DNA of 64,000 bases from a virus (lineage: Duplodnaviria; Caudoviricetes), in IMG/VR virus record IMGVR_UViG_3300037963_006186, positions 1,382-65,381 of that record; one strand, written 5' to 3'. Shown piece by piece: positions 1-64,000 of the stretch. Positions within the stretch are counted from its first letter, which is position 1; each line of letters starts with the position of its first letter. Below the pieces are notes generated by a model. That model ran no database searches. It saw only the letters and a list, made by a program, of their open reading frames with translations, and was not told the DNA's origin. Made by a program: the position numbers and the translations under genes.

Positions 1-2
1 AG

Positions 3-146
3 AACGGCGTTAGGCAGCGCTTTAGTTGGGGTGGTCCTCGCGACGAAAACCATCCGATGTCAAAAAAGTTGAGCGATTGGAACAAGAAACTGAAAGAGAT
101 TTTTCCGCCAGTAAGTGAAGACGAGTACAACGAAGGAGGTGAGTGA
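3..146 (+). CDS. 3' end of a hypothetical protein (truncated by window edge)
   Basis: Frame 3 is open from base 3 to TGA 144-146, which overlaps the next ATG (TGATG coupling). Confidence 0.5.
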   Translation, partial: NGVRQRFSWGGPRDENHPMSKKLSDWNKKLKEIFPPVSEDEYNEGGE

Positions 147-523
147 TGCCATTAATATACGTAGAACCAGAAGTAGCCTTCAAGGTTACCCAACCATCCG
201 AGGATGGACCACAGACCCTGACGGTGTACCATGTGTATGGTGTAGCCCAAATACAGGCACACCTTAACGGTGGGGATCCTCCGAGGGATGTCAAAGAGAT
301 TAGATGGAAGGGCTGGTACACACTCGACAAAGAAGCGAGCGACAGGCGACCCGCACAACAGGGCACAGTGTTTGAAATCCGTGAGCTACCCAACTTCAAA
401 GAGGAGCACTGGGAGTGCGATGACGATCACGGTGACCTGATTCAACAGGCGTTGGACAACGGCCTTGTGCGATTCAAGGACAACGAGCTAACAATTATTA
501 CAAAAAACAATGCGACACGTTGA
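146..523 (+). CDS. hypothetical early protein
   Basis: ORF preceded by strong SD AAGGAGGT; coupled to upstream stop. Confidence 0.75.
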   Translation: MPLIYVEPEVAFKVTQPSEDGPQTLTVYHVYGVAQIQAHLNGGDPPRDVKEIRWKGWYTLDKEASDRRPAQQGTVFEIRELPNFKEEHWECDDDHGDLIQQALDNGLVRFKDNELTIITKNNATR

Positions 524-632
524 ATCTTTGCTTCGTGTATTACTTGGATTCACTTCAGCGTTTACGTTTATTCTTTTCGTTGATTGGCTAATACAAAACC
601 AATACTATGTTTTGTCATACTTGGCACAGTGA
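510..632 (+). CDS. possible 40-aa membrane peptide (MRHVESLLRVLLGFTSAFTFILFVDWLIQNQYYVLSYLAQ)
   Basis: Manual translation; fills the gap between neighbouring genes; one hydrophobic stretch; below ORF-track cutoff. Confidence 0.35.
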   Translation: MRHVESLLRVLLGFTSAFTFILFVDWLIQNQYYVLSYLAQ

Positions 633-657
633 GATTTACTCAACAAGGAGAGAAACA

Positions 658-951
658 ATGAACCTCGATAGTGTGGCCTGGAGCCTTGGATACCGTAAAT
701 GTCCTGAGTGTGGCTATGAGTATCATGAAAGTGGTACTGAGCTTTGTATGTGCAGGCCATGTGAAGTTGCTAATTGCGACACCGTTGTAAACACTGTACA
801 CCAAACCATGTGCATTGATTGCAGTGAGGGTGTAGAGTGTGAGACCATCGGCTGCAGCAGTGTACTCGTCAACCTGGGGCCGGACACAATATGTCCGACA
901 TGTGGAGGCGAAGGGAAAATATTTGTCACGGAGGTTATGGTTGAGGAGTGA
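658..951 (+). CDS. cysteine-rich (multi zinc-finger) hypothetical protein
   Basis: AAGGAG SD before ATG 658; CPEC, CMCRPC, CIDC and CPTC motifs. Confidence 0.7.
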   Translation: MNLDSVAWSLGYRKCPECGYEYHESGTELCMCRPCEVANCDTVVNTVHQTMCIDCSEGVECETIGCSSVLVNLGPDTICPTCGGEGKIFVTEVMVEE

Positions 952-966
952 TAAACAACCCCACAC

Positions 967-995
967 TTGACACACGGGGGGTTACTGAATAAAGA
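967..995 (+). promoter_or_regulatory. sigma70-type promoter
   Basis: TTGACA-17nt-TAAAGA, intergenic, upstream of ATG 1027. Confidence 0.6.
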
Positions 996-1026
996 TGTAA
1001 AAGGGATTAATCCCTGTGGAGAAAAT

Positions 1027-1302
1027 ATGAGCAACAAAGAAACAAAGAATAGAAAGCAAAGAGCAACCAATCTGGTTCGGTTGATTGATTGGCCAGACTT
1101 TGTGCAGGCATGGCAAACGTCTTCGTCTTGTGGTGAAGTAGCAGAGAAGCTGGGCCGACCTAACAACCAAAAAGAGCGGACATATGTTTCGGTGAAAGCA
1201 GGATACGCCAGAAAGCGTGGAGTTCCTCTCAAGAAGTTTGTCCGAACAAAATCATCAAATGACTGGGATGAGCTTGCCGAACTTGCCAAGAGTCTAAGTT
1301 AG
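1027..1302 (+). CDS. small HTH-like DNA-binding protein
   Basis: GGAG SD; FVQAWQTSSSCGEVAEKLG...YARKRGVPLKK pattern is HTH-like. Confidence 0.65.
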   Translation: MSNKETKNRKQRATNLVRLIDWPDFVQAWQTSSSCGEVAEKLGRPNNQKERTYVSVKAGYARKRGVPLKKFVRTKSSNDWDELAELAKSLS

Positions 1303-1303
1303 G

Positions 1304-1462
1304 ATGTTTACCTACGACCTGACTTTTTACTACGAGATGAAAGAGGTGATGTTCATTTGGTCACAGCTTATGCCTAAGCTGGCGATTGCTTGGTATGTAT
1401 TCACGTTTCCAAAACCTGAATGTACCGATCAGCAGCACACCTGGAACACGATGAACCACTAA
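1304..1462 (+). CDS. possible 52-aa hypothetical protein
   Basis: Manual translation; starts right after the previous stop and fills the gap. Confidence 0.3.
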   Translation: MFTYDLTFYYEMKEVMFIWSQLMPKLAIAWYVFTFPKPECTDQQHTWNTMNH

Positions 1463-1476
1463 AGCAAGGACGGTAA

Positions 1477-1671
1477 ATGAGTTTTGTATACGAGATTGAA
1501 AATCTACCTGATGCACCGAGGGACGGAAAATGCTGGAGGCTAATCATTAGCAAGCCAAGTGAAGCAACATTCCCTTGCTCTCTGAAGGTTTTCGAGGGCA
1601 GATATACGGCAAGGATTGGTGCTGAGAGGGCAGCCAAACGACAGATGAAAATACTTGAGGGAGACCAATAA
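1477..1671 (+). CDS. hypothetical protein
   Basis: AAGGA SD; coupled to the next ORF. Confidence 0.6.
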   Translation: MSFVYEIENLPDAPRDGKCWRLIISKPSEATFPCSLKVFEGRYTARIGAERAAKRQMKILEGDQ

Positions 1672-1874
1672 TGTCTAAGGAAGACCGAGAAACAACAGAG
1701 CCTGCAACTAAAGAAGACAAACATCAATACCTTTGCAACTGTGTTCGATGCACTCAGTCAAGACTCGGTCGCCCACCGCTCAATGAGACCATATCGTCAA
1801 AGATTGTGAGGGCTCAAAACATGCACCAAAAACATACAAACCAGACACACCTTGACACTCATTATGGAAAATGA
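1671..1874 (+). CDS. hypothetical protein with CxCxxC motif
   Basis: GAGGGAG SD; TAATG coupling. Confidence 0.55.
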   Translation: MSKEDRETTEPATKEDKHQYLCNCVRCTQSRLGRPPLNETISSKIVRAQNMHQKHTNQTHLDTHYGK

Positions 1875-1880
1875 TAAAAG
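1852..1880 (+). promoter_or_regulatory. sigma70-type promoter
   Basis: TTGACA-17nt-TAAAAG with extended TG. Confidence 0.55.
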
Positions 1881-1900
1881 TGTTTTAGTAATAACAATAA

Positions 1901-2428
1901 ATGGAGACAACAATGGACGACTTAAAATCAAAGATCAGTGAGGCTGACGGGTCGTACAAGGTCTACCTTGCAATCAAAGGCGACCCTAAACTGAACGGCA
2001 AGTTCAGATGCACAAAGAAAGGAACGCTGTATTTTGAAGGCAAGCTGATGAATGACCCAGACTTTTCAGAGATAGCCGTCTACTTGGCTAAAGAATGGAA
2101 AGTGGCCGTCAACAATGAAGACTTAAAGATGGGCTTGATGGCCTGCTCTAAGACAATCGATCCATCAGTTATCTATGGAGTTGACGTAAACAAAGAGTTC
2201 AAAAAGAAAGTCATCGAATGGCTTCAAGAGCACCCACCATCAGCGCACTACTACAAGATTACGACTGATGCTGTAGCCAAAGATGTAGACCCAAAAGGAT
2301 TTGAGCACCAAAGGAGGTTGACAGAAATGAAAGTAGCGAGAGTCCTTCGGGAACAAGGGCTCCAAAAGGCAAGAGTCTCATACGAAGGAGAGCGTCGTGT
2401 GAGATGGTTCCCAATCGACCAAAAGTAA
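1901..2428 (+). CDS. VapE/VirE paralog lacking the ATPase core (N-terminal domain plus C-terminal winged-helix-like domain)
   Basis: Both halves align by eye to the N- and C-terminal parts of 4549..5883. Confidence 0.7.
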   Translation: METTMDDLKSKISEADGSYKVYLAIKGDPKLNGKFRCTKKGTLYFEGKLMNDPDFSEIAVYLAKEWKVAVNNEDLKMGLMACSKTIDPSVIYGVDVNKEFKKKVIEWLQEHPPSAHYYKITTDAVAKDVDPKGFEHQRRLTEMKVARVLREQGLQKARVSYEGERRVRWFPIDQK

Positions 2429-2459
2429 ATAGCAACAAACAAAGCATAGGAGGTGTGTC

Positions 2460-2954
2460 ATTTCACTCACATCACAAGAAATCATCGCCATCACAAAGGC
2501 GTTCAACACGAAAGCAGTCTCGCTTGCAAAGCAAGACATCGAAAATAACTCTGAAATCGACGTGAACCTCGTCGTTAAGGTTGCTGGCAAGCTCAAGCGT
2601 GCCAAGAAACCAAAGCCAACAAAGGGCACCTCCTCAATCCCGTGGAAGGTTGCTATGGCCTTGTTCGCCAAACGTGCAGGGTTCACCAAGGAGCAGACCG
2701 CTAAGGTGCTGCTTGAAACCCTCACAGCCTCTATCGAGGCTGACTCCGACAAGCAGGCTGAACTGCTCAAGGAGTCTGGGGTGGGCGATGCCTTGGCTAT
2801 GTTGGACCGCGAGGTGTTCTCTAAACTTCCACCTATTCAGCGCGATGGCAACATCACGTTCAAGGTGGATGTCATTGAGGCGATTCGCGAGCCAATGTTG
2901 GTGGCTGACCAAGACACTCCATTCCTTGGGGAAGGGGAAGAAGTGGCGAAGTAA
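2460..2954 (+). CDS. hypothetical phage protein, probable ATT start
   Basis: GGAGGT SD at 2449-2454, in-frame ATT 5 nt later; no in-frame ATG/GTG/TTG until 2562. Confidence 0.7.
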   Translation: MSLTSQEIIAITKAFNTKAVSLAKQDIENNSEIDVNLVVKVAGKLKRAKKPKPTKGTSSIPWKVAMALFAKRAGFTKEQTAKVLLETLTASIEADSDKQAELLKESGVGDALAMLDREVFSKLPPIQRDGNITFKVDVIEAIREPMLVADQDTPFLGEGEEVAK

Positions 2955-2960
2955 GTCACC

Positions 2961-2998
2961 GGGGTCGCTCCTTAGCGGGGGGGCGGCCCCATTTTTTT
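2961..2998 (+). terminator. intrinsic terminator
   Basis: GGGGTCGCTCC/GGGGCGGCCCC stem followed by A and T7. Confidence 0.85.
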
Positions 2999-3022
2999 AG
3001 CAAACAAAAGGATAAAACAATA

Positions 3023-3361
3023 ATGGACAAAGCCGATCAGGTCGAAGACTTTGAGCGTACTGATACGTTCGAGGTTGTTTACAAGATGACCAACATGATG
3101 GGCGGACTCAAGAAGGGAAGGCTTGCAAAAACAGCCCGAATATATGGAACAAGTCGATCTCGATTAGACTCGATCCTCAAACGCAAATCGCCTGCGCCAA
3201 CACTGGACACACTGTCCATTTGGATTGCAAGGCTGTATCGAAAAACCGGAATCAAAGTAGTTCTAACAATCACCCCAGATATGAGGATCTACTACAGTAT
3301 TCGTAGTGAACGAAATGAAAAAGTGGATGGTGTCGTCTTAAAAAAACAAACCGCCTTGTAG
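3023..3361 (+). CDS. XRE-like HTH transcriptional regulator
   Basis: LAKTARIYGTSRSRLDSILKRKSPAPTLDTL resembles HTH helices with a PTLDTL motif. Confidence 0.6.
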   Translation: MDKADQVEDFERTDTFEVVYKMTNMMGGLKKGRLAKTARIYGTSRSRLDSILKRKSPAPTLDTLSIWIARLYRKTGIKVVLTITPDMRIYYSIRSERNEKVDGVVLKKQTAL

Positions 3362-3363
3362 CT

Positions 3364-3480
3364 CTGGGGAAACCCGGCTACAGGACATAGCCCACAAGGG
3401 ATTGATCCCCCTTGTTAATGTGGGTTCCTGACTGAGCCCATCGGGAAACCGATGGTGCTCTTTCAGACCCAAATCAGGAG
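3364..3480 (+). promoter_or_regulatory. structured 5' leader of the primase gene with alternative SD-sequestering pairings
   Basis: CTGGG-GAAA-CCCGG and CCATCGG-GAAA-CCGATGG hairpins; TCCTG(A) 3426-3431 can pair with CAGGA 3381-3385 or with TCAGGA 3474-3479 (the SD). Confidence 0.55.
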
Positions 3481-3486
3481 CCTTAC

Positions 3487-4545
3487 ATGTGGATACAACA
3501 CGCGAAAACCGCACCGATAACACAAGCAGCGATGCTTTTAGAATACAAGCGAGGGAATGGACAGTCCATTTTACCTTGTCCTGCTTGCGGGCTTCTCGAA
3601 CGAGGCTCGAAAGATAAGAAGCGAGGACCGGTTGGTTTCTCGAGAACTGAAATATCTTGGAAGTGCCACAAGTGCGGAGCCAAGGGTGACGTAGTAGACT
3701 TTGTCGCCTTTCACTTTTTCCAGCAAAACCTAAAGCACTTGGCTAAAAATGAACAAGCAGTGGTTCGTGATTGGTTTGCAGAGAATGGATACTGCACAGC
3801 ATCTGGCGTTCCTGCACATGTTTTGCCCGACCCATCCAGCAGGCCAAAGGTCAACGCTCCTACGTTTGAAGGCCCACTACGCCCACCCAAAGATGAACTG
3901 AACTTTCTTTGGGAGAACACACAAACATTTGAGTCAGCGATGGAGGCGGCATCTGTTTGGAGTAGCTCTCTTTGTGAGTGGCTCATAGCGAGACGATTTG
4001 CACCAAAGGTGCTTGATGATACCGGCTGTGTAAGAGTGCTCCCTCCTCCAGTAGACTTCAACTTTCCAGACTGGTTTCCGCACCAGTGGGCTGGAACGTA
4101 TCGGATTGCTGCAAAATGTTACGAGCCTGATGGTGAGTTCGCAAGCATACATTGCCGTAGTGTGATGTATTCAAAAGGCCGCAAGCCGTCTGGAAGCAAA
4201 ACCCGATGGCCTGTAGGATATGATGCCGCTGGCCTGCTTATGGCTAACGACGCTGCAGTTGATATGATGAAGGGCAAACCAAAAGATGATCTTTATGCAT
4301 TGATGATTTGCGAGGGCATTACGGACTTTATGAGGACATGTGAACAAGCACGTCGAGAGTCTATCAATCTTGCAGTCGTTGCTGGCACATCTGGTAGTTA
4401 CAAAAACCTAAGCAAAACAAATATCCCCAAACACCTTAAAATCTTTATTGCTACAGATACGGATGATTCAGGAGATGAATACGCGGCCATAATCTGCGAT
4501 CAACTACCAGAGCATAAACTGTACCGCATGCCACTGGAGGCGTAA
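3487..4545 (+). CDS. DNA primase (N-terminal zinc finger plus TOPRIM)
   Basis: CPAC...WKCHKCGAKGDVVDF zinc finger; ICEGITD and ATDTDDSG TOPRIM motifs. Confidence 0.85.
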   Translation: MWIQHAKTAPITQAAMLLEYKRGNGQSILPCPACGLLERGSKDKKRGPVGFSRTEISWKCHKCGAKGDVVDFVAFHFFQQNLKHLAKNEQAVVRDWFAENGYCTASGVPAHVLPDPSSRPKVNAPTFEGPLRPPKDELNFLWENTQTFESAMEAASVWSSSLCEWLIARRFAPKVLDDTGCVRVLPPPVDFNFPDWFPHQWAGTYRIAAKCYEPDGEFASIHCRSVMYSKGRKPSGSKTRWPVGYDAAGLLMANDAAVDMMKGKPKDDLYALMICEGITDFMRTCEQARRESINLAVVAGTSGSYKNLSKTNIPKHLKIFIATDTDDSGDEYAAIICDQLPEHKLYRMPLEA

Positions 4546-4548
4546 ATA

Positions 4549-5883
4549 ATGGCCGATCTTGATGAAGTCCTCTCCGCTGGAGGAACAACGCTTGAAACCT
4601 TAATGCAGAGGGCTGAAAACGAACACTGTATAAATCAACCAGAACAAGCCCCTGAAGAGCAGGAGATACCTGAAAACCAAGGTGATACCAATATCATTGC
4701 CTTGTTGGATCAGTATATAGGTAGAGATGGGCAACCAAGCGGCAACGTCAAGAAAAACAAAAACAACTTGTATATTATTCTTAGGCGAGATCGTAGATGG
4801 AGAAATAGGATTTGGCTCAACACGTTCACCAACACGTTGAAAATGGATGATCGTGACTACAAGGATTCAGATGACACGCGAATATCACTTTGGGTTTCCA
4901 GGGCTTATGGTTTGGAGTTTTCTGAAAACTACGTCAGCCATGTTGTTCAGCTTATTGGTGAAGAGAGGGCTCGTAATCCACTTTTGGAATGGTTGGACAC
5001 TATGGAGTGGGACGGTATTCCACGGATTCACAACTGGATTACTGAAGCGACAGACTGTGAAAACGATGACCTTAATCGAAAGATGGGAGAAAAGTGGCTC
5101 ATACAGGCTATCGCAAGAGCCTACAGCCCCGGCTGTAAGGCAGACTGTGTATTGATCCTTGCCGGTGCGCAGGGTGCCGGTAAGAGCACCTTGTTTCGTG
5201 AGCTTGCAACCGACAGGTTCTTCGCTGACACTCCGTTAGACATCGGCTCTGCCAACTCCTACAGTCAAATTCAACGGGCATGGATTTACGAAGTTGCGGA
5301 GCTTGACTCTGTAAGAAGGTCTGCCAACAGTGCGACTAAGGCATTCTTAAGCGCACAAGAGGACACCTATCGTCCTGCCTATGGTAGACACGCGGTTACC
5401 GTGAAAAGACACGTTGTGTTTGCTGGAACAACAAATGAATCTCAATTCATTAACGATATGACTGGGTCTCGACGGTACTGGCCCATTCGGTGCAATGAAG
5501 TAGATTTAGAATATGTCAAAGAGCACAGAGACCAGCTTTGGGCCGAAGCGATAGTTGCCTTTCACGCTGGTGATACATGGTGGTTGGATAGAGATATGGA
5601 CAAAAAACGACACAATGAAAGTCATATTTTCAGACAAGATGACCCATGGATGGGGCCTATTGATTCATTTTTGCGCACACAGGTAGGGGCTGTAACAACG
5701 CAAATGATAATGGAAGAGGGCCTTAAGATTGAGCGTGGCCGAATGAACCGTCGCGATGAGATGCGAGTTTCGGACATTTTGGTTGAGCTTGGGTATGAGA
5801 AAAAGCGGATGAGAGTAAACGGCACCAGAAAGTATGTCTGGACGAAGCTGGAGATGTTTGAGTTTAAAAATAAGGAAGCATAA
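4549..5883 (+). CDS. VapE/VirE-family P-loop ATPase (replicative helicase)
   Basis: WDGIPRI, PGCKAD, GAQGAGKST Walker A, YEVAEL, YRPAYGR, GTTN and DMTGSRRYWP motifs. Confidence 0.92.
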   Translation: MADLDEVLSAGGTTLETLMQRAENEHCINQPEQAPEEQEIPENQGDTNIIALLDQYIGRDGQPSGNVKKNKNNLYIILRRDRRWRNRIWLNTFTNTLKMDDRDYKDSDDTRISLWVSRAYGLEFSENYVSHVVQLIGEERARNPLLEWLDTMEWDGIPRIHNWITEATDCENDDLNRKMGEKWLIQAIARAYSPGCKADCVLILAGAQGAGKSTLFRELATDRFFADTPLDIGSANSYSQIQRAWIYEVAELDSVRRSANSATKAFLSAQEDTYRPAYGRHAVTVKRHVVFAGTTNESQFINDMTGSRRYWPIRCNEVDLEYVKEHRDQLWAEAIVAFHAGDTWWLDRDMDKKRHNESHIFRQDDPWMGPIDSFLRTQVGAVTTQMIMEEGLKIERGRMNRRDEMRVSDILVELGYEKKRMRVNGTRKYVWTKLEMFEFKNKEA

Positions 5884-7259
5884 TGAGTAGATCGATTTCA
5901 GTAATAGGAGGTGGCGTTTTTCTGCCACCAGGACACCCAAGTGAAGATCAAGTATTAGAAAAGTTGAAGCTTTATAATCCAGACTACAAAATGGCCTTGG
6001 GTCTAAGAGAGAAGGGAAAATATGTCCCAATGCCAGACCAATACATCAATGGCTGTCACAAGATTCCATATGAACACCCATGGGGTGGCGGTATTGCCAT
6101 TCCCAGAAGAGCAGCGCTCAACACGGACCTCGGCTCAGTATTAGATCATCGTACTAATCCTGAAGCCTGTCAGGTGAATACAGCAGAAGGCTTTGAGCTT
6201 CGTGATTATCAAAAGGAAGCTTTACAGAAATGGGATGAGAATGCTCATGGTGAAGGAGTGATTGTCGCTCCATGCGGATCAGGCAAAACGGCCATGGGGC
6301 TCACTGCTGTAACTATGCGAAACACAAAAGCCTTGATATTGGTTCACACTAATGATTTAGCTGTACAGTGGATGAATCGTTGTTCAACGATGTTAGATAC
6401 AGGTGCGACTCAGTATGGTGCGGGTAAGAAGGATGACTCGGGACGGATTGTGGTCGCGACTTTCCAGACTCTCGAACGAATGTCATTTACGGAGCGGTAC
6501 ACTTTCGGGAAGCAGTTCGGACTTTGTATCGTTGATGAAGCACACCACGTTCCAGCACATACGTTTTGTTCCGTCATGTTTTGCATGCCAGCCAAATCCA
6601 GACTCGGATTGACGGCAACACCCAACAGGCCAGATGGATTAACCAAGATGCTTTGGTGGCATTTAGGCGAGGCCGTATACGAAATCACGAACTCGCAACT
6701 TGCGCGGTCGGGTCATGTCATTCCACCGAGAATCGAGTGGTTGTTTACGTCTTTTGTCGGAAGTAACAAAACGCTGGATTGGTCAAAGCTGATTACCACC
6801 ATGACTACAGACGAAGACAGAAATGATGTCATACGAAATCGAGTCCTGTCGGCATGCAATGAGGATCGCCAAATTTTAGTGCTATCTGATAGGGTAGATC
6901 ATTGTATTAAAATGGCTGAAGAGCTTTCTCGATGCGGAATAGTTGCGGAACCATTAGTTGGAAAAATGACGAAGAAACAAAGAATGGGGGTTCTCGAGCG
7001 TGCGGATAAACGTGAAATCCAAGTCGTTTGCGCTACTACTGTGGCGGATGAAGGTCTCGACCTTCCCTCACTTGATACAGTTGTCCTTACGACTCCGACG
7101 AAAGCTCTTGGAAGAATTCAGCAGCGAATTGGAAGAGTCATGCGACCACACCCGCGCAAAAAAGACCCGCTCGTCATTGATTGCGTTGATGATATTGGAT
7201 CGATGCGCGGACTGGCTCGAAAAAGAAACAAGCTCTACACAAAAATCGGGTGTCAGTAA
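5883..7259 (+). CDS. superfamily 2 DEAH-box helicase (ResIII/UvsW-like)
   Basis: LRDYQ Q-motif, PCGSGKT, DEAHH, GLTATP, EGLDLP and QRIGRVMR. Confidence 0.93.
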   Translation: MSRSISVIGGGVFLPPGHPSEDQVLEKLKLYNPDYKMALGLREKGKYVPMPDQYINGCHKIPYEHPWGGGIAIPRRAALNTDLGSVLDHRTNPEACQVNTAEGFELRDYQKEALQKWDENAHGEGVIVAPCGSGKTAMGLTAVTMRNTKALILVHTNDLAVQWMNRCSTMLDTGATQYGAGKKDDSGRIVVATFQTLERMSFTERYTFGKQFGLCIVDEAHHVPAHTFCSVMFCMPAKSRLGLTATPNRPDGLTKMLWWHLGEAVYEITNSQLARSGHVIPPRIEWLFTSFVGSNKTLDWSKLITTMTTDEDRNDVIRNRVLSACNEDRQILVLSDRVDHCIKMAEELSRCGIVAEPLVGKMTKKQRMGVLERADKREIQVVCATTVADEGLDLPSLDTVVLTTPTKALGRIQQRIGRVMRPHPRKKDPLVIDCVDDIGSMRGLARKRNKLYTKIGCQ

Positions 7260-7260
7260 T

Positions 7261-7470
7261 ATGATGTCAGTGCTTGAAAGACTGCCTGTTGGATGGTCCC
7301 TCGTTGGCGACGGTGATGCATGGAAGCTGTTTGATGACGAGGGTGATCTTGTGTGTACGGCAAAAGACACAGAACACCTTCATAGGCTTATCAATGTCGA
7401 GTTTGCTTTGGCTCAGCAGTTTGCTGCGTTTATGTACGCGACCAACAGTCTCAGCCCAGGAGAGTGTTGA
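7261..7470 (+). CDS. hypothetical protein
   Basis: ATG just after the helicase stop; C-terminal part of track ORF 7000..7470. Confidence 0.55.
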   Translation: MMSVLERLPVGWSLVGDGDAWKLFDDEGDLVCTAKDTEHLHRLINVEFALAQQFAAFMYATNSLSPGEC

Positions 7471-7704
7471 CTATTTGCTTTTGAACAAACCGGCCCAGTC
7501 TCTTGTCGTGACTTGATTGTCGGTGATGTCCTCAATCGCAACAGCCAACGGCAACGAAGGACAAGATCTGCCAGACTCGAGGTCTCTTAAGTAAGAGACT
7601 GAAAGACTTAATCCCCGATCAGCCAAATCAGCGTTGATCCAAAGACAAAAAGCGTGCCTTGTGTTGTATCTATTTTGAGACTCTCGGTACGTTCTTATGT
7701 CCAT
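7471..7704 (-). CDS. Cro/XRE-like HTH regulator
   Basis: LSVSYLRDLESGRSCPSLPLAVAIEDITDNQVTTRDW; GGAG SD; divergent from the recombination operon. Confidence 0.8.
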   Translation of the reverse strand: MDIRTYRESQNRYNTRHAFCLWINADLADRGLSLSVSYLRDLESGRSCPSLPLAVAIEDITDNQVTTRDWAGLFKSK

Positions 7705-7716
7705 TTGAACTCCAAG

Positions 7717-7795
7717 CGGACATTTTCTGTCCGGTTCTTTTTTGAAAATATATTAGATTGATGGTGTTGACATCACTTGTCAGCACACTTACCAT
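7717..7795. promoter_or_regulatory. divergent control region: two palindromic operators and a rightward sigma70 promoter
   Basis: CGGACA-N5-TGTCCG (7717-7733); TGACA-N5-TGTCA (7768-7782) overlapping TTGACA-17nt-TACCAT (7767-7795). Confidence 0.7.
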
Positions 7796-7820
7796 ACACA
7801 AGCAGACAGCAAGGTAACAA

Positions 7821-8735
7821 ATGAATACACAATCGCCAACAATAGGAAGCAGCAGCATTTCCTCAATACTGGGTCTTTCACCTTGGTCGAGCCCCTGGGA
7901 TGTCTGGGCAAGAATGCATGGACTTACAGAGTCCTCTTCCACTGCAGCAACAGCGAGGGGCCATATTCTCGAACCAGCAATAGGTGCCCACTATGCCCAC
8001 CTCAACAACGTTAAAATATCAAAAGGCCCAGAATACGAGGCCGCTCCAATCATTGGACCTGAGCCCTGGATGCACGCTCGACCCGATTTTTTTGTTTCGA
8101 TAGAGGATGCTAAGTGGCTATTGGAGATTAAATCGACTCGAAAGTTTGACCAAAAATGGGGACGATCGGGAACAAGCAATGTTCCGCCACATTATGCGGC
8201 ACAATGTATTTGGCAGATGGCTGTGACTAATGATGACCGATGTGATCTCGCAGCCTTTGCAACGATCTCTGACGAGTACAGATCATACAAAATTTATAGA
8301 GACGACAGAATCGAGGAAAAGATCATTTCGTTTGCCAGAGATTGGTACAAAAAGCACATAGAAAAAGGGATCCCACCAGAGGTGGATGGGTCCTCTGCAT
8401 GCTCAAAATCATTGGCCAAACTTTTCAGGCAAGAAAACAAAGACTTCATTGAGCCTCAAGAATCCCACATTGCTTTAGCAGATGAACTGAAACAGATCAG
8501 AGCACAATATGCTGAGCTTGAGAAAAGAAAAAAGCATCTTGAAAACCAAATCAAGGAATGCATTGGGACTTCATACGGCATCGCAGGCATAGCGACTTGG
8601 TCAGAATCAAAACCAAGAAGAACATTTGACAGGTCTAATTTTGAGCAACAACACCCGGAACTCGCTAAGCAGTACATTGTTGAAGGCGATCCAACAAGAA
8701 CCTTTAGGTTTCAATACACAGGAGAGAGCAAATGA
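7821..8735 (+). CDS. YqaJ-like viral recombinase (lambda exonuclease family)
   Basis: IGSSSISSILGLSPWSSPWDVW, RGHILEP, ARPDF, LEIKS and PPHYAAQCIWQM. Confidence 0.92.
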   Translation: MNTQSPTIGSSSISSILGLSPWSSPWDVWARMHGLTESSSTAATARGHILEPAIGAHYAHLNNVKISKGPEYEAAPIIGPEPWMHARPDFFVSIEDAKWLLEIKSTRKFDQKWGRSGTSNVPPHYAAQCIWQMAVTNDDRCDLAAFATISDEYRSYKIYRDDRIEEKIISFARDWYKKHIEKGIPPEVDGSSACSKSLAKLFRQENKDFIEPQESHIALADELKQIRAQYAELEKRKKHLENQIKECIGTSYGIAGIATWSESKPRRTFDRSNFEQQHPELAKQYIVEGDPTRTFRFQYTGESK

Positions 8736-9586
8736 GCAAAAACGCACTTCACCCAGCACATCAATTTAGAAGCGTAGTAGAATCTAAGGCTTCTGACTTC
8801 CTTCAGGCAATGGTTGGAACAGAAGGTGGATCACAGGCCGCAGGCCGCGTTGCGCTAGCTTTTCGTCAAGCAGCGCAAACAAACGACAGGCTGTATAGCT
8901 GTGACCCGGCATCGGTGGCACAGGCTGTAGCATTATCAGCAATGACTGGGCTTATGCCTGGGGGTCCTCTTCCAGACGTGTACCTTTTACCTAGAGGAAA
9001 GAACCTACAGTGGCAGGTTTCACACAGAGGCTTTTCTAAGCTGGCAGCAAACAACGGAGTGAGGCTTAGAACCAAGGCCGTTTTTGAAAGCGATACATTC
9101 AATGTAATTGAAGGTACAGAGCCAAGTCTGGAACACATTCCAGATCTAAACGCAGAGCAGTCGTGGGACACCTTGAAGGCGGTTTATGTCGTAGCTTTCT
9201 ACCAAGATGGATCAAAAGATTTTGTAGTGATAAGGAAAGCAGACATAGAAAAACGACGAGCCAACTCAGACGCCTACAAGCGCGACAAGAATCGATCACC
9301 TTGGGGTCAGTGGCCGATTGAGATGGCCTTGAAAACTGGACTTAGGTACGCTTTTGCGCGTGGGATTGTCCCAATGAACGACAACATGCAAAATGCTTAT
9401 GACCATGATGGAAAGCAAGATGCTCATACTGAAGATTTAAAGGTTGTAAATATGAATCAAGAGTATGATGAGACTGATACCATGGAAGTTTTGTCAGAAC
9501 AGATAGATGTTTTGATGGATGATAGTAAAGACATCGTTCAATCAAAAGAAGTTAAGGATACAAAATCTTTGCTCGAGGATGATTGA
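8732..9586 (+). CDS. recT: RecT-family ssDNA annealing protein
   Basis: Follows YqaJ; LYSCDPASV, YLLPR, AVFESDTF and SPW...EMALKT motifs. Confidence 0.88.
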   Translation: MSKNALHPAHQFRSVVESKASDFLQAMVGTEGGSQAAGRVALAFRQAAQTNDRLYSCDPASVAQAVALSAMTGLMPGGPLPDVYLLPRGKNLQWQVSHRGFSKLAANNGVRLRTKAVFESDTFNVIEGTEPSLEHIPDLNAEQSWDTLKAVYVVAFYQDGSKDFVVIRKADIEKRRANSDAYKRDKNRSPWGQWPIEMALKTGLRYAFARGIVPMNDNMQNAYDHDGKQDAHTEDLKVVNMNQEYDETDTMEVLSEQIDVLMDDSKDIVQSKEVKDTKSLLEDD

Positions 9587-9600
9587 GAAAGGAGGGCATC

Positions 9601-9822
9601 TTGGCTCGTAACTATAAAGCAGAGTATGAAAACTACCATAGTAAGCCTGAACAAAAGAAAAGACGCGCAGGCAGGAATACTGCACGACGAATCATGACAA
9701 TGTTAAAGCGTGTCAAAAAGGGTGACGGTAAAGATGTCCACCACAAAGATGGCAATCCCAGAAACAATTCAACAAAAAACCTACGGGTTGAAAGTCAGAA
9801 AAAAAATCGTTCTAGAAAGTAA
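9601..9822 (+). CDS. small HNH endonuclease-like protein
   Basis: DVHHKDGNPRNNSTKNLRVES...NR; GGAGG SD before TTG 9601. Confidence 0.8.
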   Translation: MARNYKAEYENYHSKPEQKKRRAGRNTARRIMTMLKRVKKGDGKDVHHKDGNPRNNSTKNLRVESQKKNRSRK

Positions 9823-9834
9823 TAGGAGATCGAG

Positions 9835-10494
9835 ATGAGTCTGTTTGAAGAAGTAGAGCGTGCGAAAAACCCATTCAGCACAAAACAAGAAACAAAAGAA
9901 AATTCAGGTAAAAAGTCCTACGTGAATCAGACATCTTTGCTTATGAAGGTGTTGAATGAAGTTGCATCATCGCAAAAAATCCCAAGCAAAAAGGCAAAGG
10001 AATGCAGCAACTTCAGATCAAAGCTTGGAGACTGCTCTTGGCCTCTTCACCAGCTTCAAGGAAAAGTTACCGAAGAAGGCTGGAATCTAATCGTTCAAAA
10101 CTCCATCAACGGTATGTTGAAAACAATCCGAAACTCTCAACCGAATGGTGAGTGGAAGGTTATGGACTATGAGGTCAAAATTGACCACGCGGTAGATGGC
10201 GTCGAGCGTTTATTTTTCGTAGTCAAATTTGTAGATGTTGATAACAACGATGAGCTTGTGTATCGAAACGGCGTGCCTATCAGCACAACAGTGAACGTAA
10301 ACACCAGCCCAATAGCTCCAGAAATCGTCGAAGCGCTGACAAGTAAAAGCACAGATGACGGTGAATTAAAAGACCTGATCAAGCAGTTGGTTGTTGCGAT
10401 GTCTGCTGGTGCTATCCAAAACAACACACAGATCACTAAAGAAGTGGAAACGTTGCCGGATCCAGAACCTGAGCCGGTTGTTTTCAACGATTAG
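9835..10494 (+). CDS. hypothetical protein
   Basis: 219-aa ORF with AGGAG SD. Confidence 0.8.
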   Translation: MSLFEEVERAKNPFSTKQETKENSGKKSYVNQTSLLMKVLNEVASSQKIPSKKAKECSNFRSKLGDCSWPLHQLQGKVTEEGWNLIVQNSINGMLKTIRNSQPNGEWKVMDYEVKIDHAVDGVERLFFVVKFVDVDNNDELVYRNGVPISTTVNVNTSPIAPEIVEALTSKSTDDGELKDLIKQLVVAMSAGAIQNNTQITKEVETLPDPEPEPVVFND

Positions 10495-10498
10495 ATCG

Positions 10499-10711
10499 AT
10501 GCCTCTGTATCTATTTGTTTGTCCAAATTGCAAGCAAAGAAGTGAAGTCTTGCAGGCATTCGGAGACCCAAGCCCCCATTGTGGGGCTTGTGCTATCGAC
10601 CGTGGAACATCAGTTGAAATGGAGCGAAAGATCTGTGCGACCAACTTTACCCTTAAGGGTAGTGGGTGGGCTAAGGACAACTACGGATTGAAGAATGGGA
10701 AAGGTGATTGA
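10499..10711 (+). CDS. FmdB-family zinc-ribbon protein
   Basis: MPLYLFVCPNC...CGAC...FTLKGSGWAKDNY. Confidence 0.8.
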   Translation: MPLYLFVCPNCKQRSEVLQAFGDPSPHCGACAIDRGTSVEMERKICATNFTLKGSGWAKDNYGLKNGKGD

Positions 10712-10820
10712 ACTTTTTAGGCGTTGTTGTATTGAGTGTGGACATATTTGGTTTGGTAAATTGAACTGTCCGAAGTGTGAAGGCCCAGGCGAACCAATCA
10801 CCTCATTGAATCAATCTTGA
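10704..10820 (+). CDS. 38-aa zinc-ribbon microprotein (MIELFRRCCIECGHIWFGKLNCPKCEGPGEPITSLNQS)
   Basis: Manual translation; two CxxC pairs; start overlaps the previous stop. Confidence 0.5.
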   Translation: MIELFRRCCIECGHIWFGKLNCPKCEGPGEPITSLNQS

Positions 10821-11103
10821 GTTTGAGTATTTCATTTTCACGTTTGAGATACTCAACCTCTACCTTCATGGCAGACATGGCCGACATCATCTCCATGATC
10901 TTGGTCAGGTTTTCCTCACGCTCTTCTTCAAGCTTTTCAACGCGTTTGATTAAGTCATCCCTATACAAAGCTTGTTCAGCTTTCTCTTCTTGTTGAACCT
11001 CTCGCTTTTGCTTCAACATGAACTCGTAGAACTTGAATGCACCAGCACTAAACACGCCTGTAACGGCAGCGACAATCGCAGCAGTAGTAGTTGGTTTATC
11101 CAC
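10798..11103 (-). CDS. N-terminal TM plus coiled-coil protein
   Basis: Hydrophobic AAIVAAVTGVFSAGAF followed by an E/K-rich heptad region. Confidence 0.75.
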   Translation of the reverse strand: MDKPTTTAAIVAAVTGVFSAGAFKFYEFMLKQKREVQQEEKAEQALYRDDLIKRVEKLEEEREENLTKIMEMMSAMSAMKVEVEYLKRENEILKLKIDSMR

Positions 11104-11515
11104 GAATATCCTTATGCATTATTTCAATACGCATTTTAACGTATATCCATACCCACAGCGTAAAGTAGACGCCCGTCACAACAAGCGCTCTACCCACTTC
11201 GCCTGCCGCAAACTCATCATCACTCAATACACTCACAACGAACTTGGTGGTGGAGAAAATATACAACAGCAGATACGCTCCAACAAAACGAGAGCAGGAT
11301 CTGATATTAGGCAAGCTAAACAACATACCCAACGCCACAACAAAATAAAGCGCGTATTGAAGGTAGGCCCACTCCATCCCGCTGTCTATGGCCTCGCCAT
11401 AGCTCATCCAAAGCACTCTATTGTTGGCCAAGTCCGCTACGTTCCAAAACAAAAGCAATGGACCATAGTCATGGTAGACCAAGATGTCTTTGTACGATTG
11501 GAAAAAACGTTTCAT
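11096..11515 (-). CDS. multi-pass membrane protein
   Basis: 3-4 hydrophobic segments; overlaps the next gene by 8 nt. Confidence 0.7.
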   Translation of the reverse strand: MKRFFQSYKDILVYHDYGPLLLFWNVADLANNRVLWMSYGEAIDSGMEWAYLQYALYFVVALGMLFSLPNIRSCSRFVGAYLLLYIFSTTKFVVSVLSDDEFAAGEVGRALVVTGVYFTLWVWIYVKMRIEIMHKDIRG

Positions 11516-11551
11516 TGATCGCCTACGTTTAAGTAATAACTCGGAGAATAT

Positions 11552-12046
11552 ATGCCTGATCATTCTTTAGATGACATTGTACATTCCATTCAATCAGCGG
11601 TTATAGCGGCCACCGATATTGCAGAGCGACATGAGCTTGACTCGATTACAAGCGAAGAATTTTGGGAGCGTAAAGTTGATGCGAATGGAGAGCCGGTCAC
11701 AGATGACGACGGAAGACACATATATGCACCTCGTATGGTCGTCATGGAGATCCCAACATGGGAAGATGGAGTACTGGTACAAAAAAGAGTGCCGGTCCCG
11801 CTACAATCGCTCACGACGGGTCAAAGCTTGCGTGTTGATACGCTTGAAGTGGAGATGTCTGTTGAGATATCTGGGCTTACTGCTGACAAGAAGAAGGGCA
11901 AGCTAATGGTCCGGCCATGCTCAAATGCGCCATCATGGTTCAAAAAAGAGAACAATGCTGCTAAACTCAAGCTGATCTTCAAGGGCAGTGAGCCCCCAGA
12001 AGGTTATGCAAGAATCGACGACCAGCTAATCAAACTGCTTCCGTAG
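11552..12046 (+). CDS. DUF2589-like protein A
   Basis: LDDIVHSIQSAV..., VPLQSL, and C-terminal EPPEGYARI; paralogous to the next gene. Confidence 0.8.
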   Translation: MPDHSLDDIVHSIQSAVIAATDIAERHELDSITSEEFWERKVDANGEPVTDDDGRHIYAPRMVVMEIPTWEDGVLVQKRVPVPLQSLTTGQSLRVDTLEVEMSVEISGLTADKKKGKLMVRPCSNAPSWFKKENNAAKLKLIFKGSEPPEGYARIDDQLIKLLP

Positions 12047-12055
12047 GAGAACATC

Positions 12056-12664
12056 ATGGCAGATTCCGGCCTCGTACAAATGTCATCACAGTTTGGTGGA
12101 CTTCCAATGGAGCAACTCATTGGTGGGCCACTTAAAGCTGCGTGTAACGCTCAGACACTGCTTGCAAAGGCATCAAGCGATTTTATTCAAGATGTCGGGC
12201 TTGATACGGATGCCACAGGCAAGATTATGTCTGCTCGCACCGTGGACTTTAGCTTCAACAAGCCGGTTCAAGACGCTGCCGGAAACACAACGATGGAAAA
12301 AGTGGACCTTCAGGTTCCACTGCTCGCCATTATCAACACCCCTTCTTTGTCAGTCAAAGAAGCGGAAGTTCGATTCACTATGGAGGTCAAGTCTTCGACC
12401 TCGAGCAAGACCACCTCAGATAGCAAAGCTGACCTTACAGCCAAGGCTAAATACAACGCCGGTCTGTTTTCTTGCGAGGTCACTGTTCATGGCTCTGTGG
12501 CTAACCACAGCGAAAACAGCCGTAAGAGCGACAACAGCGCCAAGTACGACGTGAAGGTAGTGGCTCGTGACGATGGCCCTCCAGAAGGCCTCATGAAGGT
12601 ATTAGATATGCTTAATGATGCGATTGCACCGACTCAGGGCGTTGCCGCTCCAAAGAAGGCATAA
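12056..12664 (+). CDS. DUF2589-like protein B
   Basis: FGGLPMEQLIGGPLKAA..AQ..LA, VPLLAIINTPSL, RKSDNSAKYDV and PPEGL..VLDML. Confidence 0.88.
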   Translation: MADSGLVQMSSQFGGLPMEQLIGGPLKAACNAQTLLAKASSDFIQDVGLDTDATGKIMSARTVDFSFNKPVQDAAGNTTMEKVDLQVPLLAIINTPSLSVKEAEVRFTMEVKSSTSSKTTSDSKADLTAKAKYNAGLFSCEVTVHGSVANHSENSRKSDNSAKYDVKVVARDDGPPEGLMKVLDMLNDAIAPTQGVAAPKKA

Positions 12665-12669
12665 AATCT

Positions 12670-12895
12670 CCTATGTCCCCCCACCCACATCGCTTGTTCC
12701 CATACTCTCGGGGGACGGAGCATGGGCGATTCCTACCGGGTGGGGGGGCAGTAGGCAAAAAACACGTTTAGGTATTAATCCATTTTTTGGTGGTGGTTTA
12801 GACATTTTTGATCTCAGATAGGCTGAGATCAATTTAATCCCGTGGATTAAAACCTGACCCCACTTGAGTGTCACGACTCAGGTGGGGTATTTTTT
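12670..12895 (+). ncRNA. candidate structured RNA or 3' UTR downstream of the DUF2589 pair
   Basis: 13-bp stem 12674-12686/12738-12750; 14-bp stem 12768-12782/12843-12857 enclosing a perfect 10-bp hairpin 12808-12832; ends in a terminator. Confidence 0.5.
12857..12895 (+). terminator. intrinsic terminator
   Basis: ACCCCACTTGAGT-loop-ACTCAGGTGGGGT followed by A and T6. Confidence 0.85.
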
Positions 12896-12899
12896 ACTT

Positions 12900-13193
12900 A
12901 TGGCAAGATGCGGACGATGTGGCTTTTTCAAGCCTTACAATCAAACTAGCAAACAGGCAGGCGCCTGTTTAATGTATCGTGGCTTGCAGATTCCTGAAGA
13001 CGCTCTTTGGGAACATCGGACTTGTCCTGAGTACATTCAGAAGATTCCTGATTGGACTCCTGAAGATCACTTCGACTTTGAATTGAAGCGACATGGTGTT
13101 GAGCGCAGTTGGCGTGCCAATAGACGAGCCCTGGTCTTTTCTTGTGCGGCATTGGTTGTATCCGTTGTTGGTCTTGTACTAAAAATGATCTAA
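12900..13193 (+). CDS. Cys-motif protein with C-terminal TM helix
   Basis: CGRCGFF...GAC...C; hydrophobic C-terminus. Confidence 0.65.
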   Translation: MARCGRCGFFKPYNQTSKQAGACLMYRGLQIPEDALWEHRTCPEYIQKIPDWTPEDHFDFELKRHGVERSWRANRRALVFSCAALVVSVVGLVLKMI

Positions 13194-13198
13194 GGCAA

Positions 13199-13599
<401 letters not shown>

Positions 13600-13603
<4 letters not shown>

Positions 13604-14214
13604 TTTTGTTCAGAGATCTCGAACAACTCATCGATTCGTTTTTTCATGCGCTTGATTTGACGCTCAACATCTTCTCCGTCAAAGTCAGCCGAAATCATCG
13701 ACGTTTTCTTTTCAATGGAGCCGATCTTCGACTTGAGTGCATCTACTTCAGCTTGCATCTTCGCGTTTGCTGCTTGACAAGGTGGAGGCTGTTGACCCTC
13801 CATGCCTTGCGACTGAGCTTCCATTTTAAGCTTCTGCATTTCCTGTTCGTGCTTTTGTTCTGCACGCTCACGATAGAAGCTCCAGGCTTTCGACCCGCCA
13901 GCTACAGCCATACCAGCAAGAGCAATGGCAACCATGGGTGCGTAGTCTCCACCCAATGACTTGGCTGCATCTGCAGCAGCGGTGATGTCTTGAGATACAC
14001 CCACCGACTCAACAAGGTCAGGAACAGCGGGTGCTGCAACAGTTTCAACTGGAGTTGGGGCCGGTTCGGGCTCAGGTGGAGGAATAGGGTCTGGTTTTTT
14101 AGTTTCTTGTGCCACGGGTTTGGCCTCCTTTTTAGCGGGTGTCTCGTCGTATATACGAATTGATTGGCCTAATTTAAGCTCACAATCTTTTCCCGATCCG
14201 ACAACACAATCCAT
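13600..14214 (-). CDS. membrane protein with Pro-rich N-terminus, TM and coiled coil
   Basis: MVAIALAGMAVAGG TM followed by heptads; located in lysis region. Confidence 0.75.
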
Positions 14215-14220
14215 TTCAAC

Positions 14221-14529
14221 CTACTTTGACCGAGCAGTCAACACGTCAAGTTTCGAGACGATTTGCTCTTGGATCTTATTTCTAACATTAAGAAAATCTT
14301 TCGCTTGAGCAGCAGTTTCAGCACGAGCCTCTTTGATTACGGCATCGTAACGCTCTCGCATTTTTTCAATGCGGCCATCGTACTCGTCGTTAATCTCTTT
14401 GAGTTGCTTCTGAAAGCCCTCTACAAGAGCGTCCAGCCGCTTTTGCATGGTAACAAACTGATAGATCAAGAAAGCAGCGAAGACTCCAAGATGACCATCG
14501 GCCAACAGTGATTCCAGCACTGCTTCCAC
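14221..14529 (-). CDS. holin-like TM plus coiled-coil protein
   Basis: GHLGVFAAFLIYQF TM; directly downstream of the putative endolysin. Confidence 0.55.
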   Translation of the reverse strand: MEAVLESLLADGHLGVFAAFLIYQFVTMQKRLDALVEGFQKQLKEINDEYDGRIEKMRERYDAVIKEARAETAAQAKDFLNVRNKIQEQIVSKLDVLTARSK

Positions 14530-15105
14530 TTAGAACTCCGGTTCATCAATCAGCGTATATGTAAAGCTGTTACCCCACTTATCTCTTGCTGCGTAACAAA
14601 TAGACATAAACTCTTCGAAGTCAGCGCTGTGGCTAAATACCTGACATCCAGCAGACCACTTGTCTACCTGCGTCGAGGCTGACCCGGCTTTGTGGATATT
14701 GATGCCATACATCCCTTCAGTAATTGAGTCCACATCAAGATCAATAACGTCGTCTTTATTGTCGTCCCGATAAACCTTGACTGTACCGTTCCTCTGACAG
14801 AGCGCATCATATCTTCCCTGGTGCTTGTCGATCTTCCAAACAGATCGATACTGCCCAGGTACAAGAATAGCAGTTCCATTTACGTTGCCGGGATTTTCAA
14901 GCCAATATCTACCCGGTTCGGTGGTGCATTCCCAGGTCCGAACTATCCATCCATTCTCATCTCTAAAGACTACACAGATTCGATCATCAAAGCTGTTTGC
15001 CTGATGATCTTTACTTCGAATACCAATGATATTCAGATTGTATTCACCTGTTTCAAACACGGCGTGGCCGAGAGATTCTACATAGTCAAGTATAAGCGGC
15101 TTCAT
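14530..15105 (-). CDS. putative endolysin with L,D-transpeptidase (YkuD)-like catalytic motif
   Basis: GINIHKAG...WSAGCQV (His...SxGC); flanked by small membrane genes. Confidence 0.7.
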   Translation of the reverse strand: MKPLILDYVESLGHAVFETGEYNLNIIGIRSKDHQANSFDDRICVVFRDENGWIVRTWECTTEPGRYWLENPGNVNGTAILVPGQYRSVWKIDKHQGRYDALCQRNGTVKVYRDDNKDDVIDLDVDSITEGMYGINIHKAGSASTQVDKWSAGCQVFSHSADFEEFMSICYAARDKWGNSFTYTLIDEPEF

Positions 15106-15392
15106 TAGTTACAACTCGCATTAGTGGCGGCACAAATTTTAGCTTGATTGATGGCTTGCTGCTGCTGAACTTCGAGCATCTTGCCCATGAGTTCTTCCAT
15201 TTTGTCGAGGCGCTTTTCGACGCCTTCAATTTTTAGGTCTACAACTTCTTGTTTTCCTTCTTTGGACTCAATGACTGTGACTCTTCTCTCAAGCTCTTCT
15301 GTGTCTTGAGCAGCCGACTCAAATGAGGCAAAAGCAGCGCCAGCAGCAAACAAAATAGTGCCGCAGGGAATGGCTATGTCTTTGATGTTCAT
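15105..15392 (-). CDS. small TM plus coiled-coil lysis-region protein
   Basis: N-terminal hydrophobic helix followed by heptad repeats. Confidence 0.7.
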   Translation of the reverse strand: MNIKDIAIPCGTILFAAGAAFASFESAAQDTEELERRVTVIESKEGKQEVVDLKIEGVEKRLDKMEELMGKMLEVQQQQAINQAKICAATNASCN

Positions 15393-15826
15393 TTTCCTGC
15401 TCCAGACGTGTAGTAGTAAGTAGCGCCTAACCCAGCGGTAACAACTCCTACGATTACAATTGTTTCTATTCTACCAAGCCAACGCTGTGTTGCCGGTCTT
15501 TCTAACCATGGTTTAGGTTTTAGCGCATCATTTAATTGATTTTTGTACCAATCTCGTTCCATTTGTAATTGTGATATTTCAATTGATGAAATTTTATATG
15601 TGCTATTTCCCCATTTTTCTAAAGATAATAGATCGGCGTAATCAGAAAGCGGGACAGCCACTGCAGAGCAAGAAGCGGAGGATAAATCAATAGACAGTTC
15701 AACAGGCAGCGGCTGCCCCTTATTGATTGGAAAAACCTTTGCACACTGCCCAGGAATAATATCTGGTGGAGATGGCTTGGCTGGCAACTCAGCCCAGGCA
15801 AGTGATGATAGTAAAGCGAAAATCAA
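15389..15826 (-). CDS. exported protein with C-terminal TM (spanin-like)
   Basis: Signal-peptide-like start; C-terminal IVIVGVVTAGLGATYYY; lysis context. Confidence 0.5.
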   Translation of the reverse strand: MIFALLSSLAWAELPAKPSPPDIIPGQCAKVFPINKGQPLPVELSIDLSSASCSAVAVPLSDYADLLSLEKWGNSTYKISSIEISQLQMERDWYKNQLNDALKPKPWLERPATQRWLGRIETIVIVGVVTAGLGATYYYTSGAGK

Positions 15827-16065
15827 TCGCGTCTCCTCGCGTTACCTAAATCAGATAACGAATCTGCGGGAGAGTCATCATTGAGTGCAGAGTCAATCTT
15901 TTTCAGATTGTCTTGAAGAGTTTGAGCCTCTTGAGCCTTAGCTTGATCAGCGGCAATATTTTTTGGAACTTCAGGTTGAAGTTTAGTTTTTTTAGCTTTT
16001 TTGCTGAAAAAAAACGCAAAAATCCCAACAAAAAGAGCGCTTATCAAAGCAGCTAAATTAGCCAC
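15823..16065 (-). CDS. N-terminal TM protein (i-spanin-like)
   Basis: GTG 16065 overlaps the upstream stop; LAALISALFVGIFAFFF then basic and helical tail. Confidence 0.5.
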   Translation of the reverse strand: MANLAALISALFVGIFAFFFSKKAKKTKLQPEVPKNIAADQAKAQEAQTLQDNLKKIDSALNDDSPADSLSDLGNARRRD

Positions 16066-16279
16066 GTTTTTTAGCACTGGACTTCTTAGCTGCAGGCTTC
16101 TTGGCTGCGGGCTTCTTGGCTGCGGGCTTCTTGGCTGCGGGCTTCTTGGCTGCAAGCTTTGATTCTTCAAGCTGAGCAATCAAGTCGCTTACAACAGATA
16201 AAAGAGCTAAGCCTGCTGCTTTATGATTACCAAACTTAGAATTTAGCTGTGTTGTCGCCCATTTAATTTTTTGATCCAT
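16058..16279 (-). CDS. small protein with histone H1-like AAKKP tail
   Basis: AGGAG SD; (AAKKP)x4-5 encoded by a 15-bp tandem repeat. Confidence 0.75.
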   Translation of the reverse strand: MDQKIKWATTQLNSKFGNHKAAGLALLSVVSDLIAQLEESKLAAKKPAAKKPAAKKPAAKKPAAKKSSAKKRG

Positions 16280-16290
16280 TATGTTTTCTC

Positions 16291-16683
16291 CTAAGAACTA
16301 AGTATCGTTACTTTAACATCTGACGTTGGAGAGGTATCTCCAGCCACTGCTGCTGTTGTGACAGCCCAAAAGCTCAATCCGCTCGTGAAGGCCCAGCCAC
16401 CATCAATGACGTAAGTGGTAACTTCACCAATCGGTGCATATAAAACCAAATCGGGAGTGGAGCTACTGCCCCCACCACCAGTAACACCTGTATTTGCGTC
16501 GATAATTTTTACGTAACAAGCAGGCTCATCTGTTGTAGGAACACCAGCAGTAGCGTCAATTTCAATAACATAAGCTGATCCCGTGCCAGCAGTCACATGC
16601 TCTTCAGCAGTTGTGTCCGCATCTTCGTCAATTACTAAAACTCCAGCTAAATCACCGAGTACGCTTGTTCTTATTGTAGCCAT
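16291..16683 (-). CDS. small beta-rich virion protein (paralog of 58762..59157)
   Basis: IEIDAT, YVKI, TPDLV and AVTTAAVAGDTSPT..VKVT motifs shared with the paralog. Confidence 0.75.
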   Translation of the reverse strand: MATIRTSVLGDLAGVLVIDEDADTTAEEHVTAGTGSAYVIEIDATAGVPTTDEPACYVKIIDANTGVTGGGGSSSTPDLVLYAPIGEVTTYVIDGGWAFTSGLSFWAVTTAAVAGDTSPTSDVKVTILSS

Positions 16684-16684
16684 A

Positions 16685-17056
16685 TCAACCTGTTAACAAA
16701 GTAACTTTCACTGCTTCTTGTCCACTTACACTGGGTGTTGTGTTGTCGCTTTCAGCAGCGTTTTCATTTGCCCAAACAGATAACGCTTTGAAAGCAACAC
16801 CGTTTGGTATTTGATAAGTGTACGTCACAGCAGCAGGACATGAAAAAACCCAGTCTGGTGCAGTAGAGCCAGAAGTCGCTGTAAATGCATTTGCTATTTT
16901 TATATAAACAGCGGCATCGTTTGAGTTCTCAATCTTCACTGAATACAAACGTCCGCTGCCACCCGTCAAATTAGAGGTAACAGCGTTTGTTATTTGAGAA
17001 TGATAAGCAATCTTAAAAGATGTAGCATCATCAAATTTTGTAGTTACAAAAGCCAT
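16685..17056 (-). CDS. small beta-rich virion protein (paralog of 59167..59544)
   Basis: NLTGGSGRLYSVKIEN, YIKI, STAPDW and PNG motifs. Confidence 0.75.
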   Translation of the reverse strand: MAFVTTKFDDATSFKIAYHSQITNAVTSNLTGGSGRLYSVKIENSNDAAVYIKIANAFTATSGSTAPDWVFSCPAAVTYTYQIPNGVAFKALSVWANENAAESDNTTPSVSGQEAVKVTLLTG

Positions 17057-17059
17057 TTA

Positions 17060-17257
17060 CTACTTCTTTGTAAGACCAATAGCTGCCATTGCTTTTTCAG
17101 CCGAGTCACCAGCAATGTAGGCAAGGCCGAGATACAGCCACTCTTGTGACCCCAGACGATCTAAAAGAAGCAGCCCAGTGCCAAGCATCAAAACAGCAAG
17201 TCGGCGCCAAGAGATTCGCTTTTGAGAGCAAAACAGAGAGTTGATAAAGTTTTTCAT
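17060..17257 (-). CDS. small two-TM holin-like protein
   Basis: SWRRLAVLMLGTGLLLL...WLYLGLAYIAG. Confidence 0.55.
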   Translation of the reverse strand: MKNFINSLFCSQKRISWRRLAVLMLGTGLLLLDRLGSQEWLYLGLAYIAGDSAEKAMAAIGLTKK

Positions 17258-17266
17258 AAGTCAATC

Positions 17267-18379
17267 CTATACGGGTAAGAATACATTACCGATCATAGCA
17301 ACACATTTAAGTGTTGCTCCGGCGCCAGGGTCGCCGCCTTGTTTTGAAAAGCTATCTGCGTTGTCTGTACTCTTTAAGATGTCACCGTCCGTACAACCAA
17401 CAATAAACGTACCCGACCCATCAGTACCGACGCAGGTCGCGTTTCCGTGCGTGTCAGAACTTAAGTCAGCGTTGTTGTGCTCAAGCGTTATTGTTTTTCC
17501 GTTTACATCGGCTGCCCAGAACTTCTGAGACAACACAAGAACTACTCGGCCTCCACCACTAGCCATGTGAGTATTCAAACTAATTGACCCGGCAGAAGTT
17601 AATGCTGTTTCTGTACTCCAGTCTGTGTCATCAGACAACGAACAAGAGAACAGTTCTCCAGCACTTTTAATAAAAGCAACTAGCGAACTATTAGTTACTT
17701 GAAGGGCGCGTATGTCACCGGGATCACTGCCTCCTGAGTCTAGAAGAGTGTGAGCTAATGCCCAAGATGCCCCAGAGTTGGTGCTCTTATAAATTCTGTT
17801 TTGTTGAGAGAAGTAAAAGGTGGTTCCGCCCGCATAGCAGATTGCATAACAACTTGTGTTTGCTATATTTGTAGCGCCAGAGACATCTACTTTACTCCAA
17901 TTAGAGCCCCCATCTGTGGATCTAAATACGTGGTTTCCCTTGCTGCTGCTCATCTGTCCGATAGCAACCCAAACATCGTTTCCGTAGGCAATATCAAACA
18001 AACGAAAGTCACTTTGTATTGCTGTCCAAGTAGTTGAAGAGTCTGCTGCATTGGGGGCACGCATCATTTCGCCATTGTCGGTAGCGTTAGTAATTACGTA
18101 CAAAGGATTACTGCTATTATCTTGACCGTACCCGATTGATAGTGGGTTTACTGACGCTCCTGGTGGGTTGATGCCTGCATCGTAGTTAGTCCAAGAAGTT
18201 GTGTCAGAACTAGCAGCATATGCAATGTCTCGAGCATTCATTGCGGTTACCCAATACGTAGCGCCCGACGAAGGAGTAGTCATATCATTGATCTTCTCAA
18301 TACTGCTCTTCGCAATATCGTTGATCTTTTCAATGCTGCCTGCGGCAACATCGTTGACTTTCTCATAGTCCGCCATCAA
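17267..18379 (-). CDS. beta-propeller protein with BNR/Asp-box repeats (putative receptor binding)
   Basis: STDGGSNW, STNSGASW, STDNADSF; N-terminal (IEKIND)x3. Confidence 0.75.
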   Translation of the reverse strand: MMADYEKVNDVAAGSIEKINDIAKSSIEKINDMTTPSSGATYWVTAMNARDIAYAASSDTTSWTNYDAGINPPGASVNPLSIGYGQDNSSNPLYVITNATDNGEMMRAPNAADSSTTWTAIQSDFRLFDIAYGNDVWVAIGQMSSSKGNHVFRSTDGGSNWSKVDVSGATNIANTSCYAICYAGGTTFYFSQQNRIYKSTNSGASWALAHTLLDSGGSDPGDIRALQVTNSSLVAFIKSAGELFSCSLSDDTDWSTETALTSAGSISLNTHMASGGGRVVLVLSQKFWAADVNGKTITLEHNNADLSSDTHGNATCVGTDGSGTFIVGCTDGDILKSTDNADSFSKQGGDPGAGATLKCVAMIGNVFLPV

Positions 18380-21036
18380 GCAACCTCAATGAAGTCTGGG
18401 CTCGGATTGAAGTAGATTTTATCGGCTGTGACAGCCCAGCCAATTACTTGGACTAGGTCTCCGTCTGTCGATGGGGCAGTTTGAGTTGGTGGTCCCTCTG
18501 CTTCGGGCGCGTAGAGCCTTCCAGCTACCGTGTAGCTTGGGAATGTTCCCGCATCGTGGATGAATCCTTGAAGAAGAAACTTGCCTGCTGCATCTGCTGA
18601 AATATCTTCTGCTGCCAAAGCCACGGCGGGAATAGCTTCGGAGCTTCCGGCGGTCATGTTTACTTTGTGCATTTTAGAATCAGACGCTTTGAAGTAAACC
18701 ACGTCTCCTCGATTCAAAGCTTCACCCGCAGTAAAGACAGACGTAATCCCGCAAACGCTGTTGTCTGGAATAGCTGAATCAAGATTGATCGCACGAAAGA
18801 CATCAATGTTCTGAGAGGAGTCAACTGTTAAGGCAGGGGTTGTGCCGTGGGCAGTGCCAACACCAATCTCAAGGTTGTCGGTGCCATCGTCCAGGCCGAT
18901 GCGGTAGTCTTGCGCGTTACCATCAAACACCAACATGGTGTCTTCTGCGCCAGCATCACCGATCGTAATTTTCGGGTTTGTTCCAGCAACAACAACGTCA
19001 CCAGAAAAAGTAGTCAGTTGCGTATCATCGATACTCATTGCCAACTGCATACCTGACCCATTGTTAGTCGAGACTTTAAACTGACCCTTAGCGTCATCTG
19101 AGGCACCAGAATGAGCCCCCTCAATCTGACCCAACGCGTTACCGTCATGATCAGCGAAAAGAACCTTAGACTCTGCGCCACCATCAGTATGCTCATTCGT
19201 TGTGTTTTGAACCACAACAATTGGGGCAGCATCAGATACCTGAAGAATTTGGGCCGGAGCAGCAGTTCCAATACCGACGTTACCACCGTTAAACAAAGCC
19301 GCAATGTTGGTGTCAGCACCGCTTACGTTAACATCAACACCAACGTTAGTTTGTGTCCCTGAAGTCCCACCAGTTAGGTCGATGTCTAAGCCAATGTTAT
19401 TGACTGTGCCTACCATCGTCGGACTGTCAGAGTTGATATCGACATTGAGACCAACATTGTTTCCGGTTTGACCAGAGGCAACAATTCCAGTAGCGTCAAA
19501 GTCAATGTGTGCGCCGATAGTCGTGTGGTTCGTCGTTGCTGTTACGTCTGAATCCACTAAAAGCGTCGTACCATCAAAGGTAAGCTTTGACTCTGAAGTA
19601 ACCGTGCCGTCGCCGTCATCAGTCAGGATCTGGTTGTTTGCGCCGTCAACCCCTACAGGGTGTAGGTCGCTTACACTGAGGACTCCTGAGCTAGCTGACA
19701 AGCCGGTAGAAGAAGCGGTTCCAGCCACTGCTGTGACCAAGTCAGCAATAGACTCAGCCTTCGGTGTGCCTGTGGCCCCACCGTTAAAAAACATGATGTG
19801 ATCGTCGGCAACAGCAACGCTATCAGCAGCGACCTTTAGCGTAGTGATTTCAGCCGAGCCGTTGTAAGTTAGGGCTGCAGTTCCGCCTGCTTCCTTAAGC
19901 GACCCGCCATCGTCGATGATAATATCGCCCTTGACTGTGACGTTATCCTCAAAGGTGGCCGACTTATCGTCGCTGATTGTAAGCGCTGTTGCAAGAGCGT
20001 TAAGGGTGCTTCCGGAGCTTCCCGCGTTAGCGGTTTTGAAGATAATGTCTCCACCAGCACCAGAGCCTTTACCTTGGCCGCCAGAGATAGTAACCGAGCC
20101 GCCAGCTTGGTTGTTGCTTGTGCCCGCAGTAGTAGATCCACCAGAAATACTGAGTGTGGCTCCCGCAGCATCATGGGCTGTAGCCCCGACAGAAAGCGTA
20201 GAGTTTGTTGCTCCGTAAGCAATGTCACCACCCGTAACCGTAAGATCAGTACCAACAGTAACGGCAGCGTTAAACGATGCGGCACCAGCTTCTGACATAT
20301 CAAGGGTCAGCGCAGTAATGTCACTGGTATCGTCTGTGCCCTTGAAGATGATGTCAGCATCGCCTGCTTGAGCGTCAAGCGTAATGTTTCCAGACGTAGT
20401 TGCTATAGTGACGGCGGCGTCACCCGTACTAATATCATCTGCAGCACTCGATCCAGTAGCAACGGCATCAGAAACCCACTTTGCGCCATCATATTTCAAA
20501 AACTCACCAGTACTCGGAGAGTCTTGACCAATCTTGGTGACGTTTCCAGAAGCGTCAATAGTGATTGCAGCAGTGCCGCCCGCTTCTTTAATTGAACCAC
20601 CATCGTCGAGAATGATGTCACCAGTGACCTGAACATCGCCAGCCGCCGTTACTTTTTGGGCCTCATTGATAGTGATTGCAGCGGTAAGAGATGAGCCCGT
20701 ATGAGTGGACAAAATCATTTTGCCCTTAGTGTCATCGGACGCGCCGCTATGGCTTACTTCAATCTGGCCAAGAGAAACGTTAGCATGGTCTTCAAAAATA
20801 AGCTTTGACTCACAACCGCCGTCTGAGTTTTCAGAGGTGTCGTTCTTCAGTGTGACGTAAGGAGTGTTGCTTTCAACTTGAAGCTGTGTTCCTGGGGACG
20901 TCGTGCCCATACCAACACGATTATTAGTCTCATCAATAGACAGCGTTCCGCTATCGATCTCAAGATCATCGGCGGTAATCGTCGTGGCTCTTACGGCTCC
21001 GCCACCACCTGAAAACTTTGAATTAAAGCTTGGCAT
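18376..21036 (-). CDS. fibre protein with internal repeats
   Basis: G/A/T/S/D-rich; NRVGMGTTSP and NVGIGTAAP fibre motifs; duplicated ~95-aa module. Confidence 0.8.
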   Translation of the reverse strand: MPSFNSKFSGGGGAVRATTITADDLEIDSGTLSIDETNNRVGMGTTSPGTQLQVESNTPYVTLKNDTSENSDGGCESKLIFEDHANVSLGQIEVSHSGASDDTKGKMILSTHTGSSLTAAITINEAQKVTAAGDVQVTGDIILDDGGSIKEAGGTAAITIDASGNVTKIGQDSPSTGEFLKYDGAKWVSDAVATGSSAADDISTGDAAVTIATTSGNITLDAQAGDADIIFKGTDDTSDITALTLDMSEAGAASFNAAVTVGTDLTVTGGDIAYGATNSTLSVGATAHDAAGATLSISGGSTTAGTSNNQAGGSVTISGGQGKGSGAGGDIIFKTANAGSSGSTLNALATALTISDDKSATFEDNVTVKGDIIIDDGGSLKEAGGTAALTYNGSAEITTLKVAADSVAVADDHIMFFNGGATGTPKAESIADLVTAVAGTASSTGLSASSGVLSVSDLHPVGVDGANNQILTDDGDGTVTSESKLTFDGTTLLVDSDVTATTNHTTIGAHIDFDATGIVASGQTGNNVGLNVDINSDSPTMVGTVNNIGLDIDLTGGTSGTQTNVGVDVNVSGADTNIAALFNGGNVGIGTAAPAQILQVSDAAPIVVVQNTTNEHTDGGAESKVLFADHDGNALGQIEGAHSGASDDAKGQFKVSTNNGSGMQLAMSIDDTQLTTFSGDVVVAGTNPKITIGDAGAEDTMLVFDGNAQDYRIGLDDGTDNLEIGVGTAHGTTPALTVDSSQNIDVFRAINLDSAIPDNSVCGITSVFTAGEALNRGDVVYFKASDSKMHKVNMTAGSSEAIPAVALAAEDISADAAGKFLLQGFIHDAGTFPSYTVAGRLYAPEAEGPPTQTAPSTDGDLVQVIGWAVTADKIYFNPSPDFIEVA

Positions 21037-21045
21037 GAGGCCCCC

Positions 21046-21471
21046 TTATGTTTTGTCGTGCCAGTGAAGTCGAGCTTTATCTAAAACACACGCCTCACCC
21101 GGCTTGATCCACAAGTAGCACTTTCCAGTTGTTGTTTGTCCAGATGGGGCAGTAATAAACAACTTATCAAGCGATATGACGGTATGAACCGTACCTGATG
21201 ATCCGCCAGCAGTAACCGAGACGGACTCTGCCTTTGAAGTCAGAGGATCATCACCGGTAGAATCCCATGTCAAGTAAACATCGAAAGTAAGGGTTGCATC
21301 AGCCCAGGACGTAAAGACGAGATCAAGTTGAGAAAACGAGCAGGACCCCGGCAACGCTCGCGAACGAGCGTCACTGGGTGATCCTGAAGTTTGCTCAGCG
21401 AGCAGCGTCGATGTGAAGCTGCCCGTACTGAGAGACGTTTGAGTCGTGTTTGTAACGAAACTTGAAGCCAT
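21046..21471 (-). CDS. putative virion structural protein
   Basis: GGAGG SD; beta-rich; lies in the fibre operon. Confidence 0.65.
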   Translation of the reverse strand: MASSFVTNTTQTSLSTGSFTSTLLAEQTSGSPSDARSRALPGSCSFSQLDLVFTSWADATLTFDVYLTWDSTGDDPLTSKAESVSVTAGGSSGTVHTVISLDKLFITAPSGQTTTGKCYLWIKPGEACVLDKARLHWHDKT

Positions 21472-21501
21472 AAGAGCCTCCAGCTAGCTAGAGGTTCTAT
21501 A

Positions 21502-21951
21502 TCAAGTGTTTCCGCCAACAAGACCGCGCCAAGTAGTTCCATCACAGAACAGCACAGCGCCTTCATTTTGTCCTACAGTGACAATAGTTGCAGGCTCATC
21601 GCTTCTTACCACTAGACCCTCATCATTATCGGCAGCGTTGAACAAGAACAACAAGAGACCAGTGCTGCTTGCTTCTGCGGGCAAAGTAATGTTTCGGCCA
21701 GCGCCACCGGGATCCATAATAATCACGTTAGACTTGATCACTGTTTGGTTAGCAGCAGCCGTTCCGCTGACCAAAAGAGTGTGGTCTCCAGCGCATGTGA
21801 TTGCTTCGCTTTTATGGGCGAGCAGGTTGGTTGCACCACTTAGACTGGACAATAAAGCCGCTTGGCCTTTTACGGAAATACCTTTGCCAGCCTCGAATGC
21901 AAGGTTGTGAACAAGTGCGCGACCACCGGTAAGTTCAGGGATTGAGGACAT
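21502..21951 (-). CDS. putative capsid or fibre accessory protein
   Basis: GGAG SD; RNITLPA...LFLFN...AVLFCDGTTW pattern typical of phage beta-sandwich domains. Confidence 0.65.
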   Translation of the reverse strand: MSSIPELTGGRALVHNLAFEAGKGISVKGQAALLSSLSGATNLLAHKSEAITCAGDHTLLVSGTAAANQTVIKSNVIIMDPGGAGRNITLPAEASSTGLLLFLFNAADNDEGLVVRSDEPATIVTVGQNEGAVLFCDGTTWRGLVGGNT

Positions 21952-22029
21952 GATTTACTCCATTTGGGGAAGGGGAAGCAGTATTTGTGTTCAAGGATAA
22001 CATGATCGAATAAATTTATTCGTCGTTCT

Positions 22030-25000
22030 TTATTTTTGTGGTTGTTTTTTTACTCGATCGTTTAGATATCTAATTTGTTCTCTCAGCTTTCTATTTACTT
22101 GTTCTTCATAAGTTCTGGGAGTCAAATATCCAAAACCGAATGCTTTTAATATTTCTAATGGCTGATACTGATCATACTCAAGGGTGTATGATGACCCATC
22201 GGGTGCAACATATTGTTCATCAGCCCTCATAAAAATTCTACCAGTAGCAGTATCAAGATTGTCAGGCCCAAAATTAACTGGCCTTCTCATGTAGCTGCGT
22301 CTTCTTTCTTTTACGAAGCCGGGAGATGTAGCAAACGGGATATTGGCAAGCAAAGGCTTTTCACGGTCAGCTTGAAAGTATAAGTCTGAAGCCTTTACTA
22401 ACGCCTCTGTAAAACCAATATTGGATCTATCAAGGGCCTCCAAAACTCTACCCATACGGCCCGTTACTGGAGTCTGCAAAAAGTTCATCAGCATGCTGTA
22501 AGTGTATGGGTTTTGAGCAATGTATATGCCCCTTGCAGGCATTTCTAAGTTGTTTGGGTTGACTCTTCTGCCTGTGTTGGCATCGAACCCCCAGTCTTTT
22601 TTCATATCGTCATATGGAATGAACTTAATGTTCAAATAATCCCACAAAGCACCGCCAAAAATGTCGTAGTCAAGCTGAACAAGCAAGGCTGGGACTTGAT
22701 TGGTAGCTCTCTCTAAGGCAAATCCCCTACCAGGATCAACACCAACAAGCTGTCGAATACCTTCGACTAAGAACGGACTACCTCTGCCCGCTATAGCTTG
22801 CATGCTTTCTCTCATGTCTGGAGAGTCAAGATCTCCTGACACTGTTCCTGGGATACTGGAAGCTAATTTTATAAAATCAACCAGCAACTGCATGGTGTCC
22901 GAAACGCTTGTGTAAGGCAAGCGAACGAAAGTTCCGTTGATTTCGAACGGCAAAAATATTCTCGATTTGTCCCAAGAAGCCAACATTAAATCGGGGTCTT
23001 CACCTTTTGTTGCAGCTATTTGAGTTGATCTTGCTAATTTCAACTGAGCCACAATCCGGTCTGGGTTTTCAATCAAAGAACGCATGAACAAACCAGACGC
23101 TTGTGCAAAGTATGTCCAAAAAGCAAACGCTTTTGCCAAATAAGACGCTTCAATGTCCGTCATTCGACCGTAATCAAGCTTAATGTCCAAAGTTCTTTGT
23201 GCTGCATCAGAAAAGTCGACGCCGTTTTCAAGTTCACGTACGAAGACTTTAAGTCGTTGATACATATCGATTGATGTAAACGCTTCTCTATAAAATCGGT
23301 GAGCTTTATCTAAAGCGTTGCCCCTTGTAAGAAGCCAGCCTAAAGTAAGTCCCGCACCAGCACCTGTAGCAGTGCCAGCAACAACACCGGATGCGCCAGT
23401 CAACAAAGAAGCGACCAACCCTCCAATGGCCCCAGCTTGCGCACCGGTAATCTTAACGCTCGATTTTTTAAATGTGTCTTCTATTCGGTTGTGAATATTA
23501 GGGTCAGCAATCATGTCAGCAAATGCAGTATGAAAACCAAAAGCCTCCATATTGTTTGCGACAAAATCAGCAGTCAAAATCCTGCCGTCACGTAAAACGA
23601 GCGGCTTAGTGTTTGGTCTATAAGAGCCATCGCCAGAAATTCTAGCCATCACACCAGCAACAAAATTTACGTTCGTTCCTGTAGTTTTATTTAAAGCACG
23701 AGAAAATGGACCTTTTACAAAATCAGGAATTGTTGCAAAAGCTGCTCTTGCACCTTGTCCAAGGTGTATTTCACTTAATCCGCCAACAAATAAGCTGACC
23801 GCATAAGGAACCATTGGCAATCCACCAACACCAATCAACAACCTTCTGTAGTAATGGCGTGGATTTATGAGAAGATCGGAGGCTCTTTCGGCTGCGGTTA
23901 ATATGTCTTTCCATTTTTGAATGCCCCATGGAATCTTATTGTCTGGATTTAAAGAGTACTCAACGGTGCCTTTCGGGCCATAATTTCTTCCAAATGTTCC
24001 TGATGCAGCGCCAGAGGTGTATATGCTGCTAAGTGCATCCTCTAATCCCTCAATCATCGTCTCAGGTAACAAAAAGTACCTATCGCCAATCATGACTTTG
24101 GAAAATTGACCAAGCTCCCTTTTCACTCCCATGGAATCTAATATTCGAGACGCTTCTGCTCTTGCGTCTCGATCTATGGCTCCGATTGATTTTGCGTCTT
24201 GATGCTCGCGATATGGACTATCAAGAGGTCCATATTTTTCTGGAGGTGGCCTTAAAGGTTGATCGAGCACCTGTCCTTCAGTGGTTAAAATTACACTTTC
24301 CTGCCATTGCATTTCATCATTGATGAACTGAGCAATTCTGTCGATGTATTTTTGCCTGTCTAATCCTGGGGCCTCTCCAGGCTCACGCACTTTAGTTAAG
24401 CCACGAGTAGAGGTATCGTAGCCAAGTTCAGCCATTCTTTTAGCGAGGCCGAATCGGACCTCATCTAACTTCATGTAGATCAAAACGTTTGTGAGCATCA
24501 CCTCGCTTTCACCGTAAGGTTTCTCCAACGCTTCTTTGGATTGTTTTTTGATTATTTGTTTGATTATTCCGTCTACTTCCCCGTACTCGTATAAACCACC
24601 CAGGCGCTTTGTTGTTGCCACATCCTTTATATGTTGAATATCTCCAACATAAAAAGCCTTATAAAGCCCCTTTATTTGTTTGTCTGTAAAGTTCCAATCT
24701 ATTTTGTTTTGCTGATGACCTATTGCTCTTTTGAATGTTTGTTTTGCAAAATCAACAACGTATTCTTTCTTCTCTCTGAGTCCTATTTCTAATATTTGAA
24801 TTGAATCAGCAACAATGTTTGCTTCTGACTCAGAAAGATTTCGAATACTACCGGTGTTGTTATCAAAAACCCCGGCACCTTTTTCTTTTAAGGTTCTCAA
24901 ATTGTTAAGCGCATGTCGCTCGGCGCGAGTCATGCCATAAAATCCGTCAAGTAAGTCTTGGATTTGATTCAGTTTTCCGTAAATGTAATTTAAATCAAAC

Positions 25001-28000
25001 GGTTCTACTGGAGGAAAACTTACAGGAGGTGGCTGTCCTTGTCTTTGTGCGTCTCTTATTTGAGCTAATGCATCGGCATCAATTTTGTTTTTTGTTTCAG
25101 AAAAACTGCTTACGATGTCGAACAAAGCACTGACATTTGCAAGCTGAACACGAGGCACTAAAAGATCGACTTGATTCTTATAAAAATCAAGAAAACTATC
25201 TAATCCCGACTTTTCAGCAGCGGTAGCAAGCTTGTCTGGTATCGAGGCAATTTCACGAGTCCACTTTTGCCACTCTGAAACAAGCGCTGGGTCTGCATTT
25301 TTCTTGTTGAATCGGGGGGGGTTCACCTCAAACAATTCAGCAATTTTTTCGAATGCTGCTTTCATTGGCAACAAAACGCTTCTGTTCGAAAATTTTTGTA
25401 TAAATAGTTGCGTGTAACCAGGGTGAATAGAGTTTCGATCCACTCTATTCAGCGGGTTGGCTTCTATGTCCTGAGCCACTTGAAGCACCCGCATATATTC
25501 GTTGTGAGACAATATTTTAAGGTTTGCGTCTGGGTCTAACAAAGCCAATGGTAAATCATTGCTTTGCGGGCTTGCAGCAAGCTCTTGAAGCAACGTCTTG
25601 AGTCCAGCACGCTCACGATCATTCAATATCAAAAATTCAGTCGTATAAAGCAATTCATCAATTGCTTCATCAAATCGAGTGCCTACTGGCATTTGTGTGC
25701 TGGCCTTGATTCTTTCTCGAAAAGCACTGATGTCAGCATCGGTGACGTCTGATATGCCATCGAGATCGTATAAGGCGGTATATCCTTGTTCAGATTTTTG
25801 ATAGTTCCTTTGATTAAGTCGATCAGCAAGTTGATCTGGAGTCGACCCCAAAGCGTCTGTCAGCCGTCTCTTGGCTGCCTCTACAATCGGCGCCACTCTA
25901 TAGTTAGGCACAATATATTTGCCTCCAGTGCCTACAGAGGCTTGGTTTTTTGCACCAAACGGATACGTCAATGAGCTTTCAGCACCAGCAATTCTTTTGC
26001 GGAATGGTTGAACCTGAATCAAGCTCAGCAGCTTACGACCAACTTCGAGTGGATCATAGTAAAAGTCGGCGTATACCTGCCTTGGAATGCGCGTGCGCTC
26101 ACCAGTACGAGGATCGACTTGAATCTCAACTCTAGTTTGAGTTTTTTGCCCCAAAAAAGCCCGCAAAGTTTGCTCGTCCATGTTCATTTCTTGAGCACCC
26201 TCTGCTTGTTTGGTTTTCTTTGGTCGAGCTTCGGTGGCACGCTCTAAAGCATCACTTGATACAAATATTGCTTCGGCTCTCCGCCTTCTTGCTTTTTCAG
26301 TGAATCCTTCAACAAAACGCCTATCCGATGGTAGTTCTCCAAACTCAACGTCCCAAAACTGACGGACTTGTTTGGGTAAAACACCCGGTTGCTTACGAAG
26401 CCGTGAGTAAAACTGGTGAAGCTTCATCCAAAGTTGGTCTATGAGTTTTGCTACGTACCCGTTTGGTGAGTCTTTTGTTCTCCGGTAATACTGCCAAGCA
26501 TCGCTGAGTTGTGTCGAACCTTCAGATGTCAAAGTGCGGACGCCATTTTCATCCACATTATGATCAAACATGCGGATGAGTTTTTGAGAAAATTCAGGAC
26601 CCATAAGAGAAACCATAAAGTCTGCATTTGCAGACCAAAGGTCGCCCATATCACCCGATCTAAAAAGGGTAATTATTCGCTTACCTGTGTTCTCATCGTA
26701 TTCAAACGCTGACCTTCTCACACCATCACGAGCAGTAAATCGAGTGTCACCATCAGGCTCGTCTAATCGCAGCCGAACCAATCCGTCCGTAGTATCAAGA
26801 CGAACTTCTAAATTTTCTATGACTTCTTGAGCGTTAAAAAATCGGGTGTTTGGTGATGAAGCAGCAGTAAATGCTTGAGATTCTATTTGAGCCAAAAACA
26901 AAGATGAGTCATTAGGTGATATCAAACCCTCTTCAACCATTCTGTTCAAATTAGACTGGATGGTTTTGTAGGCTTTTGATGACTTGAAAGTGCGAACGGT
27001 GTTTGTTCCGAATTTTCTTACTATTTTTTCAGCTTCTTTGCTTAGCTCAATGCTGTCATCAGTAGACTTTGCAAACGCCAAAAAAATGGCATCAGGATCC
27101 AATCCGGCCTGTAGTGCAAGTCTTCGAAAAAGACGAGTTTCTGCTGCAGTCATTTTTTCGAGTGGGTTCAAACCCTTGTTCAACATTCGAACTGCTGCTT
27201 CTTCGTGTAGCTTTTGTCGGGCCACAACCGGGTCTACATTTACATCCTCTACAACGCCAGCGAGCAACTCTTGCTTAGCTATCTTACGGCCTACTCCCGA
27301 CCCTCTTGCTACAAAGCCGGCATACGCCGCATACGGAGAGTTGCCAGCCAGACGTAAACCTTTACCAAGTACTTTAAATATTGGCCTTTCTACGTTTATA
27401 TTTTCAGTCAAAAACCCGGCTGTAGACAAAATGTTGTACTCAACGTCTCCTGGTTGATAACCATAAACTCTGGCAATTTCTTGGGCGGCTATGTGTGGGC
27501 CACCCAAACCGCTTTTCATGCGAGCATCAATTTTTACCAACAGGGGCAAACCCGGCTCTCTAATACCTCTATCGAAAGCTCTATCTGCCCTTGACTCGCC
27601 ATATATTTCATTTGGAACACCGTAATTAATGACTAAGTCTTGAAGCTTTTCACCGACATGGAATGCAGTTTCGGTCAAACCTGTCATGATCCAGTTTGCC
27701 CAGTTCATTATTTCGGCGCCCTCGGCCCTTTTGTACAAAGTGCCGTGACCCTCTACATACACAGGAGTCTGTGTAAGATCGAAACCCTCTCTTTCTAAAA
27801 TACGAGTTGCTCTACCTCCGGTTTTTTCATCAATAAATGTAATAGTATCTTCTGCCCAATCTTTGATTGTTTCAAACTTAGGCATCGTAGATTCAACAAT
27901 GACATCAAATCCGGGTGAGTTTTTAAATAAACCAAGTTGAACCGCGTTGATAGAGTTTTGAATTTCAGTGTCTGATCTTTGCTCATGCACAGCCAAAACA

Positions 28001-29472
28001 GCGTCCGCAAAATTTGGCGGAATCGTTGAGTTAGACATCATGGGGCCGTTGGGATCTATTGTGCGAGCTAAAGTTTTGAACTTTTGCAGATCAGGCATCT
28101 CTCCTCGTATTGAGGGGTGCAACTGGTTGTACGATAGGTTTTGTACAAGGTTCAGAACTTGAGGTTTGATTTCTTCCTCTGTAGATATTTTGTCTTTTAC
28201 TTGAATGAATTTATCCAAGGCCAACCAATCCGAATCTGTTGGTTTTTGCGCACGAGAAAGAAGGTCTTGCTCTTCTTTCTTTTGGTACATCATTTCTTTT
28301 CGAACTTGCGACCGCATGGCCTTGTATTCATCGGTACGGCCAATCTCATCTTGGATTTCTCGCAGCCCCAAAAAAAACTCATCTCCAATATTGTTGACAA
28401 CATTTCGAACGGTTTCGTCGCCCGCAATGAGAGGTATAAAGGCTTCGGGGCCAATTATATCTTGGCTTTCAAGCTCTTCTTCGACCTTACGAATATATTC
28501 AGACCCCTTGTTTGAAATGTCTTTCAATTCGTTTATTTTATTTTTCTCTCTCCACTCATATGATTTTTCCACACCTAAATATTCTGCCAAAGAAACGACG
28601 TTAGTAACGATCAAGTCTCTCGCTTCAGGTGAGTTTACGATTAAAAAAGAAGCCAAATCATCTGGGATACCCATCACAGTCCAAGTTCTACGAACGAGGT
28701 CCATTCCGTAATCAAGCTCGTTATAATCTTCTGGTAAAGACGCAGCGCCAGCAACGCCTATTGTAGCAGCGGTGCCGATACCTCCAGCAGCCGCTCCCCC
28801 CAGCACTCCGCCCAACAACACCCCACCTACGCCTCCAGGGGATCCAGCAAGCCCGCCAAACACAGCACCGGCTCCAGCAAGGTACTTTGTTGCCTCTTTG
28901 AGCGTTTCATTGTCGGGAACAAAATATGGCCTTTCACCAACATTAGGAGGCCTTACAAGTTCGCCTTCTGTAGTAATAATTTTTTGTTCAATCAGTTCAG
29001 ATTGCTTCGGCAGAGTTCCTGGGTCTGGGTCAGATGTAAATAAACCTCTCACCTGATCGATATAGCTCACGCCCTCTGCAGCTTTTTTAGATGCCTGCTC
29101 CTGCAGCTTATACGCTGGAATAGTTCCTTCGTTACCGGACCTTTTTACCATTCTACCTATGGATGGTGAAAAAAATCCGCCTGAGTCGTAAGCCCCTGAA
29201 AAGACACCCGCTTTGTCGAGAACTGTTCCGTACTCTTTGCCTTTCTCGTAATCAGTGCCCAACATGGTCGCGAAAGTGCGTTGATTTAGCTCTTCTACTT
29301 CGGCCTCGGGATAATCTTCAGCAAGGCCACTAAAAACCATTTCGAAGTATGTATCTGCGAGTTCGTCCCGCTTTTCTAACAATACATCGGTAGGCTCATT
29401 TAAATTAAATACGTCTTCTGGGGTTGATCCTGGCGGTATAGACATGCCGTCGTTTTCGTTTTCTTCGGCCAT
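22030..29472 (-). CDS. very large internal virion (ejection-type) protein, 2480 aa
   Basis: Size; position as last of four internal-protein genes after the nozzle; glycine-zipper hydrophobic segments; LDYGRMT..E...FAFWTY motif. Confidence 0.7.
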   Translation of the reverse strand: MAEENENDGMSIPPGSTPEDVFNLNEPTDVLLEKRDELADTYFEMVFSGLAEDYPEAEVEELNQRTFATMLGTDYEKGKEYGTVLDKAGVFSGAYDSGGFFSPSIGRMVKRSGNEGTIPAYKLQEQASKKAAEGVSYIDQVRGLFTSDPDPGTLPKQSELIEQKIITTEGELVRPPNVGERPYFVPDNETLKEATKYLAGAGAVFGGLAGSPGGVGGVLLGGVLGGAAAGGIGTAATIGVAGAASLPEDYNELDYGMDLVRRTWTVMGIPDDLASFLIVNSPEARDLIVTNVVSLAEYLGVEKSYEWREKNKINELKDISNKGSEYIRKVEEELESQDIIGPEAFIPLIAGDETVRNVVNNIGDEFFLGLREIQDEIGRTDEYKAMRSQVRKEMMYQKKEEQDLLSRAQKPTDSDWLALDKFIQVKDKISTEEEIKPQVLNLVQNLSYNQLHPSIRGEMPDLQKFKTLARTIDPNGPMMSNSTIPPNFADAVLAVHEQRSDTEIQNSINAVQLGLFKNSPGFDVIVESTMPKFETIKDWAEDTITFIDEKTGGRATRILEREGFDLTQTPVYVEGHGTLYKRAEGAEIMNWANWIMTGLTETAFHVGEKLQDLVINYGVPNEIYGESRADRAFDRGIREPGLPLLVKIDARMKSGLGGPHIAAQEIARVYGYQPGDVEYNILSTAGFLTENINVERPIFKVLGKGLRLAGNSPYAAYAGFVARGSGVGRKIAKQELLAGVVEDVNVDPVVARQKLHEEAAVRMLNKGLNPLEKMTAAETRLFRRLALQAGLDPDAIFLAFAKSTDDSIELSKEAEKIVRKFGTNTVRTFKSSKAYKTIQSNLNRMVEEGLISPNDSSLFLAQIESQAFTAASSPNTRFFNAQEVIENLEVRLDTTDGLVRLRLDEPDGDTRFTARDGVRRSAFEYDENTGKRIITLFRSGDMGDLWSANADFMVSLMGPEFSQKLIRMFDHNVDENGVRTLTSEGSTQLSDAWQYYRRTKDSPNGYVAKLIDQLWMKLHQFYSRLRKQPGVLPKQVRQFWDVEFGELPSDRRFVEGFTEKARRRRAEAIFVSSDALERATEARPKKTKQAEGAQEMNMDEQTLRAFLGQKTQTRVEIQVDPRTGERTRIPRQVYADFYYDPLEVGRKLLSLIQVQPFRKRIAGAESSLTYPFGAKNQASVGTGGKYIVPNYRVAPIVEAAKRRLTDALGSTPDQLADRLNQRNYQKSEQGYTALYDLDGISDVTDADISAFRERIKASTQMPVGTRFDEAIDELLYTTEFLILNDRERAGLKTLLQELAASPQSNDLPLALLDPDANLKILSHNEYMRVLQVAQDIEANPLNRVDRNSIHPGYTQLFIQKFSNRSVLLPMKAAFEKIAELFEVNPPRFNKKNADPALVSEWQKWTREIASIPDKLATAAEKSGLDSFLDFYKNQVDLLVPRVQLANVSALFDIVSSFSETKNKIDADALAQIRDAQRQGQPPPVSFPPVEPFDLNYIYGKLNQIQDLLDGFYGMTRAERHALNNLRTLKEKGAGVFDNNTGSIRNLSESEANIVADSIQILEIGLREKKEYVVDFAKQTFKRAIGHQQNKIDWNFTDKQIKGLYKAFYVGDIQHIKDVATTKRLGGLYEYGEVDGIIKQIIKKQSKEALEKPYGESEVMLTNVLIYMKLDEVRFGLAKRMAELGYDTSTRGLTKVREPGEAPGLDRQKYIDRIAQFINDEMQWQESVILTTEGQVLDQPLRPPPEKYGPLDSPYREHQDAKSIGAIDRDARAEASRILDSMGVKRELGQFSKVMIGDRYFLLPETMIEGLEDALSSIYTSGAASGTFGRNYGPKGTVEYSLNPDNKIPWGIQKWKDILTAAERASDLLINPRHYYRRLLIGVGGLPMVPYAVSLFVGGLSEIHLGQGARAAFATIPDFVKGPFSRALNKTTGTNVNFVAGVMARISGDGSYRPNTKPLVLRDGRILTADFVANNMEAFGFHTAFADMIADPNIHNRIEDTFKKSSVKITGAQAGAIGGLVASLLTGASGVVAGTATGAGAGLTLGWLLTRGNALDKAHRFYREAFTSIDMYQRLKVFVRELENGVDFSDAAQRTLDIKLDYGRMTDIEASYLAKAFAFWTYFAQASGLFMRSLIENPDRIVAQLKLARSTQIAATKGEDPDLMLASWDKSRIFLPFEINGTFVRLPYTSVSDTMQLLVDFIKLASSIPGTVSGDLDSPDMRESMQAIAGRGSPFLVEGIRQLVGVDPGRGFALERATNQVPALLVQLDYDIFGGALWDYLNIKFIPYDDMKKDWGFDANTGRRVNPNNLEMPARGIYIAQNPYTYSMLMNFLQTPVTGRMGRVLEALDRSNIGFTEALVKASDLYFQADREKPLLANIPFATSPGFVKERRRSYMRRPVNFGPDNLDTATGRIFMRADEQYVAPDGSSYTLEYDQYQPLEILKAFGFGYLTPRTYEEQVNRKLREQIRYLNDRVKKQPQK

Positions 29473-29484
29473 TTTAAACCCATT

Positions 29485-32400
29485 TTAGAATGTTGATTTT
29501 AATAAAAGATCATCGCTCAGGCTATATTTTTCAAAAACATCTGGCAACGCTTTCATAGGGTCCATCGGTTGAAACTTACCATTAGACATAGTTCCAATTT
29601 CGAAATGCAGGTGTGGGCCTGTTGAGCGTCCGCTGGATCCAGCAAACATTATTACGTCACCTGCTTTTACTTTTGTCCCTATGTTTATTTTTTGAGGGAT
29701 TGATTCACCGTGATAGTATTTTGATATTCTGCCATCGTCGTGCATTATCTCAACAAATCTACCACGACTATCGACAGAATCTTTTTGAACCATAATTACG
29801 GTGCCGTCCATAACAGACATAACCTCAGTGTTGTCGTCTGCTTTTCTTGCACGCAAGTCTATCCCCTGGTGATCTCCTCCTCTTGATTCATACACGTCAG
29901 TGATCACCAAACGACCCTCTCTGTCCGGTCTTGTGGGCGGCACAGCGTAAGGCTCCATTAAGTCTTGTTCTGCACCCTCCGCCATGATGTTGATAAGTTC
30001 GTCCTGGCTTTTTGGAGCATTGGGGTTGCCATTCTCTCCGGTGTTGACATTCTCTACGGTTTTGGGTTTTCTCAAATCAACAGGAGTATTTGATCCACCG
30101 GCGCGCTTAAATCCACCAGCCGTCGATACATCTGGCTCTATTGACTCTGTAGCGGTTCGTTTTTGCAAAACGCTATTTTCTACCCGTCTAGCCAATTCGT
30201 CAGGTAAGTCTAAGTTGCTTTGTAATATTTTTAGCCTTGCAGTTACATCGTCGCTAAATTGAACTTTACCTCCGCTTAGCTCTGCTCTTGCGTCTGTAAC
30301 ATCAAAAATATTATTCAACGCCTGGGTATAGATTTGAATATTTCTGCCCATTCTCTCATCTGAAATATTAGAAGGGGGTTGCGGAGGCGGTGCTGCAGCA
30401 ACTTTCGGAGGCGGTGCTGCACGGCGTTTCGGGGGCGGTGGTGCTGTAGCAACTTTCGGAGGCGGTGCTACAGGGGGTTCCGAAGTTGTCTCGTCTTCAA
30501 GACTTGCAACCACTTGTGGTGGTCTCTTTGTACGAGATTGAGCAGTAGCTGCTGGTGTACCAGACAACGTTTTTCCAATATTTTCTCCAGCGTTTGGATC
30601 GAATCTGGTAGCGATAGATGTACCTAAAAAATCTTTATAATCTGACGGTAAATCAGGAGGCGGTTCGCCTCTTGTCCCTATTCGATTTGTAGCTACTAGA
30701 GTGCCCTTTGGGGTTGTTTCGGCTGGAGACCCTGTTGGGGCTGGGTCTGTTTTGATTTCCAAATCATAACGACCATATCTCTTATCAAAATCGTAACCAC
30801 TTGGGCTTTCAGTTCGTTCAATATTCAAAGAGGCCAATTTCGCCTGATTAAGAATATCATTTATTGTGTCCTCAAGATTGTCGGATTCACTTTGCACCAA
30901 AAGCTGGGATCCAGAAAAACCTAAAACTCGTTCCCGAATATTGTCGGCATCTTTTTCGCTCCGAACGTTATCTTCTCCCAACGAATCTGGGTGACTCAGA
31001 AAGTTCATAAGCTCAATGTTTTTAGCCAACAAATCAGGATCTTCTAAATTTATGTCCTGAACATACTCAGACACACGTCTACCATCAAATCCGATTCGTC
31101 CTTTGGTTGCGAGCAACAGGTTTTTTAGCCTCTGTTTTCTAATGGCTGGAAAATTGGTTTTGGCGGCGTTTTCGGTTTCTTTTATCGCGACCAATCCTAG
31201 AATAAAATCTTTTGGGAATTTTCGACGAACCTCTTCCGGCAAACTATTAAAGCTTTCGACTAATTCAATAGGGTCTATTTTAGATTCATTGTTTGATGCT
31301 TGCTCAAACCTTCTTACTATGGCCCTTATTACAGGCACTCCAGGGTTACCGAAAGATTCAGCAGGCTTACCGGGGGTGAGTCCACTTGCCGCTATTTGTC
31401 TACCCAGACCTATATCATCCAGGTCATCTTCCTCTTCATTCGCTAACTCGAGATCAAGTCTGTTTTGTTTAAACTCAATGTCAGGATCTGCCTGGGATTC
31501 ATCTACTACAATTTGATCCGCAGCAGGTGAAAACTGAATGTCTGATGCCTGTTCTTTACGCTCTGGCATCTCAGGAATAAAATCAGCAAAAGACCCCGTG
31601 AAACCTATTGCTCCACGAAACCCCGGTGAGGGATAGATTGGGTGATTGAGCAAAGCCAACATCGATTGACTTGTTCGCTCTGGCAATGATCTCAGGAGTA
31701 ATTTTTGTTGTTCTTCGACCTTTTTCAGCTCACCTTTAATGGCTTCAATACGTTTTGTGTCAGCATCACTTAAGGTTGTTGTTGCAGAAACCCCACCATA
31801 CAACTCGGGGAAAGCTTTTTGTTCAGCAATTTGAAAAAGTTTATCTTCCTTTGTTGCTTTGGGCCGCGCTTTTGTTTTTGGTAACAACAAGCCTAAACGG
31901 TCTGCATCAGAAGGAATCGTTTTTACTTGATCAGTGGTGTAAGGGTAAAAATATGATATAAATTCATCTATGTTATAATCGTCAGTTATTTGTTGAGACT
32001 GATCTGGAAAAAACTCTCTAGCTTTTTCAACAAACCTGTTTTGTATTTTATTTAAAATATTTGATTTTAAATTATCACTAATTTCAGTATTATCATTTAT
32101 CTCATCAATAAAGTTTTTATATGCAAAAAATAAACCAGAATCTGTTGGCGCTTTTTTAGCTGTTTTTCCTAAAAAATTAAGATTAGCAAGATTGCTGTCC
32201 ATTTTTTTTACAAACTGTTCAGCTCTTCCTTCTTCTGAAATTTGTTTGTTTCTTAAGTTTGCAAAAGCACCGGTCATATCCTCAGTAACATTCGCTGCAG
32301 AATTTCTTGTCTTATTGTTTTTGGTTAGCAATAGTGTCAAATCAGAGGTTAATTTTTCGTTCCAGTTATCTAATTTTGTTTTATTTTTTTGTTTCTCACT

Positions 32401-32628
32401 GCGAAGCCGCATGTACGCTCTTTTGTCTGCCTCAGAGCCCGTAGATGATCTACCATAGGATCTCGATTGAGCAGAAATCAACAACCTTTGTAGCGTTCTT
32501 TTTTCACTGTCCAAGGCATTAAAACGAGTCATTGCCTCTCTATATCTGGCCTCACTTTGACTATAAGAAGCTTGTGCGGTTCCTCGAGAGAGTTCGCTAA
32601 TTTTTGTATATGCATCTCGGCCAGACAT
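29485..32628 (-). CDS. internal virion protein with C-terminal M23 peptidase
   Basis: HQGIDLRA, SKYYHG and SSGRSTGPHLHFEI at the C-terminus; Pro-rich linker. Confidence 0.85.
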   Translation of the reverse strand: MSGRDAYTKISELSRGTAQASYSQSEARYREAMTRFNALDSEKRTLQRLLISAQSRSYGRSSTGSEADKRAYMRLRSEKQKNKTKLDNWNEKLTSDLTLLLTKNNKTRNSAANVTEDMTGAFANLRNKQISEEGRAEQFVKKMDSNLANLNFLGKTAKKAPTDSGLFFAYKNFIDEINDNTEISDNLKSNILNKIQNRFVEKAREFFPDQSQQITDDYNIDEFISYFYPYTTDQVKTIPSDADRLGLLLPKTKARPKATKEDKLFQIAEQKAFPELYGGVSATTTLSDADTKRIEAIKGELKKVEEQQKLLLRSLPERTSQSMLALLNHPIYPSPGFRGAIGFTGSFADFIPEMPERKEQASDIQFSPAADQIVVDESQADPDIEFKQNRLDLELANEEEDDLDDIGLGRQIAASGLTPGKPAESFGNPGVPVIRAIVRRFEQASNNESKIDPIELVESFNSLPEEVRRKFPKDFILGLVAIKETENAAKTNFPAIRKQRLKNLLLATKGRIGFDGRRVSEYVQDINLEDPDLLAKNIELMNFLSHPDSLGEDNVRSEKDADNIRERVLGFSGSQLLVQSESDNLEDTINDILNQAKLASLNIERTESPSGYDFDKRYGRYDLEIKTDPAPTGSPAETTPKGTLVATNRIGTRGEPPPDLPSDYKDFLGTSIATRFDPNAGENIGKTLSGTPAATAQSRTKRPPQVVASLEDETTSEPPVAPPPKVATAPPPPKRRAAPPPKVAAAPPPQPPSNISDERMGRNIQIYTQALNNIFDVTDARAELSGGKVQFSDDVTARLKILQSNLDLPDELARRVENSVLQKRTATESIEPDVSTAGGFKRAGGSNTPVDLRKPKTVENVNTGENGNPNAPKSQDELINIMAEGAEQDLMEPYAVPPTRPDREGRLVITDVYESRGGDHQGIDLRARKADDNTEVMSVMDGTVIMVQKDSVDSRGRFVEIMHDDGRISKYYHGESIPQKINIGTKVKAGDVIMFAGSSGRSTGPHLHFEIGTMSNGKFQPMDPMKALPDVFEKYSLSDDLLLKSTF

Positions 32629-32637
32629 TATAAACCT

Positions 32638-33183
32638 CTATTTGCTTAGATAAAAAACAAGTAACTTGTCGCCACTTGTAGCGGTGCCGCCAGTGTTAGA
32701 TATTGTATCTGCTTTTTTAATTGAAAACTCAGATGTCAGGTCAGTTAACAGGCCAGAAGTGCCATTTTGTTCAAAAACACATATGAGTTCATCAATTGGT
32801 TTGATGCCTGAGACTGTATGATTCCCAGCACTGCCACCATTTATTAAAGACGCTTTGATCGCGTTTGTGATTTTTGATCCCGTTATTGAATTGTCTGCAA
32901 TCATTTCAGAACTGACAAAGCCGGGAGAAAAAAGACTTCTCAGTCCGCTTTTCACAGAAAAAACAGCGTCCGGTATTACTGACCTTAAAAACGAAGCAGA
33001 AAACGATTCTGCGGCAAAAATTCTTTGGATGAACGTTTCTGTGAATGAAGAATCGTTGATTTCGTTAATATTTAAACGGCTTTCTACCTGGATTCGTCTG
33101 GTTTGTCGTTCAACTTTAGCGGGCTCTGGCCTTAGCCTGGGAACATAACGACCATTTTTCCATGGCATTTTATTAGATTTCAT
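32638..33183 (-). CDS. hypothetical virion protein
   Basis: 181-aa ORF overlapping the upstream gene in the late operon. Confidence 0.65.
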   Translation of the reverse strand: MKSNKMPWKNGRYVPRLRPEPAKVERQTRRIQVESRLNINEINDSSFTETFIQRIFAAESFSASFLRSVIPDAVFSVKSGLRSLFSPGFVSSEMIADNSITGSKITNAIKASLINGGSAGNHTVSGIKPIDELICVFEQNGTSGLLTDLTSEFSIKKADTISNTGGTATSGDKLLVFYLSK

Positions 33184-34060
33184 CCAAAGGTGGAGTACGA
33201 ATTACATCCAAAGGCTTAACACCAATCTTTGGTGAAAATGGTGTTGTTGGTTGGGCAGCACCAGTAAGTTGAGCGAGTTCGGACCCAAAAGTTTGTGATG
33301 GCATCCCCAGTTGTTGAGCCCTTTTTCTGGCCTGTTGTTCTTTGAATGCGTTTAAACTTTTGGCTCGCTTTTGGGCTTTTTCGATTGCCGAAGCAACCCT
33401 TTCTTCCCCTCTGCCTGTTTTTTCAAATCTCTCAGACAAGCGTCTTGCTCGCTTTGTGGACCTCAACGCTTTGTCTTCGAGCTTTCTTTCTGTCGTCTTG
33501 GGCTGTATAAAGCTTGCTACGCCTTCCGCTGCAGTGAAAGCAATATCGAATGGCTTTCTCGCTGCTAATATTTTTTTCTCTGACTCAGCCTGTTGTTTAG
33601 CTCTTTCAATCTCAAATTTTGTAGGCAATAACTCGGCAGTTCTCATCGCATCGGTCTTCATTGCTTCTGTTAATCCCTCGGTTCGAGGTTGCTCTACAGA
33701 CTGTTCATAAGCCCGTTGTACGTTTTGCAGTAATTGAGCAGCATCTTCTGGACTTTGAACAGTTGCAGCCAGTGTGCGACCAGTGTCAGTAACAGCCTGT
33801 GATGCACCAAAATTTTGAGATGGCAACTCAATCTTTTTATCCATTGCTTGTGATATTTGAGACAACTGGTCTTTACTTAAGTTTACAGTGTCTGTCAGTT
33901 GTTGCTCTTTAGCTGAATAATCTGACAAAACATTAAAAAATTCCTTACCAAGACCAAGGAGGCTTTTGCCTAAAAACATAGCCTCTTGACCCCTTTGGCC
34001 CCGTTTCTCTGCGTCAAATGATTCAAATAGCGCTTGATCGTCTGGGTTAGTAATAGACAT
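33173..34060 (-). CDS. putative internal virion protein
   Basis: AGGAG SD; helical and Q/A/E/K-rich. Confidence 0.65.
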   Translation of the reverse strand: MSITNPDDQALFESFDAEKRGQRGQEAMFLGKSLLGLGKEFFNVLSDYSAKEQQLTDTVNLSKDQLSQISQAMDKKIELPSQNFGASQAVTDTGRTLAATVQSPEDAAQLLQNVQRAYEQSVEQPRTEGLTEAMKTDAMRTAELLPTKFEIERAKQQAESEKKILAARKPFDIAFTAAEGVASFIQPKTTERKLEDKALRSTKRARRLSERFEKTGRGEERVASAIEKAQKRAKSLNAFKEQQARKRAQQLGMPSQTFGSELAQLTGAAQPTTPFSPKIGVKPLDVIRTPPLDEI

Positions 34061-34069
34061 TTTAAACTC

Positions 34070-34498
34070 CTATAGAAACGTTTTTCTGCCGTACGTAACG
34101 GCTAAGTAGTTGTCGTACGGCGTTCCTGGTCCTGCTGCCATAGCTCCACTGAGGAGAGTGTCGTCTATAGCGACCATGGGTGGAGGCAGGTCTCCTTGGT
34201 CTTTAGCTGCTCTTGCGGCTATTCTTTTGTTTTCAGCAAGTTCTCTTCTTTGCGCCTTGTCTACGGCGGCTTGCGCATTTTTCGCTTCTACTTCCTGTTT
34301 TTTACGGAGCTTTTCAGCTTCTTTTTCTGCATCTTTTTGAGCTTTTTGTTGAGCTTTGGCTCCAAAAAAGCCCGCAGCCCCACCAGCTATACCTCCAATC
34401 AGGGCTGTTATTGGCGCGGCAGGGCCACCAACCGCAGCGCCAATCCCCGCTCCAGCGGCAGCACCACTTACTGTGCCTCCAACTACTTCAGTATCCAT
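34070..34498 (-). CDS. glycine-zipper internal virion (pilot-like) protein
   Basis: GAAAGAGIGAAVGG...IGGIAGGAAGFFG followed by coiled coil. Confidence 0.7.
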   Translation of the reverse strand: MDTEVVGGTVSGAAAGAGIGAAVGGPAAPITALIGGIAGGAAGFFGAKAQQKAQKDAEKEAEKLRKKQEVEAKNAQAAVDKAQRRELAENKRIAARAAKDQGDLPPPMVAIDDTLLSGAMAAGPGTPYDNYLAVTYGRKTFL

Positions 34499-34519
34499 GA
34501 AAACCTCATATTTATCATA

Positions 34520-35338
34520 TCACTTGTGGTGGCAATCAACTATGAAGTTGCGCTCATCAAACACGACATGTCTAACATTTACGTCGTCTTCACCCTTCAG
34601 CCTGTAACAAAAACGGTAAGAAATTTTATTTTCTCCAACATTTAAATCTATAAGTCGAGCAAAAGAGTGTTGTTGTCGTCTAAAATTATATGCTTGTTGG
34701 CCTCGAGAGTATATTCTTCTCCGGGTCTGCTCGACAGGCTCACCATTCAAGAAAAGCATAGTTTCGCCTATTACTCTGCCAGTTAACAGCACCCTGGTCT
34801 GCGCAGCGTATTGACGATCATGGAACCAAACTGAATTATCTCTCTCGTTATATCCAAAATCATCAAACTTCATTCTTCGAACATTTTGAAAGCCGTCAGC
34901 GCCTTCTTGGTCCATTACATAAAAACTGCCAATGACATGAGCAGTAGCATTTGAACGCTCATTAAAAACGGTTGCAGACATTCCCTCTATCGGCTGCCAA
35001 GCAGTTGTTTTCTTTTTTGCTGCTTCATGGCTATACGATCCAGGTAAATTTACGCTGCCGGAAGATTCGTGTCGATAATACCGATCAAGCATGTTTCCGC
35101 GTCTAGACCGATAAGTGGTGTTCGAGGACACCGCCTCAATTCGAGGGTTTGGTGATCCGTAAAATTCAGGTTTTTCGATGTGCTCAGATGTAATAAATTC
35201 TCTTTCCTCGAAATCTTCTTCTGGATCAATGCCGCCATTAACGAATCTTTGAAGCTCCTCGAATCGCTTTCTAAACTCGGAAGCATCAACAAATTCACCC
35301 GGTGAAACATCTTTAAAAATGGTTGGATCTATTGGCAT
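34520..35338 (-). CDS. tail appendage protein 3
   Basis: N-terminal GEFVDASEF...FVNGGID shared with the two upstream genes. Confidence 0.65.
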   Translation of the reverse strand: MPIDPTIFKDVSPGEFVDASEFRKRFEELQRFVNGGIDPEEDFEEREFITSEHIEKPEFYGSPNPRIEAVSSNTTYRSRRGNMLDRYYRHESSGSVNLPGSYSHEAAKKKTTAWQPIEGMSATVFNERSNATAHVIGSFYVMDQEGADGFQNVRRMKFDDFGYNERDNSVWFHDRQYAAQTRVLLTGRVIGETMLFLNGEPVEQTRRRIYSRGQQAYNFRRQQHSFARLIDLNVGENKISYRFCYRLKGEDDVNVRHVVFDERNFIVDCHHK

Positions 35339-35340
35339 GT

Positions 35341-36501
35341 CTACCTTTTTATTTGATATCCATTGAGATTGAAGTCGGTCAAAGAAAAATCTATAAATTT
35401 AGGTGGTAGACACCCACCTGCCCACTCTGCCCTTGTGCCTTTTTGTTCTGTTCCAGAAAATCCTGAATCAAAACCCCACGCCTGACACCAAACAGCGTAT
35501 TGCACAGATTTAAAACCATGAACATCATGAGATGCTTCAGATCGAGTAAATTCATGAAAAAAAGCAGTTGTGTATGAAACATCATTGATCATAGAAAGGG
35601 TCTCTTTGCGATCATATCGAGTTTCGATATCTACCTCACCAAACAGGGTTGTGTTGTCTCTATATGGGAAAGGGTTCGTGTAAAGCTTCTCTCCTTCGTA
35701 TGCAGGTGGAGGGGGCGGTGGTCCATAAGTGCTTCCTTCAATCATAGAGCCCGTGTGTCCCTTGTGAAGGGTGTTTAGCGTATTGATGGCGTTAGCGTCA
35801 TCTGTTTCAACAAATGGTTCCTCTAAGAACACCCTAAATGCACCAGCATTAAAACCCAATTCGAATGTGGTTGATGAACCACTCGAGTCACTAGGAACTT
35901 TATCACTAAACGCTAATTTAAATTCTTGAAGGGTAGATGGAATCGCTTTCCACCCAGTCGACAAATCGGCGTTATTGGGATCAGGTTCAAACTCAAAATT
36001 GTATCGATAAGCTAAAAAAACTCTAATACATGGGTTGTTGCCGCCCCAAAAAGTTCGAGCACCAACATCGGGCACTCTAATTCGACAGCTAGCTCTTAAG
36101 AAAATACCGAATTTATCTCCGCTTTTTTCATCGTAATGAGATGGATTTTCTATATTACTAAAACCAAAGTCAGAAGACCAAGCGTCATCAGTTGTTGAAA
36201 AGCTCGTGCCAAAAACAATGCTATTTTTTTCGGGCCAATGCACCTTAGTTGGTACCTCAAAAATTGATTCGTAGGGTCTCCTAATATCAGTACCGGGTGT
36301 AGGAACAGTTATGTTCGAATATCTAATGCTTGCTGTTTTTCCGAAAACAGAGTTTTCTTTTATATGTAAATTGTTTATTGCCTCTTCAGATAAATTTTCT
36401 TCATTTATTTTTAAAGATCTAAATGAATTTTGCATTTCATTAAAGCTTTCACTTGTGATTTCATCACCAGATTTAAATTCATTTATTTTTAATGTGGACA
36501 T
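35341..36501 (-). CDS. tail appendage protein 2
   Basis: N-terminal FKSGDEITSESFNE...INEENL; ATG coupled to the upstream stop. Confidence 0.65.
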   Translation of the reverse strand: MSTLKINEFKSGDEITSESFNEMQNSFRSLKINEENLSEEAINNLHIKENSVFGKTASIRYSNITVPTPGTDIRRPYESIFEVPTKVHWPEKNSIVFGTSFSTTDDAWSSDFGFSNIENPSHYDEKSGDKFGIFLRASCRIRVPDVGARTFWGGNNPCIRVFLAYRYNFEFEPDPNNADLSTGWKAIPSTLQEFKLAFSDKVPSDSSGSSTTFELGFNAGAFRVFLEEPFVETDDANAINTLNTLHKGHTGSMIEGSTYGPPPPPPAYEGEKLYTNPFPYRDNTTLFGEVDIETRYDRKETLSMINDVSYTTAFFHEFTRSEASHDVHGFKSVQYAVWCQAWGFDSGFSGTEQKGTRAEWAGGCLPPKFIDFSLTDFNLNGYQIKR

Positions 36502-37619
36502 TATGCTTTCCTGTATTGAACAACAAGGTTGGAGTTTGTAATCGTGCAACCTATGCCACTTTGAAATGTGATTCTTTTACTTCCGCCGGGGTCTTGGTAA
36601 TGGTCAGCAGCTACAGAGACCTTAAAATTTCGAAACTCAGGAATCGGAGATAATCCATCTTCTCCAGCTATAGCGATGTTGCCTGAAAATTTCGCAGCAT
36701 GATCTCCATCGAATGGTTCCGGCGGCGATTCACCCTCGGTAAGCAACCCTGCACCTAATCCGATTCTACTAGACTTAGTCGACTTTACTGTAGCGGCCCG
36801 AACAGAGGAGGAAATCGTATTTTTACCAGCAACTATCGGTATGGCCCCGCACAAATGTATTCCATGTCTTTCATTGCCATTGAATAACCATCCGCTTGTA
36901 CAAATATCAATACCGTTGACTTCTACTTTAAATGCGACACCATGAACATCTATAGGCTCAGGATGCCATCGACCTTGAGGAAAATTCCCATAGTTCATCA
37001 GCAGTCCTCCAGTGTAGTAGTTCACTATTTTGAAGTGTGGACGTGGATGTTCTCTGAGTAAAAGCACTCTACCCGGCGGAAAGGCTGGGCCTCCAGAAAC
37101 GGCACTCCATCCACCGAACGGCTTTTCAAGATTAAAAACTTGCGGCCTTTGGTAGTAACCATCGTAAGGATCCTGAAAAGGGTAGTAGTATTTTTCCTCC
37201 ATAGACATCATGCGACTTATGTCTGTGTAATCTCGAGCGCCGTTGCCTTCCCAAACAAATGCAACACTAAAGTCGACTATTGCCCAGCCATCCGCTTCGG
37301 CTCTGAATTCAACAGAGGGCATTTTGTTTCCGTCGTCGTCCTCCTTGATGTAACCAGTCGTTGAGTGGCTAACAGAAAGACCAGAAACGGAACCTTCTAA
37401 AGTTCCAACGTCATCAAAATTAGATTGAAAAACTTCATTGAAACACTGATCAGATAGAAACCTTTTATCAACTTTTCCGTCAGCAGAACTGGCCTTAATA
37501 TTATCCGAGTCGATGTTTCCGTTTATTTCATCAACAAATTCTTTGAGGTTCTCGTTCAAATCATCAGGATGAACGATTTCTAAGCCGTCAGGTCGTCTTC
37601 TTGGAAATTTTATTGCCAC
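36501..37619 (-). CDS. tail appendage protein 1
   Basis: N-terminal EIVHPDDLNENLKEFVDEINGNIDSDNI. Confidence 0.65.
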   Translation of the reverse strand: MAIKFPRRRPDGLEIVHPDDLNENLKEFVDEINGNIDSDNIKASSADGKVDKRFLSDQCFNEVFQSNFDDVGTLEGSVSGLSVSHSTTGYIKEDDDGNKMPSVEFRAEADGWAIVDFSVAFVWEGNGARDYTDISRMMSMEEKYYYPFQDPYDGYYQRPQVFNLEKPFGGWSAVSGGPAFPPGRVLLLREHPRPHFKIVNYYTGGLLMNYGNFPQGRWHPEPIDVHGVAFKVEVNGIDICTSGWLFNGNERHGIHLCGAIPIVAGKNTISSSVRAATVKSTKSSRIGLGAGLLTEGESPPEPFDGDHAAKFSGNIAIAGEDGLSPIPEFRNFKVSVAADHYQDPGGSKRITFQSGIGCTITNSNLVVQYRKA

Positions 37620-37621
37620 AA

Positions 37622-39979
37622 TTAAACCCTGTTGCTCTTTAAAGCGTCTGTAAGGCTTCTAATTTTTCGTTGTTCTCCAACCTTCAGGTCCACGCTGTAA
37701 CCAACAATAGCCAATCGATTTGAAAACAAATTAGAATCATCTTGAGTAAATTGTATTGAAAACTCATTTGTCAAAGCCTTATGCATGTGGCTAACATCGA
37801 AGCGTATTACCACAGGCCTATAAAATCCAAATTTGTCGCCATTGTCGAATTTAGCAAAATTGGAAAATGTTTGGCCATCAACCGATGGACTTAAGGTTAC
37901 ATCACCAGTAAAGCCAGAGCCCTTAAAGGGGTAAATTTCGTCTATCCCACCATAATATGTGCTTAGGTGCTCAGATTGATCATGGTGCTGTTGGATCATT
38001 CCCTTATTTTTATCTAAGGAGACAAGTTCAGATCTATTTACCTTGAAGTTAAGTTTTATCTCGTTGTCCCCATAAGCAACAGCATATACATTTATATAAC
38101 CAACCTGAACCGCTGAATATACTTCATTGAATGAAAATGGAGCAGTTTCATATAGTGGAAAATCTAAAACAGAACTATACTTTGGAATAATTTCAGTTCT
38201 ACCTGAGTACCCAGACTCAGAACCTTTTTCATTTTTTATCCTAAAGTAATCGCTTAAAACATGAATCCCATATTTGGTTTCATCGTGAGAACCAAAAAAT
38301 ACAAATGGAGTTCTACCGCGAACCTCAGTGGCACAAGATATTGGATAATTTTCTCTTATACTCCAAGATCCGATTTCATAGTGCCAAACCAACAATAAGT
38401 TATTTAACTTACCTAAAGTTGGAACACATAGTAAATATTCTTTATTTTGTTTATTCAGTGCGCCTACAGAAAATTCAGAAGATGTAGTGCAAACACTACT
38501 TAAAAGTTCTTTGATTGGAGTGCTCAAATCAACGATTTGAGTTGGTGCATTGGTATCTTCAAGCATACCCTTGATGACGAAGACGCCAGAAGCACTCAAA
38601 AACATTAACCCCGTGCCAGGGACATCTTTAACAGAGTTTGGTGCAATACAGCCGACATCTCGAGTTAAAGTCTGTAAAACAAATCCTGTTTGAGGAGATC
38701 CTTTAACAAAATAAACGCCGTTCTCTTTGAAAACAATCAAGGCATTTGTTGATGCATACAAGCCTGTAATTTGTCCAGCCTCCGCATCCCCAATGTCAAA
38801 AAGATTGTCTTTAGGAAATATTTCCGGCATCCCTGGAGCGCTAAATCGAAGAATATTGTCACTCATTCCAGCAACAAATACAGTATTTTTAAAGCTGGCT
38901 ATATATTTGGCGCCAGTAGGAAACTCTCCAAAATCTTCAGGATCTCTAATGGAGCCTAAGTTGTCATCACTGAGCCCGTCTTCAATAACTGTCGTTTCGT
39001 TGTCTTGTATTTCTTTAACAAAATGAAAGTTTGTCGCATTGCCAACACTTAAGGCGTTGCCGTAGTCATCCAACAGATCCATCGTTCGATAAAGCCTACG
39101 TGCAACTACGTTTTCATCTCCAATCGGAAGAGTCACACTTACAAATCGTCGCATGCCCGCAGCACATTCGAACCTGCAAACTTGGCTTGGCTCTGACATG
39201 GGGCTTTCTTGTCCACGACTATTCACAAAAGTAACTTTGTATTGATATCCACAAGGCTTTGCATCCAAATACAAACGCCTATTGATGTTGTCTTTGTTTT
39301 GTTTTTTAGCCGTTTCATTTAGAATTGCGCCTTTGGGACTCAAGCTTCCCAGGCCTTGACCCTTTATTTTTGTTCCTAAGAAATATGGTTTTTCAGGTTC
39401 TTCATTATAAAGAGCAATGTCGTAATGTGCTCTAAATACGACTGTGGGTGATGGAGCACTTGGCGCCCCACCAAAGCCCGCTCTGTACACTCTTTTTCCA
39501 TCAAAAACTATCGGGTCATCATGACCATTGACCATATACAGTCGACTGCCAAACGCAACGCTTTGAGTTCCTACTGATGCAGATTTTGGAACAAATCTTT
39601 TAATACCAAGTACTGTGTTGCCATTGTAAATCCTTCCATCGATGTATTTGAGAAACCTAAAGGGATCAACTGTGTCAATCCTGTCCCATGTGTGTGGAGT
39701 AATTACATTAAGCTGCCCCAACTGATTTTCAAAAACGATAAATCGTTGAGCACCGTTATGTCTAGTGAAGTAATGTATCGAAGTTACATTGCCATTAGGA
39801 AGGTCCCCTGGAGACCAATCATACGTAGATCCAGTGATCAGGTCATAGGAGCCAGCGACTTTCCACCCATCACTGCCGCTCCATGTCATTTCTTTTATGA
39901 GTGCGGCTGAATCTGCGGTGGTTCTCCATCGCTGGTCCATACCTCGAAGGCGGGCCACCTCAAAGCGTTGTGTTTTCAT
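37622..39979 (-). CDS. tail nozzle / DNA stabilization protein
   Basis: 785 aa after the adaptor; YQYKVTFVN..GQES.MS, ASFKNTVFVAG, ITGL and VGCIAPNSV propeller-type motifs. Confidence 0.75.
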   Translation of the reverse strand: MKTQRFEVARLRGMDQRWRTTADSAALIKEMTWSGSDGWKVAGSYDLITGSTYDWSPGDLPNGNVTSIHYFTRHNGAQRFIVFENQLGQLNVITPHTWDRIDTVDPFRFLKYIDGRIYNGNTVLGIKRFVPKSASVGTQSVAFGSRLYMVNGHDDPIVFDGKRVYRAGFGGAPSAPSPTVVFRAHYDIALYNEEPEKPYFLGTKIKGQGLGSLSPKGAILNETAKKQNKDNINRRLYLDAKPCGYQYKVTFVNSRGQESPMSEPSQVCRFECAAGMRRFVSVTLPIGDENVVARRLYRTMDLLDDYGNALSVGNATNFHFVKEIQDNETTVIEDGLSDDNLGSIRDPEDFGEFPTGAKYIASFKNTVFVAGMSDNILRFSAPGMPEIFPKDNLFDIGDAEAGQITGLYASTNALIVFKENGVYFVKGSPQTGFVLQTLTRDVGCIAPNSVKDVPGTGLMFLSASGVFVIKGMLEDTNAPTQIVDLSTPIKELLSSVCTTSSEFSVGALNKQNKEYLLCVPTLGKLNNLLLVWHYEIGSWSIRENYPISCATEVRGRTPFVFFGSHDETKYGIHVLSDYFRIKNEKGSESGYSGRTEIIPKYSSVLDFPLYETAPFSFNEVYSAVQVGYINVYAVAYGDNEIKLNFKVNRSELVSLDKNKGMIQQHHDQSEHLSTYYGGIDEIYPFKGSGFTGDVTLSPSVDGQTFSNFAKFDNGDKFGFYRPVVIRFDVSHMHKALTNEFSIQFTQDDSNLFSNRLAIVGYSVDLKVGEQRKIRSLTDALKSNRV

Positions 39980-41487
39980 GATTTACTCGGTATGCCAAAA
40001 CGTTCACGATCTGCCATGGCTCGGTCAAAACCTCGCCTAATGTACATCCTGTCTGTACGAGACAGGTACTTACTTTTCATTCTTTCAAGCAAATCCTTAG
40101 CGCGAGCCTCATAAATCTGACTGTAGGCTGCCATGCCATTTTGTAGGGCTATGTCTTTCAATGCAGCATAGACTAAGTAGTGATGATATTGCACGGGCCA
40201 CTGAGGGGCATCAGCCTCAGTAACAAGCCTGAAAGGTCTACGATGATACCTCACCTCAACGGCATAGTCACTTGATGGGGTATACCAAAACCGCAAATGC
40301 TGACGAGGTCCTGTTTCGAACAGCCGATCATGCTTGTATACATCCCCATCTGGATCTACAAATTCTCTCAAAACGCTCGAAGTAGACGTTGCCGATGGAT
40401 GCCCAGCAACCGTTCTCGCGGTAGTAGACAACTCCTCTCTTCTATCGAAAAACTGTTCCTCATAATCTTCAAGCGTGGCTATGTGTCTCCAGTCTCCTTC
40501 TTCTTTGCTTCTGAATGAGGCTGACATGTCTTTGGGATTAGTTTTTGGAGTAATGATTCGTCGATAAAGCTTTTTGATACGACCAGTCATTCTCGTAATA
40601 GTTTCCTCGTCCCCAGGAAGTCTACTTCCTGCAGTATTGATAAGGTCGCTTACCTTGATGATGGCCTTACTGACGCCCACAGTGGTGACTGAAACTGGAG
40701 ACGGTGCGCTTTCTTGTCCACCATACAAATACGTATAGCAATACTCAACCGTTTGGTTTTGTGCAAATAAAGCTCTATTTGATGTAGGGTCATCTTCTTC
40801 GCTTTGAACGGTGAGCAAAGGCGCATAGCTTGGGGCTCGAATAGAGAAATGCATTTCCTCTATACTTACAAAAGGCTCGCCTGTATCTGAATCATCAAGG
40901 TAAAGGTTTTCTTCTTTACGGGCATCTAAGAACATAAACCGACCACGATTTGGTGCGGTTGTTACTGAAGTTGTAGATCGATCTACAGGGGTTTCTCCAT
41001 CAAGCTCTGTGTGCGGTACAGTTTCGGAGTGTACCAGCCCTCGATCCATGATTCCCAAAACCTCTACGCAGTCTTTCGGCATCGGATAGCTGATGTATTT
41101 AATTTCCCAGGAAGTATAGTTTCCCGTGCCCAGCGCGTTGTCTAAAACGATTGTTCGAGCATCAATTCGTCGAGTGATCAAGTAGTTCACGTTACTGATA
41201 ACAAGGGTCTGACCCTCTACATCAAACGGCAGGTTTTTGATTCCTGATCCAGATGGAAGTGTAGCTACCCTTGATCCATCCCCGGACAAAATATCTGTTG
41301 CGCTTCCTTTGATTGGAGCACGCAACATCAGCTTTCCTCTTTCCTGCATAAACAGCCACTGATATTGACTCGAAACCTGAAGGTAGTGCCTATTGACAAT
41401 ACGAGTCACGCTATCGCTGTATTGTTTCAAATCTGGGTTGTAGTCCAACGCAGAGTTGATTTCTTCGCGGATTTCTTTAAGATTCAC
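39976..41487 (-). CDS. head-tail adaptor protein with inserted Ig-like domain
   Basis: MNLKEIREEI..., WLF, and DAPQWPVQYHHYLVYAAL; GGAG SD before GTG 41487. Confidence 0.7.
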   Translation of the reverse strand: MNLKEIREEINSALDYNPDLKQYSDSVTRIVNRHYLQVSSQYQWLFMQERGKLMLRAPIKGSATDILSGDGSRVATLPSGSGIKNLPFDVEGQTLVISNVNYLITRRIDARTIVLDNALGTGNYTSWEIKYISYPMPKDCVEVLGIMDRGLVHSETVPHTELDGETPVDRSTTSVTTAPNRGRFMFLDARKEENLYLDDSDTGEPFVSIEEMHFSIRAPSYAPLLTVQSEEDDPTSNRALFAQNQTVEYCYTYLYGGQESAPSPVSVTTVGVSKAIIKVSDLINTAGSRLPGDEETITRMTGRIKKLYRRIITPKTNPKDMSASFRSKEEGDWRHIATLEDYEEQFFDRREELSTTARTVAGHPSATSTSSVLREFVDPDGDVYKHDRLFETGPRQHLRFWYTPSSDYAVEVRYHRRPFRLVTEADAPQWPVQYHHYLVYAALKDIALQNGMAAYSQIYEARAKDLLERMKSKYLSRTDRMYIRRGFDRAMADRERFGIPSKS

Positions 41488-41497
41488 GTTGGGCTCC

Positions 41498-41540
41498 AAA
41501 AAAGAAAACGGCTGCTGAGACAGTATACCCCAGCAGCCGT
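41498..41540 (-). terminator. intrinsic terminator after the capsid operon
   Basis: ACGGCTGCTG/CAGCAGCCGT stem followed by TTTCTTTTTT on the - strand. Confidence 0.85.
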
Positions 41541-41571
41541 AAATGGACCGAGGTCCGGTAGCGAATATGGC

Positions 41572-42015
41572 TTAGAAGTAGCCTTGGTCTGCAATAATCA
41601 CACGATTTGTAGCAGCATCTACGCTGGCGCTAGATCCGTCGCTTGTGATGTAAATTCCACATGGCGAACTGGCATCACCACCAGCAGCAGCAGATGCTTT
41701 TCCTGCGGTTGTATCACACGCAAGAGCCGCACCAGCAGCAACACTGCCGGTCATGTTAGCAAAATCACAGAGTCCAGCAGTCTGAACAACAAGGTTGCCA
41801 GCAGCCGTCTTTGTTTCGGTAGCGATACCAAACGCTGTAGCGTCAAGACTACTTCCTGCGTATTGCTTTACAGATGCACCGCGACCATTTGTGGTGTCTG
41901 CAAGGTCAATTACAACCCAATCACCCTTGGTAACTGCACCAGTGCAGTACAAAGTTACAAACTTCTTCGGAAAATTGTTGTCGCCATCGACACCATCGAT
42001 TTTATGAATTGCCAT
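41572..42015 (-). CDS. capsid decoration/cement protein
   Basis: Directly after the MCP; GAVTKGDWVVI, FGIATE, VVQTAG and VAAGAAL pattern. Confidence 0.75.
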   Translation of the reverse strand: MAIHKIDGVDGDNNFPKKFVTLYCTGAVTKGDWVVIDLADTTNGRGASVKQYAGSSLDATAFGIATETKTAAGNLVVQTAGLCDFANMTGSVAAGAALACDTTAGKASAAAGGDASSPCGIYITSDGSSASVDAATNRVIIADQGYF

Positions 42016-42045
42016 GTTGTCCTCCCTCTTTTGACTAAATGGCTA

Positions 42046-42079
42046 TAAAATAGGGTGGGGATCACCGCGACCCCCACCC
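42046..42079 (-). terminator. hairpin (weak terminator or stabiliser) after the MCP
   Basis: GGGTGGGG/CCCCACCC stem with a short T tract on the - strand. Confidence 0.55.
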
Positions 42080-42091
42080 AATCAGGATGAC

Positions 42092-43144
42092 TTAGAAAGT
42101 TTCCAAGTCGAATGCTACACCGCTTGAACCAAGGTGCTTGGCGATCAACTGACCACGGCACCGAAGCTTAGCAGCACGAACATCGTACTCACCCGACACA
42201 GTCTCGAAGTCCGAGAGGTCGAAGTAGCCCTTTGGATCCCAAAGAGTGTAGATGTCGTTCATGTTCAAGAAGTAGAAGCTAATGGGGTCTCCACTTGTTG
42301 TTCCACCACTGTTTGGCATGTTGAACTCAACGTTGATTGGCACACCGTCGAACATTTCAACCATGCGTCCACCATCAATTTGAGATTGGTCCACATAGCG
42401 CTCGTGAGCCTGAAGAGCACGCTTCAAGTTCTTGAATCCAGCGCGAGACGCAAGAATCACGTTAGGCGGGCCAGAAGGTGAAACAGCGTTGATTTCAACC
42501 TTAAGGTCGTAAAGACCAGCAAGGCCGTTGGAGTTGAAAGATGCTGAACCATCGAAGGCTTGGTTTTGCCAACCAGTCTTTGTCAGGTAGTCACCCTTAT
42601 CAACACCACCAACTGCGTTGACCTGTGTTCCTGCTGCGCCGATTTCAAGGAATCCTTGGTGGTCCCCTGTAGTGACATCAGCACCATTCAAGGTATTCCA
42701 GTCTTCCCAGCCAGTTTGGCCACCAGCAACGATTTGCTTGACGAACTCACGCTTCATGGCGTTAGCGGTCATCATGACGCGGCTTTCAAGGATTGAAAGA
42801 ACAGCAGCATCACCCTGGTTGACCATTTCTTCTTCAGAGGAAATAGCGACGGGGCGAACAACGTGACCAAAATCGTATTGTGCAGGCACGAACACGTCTT
42901 CGACACTCAGGTCGATGCGCTCAAAACCGGTTTGCATACGAGTTGTGGAAGAGTGCTCTCCAAAGCCAAGAGGAACTACAATACGGGATCCACCAGACTG
43001 AACTGGTTTACCGGCACCGTGAATGCGCTCTTGAGCATCGAGGAAGGCCACTGATTCGTGAACGTTGTCACGAAAGTCCTTCATCAGGATATGCATGGTG
43101 GTGGAAAGCAATTCGTTTCCAATAGTAAGTTGTGTAGTTGCCAT
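42092..43144 (-). CDS. major capsid protein (HK97 fold)
   Basis: 350 aa between scaffold and cement; SGGSRIVVPL, AISSEEEMVNQG, MFDGVPI and FYFLN motifs; strong SD. Confidence 0.88.
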   Translation of the reverse strand: MATTQLTIGNELLSTTMHILMKDFRDNVHESVAFLDAQERIHGAGKPVQSGGSRIVVPLGFGEHSSTTRMQTGFERIDLSVEDVFVPAQYDFGHVVRPVAISSEEEMVNQGDAAVLSILESRVMMTANAMKREFVKQIVAGGQTGWEDWNTLNGADVTTGDHQGFLEIGAAGTQVNAVGGVDKGDYLTKTGWQNQAFDGSASFNSNGLAGLYDLKVEINAVSPSGPPNVILASRAGFKNLKRALQAHERYVDQSQIDGGRMVEMFDGVPINVEFNMPNSGGTTSGDPISFYFLNMNDIYTLWDPKGYFDLSDFETVSGEYDVRAAKLRCRGQLIAKHLGSSGVAFDLETF

Positions 43145-43156
43145 TTTTGGCTCCTA

Positions 43157-44137
43157 TTAGCGGTTGTTAGAGAAGGCTTTTGCAGCTTCGGGGTTTGACT
43201 GTAGCCAAGCAGCAATCGAAGCTGCACCTTGCTTCTTGACATCAGGGGGAATCTCAGCAGAGTCGGGTGACCCGCTTACAGAACTACGTTGAACACGACG
43301 AGCGGCGTCTGCGCGAGCGCGACGTTCCGTTTCAGCGCGTTTTCTTTGCTCATTGACAACTTTCCTTGCCCGAACAATTTCGTATGCATCTTGGGTCGAA
43401 ATAGGAGCGCCAACGCTTTTGCGGTCTCCAACCATTTTTGCCACTTCCCGCTTGAAAGACGGGTCCTTCATTTCTGGATGTGATTCCAAAAAGTCCAAAT
43501 AAGCGCTTTCTTGTCTACGCTGAGATGAGACCTCTTGCATGGGTTGGAAAACATTGCGAACAGCTTCAGCAACACCGCGATTGATTCGAGCCTGAATGCC
43601 TTCTTCAGACATTATTTCTGGCAATTCAGACTCTTCTAATTTCAAAGACTCTTGAATTCTGGGATCATCAATGATTGATGCAAACTCAGCCTGACGACGA
43701 GCAAAGTCTCGCTCCAGGCTATTGATTTGTTGTTCTCTCTGTGAGTACTTCTCAACTCGCCTTGCATGTGACGCATCCAATTCGGCTTGCTTTTGCTTAT
43801 AAGCAAGCCGAAAGTTGTGAAGCATTCGACGAGCAACTGTTGGAAGCTCCTTTATGTCTTGCTCGTTGATATTGGAGTAAAAATCATCCGTTTTTAATTC
43901 TTCATCATCAATAGAAGAAAAAAGAGGGTCGAAAGATTTTTCGTCTACTAATCGGCTAGCCTCAACTTCTGGCTCATCTGAGCTTGAAAATTGGACTGAA
44001 TCATCTTCAACGGGTTCCGAATCAACGGATACGGACTGGTCCGATTCAAGGCTACTTTCTTGATCGTCCAATAGTCCAGTAGTGCCTGCTGAAACATCAG
44101 GCTCTACATCACTTGTAATCTGTTCTTGCACAAACAT
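43157..44137 (-). CDS. capsid scaffolding protein
   Basis: Acidic N-terminus, coiled coil, FLESHPEM, located immediately upstream of the MCP. Confidence 0.75.
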   Translation of the reverse strand: MFVQEQITSDVEPDVSAGTTGLLDDQESSLESDQSVSVDSEPVEDDSVQFSSSDEPEVEASRLVDEKSFDPLFSSIDDEELKTDDFYSNINEQDIKELPTVARRMLHNFRLAYKQKQAELDASHARRVEKYSQREQQINSLERDFARRQAEFASIIDDPRIQESLKLEESELPEIMSEEGIQARINRGVAEAVRNVFQPMQEVSSQRRQESAYLDFLESHPEMKDPSFKREVAKMVGDRKSVGAPISTQDAYEIVRARKVVNEQRKRAETERRARADAARRVQRSSVSGSPDSAEIPPDVKKQGAASIAAWLQSNPEAAKAFSNNR

Positions 44138-44154
44138 CTCCTTTGATTTTTAAA

Positions 44155-44184
44155 ATCTACCACTCTCTAAGTTATTTGTTCAAT
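44155..44184 (-). promoter_or_regulatory. putative promoter for scaffold/MCP
   Basis: TTGAAC-18nt-TAGATT with extended TG in an AT-rich gap. Confidence 0.45.
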
Positions 44185-44197
44185 AAAATACAAATAT

Positions 44198-44779
44198 TTA
44201 CTTCATTTCTGAAGCTAACATTGCATCTTCATCAGTCATATCACTTGGCGGAGGCGCCATTCCTGCATCTTGAGGACCCTCGTCTCCAGGCATTTGTTGC
44301 TCACCTTGGAGATTAGATACAGCTTCAATAAACTTTTTGTCTTTTGCCATCATTTTAATTTGAGCAGCCGCCTTTCGAAGGTCAGTATCGGTCACCAAAG
44401 TAAAAGGATCAAAGCCAAATTTACCCGAAAACTCGCCACCACCAACCATGGTAATCAACTGAGATATGGCAACCAGCGTAAGAAAGATATCAGCCGGTAA
44501 TGGGGAGTTGAGCTTACCGCCATCTACACCAGAATCATCAAATGAAATTTCTGGAATCTCTACATCAGAAATTTTAGATAAAGAATCGTTGATGATATCG
44601 ACCAAAGACTGAATTGCCTTGGCGCTAAATGGCTTTGTTGGCTCAGGAGCAGACCGTGCAAGCTCATCAAGCTGGGCATCGATGTCCTCTTCGGGCGGTG
44701 CTGCCATTTGCTGCTCTTGAGCAGGTGGCGGTGCCATGTCCTGTGCCTCGTTGGGCTGTCCGTATTCTTTGCCGTACAT
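44198..44779 (-). CDS. hypothetical acidic protein
   Basis: AGGAG SD before ATG 44779. Confidence 0.7.
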   Translation of the reverse strand: MYGKEYGQPNEAQDMAPPPAQEQQMAAPPEEDIDAQLDELARSAPEPTKPFSAKAIQSLVDIINDSLSKISDVEIPEISFDDSGVDGGKLNSPLPADIFLTLVAISQLITMVGGGEFSGKFGFDPFTLVTDTDLRKAAAQIKMMAKDKKFIEAVSNLQGEQQMPGDEGPQDAGMAPPPSDMTDEDAMLASEMK

Positions 44780-44780
44780 G

Positions 44781-45380
44781 TTATCTCCTGTCTTCCCTGT
44801 CGAGGGCTTCACGATGCTGCCTAAAGGCTGGGTGATTATCTAACCGATCACAGTAATCTTCATACTCTTTTATTTCTTTTTCCATTCTGTCATCCCACTT
44901 ACTGTATTCTTTTTCAATATTCCAGTCACCATCAACAGGCGTTAAACCGCGCTGTTTACAGATATCTCTTCGGTGTTGTTTACTTCTCAACATTACACCA
45001 AGACCACGATCGTAGTATGGAAACTGTTCGCTAAATCTATCTATTCGGGCCATAGGAACCCATTTAGAATTCATAGAAGAGCATTTAGGACACTTTTGTT
45101 TATCTTCAAAATGTTGCCCTTTACTAAAATCAATAATTTCATCGAACTTGTGATTACAGTCTTTGCACATATATAAGTGCATTACAAGTCCGTTTGTTTT
45201 TGTAGATTTTTTTTCTGTTTGATTGTACGGATCGTTTGATTGGGCAACCGAAACACGAAAGACTCGTTTCGAGGTTTTGCCACACTTCGAGCACTCTAAG
45301 GTGTCGGGCCTGTTTGAGAAGCGACACGAGTGATCTTGTTCATGATTACAGGACTCACATTGATAACTATACGTTGGCAC
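44781..45380 (-). CDS. tandem FmdB-type zinc-ribbon protein
   Basis: MPTYSYQCESC...CSKCG and YMCKDC...CPKC; YYDRGLGVMLRSKQHRRDICK tail. Confidence 0.8.
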   Translation of the reverse strand: MPTYSYQCESCNHEQDHSCRFSNRPDTLECSKCGKTSKRVFRVSVAQSNDPYNQTEKKSTKTNGLVMHLYMCKDCNHKFDEIIDFSKGQHFEDKQKCPKCSSMNSKWVPMARIDRFSEQFPYYDRGLGVMLRSKQHRRDICKQRGLTPVDGDWNIEKEYSKWDDRMEKEIKEYEDYCDRLDNHPAFRQHREALDREDRR

Positions 45381-47769
45381 TCGCCGCCTCCAATATTTGT
45401 TGAATAGCTGGACCCTGCTGATCTGGGGGCAGTGTTGCTATTTGGTCGAGTAACTCTATTACTTGGGGTTGCTCTGCGAAGATTTGCCTCATGGACTCAA
45501 TTGCTTGATCGGGAGGCATTTGAGATATCTGAGCAATTATTTCTTCAGGTGAGCCTTGAGCCGCTACTTCTTGTGGTGGAGCTTCCTGTGGAGCTTCCTG
45601 TGGAGCTTGCTGTGGGGCTTGCTGTTGAGCCTGCTGTGGAGCTTGCTGTGGGGGCTTGCTCTCTTCTTGCTCACTTAACTCAGTTTCTAATTCTTCAGGA
45701 TGAAGGTCTTTTGGTAAGTCGAATCTATCAGCAAGAACCTGCATATAGTTTTTGGCGATTACTCCTTGTGGTCCACCTTTTGTCGCGGCATCCCAAAGCG
45801 CCATGTAAGGTTGCATGAGAGCAACAAGGTTTTGCTGCATGGCAGCGTCACTGAGTGGCGTCCTCCCGCCCTCGACAAAGCTGATTTCAAAATTGGCATC
45901 CAAATCTTCGACCGTAACGACCATTTGTTCGTTGCGTTCTCGCAAGATGATTCGTTCTTGTTTGACGACATACTCTTCGCCTTCAGTGCTGACGCCAAGG
46001 TCAGATACAACTTCTTCGTCAACGAACGGCTCTTGAAGTGCTGCAGTGTTGCGAACAAGGGCCATGTTCACCTGTTCTTCTTCACGCTCTGTTTCGGCTT
46101 TCTCAATGTCTGCAGTTCTGCCTGCAAGAGTGGAACCGAGCAGGTTCAACTCCTGCTCTGTCATATCATCGAGTTCTCGTTTATCCGTGATTTGAGAAGC
46201 CAAATCTTTGAAGTCATTCGAATCAACGTCGATTCCTGCAACTTCTGCAAGACTTTTGATTCTAGCTTTATCAAAGACCTCCATCTCTTGTTCAGGTTTT
46301 TGTTCCTGCTGATCAGCTTCTAAAGAATCTTCGTCTTGGGGCGTGGCTCCAACCTCTGATACGCTGACCTGTTGAGCTTCGTAAGCGCCAGCGCTATCGC
46401 CATCATCCTGCATACAAGAGATCAACGCACGAAGCATCAACTCCGTGAGGTTTGCTAACCACTGGTCTTTAATCGCCGCATGAAGACCAAACTCTGACTC
46501 TGTATACTGCTGAACCGTTTCAATTTCAAAAGCAGTCGCCTTAGTAACTATGCCCCTTGAGGCTGGACTGGTGCCGATTACACGCTCTATATCAATCTCA
46601 ACATCACGAACATACGCCTGTATGTTGCTTGAGATGGGAGCGTTTGGTATTGGCAAAATAGCGTCACTCAGCGGCCTTTCATAGGCAGAGTCAACCTCAA
46701 GTATCAAGCCATCATGACCCTCTGTTAGTTGAGTCATTTCTTCAGCGTTAAAGGTTCCCTTTCGAGTCACGTATTGGCGGGTGTCTTTACGTGTAGACAT
46801 GGCCATGTACGACCGATACGCATTCAATTCTTTGAACTGTGGCATCAATCGACGAACGTGAGCTATCCCGCGAAGTGGAAACTCGGGCTCATAATTGAAT
46901 ATAAGCGGGACAATATGCGCCATTGGATCGCCATCATGACGAACAAAAGGCAAGGGTCCAACATAAACGGGCTTTTTCGAGTCATTGCCCTGACCTAAAA
47001 CATATATCTCTAATCTACCTTCATACTGGATATCTGGGTTTTTAGGATCTTCATAGTGATCAACAAGATTACAAAACTCTAAAACACGAACAAAGTTGTT
47101 GTCTTGTTCAGCAACTTCATACCGTTTTCTGTTTTTGTAATCATCACTCACAGAGTCAGACGAAGATAAAAAATCGACCCTTCTGGTACCAGACAAGTCA
47201 GATAGTCCGTACTCATCTTCAACCTCTTGCTTTGGCCGATAGTAAAGATGGCCTCTAAATCTTTCGTCATCAACATCAGAGACTTCAGTATCAAGGAGCA
47301 TCTCCCAAACGGGAATGACTCTCATCCAGACACGATCTAAGGCGCTGCCTCTACCATGGTGGTATCCGACCTTGATTCCCGACCCAGGGTACAAGATAGC
47401 TTGCCTCAATGCGGTCATGACTCGCTCATGAATCTTGCGACTAGAAAGCATTCTGTTGACTGCAAGTTCAGCCTTTTCAGGATTACCCTTGCCTGCCGGA
47501 TCCGACCCTAAGATGACTCTGCTTGCCCTTGGATACAACGCGGACAAATATGATGTAACAACACCCCAAAGCCGGTTGACCTCTATTTCAACCTCGCGCA
47601 AACGGCGGTTTCGTTTGGGTGCATCATCGCCAGTTACGTATTCCCAATACTTAGTAAGATACGTATGTTTATACAGAGACCAATCCTTGCGATTGTTTCT
47701 TGCGTAACGATCATGCGCTCGAACAAACTCATGAATTAACTTCGGACTAATTTGATCTTTTTTCTTCAC
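45367..47769 (-). CDS. portal protein
   Basis: 800 aa after TerL; VNRLWGVV..YLSALYP, SRGIV.KATAFE; Q/A/P-rich tail. Confidence 0.8.
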   Translation of the reverse strand: MKKKDQISPKLIHEFVRAHDRYARNNRKDWSLYKHTYLTKYWEYVTGDDAPKRNRRLREVEIEVNRLWGVVTSYLSALYPRASRVILGSDPAGKGNPEKAELAVNRMLSSRKIHERVMTALRQAILYPGSGIKVGYHHGRGSALDRVWMRVIPVWEMLLDTEVSDVDDERFRGHLYYRPKQEVEDEYGLSDLSGTRRVDFLSSSDSVSDDYKNRKRYEVAEQDNNFVRVLEFCNLVDHYEDPKNPDIQYEGRLEIYVLGQGNDSKKPVYVGPLPFVRHDGDPMAHIVPLIFNYEPEFPLRGIAHVRRLMPQFKELNAYRSYMAMSTRKDTRQYVTRKGTFNAEEMTQLTEGHDGLILEVDSAYERPLSDAILPIPNAPISSNIQAYVRDVEIDIERVIGTSPASRGIVTKATAFEIETVQQYTESEFGLHAAIKDQWLANLTELMLRALISCMQDDGDSAGAYEAQQVSVSEVGATPQDEDSLEADQQEQKPEQEMEVFDKARIKSLAEVAGIDVDSNDFKDLASQITDKRELDDMTEQELNLLGSTLAGRTADIEKAETEREEEQVNMALVRNTAALQEPFVDEEVVSDLGVSTEGEEYVVKQERIILRERNEQMVVTVEDLDANFEISFVEGGRTPLSDAAMQQNLVALMQPYMALWDAATKGGPQGVIAKNYMQVLADRFDLPKDLHPEELETELSEQEESKPPQQAPQQAQQQAPQQAPQEAPQEAPPQEVAAQGSPEEIIAQISQMPPDQAIESMRQIFAEQPQVIELLDQIATLPPDQQGPAIQQILEAASANV

Positions 47770-49334
47770 GAGACCTTCGCTCCGCTCATGACATTAAATG
47801 GATTGGTGCGAGCATAATATCGCTTCCTGCCTCTCTGGGGAATCTCTTTAGACTGCGGCATTTTTCTTCGATTCCATTCAGCAAGCATCAGAGCATCACA
47901 ATGATCATCATGGTATCCATCTTGTCCTTCGATTTTACCGTTATGCTCTCTTATATGCATCAATTCTTGTACTGTAGACAAATCATTTAAAGTTAAAGAA
48001 TCACTATTAACCATTTGTCTTAGATGGGCATATGCTTCTTCTTTGTTACCGCGAGTCGTAGTCCAAAACTTAGGAACCTTGCTGGCCGCTTGACCAGGGG
48101 CCGGAGGCTTATGCCATAGGGGAAGTCCAGCTTTTTGAAACTCACGAATCACAACAGGCCCCGCTCCACCAGTATTGGCTTCAATTAATGAACGTGCTTT
48201 GTTGTAATGCATTGCAAGCTCTACTGCCTTTTGAGCGAAAAGTATCTCTCCGCCCTGGTTCATGGACAATGTAGCAACTTGACGACCATCAGCACTTAAA
48301 ACCTGGGCTACAGCATAATCTCCACCATTACACCAAGACGGGTCCACTCCAACAGAGTAGTTCATGCCTGGATATGGTCTCTCGTAAATCCGAAGCTCAC
48401 CCTCAACAGGCTTTAGAGAAGATAAAATCAAATTTAAATAGTCTGTATCAAACCAACTTCCGTCGTGAATAGCAAAGCCGTCTTCAATCGTGAGCGGGTA
48501 CTCTCTGCGGAATCGACGGATACCAATTCCATTCACGCCATGTATTTTATCGTGTCTCCAATACAACTGGCGCATCGTAAGATTATGTTGCTGAGAAAGC
48601 TCCCACTCTTCTTGGTCTGGCTCCCAATTGTCAGGAACGTCAGCCTGATAAGCCAAGTGATCCGACCACTTGAAAAAACGAAAGCGAACAGAGCGATCCC
48701 CACGTCTTTTTGCTTCAATTGCGCTCAAAACTTTGGAGTGGAAGAGATTGCCGGGTCCGTCAGCAGTAGAAATAATAATGATCTTCTTGTGTGGCCCCTC
48801 GTGAAGTGTGGATGTAACAGACGCCCACACGTCCTCTGCATTGGGCCAGAACGCCAACTCGTCGGCATGTAGACGCTGATACGTCCAACCACGAGCATCA
48901 CTCTTACCACCAGCAGTCATGCATCGGAAACCGGCCATGCTGTCTTTGAAGATCAACTCTCGCTTGTTTGATCTTTCAATCGGTTTCTTCAACATTTGAG
49001 GCAATGAACGGTAGTAGTGGCGAACACGACCAAAAATAGCGTCAGTAGAATCATACGAGTCAGCAACAACCAAACAACGAGCAGGGTCTTGTGTCCAATA
49101 CAAGTAGTTAAAGTTGTAGGCTGTGGCTACGGTGGTGTCTCCTATCTGACGCGGCTTGTAGTGGATCACAGTCTCTGCATCAGAACAAAAATCTTCCAGC
49201 GCCATCACTTGCTCAGCAAAGGGTGTATTGAACATCCTCTCTTGCCCTTTTTCATCCACGATCTTCAAGCGACCGATAAACTCACCAGGGCTTTGAGCTA
49301 ATTGAGCAAGAATCTTTTTGTCATGTGCATTCAC
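47766..49334 (-). CDS. terL: terminase large subunit
   Basis: KPRQIGDTT, LHADELAFW Walker B, ISTADG, FRREYP, GVDPS and HDDHCDALMLA. Confidence 0.92.
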   Translation of the reverse strand: MNAHDKKILAQLAQSPGEFIGRLKIVDEKGQERMFNTPFAEQVMALEDFCSDAETVIHYKPRQIGDTTVATAYNFNYLYWTQDPARCLVVADSYDSTDAIFGRVRHYYRSLPQMLKKPIERSNKRELIFKDSMAGFRCMTAGGKSDARGWTYQRLHADELAFWPNAEDVWASVTSTLHEGPHKKIIIISTADGPGNLFHSKVLSAIEAKRRGDRSVRFRFFKWSDHLAYQADVPDNWEPDQEEWELSQQHNLTMRQLYWRHDKIHGVNGIGIRRFRREYPLTIEDGFAIHDGSWFDTDYLNLILSSLKPVEGELRIYERPYPGMNYSVGVDPSWCNGGDYAVAQVLSADGRQVATLSMNQGGEILFAQKAVELAMHYNKARSLIEANTGGAGPVVIREFQKAGLPLWHKPPAPGQAASKVPKFWTTTRGNKEEAYAHLRQMVNSDSLTLNDLSTVQELMHIREHNGKIEGQDGYHDDHCDALMLAEWNRRKMPQSKEIPQRGRKRYYARTNPFNVMSGAKVS

Positions 49335-49897
49335 TACGCCTCACCGGGCTTCATTTTCCAAGAGTCACCGCTTCCACCACTGAAGTAACTTCTCAGTTCC
49401 GTCATGGCTTCACTATCGGCTTGGTCCTTTTTCGCAGCAGCAGAATCAAATCGACTCTTCGCATACTGCCTATATGCCCACTCTTCACCTTCAGTCATCG
49501 CATCACGAACACCAGTCCAATATTGCGAATCCATCATTCTAAACTCTTCTTCTGAAAGCTCTTTAGTTTCAGGAAACTCAGAGTAAAACCACTCACGAAA
49601 CCGGCTGTTTTCCTCACACCAACGATTCCATATTCGTTCATTGATTCTTGCGCCCTGATACCCTTTCTGGCGAGTAGCCTCGAACCACTCAGACCTGAAA
49701 AATCGGTTACGCTTTGCCATGCGATAGGCTATTTCTCTAAATTTTTCTTGCTGAACTGATGGCTTGAAGTCATCATCACCGGGCTTCAGCCAATCCTCTA
49801 CTTCAGGATGGTCAACGTGATTGGTCTCATCACTGACCTTTACGTTACACAACCGGCTGAAAAAAACGATGTCCTCGTCTTTAGTATCGTCAGACAT
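49334..49897 (-). CDS. putative terminase small subunit
   Basis: Helical protein translationally coupled to TerL; AAGGAG SD; called by position only. Confidence 0.5.
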   Translation of the reverse strand: MSDDTKDEDIVFFSRLCNVKVSDETNHVDHPEVEDWLKPGDDDFKPSVQQEKFREIAYRMAKRNRFFRSEWFEATRQKGYQGARINERIWNRWCEENSRFREWFYSEFPETKELSEEEFRMMDSQYWTGVRDAMTEGEEWAYRQYAKSRFDSAAAKKDQADSEAMTELRSYFSGGSGDSWKMKPGEA

Positions 49898-49942
49898 TTG
49901 TTCTCCTTTCAATGCATTATCACATACAGAAGGCTTGCCACT

Positions 49943-50113
49943 ATGTCTAAAAAACAAAACAAATCATTTCATGAATTTAATAAAGTTCTTCAACAACTAA
50001 AAGAAGAGGGCAAGATTAGCGATGCTCCGCCCTCTTCAGAACGAGAAGAGCGGAGAGAATACATAACCAAACTAACAAAATTGTTTAAGGAACGTATATA
50101 TTCCAACGATTAA
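49943..50113 (+). CDS. 56-aa basic hypothetical protein
   Basis: Fills the gap between TerS candidate and ssb on the opposite strand. Confidence 0.45.
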   Translation: MSKKQNKSFHEFNKVLQQLKEEGKISDAPPSSEREERREYITKLTKLFKERIYSND

Positions 50114-50520
50114 AATGGGATTCCATTGTCGTCAGTTGGATACGAGCCTTGGTTTGGCGCTCTCGATTGCTGGACACTATCGCCTTGCTGGTCAGATTTA
50201 GAACCTAAAAAGCGAATGTTGTCAGCTACTATTTCTGTTGAGTAGCGATCAGCGCCAGACTTGTCTGTGTACTTGCGCGTTTGAATGCGGCCTTCCACAA
50301 ACAACTCTTTTCCTTTAGAGCAAAATTTAGCTACGTTTTCTGCTGATCGGCCCCAAACGGTAATGTTGTGCCACTCTGTATGGTCAATCCACTGATCTCC
50401 CTCTTTGCGTCGATCACTGGTCGCTAACCTCATATTTACGACAGAGGTTCCTCCGCCTGTTGTGCGAAGCTCAGGATCAGCACCTAAACGACCAACCAAG
50501 ATTGCCTTATTTACACTCAT
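50110..50520 (-). CDS. ssb: single-stranded DNA-binding protein
   Basis: VNKAILVGRLGADPELR, TEWH, VEGRIQTR, and acidic tail DDNGIPF. Confidence 0.96.
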   Translation of the reverse strand: MSVNKAILVGRLGADPELRTTGGGTSVVNMRLATSDRRKEGDQWIDHTEWHNITVWGRSAENVAKFCSKGKELFVEGRIQTRKYTDKSGADRYSTEIVADNIRFLGSKSDQQGDSVQQSRAPNQGSYPTDDNGIPF

Positions 50521-50912
50521 TTTTTCTTCCTATTTTCATATTTGTTGTACCCAATCGCCAACTCACGCTTACGCTCTGCATCAGTCATGTTGGGTTTCTT
50601 TTTGTATTGCATCCGCATGTGTTTCGCCAGAAACTTATCCTCTGACGGATTGCCTTTTTCTTTGTCTGTTTTGACGTAGGTGGGCTTACCCCCGACACCT
50701 TGCTTCTTTGAGCGCTTCCTGCTGCATGCGCTGCTCCTCTCCTCCTTGGTCATGGAGTTTGCTTTGGAGCGTGGGACACACTTTGGGTAGCCGCGCTTTG
50801 ACTTCTTGGCGGACTTTCTGCCGCAGGACTGAAACTTACCGCCAGACTTAGGAGCACAGATGTCGACCCAGTCGCCCTTCTTGCCCTTACCAAACCACTC
50901 AGTGAGAGACAT
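50517..50912 (-). CDS. conserved basic phage protein
   Basis: LTEWF...WVDI...CGR...YPKCVP...RKR motif; very K/R-rich. Confidence 0.75.
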   Translation of the reverse strand: MSLTEWFGKGKKGDWVDICAPKSGGKFQSCGRKSAKKSKRGYPKCVPRSKANSMTKEERSSACSRKRSKKQGVGGKPTYVKTDKEKGNPSEDKFLAKHMRMQYKKKPNMTDAERKRELAIGYNKYENRKKK

Positions 50913-50914
50913 GA

Positions 50915-51460
50915 CTAGCCCTTCCGGTATCCACCGCCACGCTTTTTATAGGTACGAACCAGCCAAGCGTTTGCATATGCACTCGGGTACACATCAAACT
51001 TGCGCTTCGCTTCGGCTTTTACTCGAGCGTACAGTTTTGGGTTGGTGGGGATGTTGCGACTCTTCTTTTTCTTTTTTGGTCCACCGATTTCATCGCCGTA
51101 AAAAGGCTGATCGGAAAACTTTAAGTCTTCACCAGAGAAGGTGATCAAAAAGCTGGACGGAAGGTCAGATTTAGTTTGATCAGTAAAAAATGTTCTGTCT
51201 TTAATCATCTGCTCGACTTCACGCTTTAGCGCGTCCGATATGAATCCTTCGGCGCAAAGCTGCATAAAAGCAGACGGAGCAGTAGAAAGCTCCTCTTTTA
51301 CATCCTGGCTAATGTCCATTGGCTGTAACGGTCCAGGGCTTCGCTTAAACAAGGCCATGGCTCGTAAACCATCCATCATGTCTATCTCACCCATGGGCTC
51401 GCGCTCCTGTAGGTCTTCCATCATGAACTCATCCGACATCGCATGATCATAAAAAAACAT
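50915..51460 (-). CDS. protein with C-terminal DUF5872-like basic domain
   Basis: PTNPKLYARVK...PSAYANAWLVRTYKKRGGGY. Confidence 0.7.
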   Translation of the reverse strand: MFFYDHAMSDEFMMEDLQEREPMGEIDMMDGLRAMALFKRSPGPLQPMDISQDVKEELSTAPSAFMQLCAEGFISDALKREVEQMIKDRTFFTDQTKSDLPSSFLITFSGEDLKFSDQPFYGDEIGGPKKKKKSRNIPTNPKLYARVKAEAKRKFDVYPSAYANAWLVRTYKKRGGGYRKG

Positions 51461-51873
51461 TAGTTCACCCTACCTGCCCAAACCTTACAAACTCGGGCTG
51501 AAGCACATTTAAAATCAAGAGCCTGACAATACCCAAGCTCACCAGCCTCAACAGCCATTTCTGGGTCACCTTGATTACCGATTCCCTTTTCAATGCAATC
51601 AAGCATTTGAGGAGATCGATCAAAAAAAGAACAGTTACCGCAACGCATCTGCATAACGTTTTCAATAGTATCATTGAACAAGTCTGCGTATTGCTGCCAA
51701 AACTGTCGATTACCACCCGTTTCATCAAGTTGAGGATTCGCTGGACCGTACATCTTTGTATCAATCGCATTCTGACGATTCTCAAGGTTCAACTCAAGGT
51801 CCTGAGTCGCACGAGGGCAAGCCTCCGGTTGTCCGGTTTCTCGCATGTTTCGCATGAGCATTGAGTTGAACAT
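51460..51873 (-). CDS. Cys-rich conserved phage protein (possible Fe-S or metal binding)
   Basis: CPRATQD..LNLENR, YGPANP, CGNCSFF and GYCQALDFKCASARVCKVW. Confidence 0.75.
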   Translation of the reverse strand: MFNSMLMRNMRETGQPEACPRATQDLELNLENRQNAIDTKMYGPANPQLDETGGNRQFWQQYADLFNDTIENVMQMRCGNCSFFDRSPQMLDCIEKGIGNQGDPEMAVEAGELGYCQALDFKCASARVCKVWAGRVN

Positions 51874-51875
51874 GT

Positions 51876-52478
51876 CTATCGGTACCTTTTTTCTGGTGGT
51901 TTAAGTCGAATCACATCACCCGGTCGTAGATCATCCAAATCTGCACCGTCATCCACATAAAACTCTGACCCGTCTCCAACTACAATCACTTGTATATTTG
52001 TGCCATCGTTCAGCGTTCTATTTTCTGTGCTCATAGAAATATCTGAGTTCAATTTGTTCGTAAAAGACTTCGCAGAAGCTGCCTCTGAAAAATCAATTTG
52101 AGCGTCTAAATCGTCTTCAAAATCTCTAAAGTCGGTTTTACTCAAAACCTTTTTTGCGACAGGGACGTATTCTTTGACTTGTTTGTTGTAGAAATCATCC
52201 AGACTGTCGAGTTTTGGTGGCGGCGGTGTTGGACCCACTGTAGTGGTCTTCGATGATGGAGGACGAAGAACACGCTGTGAAGTAGATTTTTTTCCAGTCG
52301 ACATGGAATCAAGCAACAACTCATCGTCAGACGGCGTGACTTTCTCATCAGACGGCATGGCGCTTTCAGGCGAAGAAATACCCATAGGGTTCATGGCGAC
52401 ACCTCCGCCATACACCCGCTTTGCCTCCGATGTGTCCCGAATCGACATCAGCCCTTCACCTTCGATCCCGCCCGCCAT
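51876..52478 (-). CDS. hypothetical protein (start uncertain)
   Basis: 200-aa ORF co-oriented within the operon. Confidence 0.6.
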   Translation of the reverse strand: MAGGIEGEGLMSIRDTSEAKRVYGGGVAMNPMGISSPESAMPSDEKVTPSDDELLLDSMSTGKKSTSQRVLRPPSSKTTTVGPTPPPPKLDSLDDFYNKQVKEYVPVAKKVLSKTDFRDFEDDLDAQIDFSEAASAKSFTNKLNSDISMSTENRTLNDGTNIQVIVVGDGSEFYVDDGADLDDLRPGDVIRLKPPEKRYR

Positions 52479-52747
52479 TGGAAACAGGACCAGTATTTTG
52501 CAGTCAGCTTGTTTTTAGCAGCAGGCTTGTCGCATCCATGACGTGACCTAAAGTTCTTTCGAGCCTTGGGGTTGTCACGTCTAATCGCCATCTTGGCATC
52601 GCCAAAGCGAATGACTTTCTTCTTGCCACCAGAGCTAGCGACAACCACAAACTTTTTCTTACCATACCCAGGCTCGCCTTTGCGGATGCGTCTAGGCTTG
52701 TTGGTTTTCATGCCACCTTTTAACAATGAATCCGCTGACTGGGCCAT
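52448..52747 (-). CDS. conserved basic viral protein
   Basis: KKFVV...IRFGD...RKNFRSRHGC...YWSC.QW motif. Confidence 0.75.
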   Translation of the reverse strand: MAQSADSLLKGGMKTNKPRRIRKGEPGYGKKKFVVVASSGGKKKVIRFGDAKMAIRRDNPKARKNFRSRHGCDKPAAKNKLTAKYWSCFQWRAGSKVKG

Positions 52748-52748
52748 C

Positions 52749-53174
52749 TTACATTCCGTACTTGGACTTGCCGCGCTTCATGTATGGGTTTCCTGATTCA
52801 CCCTTCATGCCTTTTGCAATGTCTGCAACGCGCTTAGATTGGTTTCCATGAAGCTTGGATGCCTTGCCCAGTTGCGCGGAGACCTCTTCAAGGTCTTCTT
52901 TCGGTCCACCCACCTCATTATACTTCATTTTATGGCCGCCCCTTTCGCTCAACCGTGGCAAACCTTGAAGACCGCTTCGGTTCAAAAAATTTCCCAAAGA
53001 CTCTTTTGCTTTCTTGCGATCCTCTTCCGTAGGCGCAGCGGGTGAACCTAATTCCGACTCGACATTTTCTTTTAAGCTTTTGTTGGCCATTGGTGGATTT
53101 CGATATCGTTTCTCGAGAACGTATCGACCTTCCGCTAAGGCTTTTTCCATTTTTCTTTTTTTGTCAGGATCCAT
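52749..53174 (-). CDS. hypothetical basic protein
   Basis: AGGA SD; QLGKASKLHGNQSKRV motif. Confidence 0.7.
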   Translation of the reverse strand: MDPDKKRKMEKALAEGRYVLEKRYRNPPMANKSLKENVESELGSPAAPTEEDRKKAKESLGNFLNRSGLQGLPRLSERGGHKMKYNEVGGPKEDLEEVSAQLGKASKLHGNQSKRVADIAKGMKGESGNPYMKRGKSKYGM

Positions 53175-53199
53175 GTTTTATTCCTATGTCTAAAATCGC

Positions 53200-54387
53200 T
53201 TAACGGGGCATCTCATAAATAGGATCACCTTCAATTAAAATCCCTTGTTGAAGCACGTCCCTTTCCACATCTTCTTTTTCTCGCTTTGCAAACTCCATGG
53301 CTTCTGCATGACCGAGAAGAAAAATTAATCCAGGGTCATCAACCTGTGCAGCGCCCATGCCACTATAATTTTTTACAATGTCTCGTCGAACTGCGTCTGC
53401 ATCGTACGATAAGTTCATCAAATCATCAGCAAGGTTTGGTTTTTCGCCTCGCAAATTAAGACCAGCCCTAAAGCCTTGATCATATGATGGAGTGCTTCGT
53501 ATATCTGCCAACAAAGAAGATTCTGTCATCGTATCGAAAGGAGGCCTTCCTTCTAAGTCTTTCAATTCAGATGAGGCACGAAAGTTTGTCTCTGTTTCAG
53601 CATCTTTAGCTGCTTGCTGATCCAGCAATGATTGTTGATATCTTGATGCCGCAGTTGGGTCTCTTGGAAGCCTGTAAGTTTGACCGCCAATAGAAACCTC
53701 AGAACCGGGAACTGCTTCTTGTTCAACAATCGGCATCGATGGTTTCATGTCGATTTCTGCATCCATAATGTCGTCACGATCGCTGAAGTTCATAACTTCA
53801 GCATCGTTAGATCTTTTGGTTGGACGGGATGCCAAAAGTTTTCGCATATCAGCCCTCATCCGCTGTTTCATACTTTCAGAGGGGCTAAAAAAGCCATTAA
53901 GCGCTTCGGTTACTTCAGCTTCAGAGGGTTGGTCTTTGGTTGGACGGGATACCAGCGGTGATGACCCGAAACTTTCAAAGTTGCTCATGTCCATCAAAAA
54001 CCCAAGTAGAGACAACTTTTGGTTTTCATCCAAATCGGAGGAGTAAATATTTTTAGCAACCTGAGAAGCGGTAACACGACTTTCAGAGGGGCTAAAAAAG
54101 TCATTAAGCGCTCGTTTTCTCATACGACTCATTAGCGGTTCGGTTACTTCAGCTTCAGAGGGTTGGTATTTGGTTGGAGACACGTCTAAATCATCTTCAT
54201 AAATAATACGGAAGCGTTCCTTTAAATTCTCAAGACGGGGGTTTCTGGATAGAGCACCCTTCGCCCTTTCAAGCTCCTCATACCCTCGCGTGCTAAGTTC
54301 ACCTTCTGCCGCCTTGCGGCTCAGGAAAAAGTACCGACCCAAAAGCTCTGCTTCACCAACCGATACTCGATCTGTTCCTCTACTCAT
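53200..54387 (-). CDS. hypothetical protein with internal duplications
   Basis: AAGGAG SD; repeated QPSEAEVTE and FFSPSES blocks. Confidence 0.75.
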   Translation of the reverse strand: MSRGTDRVSVGEAELLGRYFFLSRKAAEGELSTRGYEELERAKGALSRNPRLENLKERFRIIYEDDLDVSPTKYQPSEAEVTEPLMSRMRKRALNDFFSPSESRVTASQVAKNIYSSDLDENQKLSLLGFLMDMSNFESFGSSPLVSRPTKDQPSEAEVTEALNGFFSPSESMKQRMRADMRKLLASRPTKRSNDAEVMNFSDRDDIMDAEIDMKPSMPIVEQEAVPGSEVSIGGQTYRLPRDPTAASRYQQSLLDQQAAKDAETETNFRASSELKDLEGRPPFDTMTESSLLADIRSTPSYDQGFRAGLNLRGEKPNLADDLMNLSYDADAVRRDIVKNYSGMGAAQVDDPGLIFLLGHAEAMEFAKREKEDVERDVLQQGILIEGDPIYEMPR

Positions 54388-54407
54388 GTGTCTTAACTCC
54401 TTAGAAC

Positions 54408-57400
54408 CTAAAGCAACTCAACATCGCCAATCAGCTCTTTGTATAACAAGAATGATATCAAACCAGCTTCATGTAAATCATGAACATTAGAAATATTTCT
54501 TTTTAAATTTATTTTTTCTGAGGTGGTTAACTGGACACTTTGAACAGGATGTTTAAAAAATTTAGCCTTATTAAAAACATACCGATTTATTGATCCAAAC
54601 TCACCAAACATATCGACCAATGGTGCGCCCAACTCAATAGTATCATTTAAGCGAGACCTCTGTTCGTTCTCTTGTAATTCTCTAATGGCAATGTCCATGA
54701 CTATCTTCGGACCCTTGGCGCCGATTACTGTAAATGCACGAACATCATCATACCGCTGAACACCAGGAAAACGGGTTTCATTGTAAATATCAGAACCCAT
54801 CAAGTATCTTTGGTAGTCAGTATTAGAGTAGTCTTGCTCGGCCACAGCAAATTGATCTGCAGTCTGCAAGTACCAGTCATTCAACATCTGGCCACGCTTA
54901 GATTGTTTTTGGTCCTCAGAAAGACTGTCGTACTCAGCTTCAATCATTAAGAGCGTTGAATATAAACGGTCAGCAGAGATTCTTTTGTTGGTGACATCGT
55001 GAATCATTTCAATAACGGGGCCGATGTCAATCGATTGGTTGTATCCCCCCTCCATTGGATCTCCTGACTCTTGCGGCTTGTCAATTCCGACTCTCGAGTC
55101 AGAAGTGGTGCTGAAGCCAAACTCTGACATCATCGCATCAATGTCGCTAAACCGACTAAACAACGAACCGGAATCATTTAAGGCTGGATTGCCTTGTTCC
55201 TCTGCGGTCTTGGCTCCGGCTGTGGCTACGTCTGGGGCGGGGGGCTTGGGTACGTCGGCAGTCTTCACCGCTACGTGAATCTCATCGTCAAAAGCATCGT
55301 CCAGGCGAACATTGGCTGGGTCTACACGCACCTCAACCACTTCAGAGCCATAGCCCTCAGCTTGACCCGTAGGCTTGCTTGAAAAGAAAACCTCGTCAGT
55401 GTTCTCTTTGGAAACAAACTTTCCTGTTCTGCGAATCTCAGCAGCAGCCTCGGGAGTCGTCCGATGGTACAAAGTTATCGTGCCATCGTCGTTCAGCTTG
55501 GGAGTGTTGCCCTTTAAATCAGTCAGACCCTCAAGCTTCGCAGCACGAGCACCCTTCATACCCTTATACAGGGCCATGCCGCCCAGCCCAATCGCTCCCA
55601 GAGCGGCAGCCGCTGAAAGCTCCTCTTCCTCTGCTGCGGCGGCTCCTATGGCGATTCCAGGCAATGCAACGCTGTACAGCTTCTGGGGCTTGATGACCTT
55701 GTCTTTGACTTTGTCGGTGAGTTCGAAGAAGGGGACTTCGATGGATCGTTGCATCAATTCACCATCGACATCAAATTTTTCACCCACGCCAATGTTGGCT
55801 ATATCATGCTTCGCCTTCCTCGCAGCCTTGACCCGTGATTGGTATTCCTTTGTGGTCTCGTCCGGTAGGCGGTCAGGGGGTACAAAGGACTCTTTCTTGG
55901 CGATGCTGGGAATCAGGGTGTCGTAGTAGTACTGGTTGCCCTTGAAAATCCTTTCGGCTTCTTCTGCGCCCTCTGCCTGTTGACCACCGAACTCTTTAAT
56001 CTCTTCAAGACGCTTCAGAAACGTTTCTGGTTTGCCCACCAAAGCAACAGCCTCACTTCGCGGCAAAGTCACCACAGGCGTGATCATGTCTGCACGGCTG
56101 AACGCTACGCCGTCGTAGCCTCCGTCTGCGGCCTCGCGAAAGATGCGCTTGATGGCAAGGGCCGTCCACTCCTTGGTGTCTTTCAGGGGGGCGTCGGGGA
56201 CCTCGTCTCCACCTTGAGAGATATATCTTGGTGAATATTCGCGAATTGCACTTACTTCAATTTCACCGGACATGGGAGTATCGAAAACGATCTTCCCAGA
56301 ATCATCCATTCGATTGGAACCAACACCGATATCTAAGTTTGATTTCTGAGCTTGACGAATCAATCCATCCGCTGCTTCACTGGCTTTCACTCGTAAATTT
56401 ACAAGCTCAGGTCGTTGATCTGTAATGGATACATTGGGATTTTCTGCCATCCAATCGAGCAAGTTTTTTTGAGCGTCTTCCAGTTTTTTTAGTGCTTGGT
56501 CAACTTCACCTTTTAAAATATATTTACCTTCATACCCTCTTTTCCGTCCGGCTTGATGCCAGTCAGACTGAATCTCCTCAACAAACAGGATCTTGCGGCC
56601 CCTGCTATCAATCCGGGTCTTGAACCGGATGTGGACCATGACGTTGGGGATTTCGCTGTGGTGGGAGTCGGTGAAGACTTTTGAAGTGTCATGAACGGTA
56701 CCGTAATCAGGAAGGCGTTCTGCCTCATCGTATGCGTCTACAAGCTCTTGCTCTAAAGGGGTCAAATCATCCCTTCCCCTCAAGATGGATACGTTCAACC
56801 GCTGGTCTGCTTCTCTAGCTCGATCAGCGACTTCACGATATTTTTGGATTGCGACAGCACGCTTACTTGATTCGGGCACCGGAACCGTCAGCAGAATCTC
56901 TTGGTAGTCATCGCCGCCTGGGACGGTGTATTCCTTCCACTTGGGCAGCAATTTTTGGGAATCAAGCTGGAATGCCTTATACTTTTGTTCGTAATCTCTG
57001 CTTGCTTGGACATAGATCTTGTAGTCTTCAGAACTCTCAAACTTACGCAAAGCAGCCAACCGAGTCTCGACCTCGGGCATCTCGTTCAAAATACGGGCGA
57101 TTGTGCTCAGGTTTTGATGCTTCTCAATATTTCTATTTGCCTGCTTCAGGAAATCTGGATCAACACCAGAGGCAGGCACTACACTAAAATCAATGTACTG
57201 CTGTTCAACAAAGTCTTTATACTCAGGATCAGCCAGCTTCGCGTTAATCGTGTTGCGTGCCTCGGTGATCCGTGCGGCGTCTGTAGGCATCCAATTTGAA
57301 ATCGCAACATTGCGATTTAAATCAATCACTCCATTCACAACGTCTTGAACGTCTGGTGGCACATTCTCGAAACTTTTGATCCTCTCTAAGCCGCTAACAT

Positions 57401-58772
57401 AATCAATGTACAAATTGAGGAAGTAAAACGGATTGTCGGAAAAACGATGCATTTGGTCCGAAACGCTCTTACCAGGAGCAAGAATCCGAAAAAGATCGTT
57501 TGCGTCGTCCTCTAAAAGATCAAAGTATTGCGACCTAACCATTGCAAGGTCTTTGATTTCTTTTGGAGTGTCTTGTTCACCAAGCCGAACCTCTTCGATC
57601 TGGACCTTGTTGTCATTCAAGTGCTGGATCAACTCGTCCTTGGTGACGCTCTTTTTGCCCGATGCCTTTGCCGCATTGATGAAGTCGTCAAACTTTGTGT
57701 CGTTCCACTCGCTCTCCGAGATGTCCTTGTAGATGAACTCAGGATGACGAATCTCTTCCCCAGAGGGTGTGAGCTTCTTGTCGCCCTTCTTGTGGATGAT
57801 TTCCCCAGTATCCTTGTCCTTCACATCCTTCGTGTATCGAACAACTTCACCCGATTTCGGGTGCTTTTTGCGACCCAAAGTGCTTTCAAGCGCCTGAACA
57901 CCAACTTTATCGGGCAAGCCTGCCACTATCTTCTCTGATGCGGCCTCGAATACGGGTGCTGGTGCATCAGGTGCTGCCTTTGCTGCGTCAGACAAATCAT
58001 CAGGAGCACCACGAAGAATCTGCTTTGCAAAGCCGGATCCAACTAAAGGAATAGCCGCCGCTAAACCCGATATCGCCGTGTCAGTCAAATGATCGTAGCG
58101 CTCGTCAGGACGATCATACGCCAAGCGTGCAGACGAAATCGCCGAAACTAAATCCGAAGCACCCGTCGGATCCTTGAAACTCGCTATGTCAGCTAAATTA
58201 CGGGCAGACTCAGGATCATCCTCCAAAATGGCCTTCTGTGCCATCTCGTCAATAGCAACCTTTGCTTTCTCAGCAGTGCCAATAGGATCCTCAATCAAAT
58301 CCAAACCAACCTGACGCAAAGTAGAACCACGAACGTCCTTCACAAACTCAGGCTCGCCAACCACAGGATCAAAACCAAACTTCTCCTGAAGCCTGCGCTC
58401 CTCCTCCGGGTCAGAATGCTCGCCAAACAAATAGCGACCGCCCTCCGCCAACGCACGCTCACCACGGTACATCAACGATTCCTGACGCTCACGCTCGTCC
58501 TCACGCGCATCAATAGACGCAAACCAAGCATCCGTTTGGTCCTGATCCATGCCAGCAGGAACCTCAAAGCCCCGATACTCAGGACGAATGTCGCTACCAC
58601 GAAGACTCTTATACCTTTCCCGAAGATCACCAATCGATTCCTTAGCTTCAAACTCAGGTATCGAAGAGGCCCTCAATCCAGGCTCGTCAAGCGGCTGACC
58701 CGTCTCTCGAACAGGACCACGGAAGCTGCCCAACAATACGTCATCAAATGACGCCATAAAACTAAGCCCCAA
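54408..58772 (-). CDS. large polyvalent protein with EEIQSDW domain and ADP-ribosyltransferase-like domain
   Basis: YTVPGGDDYQEILL, HIRFKTR, LFVEEIQSDWHQ, VPDAP, AADGGYDGVAF; then ITLYHRTT...VFFS...GYG..VVEV. Confidence 0.75.
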   Translation of the reverse strand: MGLSFMASFDDVLLGSFRGPVRETGQPLDEPGLRASSIPEFEAKESIGDLRERYKSLRGSDIRPEYRGFEVPAGMDQDQTDAWFASIDAREDERERQESLMYRGERALAEGGRYLFGEHSDPEEERRLQEKFGFDPVVGEPEFVKDVRGSTLRQVGLDLIEDPIGTAEKAKVAIDEMAQKAILEDDPESARNLADIASFKDPTGASDLVSAISSARLAYDRPDERYDHLTDTAISGLAAAIPLVGSGFAKQILRGAPDDLSDAAKAAPDAPAPVFEAASEKIVAGLPDKVGVQALESTLGRKKHPKSGEVVRYTKDVKDKDTGEIIHKKGDKKLTPSGEEIRHPEFIYKDISESEWNDTKFDDFINAAKASGKKSVTKDELIQHLNDNKVQIEEVRLGEQDTPKEIKDLAMVRSQYFDLLEDDANDLFRILAPGKSVSDQMHRFSDNPFYFLNLYIDYVSGLERIKSFENVPPDVQDVVNGVIDLNRNVAISNWMPTDAARITEARNTINAKLADPEYKDFVEQQYIDFSVVPASGVDPDFLKQANRNIEKHQNLSTIARILNEMPEVETRLAALRKFESSEDYKIYVQASRDYEQKYKAFQLDSQKLLPKWKEYTVPGGDDYQEILLTVPVPESSKRAVAIQKYREVADRAREADQRLNVSILRGRDDLTPLEQELVDAYDEAERLPDYGTVHDTSKVFTDSHHSEIPNVMVHIRFKTRIDSRGRKILFVEEIQSDWHQAGRKRGYEGKYILKGEVDQALKKLEDAQKNLLDWMAENPNVSITDQRPELVNLRVKASEAADGLIRQAQKSNLDIGVGSNRMDDSGKIVFDTPMSGEIEVSAIREYSPRYISQGGDEVPDAPLKDTKEWTALAIKRIFREAADGGYDGVAFSRADMITPVVTLPRSEAVALVGKPETFLKRLEEIKEFGGQQAEGAEEAERIFKGNQYYYDTLIPSIAKKESFVPPDRLPDETTKEYQSRVKAARKAKHDIANIGVGEKFDVDGELMQRSIEVPFFELTDKVKDKVIKPQKLYSVALPGIAIGAAAAEEEELSAAAALGAIGLGGMALYKGMKGARAAKLEGLTDLKGNTPKLNDDGTITLYHRTTPEAAAEIRRTGKFVSKENTDEVFFSSKPTGQAEGYGSEVVEVRVDPANVRLDDAFDDEIHVAVKTADVPKPPAPDVATAGAKTAEEQGNPALNDSGSLFSRFSDIDAMMSEFGFSTTSDSRVGIDKPQESGDPMEGGYNQSIDIGPVIEMIHDVTNKRISADRLYSTLLMIEAEYDSLSEDQKQSKRGQMLNDWYLQTADQFAVAEQDYSNTDYQRYLMGSDIYNETRFPGVQRYDDVRAFTVIGAKGPKIVMDIAIRELQENEQRSRLNDTIELGAPLVDMFGEFGSINRYVFNKAKFFKHPVQSVQLTTSEKINLKRNISNVHDLHEAGLISFLLYKELIGDVELL

Positions 58773-59157
58773 TCAATGTGACCGCGACAGTCCCCGTAGG
58801 ATCAGTCGTGCCCGCAACACCCGCTGTGGTAGTGACCGCCATATGAATATAAACGCTGTTACCAACAGTGATCCCGCCAGGAACATACATCTCAACACTG
58901 CCGCCAGCAATGCACTTGTAAACCAAGAATGGATTGCTTGTGCCCACCGTCACATTGTTCGATGAAGTGGTGCTCGTATGCGTGTACAACTTCAAATAAA
59001 CATCTTCAGTTGTGTTCGATGTCGCATCAATCTTTAAACCGTAAAGCTTCGCAGCATTCTTTTGAAAAACATTGTCAACCAATGTTGCGTTTGCGGCAGA
59101 CTCGGTGAAAACCAAGGTTCCATGAGGATTTTGAAGAGTAGCAAGAAGGTCAGCCAT
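58762..59157 (-). CDS. small beta-rich virion protein (paralog of 16291..16683)
   Basis: LKIDAT, YLKLY, VTVGTSNP and AVTTTAGVAGTTDPT. Confidence 0.75.
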   Translation of the reverse strand: MADLLATLQNPHGTLVFTESAANATLVDNVFQKNAAKLYGLKIDATSNTTEDVYLKLYTHTSTTSSNNVTVGTSNPFLVYKCIAGGSVEMYVPGGITVGNSVYIHMAVTTTAGVAGTTDPTGTVAVTLIGA

Positions 59158-59166
59158 TTTAAAACC

Positions 59167-59544
59167 TCAAGAGTAAACAACAGTTACAGTAACGTTGCTG
59201 CCAGGATCACTCGTGTCATTCGTCTGACCACTGGCAACACAACGCATCGAAAGACCATTCACAACAGAAAGACCAGAAGGAAAGTTGAACGTAATGTTCT
59301 TTCCGCCATCAATCTGCAAAATATAATCAGGCTCAGTACTCGCAGCCACAATACCACCGTCTGGAACACTGTCGTACAACTTCAAAAACGAAGGAGTCGA
59401 TGAGTTCTGACCCGTGTTGTCCACCGTTATAGAATAAACAACCGATGTTCCATTCGTAAAGTTCTGAACCGTGGAACTGCCAAGATCTGTATCAACCAAA
59501 AACTTGTATGTGCAGTAAGAAGTATCGAGTGTGGTAATCGCCAT
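59167..59544 (-). CDS. small beta-rich virion protein (paralog of 16685..17056)
   Basis: NFTNGTSVVYSITVDN, FLKLYD, STEPDY and FPSGL. Confidence 0.75.
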   Translation of the reverse strand: MAITTLDTSYCTYKFLVDTDLGSSTVQNFTNGTSVVYSITVDNTGQNSSTPSFLKLYDSVPDGGIVAASTEPDYILQIDGGKNITFNFPSGLSVVNGLSMRCVASGQTNDTSDPGSNVTVTVVYS

Positions 59545-59603
59545 ATCTGATAGCCCTCAAAGTAAAGTCAAAACAACTTTACCTTATATCAACAATATAG
59601 CAA

Positions 59604-59639
59604 ACAAAGAAAAGACCCCGCCGAGCAAGCGAGGTCTTT
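59604..59639 (-). terminator. intrinsic terminator after rusA
   Basis: On the - strand AAAGACCTCGC/GCGGGGTCTTT stem followed by TCTTT. Confidence 0.75.
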
Positions 59640-59710
59640 ATAGCAAGCAAACAATGCATAGGAGAGAGCTTCTCCAAAAAAAGAGTAACCAAACCAGACA
59701 AGCCTGTCAA

Positions 59711-60244
59711 TCACCAGGGTACGTCATGAAGGAAACCATCCTCCTCACGAGTAAAATGGGCCAACGCAGACGCTGTTCTTCGCGTTGCCGAGTCCCACCA
59801 GCCCTCTAATGGCTCTGGTTGCGCAGGACGCATGCGTAAACACAGCCTCGGACCACGATCACGCTCTGCATAGAAGTCCTGTATCGTTACCTTGACCGCT
59901 AATGAGTCATCTCGCAAAACGCCTGCCATGACCAGCGCATCCAACGCACATTTACAAATGTTGTCTGCATCTGGCTTAGATCGCTTCCAAATCACGTGAT
60001 CTGGGTCTTTTCGGCGCAATAATCGCTTCGGACGGTGCGAAAATGCCGCTATTTCGACCTCAACAGGCTCATCAAGTGGCGCTTTTCGCCAAACACTGGT
60101 CATCACCATCGCTGCAGAACGCTCCCAATCTGCAGTCTTTTTCGGCGTATATAGCCTGACTTTGCCGCCAATCGACGCCCCTCTCGGACGACCCTTGCCT
60201 ATCGGATCGCCAGGAACTTCTACCATGTATAGCCACTCACTCAT
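59711..60244 (-). CDS. rusA: RusA-family Holliday junction resolvase
   Basis: PGDPIGKGRPR, YTPKKT and KPDADNICKCALDAL...DDS. Confidence 0.92.
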   Translation of the reverse strand: MSEWLYMVEVPGDPIGKGRPRGASIGGKVRLYTPKKTADWERSAAMVMTSVWRKAPLDEPVEVEIAAFSHRPKRLLRRKDPDHVIWKRSKPDADNICKCALDALVMAGVLRDDSLAVKVTIQDFYAERDRGPRLCLRMRPAQPEPLEGWWDSATRRTASALAHFTREEDGFLHDVPW

Positions 60245-60560
60245 ATTCCGCCTCGTGCCACTCAAGCAGATGGCTTCTTAGCTTATCGATAGACGGAACG
60301 TTCTCCATCTCTTCACAAGCCATATATATTTCATCAATAACTACAAATAACGCCCTTATTAGCTGCCTCTTATTTAAGTTAGACTCCAATTCATAAAGCG
60401 CCCACGGTATGTCCAGCCTCGATGGTATTTGCTTGCACCAATGAGGAACTGCTCTCCATTCGTCGCCATAGGTGGCCTTGTCTGCAAGCCAAGCATGCCA
60501 CTCTTTGATCATGACCCTCAAGTTTCTCGAAACGAACGCATGATCAAGCATTAGTTCCAC
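60237..60560 (-). CDS. hypothetical protein
   Basis: Overlaps both neighbours in operon fashion. Confidence 0.65.
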   Translation of the reverse strand: MELMLDHAFVSRNLRVMIKEWHAWLADKATYGDEWRAVPHWCKQIPSRLDIPWALYELESNLNKRQLIRALFVVIDEIYMACEEMENVPSIDKLRSHLLEWHEAEYE

Positions 60561-61516
60561 CTACTGGAAGAAGAACCTCTTGGATTCGTATTGGAAAAGT
60601 GCAAAGGATCGTCTATTTCATCCCACTCGTCCCACTCTACAAAGTTCAAAATGTCCTCTACCTCGTCATTGTCTACTCGAGCCCATCTGACAACACGCTT
60701 AGAGGCAACAAACGCTAAGGTCTCAGGTAAAGAGCCTGGATCGTTCAAATACTCCACGCGGACCCTACGCCAAAAGTCTTGAGACCGTTTTCTTGTTCTT
60801 CTGGTATGAAGCCGAAGCTTGTTGCCAATCTCAAGCTTTGGAACGTTTTGGACAGCCTTTTGGTGCGTTTTAATCTTCTTCTTGAAGCTGTAGAAAAGAG
60901 CACTGTCAACTACAGGGCCGTGTTTCAAAATATAGAAGTGTATGAATCTCATCGTACACCAAGCAAGCCTTTGCTTCTCCATTACCGTTTGGCGCCTGTC
61001 CAAGAAAGGGTCTGCAGAAACAAGCTTTTTATCGTGATCGGTTTCCTGCAAAATAGAATAGGCCAACGAAAAAAGCCTCCTTGGTGTGCCCTTCTTTCCT
61101 CGCAAAACAGCAAGATTTCCATCAGGATCGCATATTGCCACCTGAAACCCGTCAGAGCTTGCCTCCCACTGTTGCGTTTCAATGGATACCCGTCTAACGT
61201 TTTCAGCGTGATCCCAGTCGATTTCACCGGCCTTGTACTTACTGAGAAAGTAAGCAGTCTTGATTGGCCGCAAAACGTCCAAAAACTTTTCACTCAAACC
61301 AGCAAACTTGATCACCACATCGCCAACCTTCAGGTGGTTTTTTGCATGATCAGGTATTGATGTCAGACGAACAAAGTGAATGACTTGATTAGGTATTACA
61401 CCCATCATGTACTTCTTATATTCGTTAATTTCGTCCTGATTTTGAACGGTTACGCCAAGAACACCATCTATACCCGCCGCTGGAAAGCGATGAGCTAAAC
61501 ACACATATTTTGTCAT
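60551..61516 (-). CDS. hypothetical protein
   Basis: 321-aa ORF with GAGGT SD. Confidence 0.75.
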   Translation of the reverse strand: MTKYVCLAHRFPAAGIDGVLGVTVQNQDEINEYKKYMMGVIPNQVIHFVRLTSIPDHAKNHLKVGDVVIKFAGLSEKFLDVLRPIKTAYFLSKYKAGEIDWDHAENVRRVSIETQQWEASSDGFQVAICDPDGNLAVLRGKKGTPRRLFSLAYSILQETDHDKKLVSADPFLDRRQTVMEKQRLAWCTMRFIHFYILKHGPVVDSALFYSFKKKIKTHQKAVQNVPKLEIGNKLRLHTRRTRKRSQDFWRRVRVEYLNDPGSLPETLAFVASKRVVRWARVDNDEVEDILNFVEWDEWDEIDDPLHFSNTNPRGSSSSRWN

Positions 61517-61589
61517 TTATACCTCGGACAGCGAGTCTATGTCAGCGAAAGGTCTCAGTCAACAGCCGATTATCGCTATTTGTCGCAAA

Positions 61590-62115
61590 ATCCAGGGGGG
61601 CAATCGTGGCCGCCAAAAAAAACAAAAAAAACGAAACGAACCAGGGGGGGCATCAGTCGACGAAAAAACGCGAAAAAAAGACGCACCACACCACCCCCCC
61701 CACCGGGGGTCATCGAAACGGCGCCAAAAAACAACCACCACCACCGGGGGCATGCGTTCAGCTATGGCTCAAAGCGTCACACGTCACACCCCCCACGATT
61801 GAACCAGCGACAAACGCGGGCGATGATAGTTTTCGATACAGCCGCAACCGTGGCCACTGCTGAACTAACAACAGAGGAAACCACAGGGGGGACACTCGAA
61901 ACAAAAGAACGAAAAGAGCAAAGAGCGGAAACCGCCACGGCGCAAACTTCACAAGGTGAAGAAACAGGCGAAGCCGGCCCAGCATTTACAGGGGGGCGCT
62001 CGATTGAATCGGACACCACCACAACACGGGGGGCACCGGGAACTCTCAACGCTTGAGCTTTGCTCCAAGATATGAAGCGGCCCGAAACAGTACACCGCGC
62101 CCGTTGACGGGGGGC
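61590..62115. repeat. dispersed (CA/CC/AC)G5-7 repeats with A-tracts and strong strand bias
   Basis: G-run motif near 61592, 61641, 61700, 61741, 61881, 61988, 62024 and 62107; + strand T-poor. Confidence 0.6.
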
Positions 62116-62154
62116 GTCTGCTGATAGGCTGGAGAATGCAAGCGTTGCTGTCAT
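61777..62154 (-). CDS. possible small protein with RxxxxGRF motif
   Basis: RARCTVSGRFISW; low-complexity V/S tail; weak SD. Confidence 0.4.
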   Translation of the reverse strand: MTATLAFSSLSADAPRQRARCTVSGRFISWSKAQALRVPGAPRVVVVSDSIERPPVNAGPASPVSSPCEVCAVAVSALCSFRSFVSSVPPVVSSVVSSAVATVAAVSKTIIARVCRWFNRGGCDV

Positions 62155-62316
62155 ACCTGGAAAACTAAGCACACGTATATAAGGGGCAATAGGTAAAGCT
62201 TAAAAAAGCCATAAACGAAAAAAGTTTATTTTTTTTTGTTCGTCGATATTCAAGCTTCAAAGCGGGTTTTCGCAAAATGAAGAAAAGTAATTTCAATCTT
62301 TCTTTGTTTACCCCAC

Positions 62317-62350
62317 TTGTCATACCTGACACCGTGCCAAGATTCAAAAT
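62317..62350 (+). promoter_or_regulatory. candidate promoter for the structured RNA
   Basis: AT-rich upstream tract; TTGTCA within a TGTCA-N4-TGACA palindrome; extended -10-like TGcCAAGAT ending ~7 nt before the first hairpin; -35/-10 spacing is non-canonical. Confidence 0.35.
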
Positions 62351-63390
62351 GTCGGCGGAAACACCGGCACAGAGAAAAGCGCCAGCCACCCCAGCGGAAC
62401 CGTAGAAGGTGGCCAAAATCTCACCCGCTCTTTTAAATCTCCATAAGAATAGACAGGCAACCCGGAAACGGGTGGACCCTGACAAGCGGCGCGGGAAAGA
62501 TGAACCCCGCGCAATCGGCCACCGCTGAAATGCAGCAAGCGCAAAGTAGGAGAGACGCTCCCCACCGGGGGGCGCCATCCGAAACGGACTGACAACCCGG
62601 AGCCCCCAAACCTTAAGGAATCCGCCACGGCGGGCAAGGTGAGGCGAGCAGGACAGGCCAACCGATTGAACCCCGTTTGAGTTACCCCTCGGCACGTTTC
62701 AAGGACGGCGAGGGAGTGCCAAGACCCCAACACTGAGGGCGAGCGCCATAAAGGCCACCAGATACAGCACGGCCCTGTCTATTGTAAGCACCCGGAAAAT
62801 CGGAGCAGCCGCAAGGCGTGCCGGGTGAGTGAGTCCGCGAATACAGCGGGCGTCCGATGCGGCCAGCTATGCGGGGCCGTGGGAATATTCCCGAAGAGCA
62901 TAGCAGGGAAGCCCCCACCCAAAACGGGGGGACCGTTAGGCCGTGGCCTACGGATAGAGCGCCCCGGCGAGCGCCAATAATCGCCGCCCCCTTTTCGGTT
63001 CAAGGTGCGCAAGCCCTTCGACCAGTCCAGCCCATGGGCGTGAATAACTCCATAGGGCTGGACAAACCCACTCTACATAACCCGCGCCGGGGTTCCTTTT
63101 ACGTATCGAGGGAAGTCGAGCCCCGGCGGCGGGTGGACCCTCCACTATCATACCGCCACCGATACAACCGGCGGCCAGCAATATCGGCCAAAATGGCCAT
63201 ACATCACAAGCGAAAAGACAAGGGGCCTCGGTCCTTATCTCGTTTTGACGTTGTTTTCGGCGGTCTAAGCGACTCGCAACAATATTGCAGGCCACCCAAA
63301 CTCGGAACGGTTGACCAGTCAATAACCCCGGCGCATATTCCGCCTTGAACGCCGAATATCGCGGTGCCGTAGGTAGTTTCAAACGGCAAA
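62350..63390 (+). ncRNA. candidate large (~1 kb) highly structured non-coding RNA
   Basis: About 20 stems, GNRA tetraloops, perfect 10-bp long-range helix 62448-62457/62774-62783, G-U pairs favouring the + strand, and no credible ORF. Confidence 0.7.
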
Positions 63391-63424
63391 AAAGCGGCCT
63401 GGGCGCCCCCCTCGCACCTCAACC

Positions 63425-63825
63425 CCGGACGTTTTTTGTCCGGCTGTCCGTGACTTCTGCCCGTTTTGTCCTGTACCGTGTCCTGAACCCCTCCCCACTT
63501 GCCACACCCTCCCATGGTGATTATCTGTACCATACAGCCCAAACCCTTATGGCAGGTGTTCCATCAATGGGACAGGCCCTTTGAGGTTAGGCCACCCAAA
63601 AGACACGCTCAAACCCTCAATATTTTCATTCGTCCCAACCGTCCCGGACCTATTGGCCAAACTTTTTAAACCCCTATTTTTCCCTTCTACCCTTACTGTA
63701 TACACATTACCTTTTTTACCTAAAAGGTTCAGGACAGTTAGGACATTCTAAACTTTCCGGCCTACCACCGAAACTTTTCGCCGTCCCAAACCATGGGACA
63801 AACGGCCCCCACGGTGGGACAGCCC
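63425..63825. repeat. GGAC(A/G) iteron-like cluster around an AT-rich core; candidate replication origin
   Basis: TGTCCTG x2, TGGGACA x3, CGTCCC x3 and AGGACA x2 in both orientations; AT-rich 63659-63725. Confidence 0.55.
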
Positions 63826-63924
63826 CCCTTCTACTAAGGTCACACCCCTTTTGCCGGTTTCGAAATGACCTCAAAATCCAGCAGCGGATAAAAACCGGCC
63901 CCCTTTCACCTTGGAGTATCTGAC

Positions 63925-64000
63925 ATGTTCCCTAAATATCTGGCGACCGCCACCACAACCAACATCAAGACCGGTAACGTGCCGACCATAGCCATCGGCG
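63925..64000 (+). CDS. 5' end of an early gene (truncated): MFPKYLATATTTNIKTGNVPTIAIG
   Basis: GGAG SD at 63913; NxKTG motif recurrent in phage early proteins. Confidence 0.55.
   Translation, partial: MFPKYLATATTTNIKTGNVPTIAIG

What the first reader, a model, noticed from the sequence alone, without database searches (positions are those of the whole stretch)
62350..63390. Candidate giant structured ncRNA (~1 kb) in the phage non-coding region
Seen in sequence: a segment visibly more GC-rich than the coding regions, with no credible gene, tiled almost continuously by helices. Local stems include TGTCGG-CGGAAACA-CCGGCA (62350-62369), GCCACC/GGTGGC (62385/62408), ACCCG-GAAA-CGGGT (62460-62473), GCGCGGG/CCCGCGC (62489/62506), CGCTCCCC/GGGGGGCG (62556/62567), CCCTCG/CGAGGG (62686/62709), CACCCGG/CCGGGTG (62789/62821) around GCC-GCAA-GGC, GCTATGC/GCATAGC (62866/62898), CGGCGA/TCGCCG (62965/62981), a 13-bp stem GTCCAGCCCATGG/CCAT-A-GGGCTGGAC (63025/63050), a 16-bp stem 63080-63095/63118-63134, and CGGCGC-ATATTC/GAATAT..GTGCCG (63329-63369). 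Nested long-range helices AATAGACAGG/CCTGTCTATT (62448/62774, closing a ~320-nt domain) and CAATCGG/CCGATTG (62512/62662) imply multi-way junctions. G-U pairs and GNRA loops read correctly on the + strand. Established: phages carry large ornate ncRNAs of unknown function (GOLLD, ROOL). Inference: this is such an RNA, possibly a new class; I recognise no tRNA, tmRNA, RNase P or intron motifs in it.
Basis: partly seen in the sequence, partly recalled or inferred. Interest (0 to 1): 0.9.

Follow-up and report, generated by a model that had tools for sequence, protein, structure and literature searches.

The report
New large structured RNA in marine phages
A gene-free stretch of an uncultured marine phage holds a conserved, heavily base-paired RNA of about 650 to 1050 bases that matches no described RNA family, which would add a rare new example to the few very large structured RNAs known from phages.

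Summary
The stretch is non-coding. It folds better than shuffles: z -3.52 on +, -2.06 on -.

I found relatives in 5 other IMG/VR phage contigs and 20 metagenome contigs, giving 18 distinct sequences with the window. 40 pairs change on both sides, against 12-28 slid, and 0 of 500 shuffles reach this.

No Rfam family matches. A conserved sigma-70-like promoter faces the + strand.

The unit is modular. Module A (62347-62997) is about 650 nt and specific to this subgroup. A hypervariable linker follows. Module B starts with a 21-bp hairpin (63080-63134) that is also present in relatives whose slot holds small ORFs instead of A.

So there is a real, new structured RNA class, but "one 1-kb RNA" is not proven. 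The strand is probable rather than certain, no RNA reads were available, and the function is unknown.

The parts
62317..62345 (+). P1, a sigma-70-like promoter: -35 TTGTCA (62317-62322), 16-17 nt spacer, -10 AAGATT/AGATTC (62339-62345). The inferred RNA start is about 62347-62350.
   Evidence: The aligned relatives keep TTGCCA/TTGTCA/TGGACA, 17 nt, then CATATT/TATATT/TAAGCT/CATCTT, followed by the invariant GTTTGTGTGG (alignment A3). The motif CACTTGNCAYACC occurs exactly only at 62314 and 63496, with 1 mismatch at 964. Reading it as a promoter is inference. The consensus scanner did not list it.
62347..62997 (+). Module A: about 650 nt of structured RNA specific to this phage subgroup.
   Evidence: Covariance model R2 of its 3' 135 positions hits 6 of 31 sources at E <= 2e-22: window, G002, G017, G001, G018, G004. 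nhmmer confirms 20 of 80 metagenome loci. Helices are supported.
62350..62369 (+). 5' terminal hairpin (TGTCGG / CCGGCA).
   Evidence: Present at the stated coordinates. Relatives carry GCGGGG-GAAACA-CCCCGC or GGG-AAACA-CCC at the same place in a shifted register, so only 51% is paired column-wise.
62370..62440 (+). It is absent in one clade.
   Evidence: Six of the aligned sequences have a gap here. The stem is 22% paired in relatives.
62448..62783 (+). Core domain closed by the long-range helix AATAGACAGG (62448-62457) / CCTGTCTATT (62774-62783).
   Evidence: 85.3% of cells are paired and 4 of 10 pairs change on both sides, e.g. GC:11 UA:5 UG:1 and GC:8 AU:5 GU:4. The clade with AUGGGUG/CACCCAU keeps the helix.
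62621..62634 (+). Hairpin with the near-invariant loop CACG (62626-62629).
   Evidence: Five pairs, with CG to GC changes in 5-6 sequences (columns 438-451). The loop is complementary to the CGUG loop at 62942-62945. A kissing contact between them is inference only, since neither loop varies.
62686..62714 (+). Optional hairpin (CCCTCG / CGAGGG, extending to 12 pairs).
   Evidence: 100% paired in the 9 sequences that have it. Absent in the other 9.
62789..62827 (+). Helix CACCCGG / CCGGGTG enclosing GCC-GCAA-GGC.
   Evidence: 100% paired in the 8 sequences with letters, and 4 of 7 pairs change on both sides. It fits better than RNAalifold's alternative CCGG/UCGG hairpin, which would have only a 2-nt loop in L116 and L155 (alignment).
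62866..62904 (+). Helix GCTATGC / GCATAGC with an inner hairpin.
   Evidence: The outer 4 pairs are 83.8% paired and 3 change on both sides (GC:11 CG:6; AU:6 GC:6 GU:4). The inner 3 pairs score 28.8% because of an alignment shift.
62912..62953 (+). C-tract/G-tract hairpin (62912-62931), then the hairpin 62933-62953 with the invariant loop CGUG in GCCGUGGCC.
   Evidence: CCCCCC...GGGGGG in one clade against CCCCGG...CCGGGG in the other. For hairpin 62933-62953: CG:11 UA:7, GC:11 CG:7, and 5 of 5 stem pairs change on both sides.
62965..62997 (+). Last hairpin of module A (CGGCGA / TCGCCG), followed by GCCCCC and the run TTTT (62992-62995). It looks like a terminator.
   Evidence: 100% paired in 18 of 18 sequences. 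One pair is CG in 10 and UA in 8. A run of 3-6 T follows it in 14 of 18 aligned sequences (4 where the T-rich stretch is interrupted by C); the other four, which have no linker, read CCTTTA. Termination here is inference.
62998..63065 (+). Hypervariable linker. In the window it holds the 13-bp stem 63025/63050.
   Evidence: Its length runs from none (L115, L165, L160, G017) to some 240-350 alignment columns (L147, G001, L162), read from the gaps of alignment A3. The window's stem is 60% paired in relatives.
63066..63145 (+). Module B hairpin: a 21-bp stem 63080-63100 / 63111-63134 with conserved flanks ACATAGCC and GGTGGACC.
   Evidence: Model R1 hits 13 of 56 sources at E <= 1e-9. On 23 distinct sequences, 96.6% of cells are paired against 37-51% slid. 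12 of 18 pairs change on both sides, and 0 of 500 shuffles reach this. There are 42 G-U cells against 14 unpaired cells.
63146..63420 (+). Rest of module B: conserved helices, including 63329-63369. The 3' end is not mapped.
   Evidence: nhmmer matches in G005, G019, G020 and G028 as well. Helices 63238-63253 and 63256-63268 have 4 of 5 and 5 of 5 pairs changed on both sides. 63329-63369 is 64-69% paired. No terminator-like site was found after it.
63440..63530 (+). Context, not RNA: repeated TGTCC(N)G/GGACA sites and a second promoter-like site P2 (-35 TTGCCA 63499-63504, -10 TATCTG 63522-63527).
   Evidence: Repeats. G004 has TTGACA, 16 nt, TAAACT at the aligned place.

Best explanation
What is shown. 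A conserved non-coding unit lies on the + strand between two divergent gene blocks of an uncultured marine phage. Behind a conserved sigma-70-like promoter (P1, 62317-62345) sits module A (62347-62997). This is about 650 nt folded into some 20 helices, among them a 335-nt domain closed by a long-range helix. Then come a hypervariable linker and module B (63066 to about 63420), which begins with a 21-bp hairpin. Many helices keep pairing through compensatory changes across 18-23 distinct sequences.

What is inferred.
1. Host RNA polymerase transcribes the unit early from P1.
2. Part of the transcripts may stop at the hairpin plus U-run at 62965-62997, giving A alone. The rest may read on to give A-linker-B of about 1050 nt.
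3. The RNA acts in trans through its three-dimensional fold, as a scaffold, decoy or self-assembling particle. This would be the way GOLLD and ROOL are thought to act, rather than by antisense pairing or by coding.
4. In relatives the same slot between P1 and the B hairpin holds other non-coding sequence and small ORFs. Module A therefore looks like an exchangeable early accessory cargo, of the kind phages use for host takeover or counter-defence.

The biochemical function is unknown. Of the steps above only conservation, structure and non-coding nature are shown.
For: - Non-coding: no codon periodicity and few in-frame indels.
- Structure beyond chance: z -3.52. A 264-pair alifold model is 73.8% paired against 38-44% slid, with 80 against 33-57 pairs compensatory. 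The B hairpin is 96.6% paired with 12 of 18 pairs compensatory.
- + strand: the promoter geometry is conserved in the aligned relatives. The z-score is better on + (-3.52 against -2.06). The B hairpin has 42 G-U cells. Well-aligned helices have 79 G-U against 46 A-C cells although the sequence is A/C-rich. Unpaired A outnumbers unpaired U, 225 to 114. The - strand operon has its own promoter-like site right at its first gene, 61562-61534.
- New class: 0 Rfam matches at gathering score in the window. Only chance hits with E > 0.1 appear in the region and in 7 relatives' loci. No tRNA or tmRNA.
- Cargo slot: the B hairpin is found in G005, G016, G019, G020, G024, G028, G029 and G030, where model R2 of module A finds nothing better than E 0.46. 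ORFs there have GC3 of 0.75-0.88 against GC2 of 0.40-0.67.
Against: - No transcript evidence. No RNA run was listed, so start, end, strand and abundance are all unmeasured.
- The global strand tests are weak. RNAalifold energies are slightly lower on the - strand (-546.7 against -533.8, and -481.3 against -459.6). The MFE is lower on -. In pairs predicted on both strands, G-U against A-C is only 43:29 and 13:11. One helix shows A-C where G-U would be expected (columns 908-926: A-C 9, G-U 0).
- The window's own -10 element is poor (AAGATT/AGATTC), and the promoter scan did not list P1.
- No clear terminator follows module B.
- The 264-pair model was derived from 7 of the 18 sequences it was tested on. 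The R1 alignment is fitted to its own model.
- Several predicted helices fail in the second clade on the sequence-only alignment.
- The cargo and counter-defence reading rests on synteny alone.
Confidence: 0.65

Rival explanations
1. Two separate elements rather than one giant RNA. Module A is a free-standing RNA of about 650 nt ending at the hairpin plus U-run (62965-62997). Module B is an independent conserved RNA element, such as a 3' stabiliser, terminator, insulator or regulator of the P2 region, that closes whatever cargo lies upstream.
For: - The U-run follows the last A hairpin in most relatives.
- Linker length runs from none to some 240-350 alignment columns.
- The B hairpin occurs without A in 8 relatives, in some downstream of ORFs with a coding GC3 signature.
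- A without the B hairpin occurs in G018: R1 has no hit in L083, while R2 scores 115.9 bits there.
Against: - In 4 sequences A and B abut with only CCTTTA between them.
- 15 of 16 sequences that hold A and enough downstream sequence also hold the B hairpin.
- A possible A-B helix, 62986-62990 with 63222-63226, is 87.5% paired but shows no compensatory change.
- The U-run lies 5-6 nt after the stem, which is not classical terminator geometry.
Confidence: 0.35
2. A long structured 5' leader. The P1 transcript runs through the operator/P2 region into the early genes (ATG at 63926), and the structure acts in cis on their expression.
For: It is on the same strand as the downstream genes. No terminator-like site was found after module B. 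In G016-type relatives the P1-like unit carries ORFs, so there it is a messenger.
Against: The downstream genes have their own conserved promoter-like site P2 with flanking repeats. About 500 nt of protein-site-like DNA separates B from the gene. A 1-kb leader with some 40 helices has no precedent I know of (recalled). Module A is swapped as a block between relatives while the downstream region stays.
Confidence: 0.12
3. A replication-origin element. The transcript primes or activates an origin next to the repeated GGACA sites, or the hairpins act in DNA.
For: The region lies between divergent gene blocks. It sits beside repeated TGTCC/GGACA sites and an array of G-tracts. The phage has a primase-helicase but no polymerase was recognised among the proteins I scanned.
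Against: Compensatory changes in helices whose arms lie 320 nt apart fit a folded single strand, not duplex DNA. G-U pairs are tolerated in the B hairpin. No origin test was possible.
Confidence: 0.08
4. The functional RNA is on the - strand.
For: MFE and alifold energies are lower on the - strand. The - strand z-score is also negative at -2.06. A-C outnumbers G-U (195 to 154) under a strand-neutral choice of pairs.
Against: The sequence is A/C-rich on +, so chance A-C is about twice chance G-U (composition). The best-aligned helices favour G-U 79:46, and the B hairpin has 42 G-U cells. The promoter faces +. The - operon has a promoter-like site at 61562-61534. The + z-score is better.
Confidence: 0.08
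5. An unannotated protein gene, or chance stems in GC-rich DNA.
For: Open frames of 129-176 aa exist.
Against: No periodicity, indels that shift the frame, and frames not shared between relatives. Covariation and shuffle controls also argue against it.
Confidence: 0.02

Closest known systems
GOLLD RNA (Rfam RF01998, accession recalled)
   Same: Phage-borne, very large (many members over 800 nt), and built of many covarying helices. It has a universally conserved 3' region, a less conserved 5' region and a variable linker (passages of PMC12286853). Function unknown.
   Different: No match to any Rfam model, even at E up to 10 in the region. No tRNA genes nearby (0 in 64 kb). Here the variable part can be replaced by ORFs. 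Oligomer formation is untested.
ROOL RNA (Rfam RF03087, accession recalled)
   Same: A large ornate RNA of phages and prophages, thought to act as RNA alone (passages of PMC12286853).
   Different: No model match. ROOL is found in rumen and Lactobacillales settings, often near tRNA islands. This RNA lies in uncultured marine phage contigs and was found in none of the bacterial-genome pattern matches: 0 of 100 stretches confirmed.
OLE RNA
   Same: About 600 nt, highly structured and well conserved (abstract of PMC12054373 in the listing).
   Different: OLE is a chromosomal RNA of Bacillota with protein partners. No model match here.
Candidate structured RNAs mined from IMG/VR (DNAVirus_X; PMC10690425)
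   Same: Same data source (IMG/VR intergenic regions) and the same kind of evidence (covariation).
   Different: Those candidates are 29-151 nt long (passages). Single hairpins of this unit could be among them. Their supplementary tables and models could not be opened, so overlap is untested.

Membership tests
GOLLD | Match to the Rfam covariance model | tested here: not met
   0 matches at gathering score in the window. No GOLLD hit at E <= 10 in 61400-64000, nor at E <= 1 in 7 relatives' loci.
GOLLD | Frequent neighbourhood of tRNA genes | tested here: not met
   ARAGORN finds 0 tRNA or tmRNA genes in the 64-kb window.
GOLLD | Conserved 3' region with a less conserved 5' region | tested here: inconclusive
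   The 3' hairpin is found in 13 of 56 sources, and the 5' module in 6 of 31. This is a likeness of layout, not homology.
GOLLD / ROOL | RNA-only homo-oligomeric cage | not testable with these tools
   Needs an in vitro transcript and cryo-EM or mass photometry.
ROOL | Match to the Rfam covariance model | tested here: not met
OLE, HEARO, group I/II introns, RNase P, 6S, riboswitches (all Rfam 15 families) | Match to the family model | tested here: not met
   The best hits in the region are snoR111 (E 1.2) and Tombus_3_IV (E 2.9), i.e. chance level. In relatives the best is BjrC80 (E 0.19), in one locus only.
tRNA / tmRNA | ARAGORN detection | tested here: not met
Protein-coding gene | Third-position variation, in-frame indels, and a frame shared between relatives | tested here: not met
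   201/354, 208/358 and 210/352 variable columns. 4-6 of 26-35 indels are multiples of 3. The longest frames differ in strand and frame.
CsrB-like protein sponge | Excess of GGA / AGGA motifs | tested here: not met
   GGA: 22 observed against 22.4 +/- 3.9 in shuffles. AGGA: 4 against 5.8.
IMG/VR csRNA catalogue (PMC10690425) | Identity with a listed DNAVirus_X model | not testable with these tools
The text gives lengths of 29-151 nt.

The most novel reading that the evidence does not exclude
Module A, alone or with B, is a third, independently evolved class of phage RNA that assembles into an RNA-only particle. Its two invariant, mutually complementary loops, CACG (62626-62629) and CGUG (62942-62945), would serve as contacts between or within chains. 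It sits in an early, promoter-proximal cargo slot that related phages fill with small protein genes. That would make it an RNA-made host-takeover or counter-defence effector, interchangeable with protein effectors.
Probability: 0.15. Interest if true: 0.92.

Novelty: new variant of a known kind. Interest (0 to 1): 0.78.

Why it matters
Very large structured non-coding RNAs outside the ribosome are rare in bacteria and phages, and only a handful of classes are described. Three of them (GOLLD, ROOL, OLE) were recently shown to form RNA-only assemblies of unknown purpose (PMC12286853, passages).

A further, unrelated class would give an independent case for asking what such RNAs do. This one has about 650-1050 nt, clear covariation, a defined promoter and a modular build. 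Its place in a slot that relatives fill with small ORFs offers a concrete, testable idea: an accessory early function. It is also short enough and well enough defined for direct in vitro structure work.

Tried and rejected
- Rfam at gathering and permissive thresholds found nothing. ARAGORN found nothing.
- blastn of the 2.4-kb gap against 50,697 phage records gave no match.
- The terminase's best hit in cultured phages is 27.7% identity, so there is no cultured relative.
- The 2480-aa protein has no match among PDB sequences. Several large proteins have no Pfam or PHROG match.
- The neighbouring 321-aa protein found no relatives in viral contigs. The 1454-aa protein found one record.
- A first DNA pattern for the B hairpin found only the 3 contigs already known.
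- The genome contigs pattern scan gave 100 stretches, all in unrelated, mostly GC-rich genomes. 0 of 100 were confirmed by nhmmer, so there is no prophage copy and no host clue by this route.
- L100 (IMG/VR, pattern match at a contig end) has a 325-aa open frame and no blastn match to the family. R2 gives only E 7e-4 there. I left it out.
- Sequencing runs: no RNA holder was listed, so expression could not be tested. 20 DNA runs from 7 studies hold part of the stretch, and 8 hold at least half of its words. All are labelled marine, seawater or biofilter metagenomes, and one sample may be the source. I did not lay reads, because contigs of DNA runs cannot show a transcript.
- Finding the region in relatives by ORF-free gaps failed, because spurious ORFs fill GC-rich DNA.
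- The GGA-motif sponge idea was rejected.
- RNAalifold on the 17-sequence MAFFT alignment gave only 38 pairs, because the clades are misaligned. Structure-aware MAFFT modes are not installed.
- The alifold 5'-3' closing helix 62347-62352 / 63414-63419 (61% paired) and 63271-63275 / 63395-63399 (30%) are not supported.
- PHROG scan of six small ORFs of relatives gave one weak hit (E 0.005), otherwise nothing. Their coding status rests on GC3 alone.
- Literature searches listed no paper describing this RNA. These are word searches of the held library only.
Full report
**Where it lies.** The window is bases 1382-65381 of a 65,381-bp linear IMG/VR virus record that CheckV rates 89% complete. It is a phage. 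It has a large terminase, an internal virion protein, primase-helicase and helicases, RecE/RecT-like proteins and a RusA resolvase. Its terminase is at most 27.7% identical to that of any cultured phage in the 50,697-record collection.

Genes on the - strand end with a 321-aa ORF that starts at 61516. The next + strand gene starts at 63926 and runs off the contig. The 2.4 kb between them holds no credible gene. The finding covers its GC-rich middle.

GC is 0.57-0.63 against 0.42-0.48 around it, with A well above T on the + strand. The 994 nt from 62347 fold at -394 kcal/mol against -362.4 +/- 9.0 for 20 dinucleotide shuffles (z -3.52). The reverse strand gives z -2.06.

**Non-coding.**
- In a 7-sequence alignment the variable columns fall evenly on the three phases: 201 of 354, 208 of 358, 210 of 352.
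- Only 4-6 of the 26-35 indels against each relative are multiples of three.
- The longest open frame changes strand and frame from relative to relative.

**Relatives.** The terminase found 55 related loci in IMG/VR. BLAST of the region against 30 of those records matched 5. nhmmer on stretches fetched from the syntenic side of the records showed the whole gap is conserved in G002 and G001, and partly in G004, G017 and G018.

A pattern from two invariant blocks found 6 stretches in IMG/VR and 96 in metagenome contigs, of which 80 were returned. nhmmer confirmed 20 of those 80. The rest are chance matches in GC-rich DNA. After removing identical or near-identical copies, 18 distinct sequences including the window were aligned (A3). 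They fall into three groups that differ strongly (mean column identity 44%).

The same pattern in 185,579 species' genomes gave 100 stretches, none confirmed.

**Structure.**
On A3, which is a plain MAFFT alignment, the 118 pairs give:
  - 71.8% paired cells against 32.6-39.8% when the 3' partner is slid by 1-3 columns.
  - 40 pairs with changes on both sides against 12-28.
  - 100 such cells against 15-59.
  - A covariation score of 0.149 against 0.041-0.075.
  - 0 of 500 shuffles reach any of the four.
- *Alifold model.* A 264-pair RNAalifold model made from 7 of the sequences gives 73.8% against 37.8-44.2%, and 80 against 33-57 pairs. That model was derived from some of the rows it is tested on.
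- *Best-supported helices.*
  - The long-range helix 62448-62457 / 62774-62783: 85.3% paired, 4 pairs compensatory.
  - 62789-62795 / 62821-62827: 100% in the 8 sequences that have it, 4 of 7 pairs compensatory.
  - 62686-62714: 100% in 9 sequences.
  - 62965-62986: 100% in 18, with one pair CG in 10 and UA in 8.
  - 62933-62953.
  - The long hairpin 63080-63134.
- *The long hairpin.* Covariance model R1 aligned 28 hits, 23 of them distinct. 96.6% of cells are paired, 12 of 18 pairs are compensatory, and slid controls give 37-51%. That alignment is fitted to the model.
- *Not supported.* 62385/62408 (22%) and 63025/63050 (60%) lie in segments that differ between relatives. Several alifold helices fail in the second clade on the sequence-only alignment. 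A full cross-clade structural alignment was not achieved, because structure-aware aligners are missing and the core domain is too long for a calibrated model.

**Strand and promoter.** Just upstream, the relatives keep a -35-like hexamer (TTGCCA, TTGTCA, TGGACA), a 17-nt spacer and a -10-like hexamer (CATATT, TATATT, TAAGCT, CATCTT). The invariant GTTTGTGTGG follows, and then the 5' hairpin. The window has TTGTCA (62317-62322) and a poor AAGATT/AGATTC (62339-62345). The simple scanner did not list it.

The same extended motif recurs at 63496, before the early genes, and at 964. The - strand operon has its own promoter-like site at 61562-61534.

| Evidence | Favours + | Weak or contrary |
|---|---|---|
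| G-U cells in the B hairpin | 42 G-U against 14 unpaired | |
| Well-aligned helices | G-U 79, A-C 46, though A/C richness makes chance A-C about twice chance G-U | |
| Unpaired bases | A 225 against U 114 | |
| Folding energies | | Slightly lower on the - strand |
| Pairs predicted on both strands | | G-U only 43:29 and 13:11 over A-C |
| Strand-neutral choice of pairs | | More A-C, 195 to 154 |

I put the + strand at about 85-90%.

**Modularity.** Module A (62347-62997) ends with the invariant hairpin GGCGA/TCGCC, followed by GCCCC and a run of T. Next comes a linker whose length runs from none to some 240-350 alignment columns. Module B then opens with the 21-bp hairpin.

Model R2 of the last 135 positions of A hits only the window, G002, G017, G001, G018 and G004. 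That is 6 of 31 sources at E <= 2e-22, with the next real candidates at E 0.46. R1 hits 13 of 56 sources, including G005, G016, G019, G020, G024, G028, G029 and G030.

In G016, a stretch aligned to the window's promoter and first bases is followed by three things:
- About 640 nt with flat GC at the three codon positions.
- Two ORFs with GC3 of 0.81-0.88.
- The B hairpin.

G029 and G030 carry other small ORFs with GC3 of 0.75-0.88. PHROG scans of six such ORFs gave one weak hit. G005 and G019 share 86.5% identity over 868 nt of a different sequence upstream of the hairpin.

So the segment between P1 and the B hairpin behaves as an exchangeable slot, and module A is one of its fillings. Conversely, G018 has A but no R1 hit.

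Whether the window makes one RNA of about 1050 nt, an RNA of about 650 nt plus a separate 3' element, or both by partial termination cannot be decided here.

**Known families.** No Rfam 15 family reaches its gathering score in the window. In permissive mode the best hits in the region have E of 1.2 and above. In 52 kb of seven relatives' loci the best E is 0.19, in one locus only. There are no tRNA or tmRNA genes.

GOLLD and ROOL are the closest in kind. Both are phage-borne, very large, covariation-defined and of unknown function. GOLLD has a conserved 3' and a variable 5' region, and both form RNA-only cages (passages of PMC12286853). Membership is excluded by the model searches, and there are no tRNA neighbours.

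A survey of IMG/VR intergenic regions reported 8,495 novel candidates of 29-151 nt (passages of PMC10690425). Single hairpins of this unit might be among them, but its supplements could not be opened. Three word searches of the paper library listed nothing that describes this RNA.

**How it most likely works.** What is shown is a conserved, non-coding, multi-helix fold behind a conserved promoter-like site. What is inferred is early transcription by host polymerase and action in trans through the fold. The cargo-slot context points to an accessory host-takeover or counter-defence role.

A CsrA-type sponge is unlikely, since GGA is not enriched. Two invariant tetraloops, CACG (62626-62629) and CGUG (62942-62945), are complementary and could form a tertiary or intermolecular contact. 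As neither varies, this is a lead only.

**Limits.**
- No expression data: no RNA run was listed.
- The 3' end is unmapped and the host is unknown.
- The structure model is incomplete.

Noticed in passing
window 61590-62130 (+): The A-rich stretch upstream of the RNA carries 8 runs of 5-7 G, most preceded by CCAC(A/G) or CCA (e.g. ACCACAGGGGGG, ACACGGGGGG), against 2 C-runs. All 14 relatives with upstream sequence show the same one-sided array: 5-10 G-runs, 0-3 C-runs, and a positive A-T skew. The same motif occurs twice inside the RNA, at 62567 and 62926. Its meaning is unknown. It could be another RNA, protein sites, or G-quadruplex or R-loop-prone DNA.
   Followed up: partly
window 62070-62162: This is the most widely conserved piece of the gap by nhmmer. 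It is matched even in distant relatives (G016, G024, G029, G005, G018, G019). It contains a CGCGCCCG-TTGA-CGGGGGGCG hairpin-like site and the 11-mer TGTCATACCTG (62149-62159), which recurs exactly at 62318-62328 in promoter P1.
   Followed up: partly
window 62211-62238: An AT-only inverted repeat ATAAAC / GTTTAT is followed by a run of 10 T. On the other strand it is followed, 3 nt on, by a run of 6 T. It is a weak two-way terminator-like site between the G-tract region and P1.
   Followed up: no
window 63440-63830: At least ten copies of TGTCC(N)G / (G)GGACA lie in both orientations. Examples are TGTCCTGTACC and TGTCCTGAACC in tandem, GGTTCAGGACAGTTAGGACA, and CGTCCCAAACCATGGGACA. They surround a second promoter-like site (TTGCCA 63499-63504, TATCTG 63522-63527) and are conserved in G004. 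They look like operator or iteron sites.
   Followed up: partly
L082 (G016) 660-1299; L071 (G005) about 1240-2090 and L084 (G019): Relatives without module A hold other long stretches in the same slot. G016 has about 640 nt with flat GC at the three codon positions. The 994-nt window 1010-2003, which overlaps only its last 290 nt and mostly covers the ORFs and the B hairpin, folds with z -5.91. G005 and G019 share 86.5% identity over 868 nt, with only implausible ORFs. These may be further unrecognised RNA classes.
   Followed up: partly
L082 1300-1775; L091 9327-9965 (-); L090 7433-7917 (-): Small ORFs of 53-138 aa with a coding GC3 signature (0.75-0.88) sit between the P1-like start and the B hairpin in G016, G030 and G029. 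One has a CxC...CxxC pattern. None has a convincing PHROG match.
   Followed up: partly
window 22030-29472 (-) and 54408-58772 (-): Two very large proteins (2480 and 1454 aa) have no Pfam match. The 2480-aa one also has no PHROG match and no match among PDB sequences. The 1454-aa one has only a weak PHROG hit of unknown function.
   Followed up: no
window 62626-62629 and 62942-62945: Two hairpin loops that do not vary across the family, CACG and CGUG, are complementary to each other.
   Followed up: no
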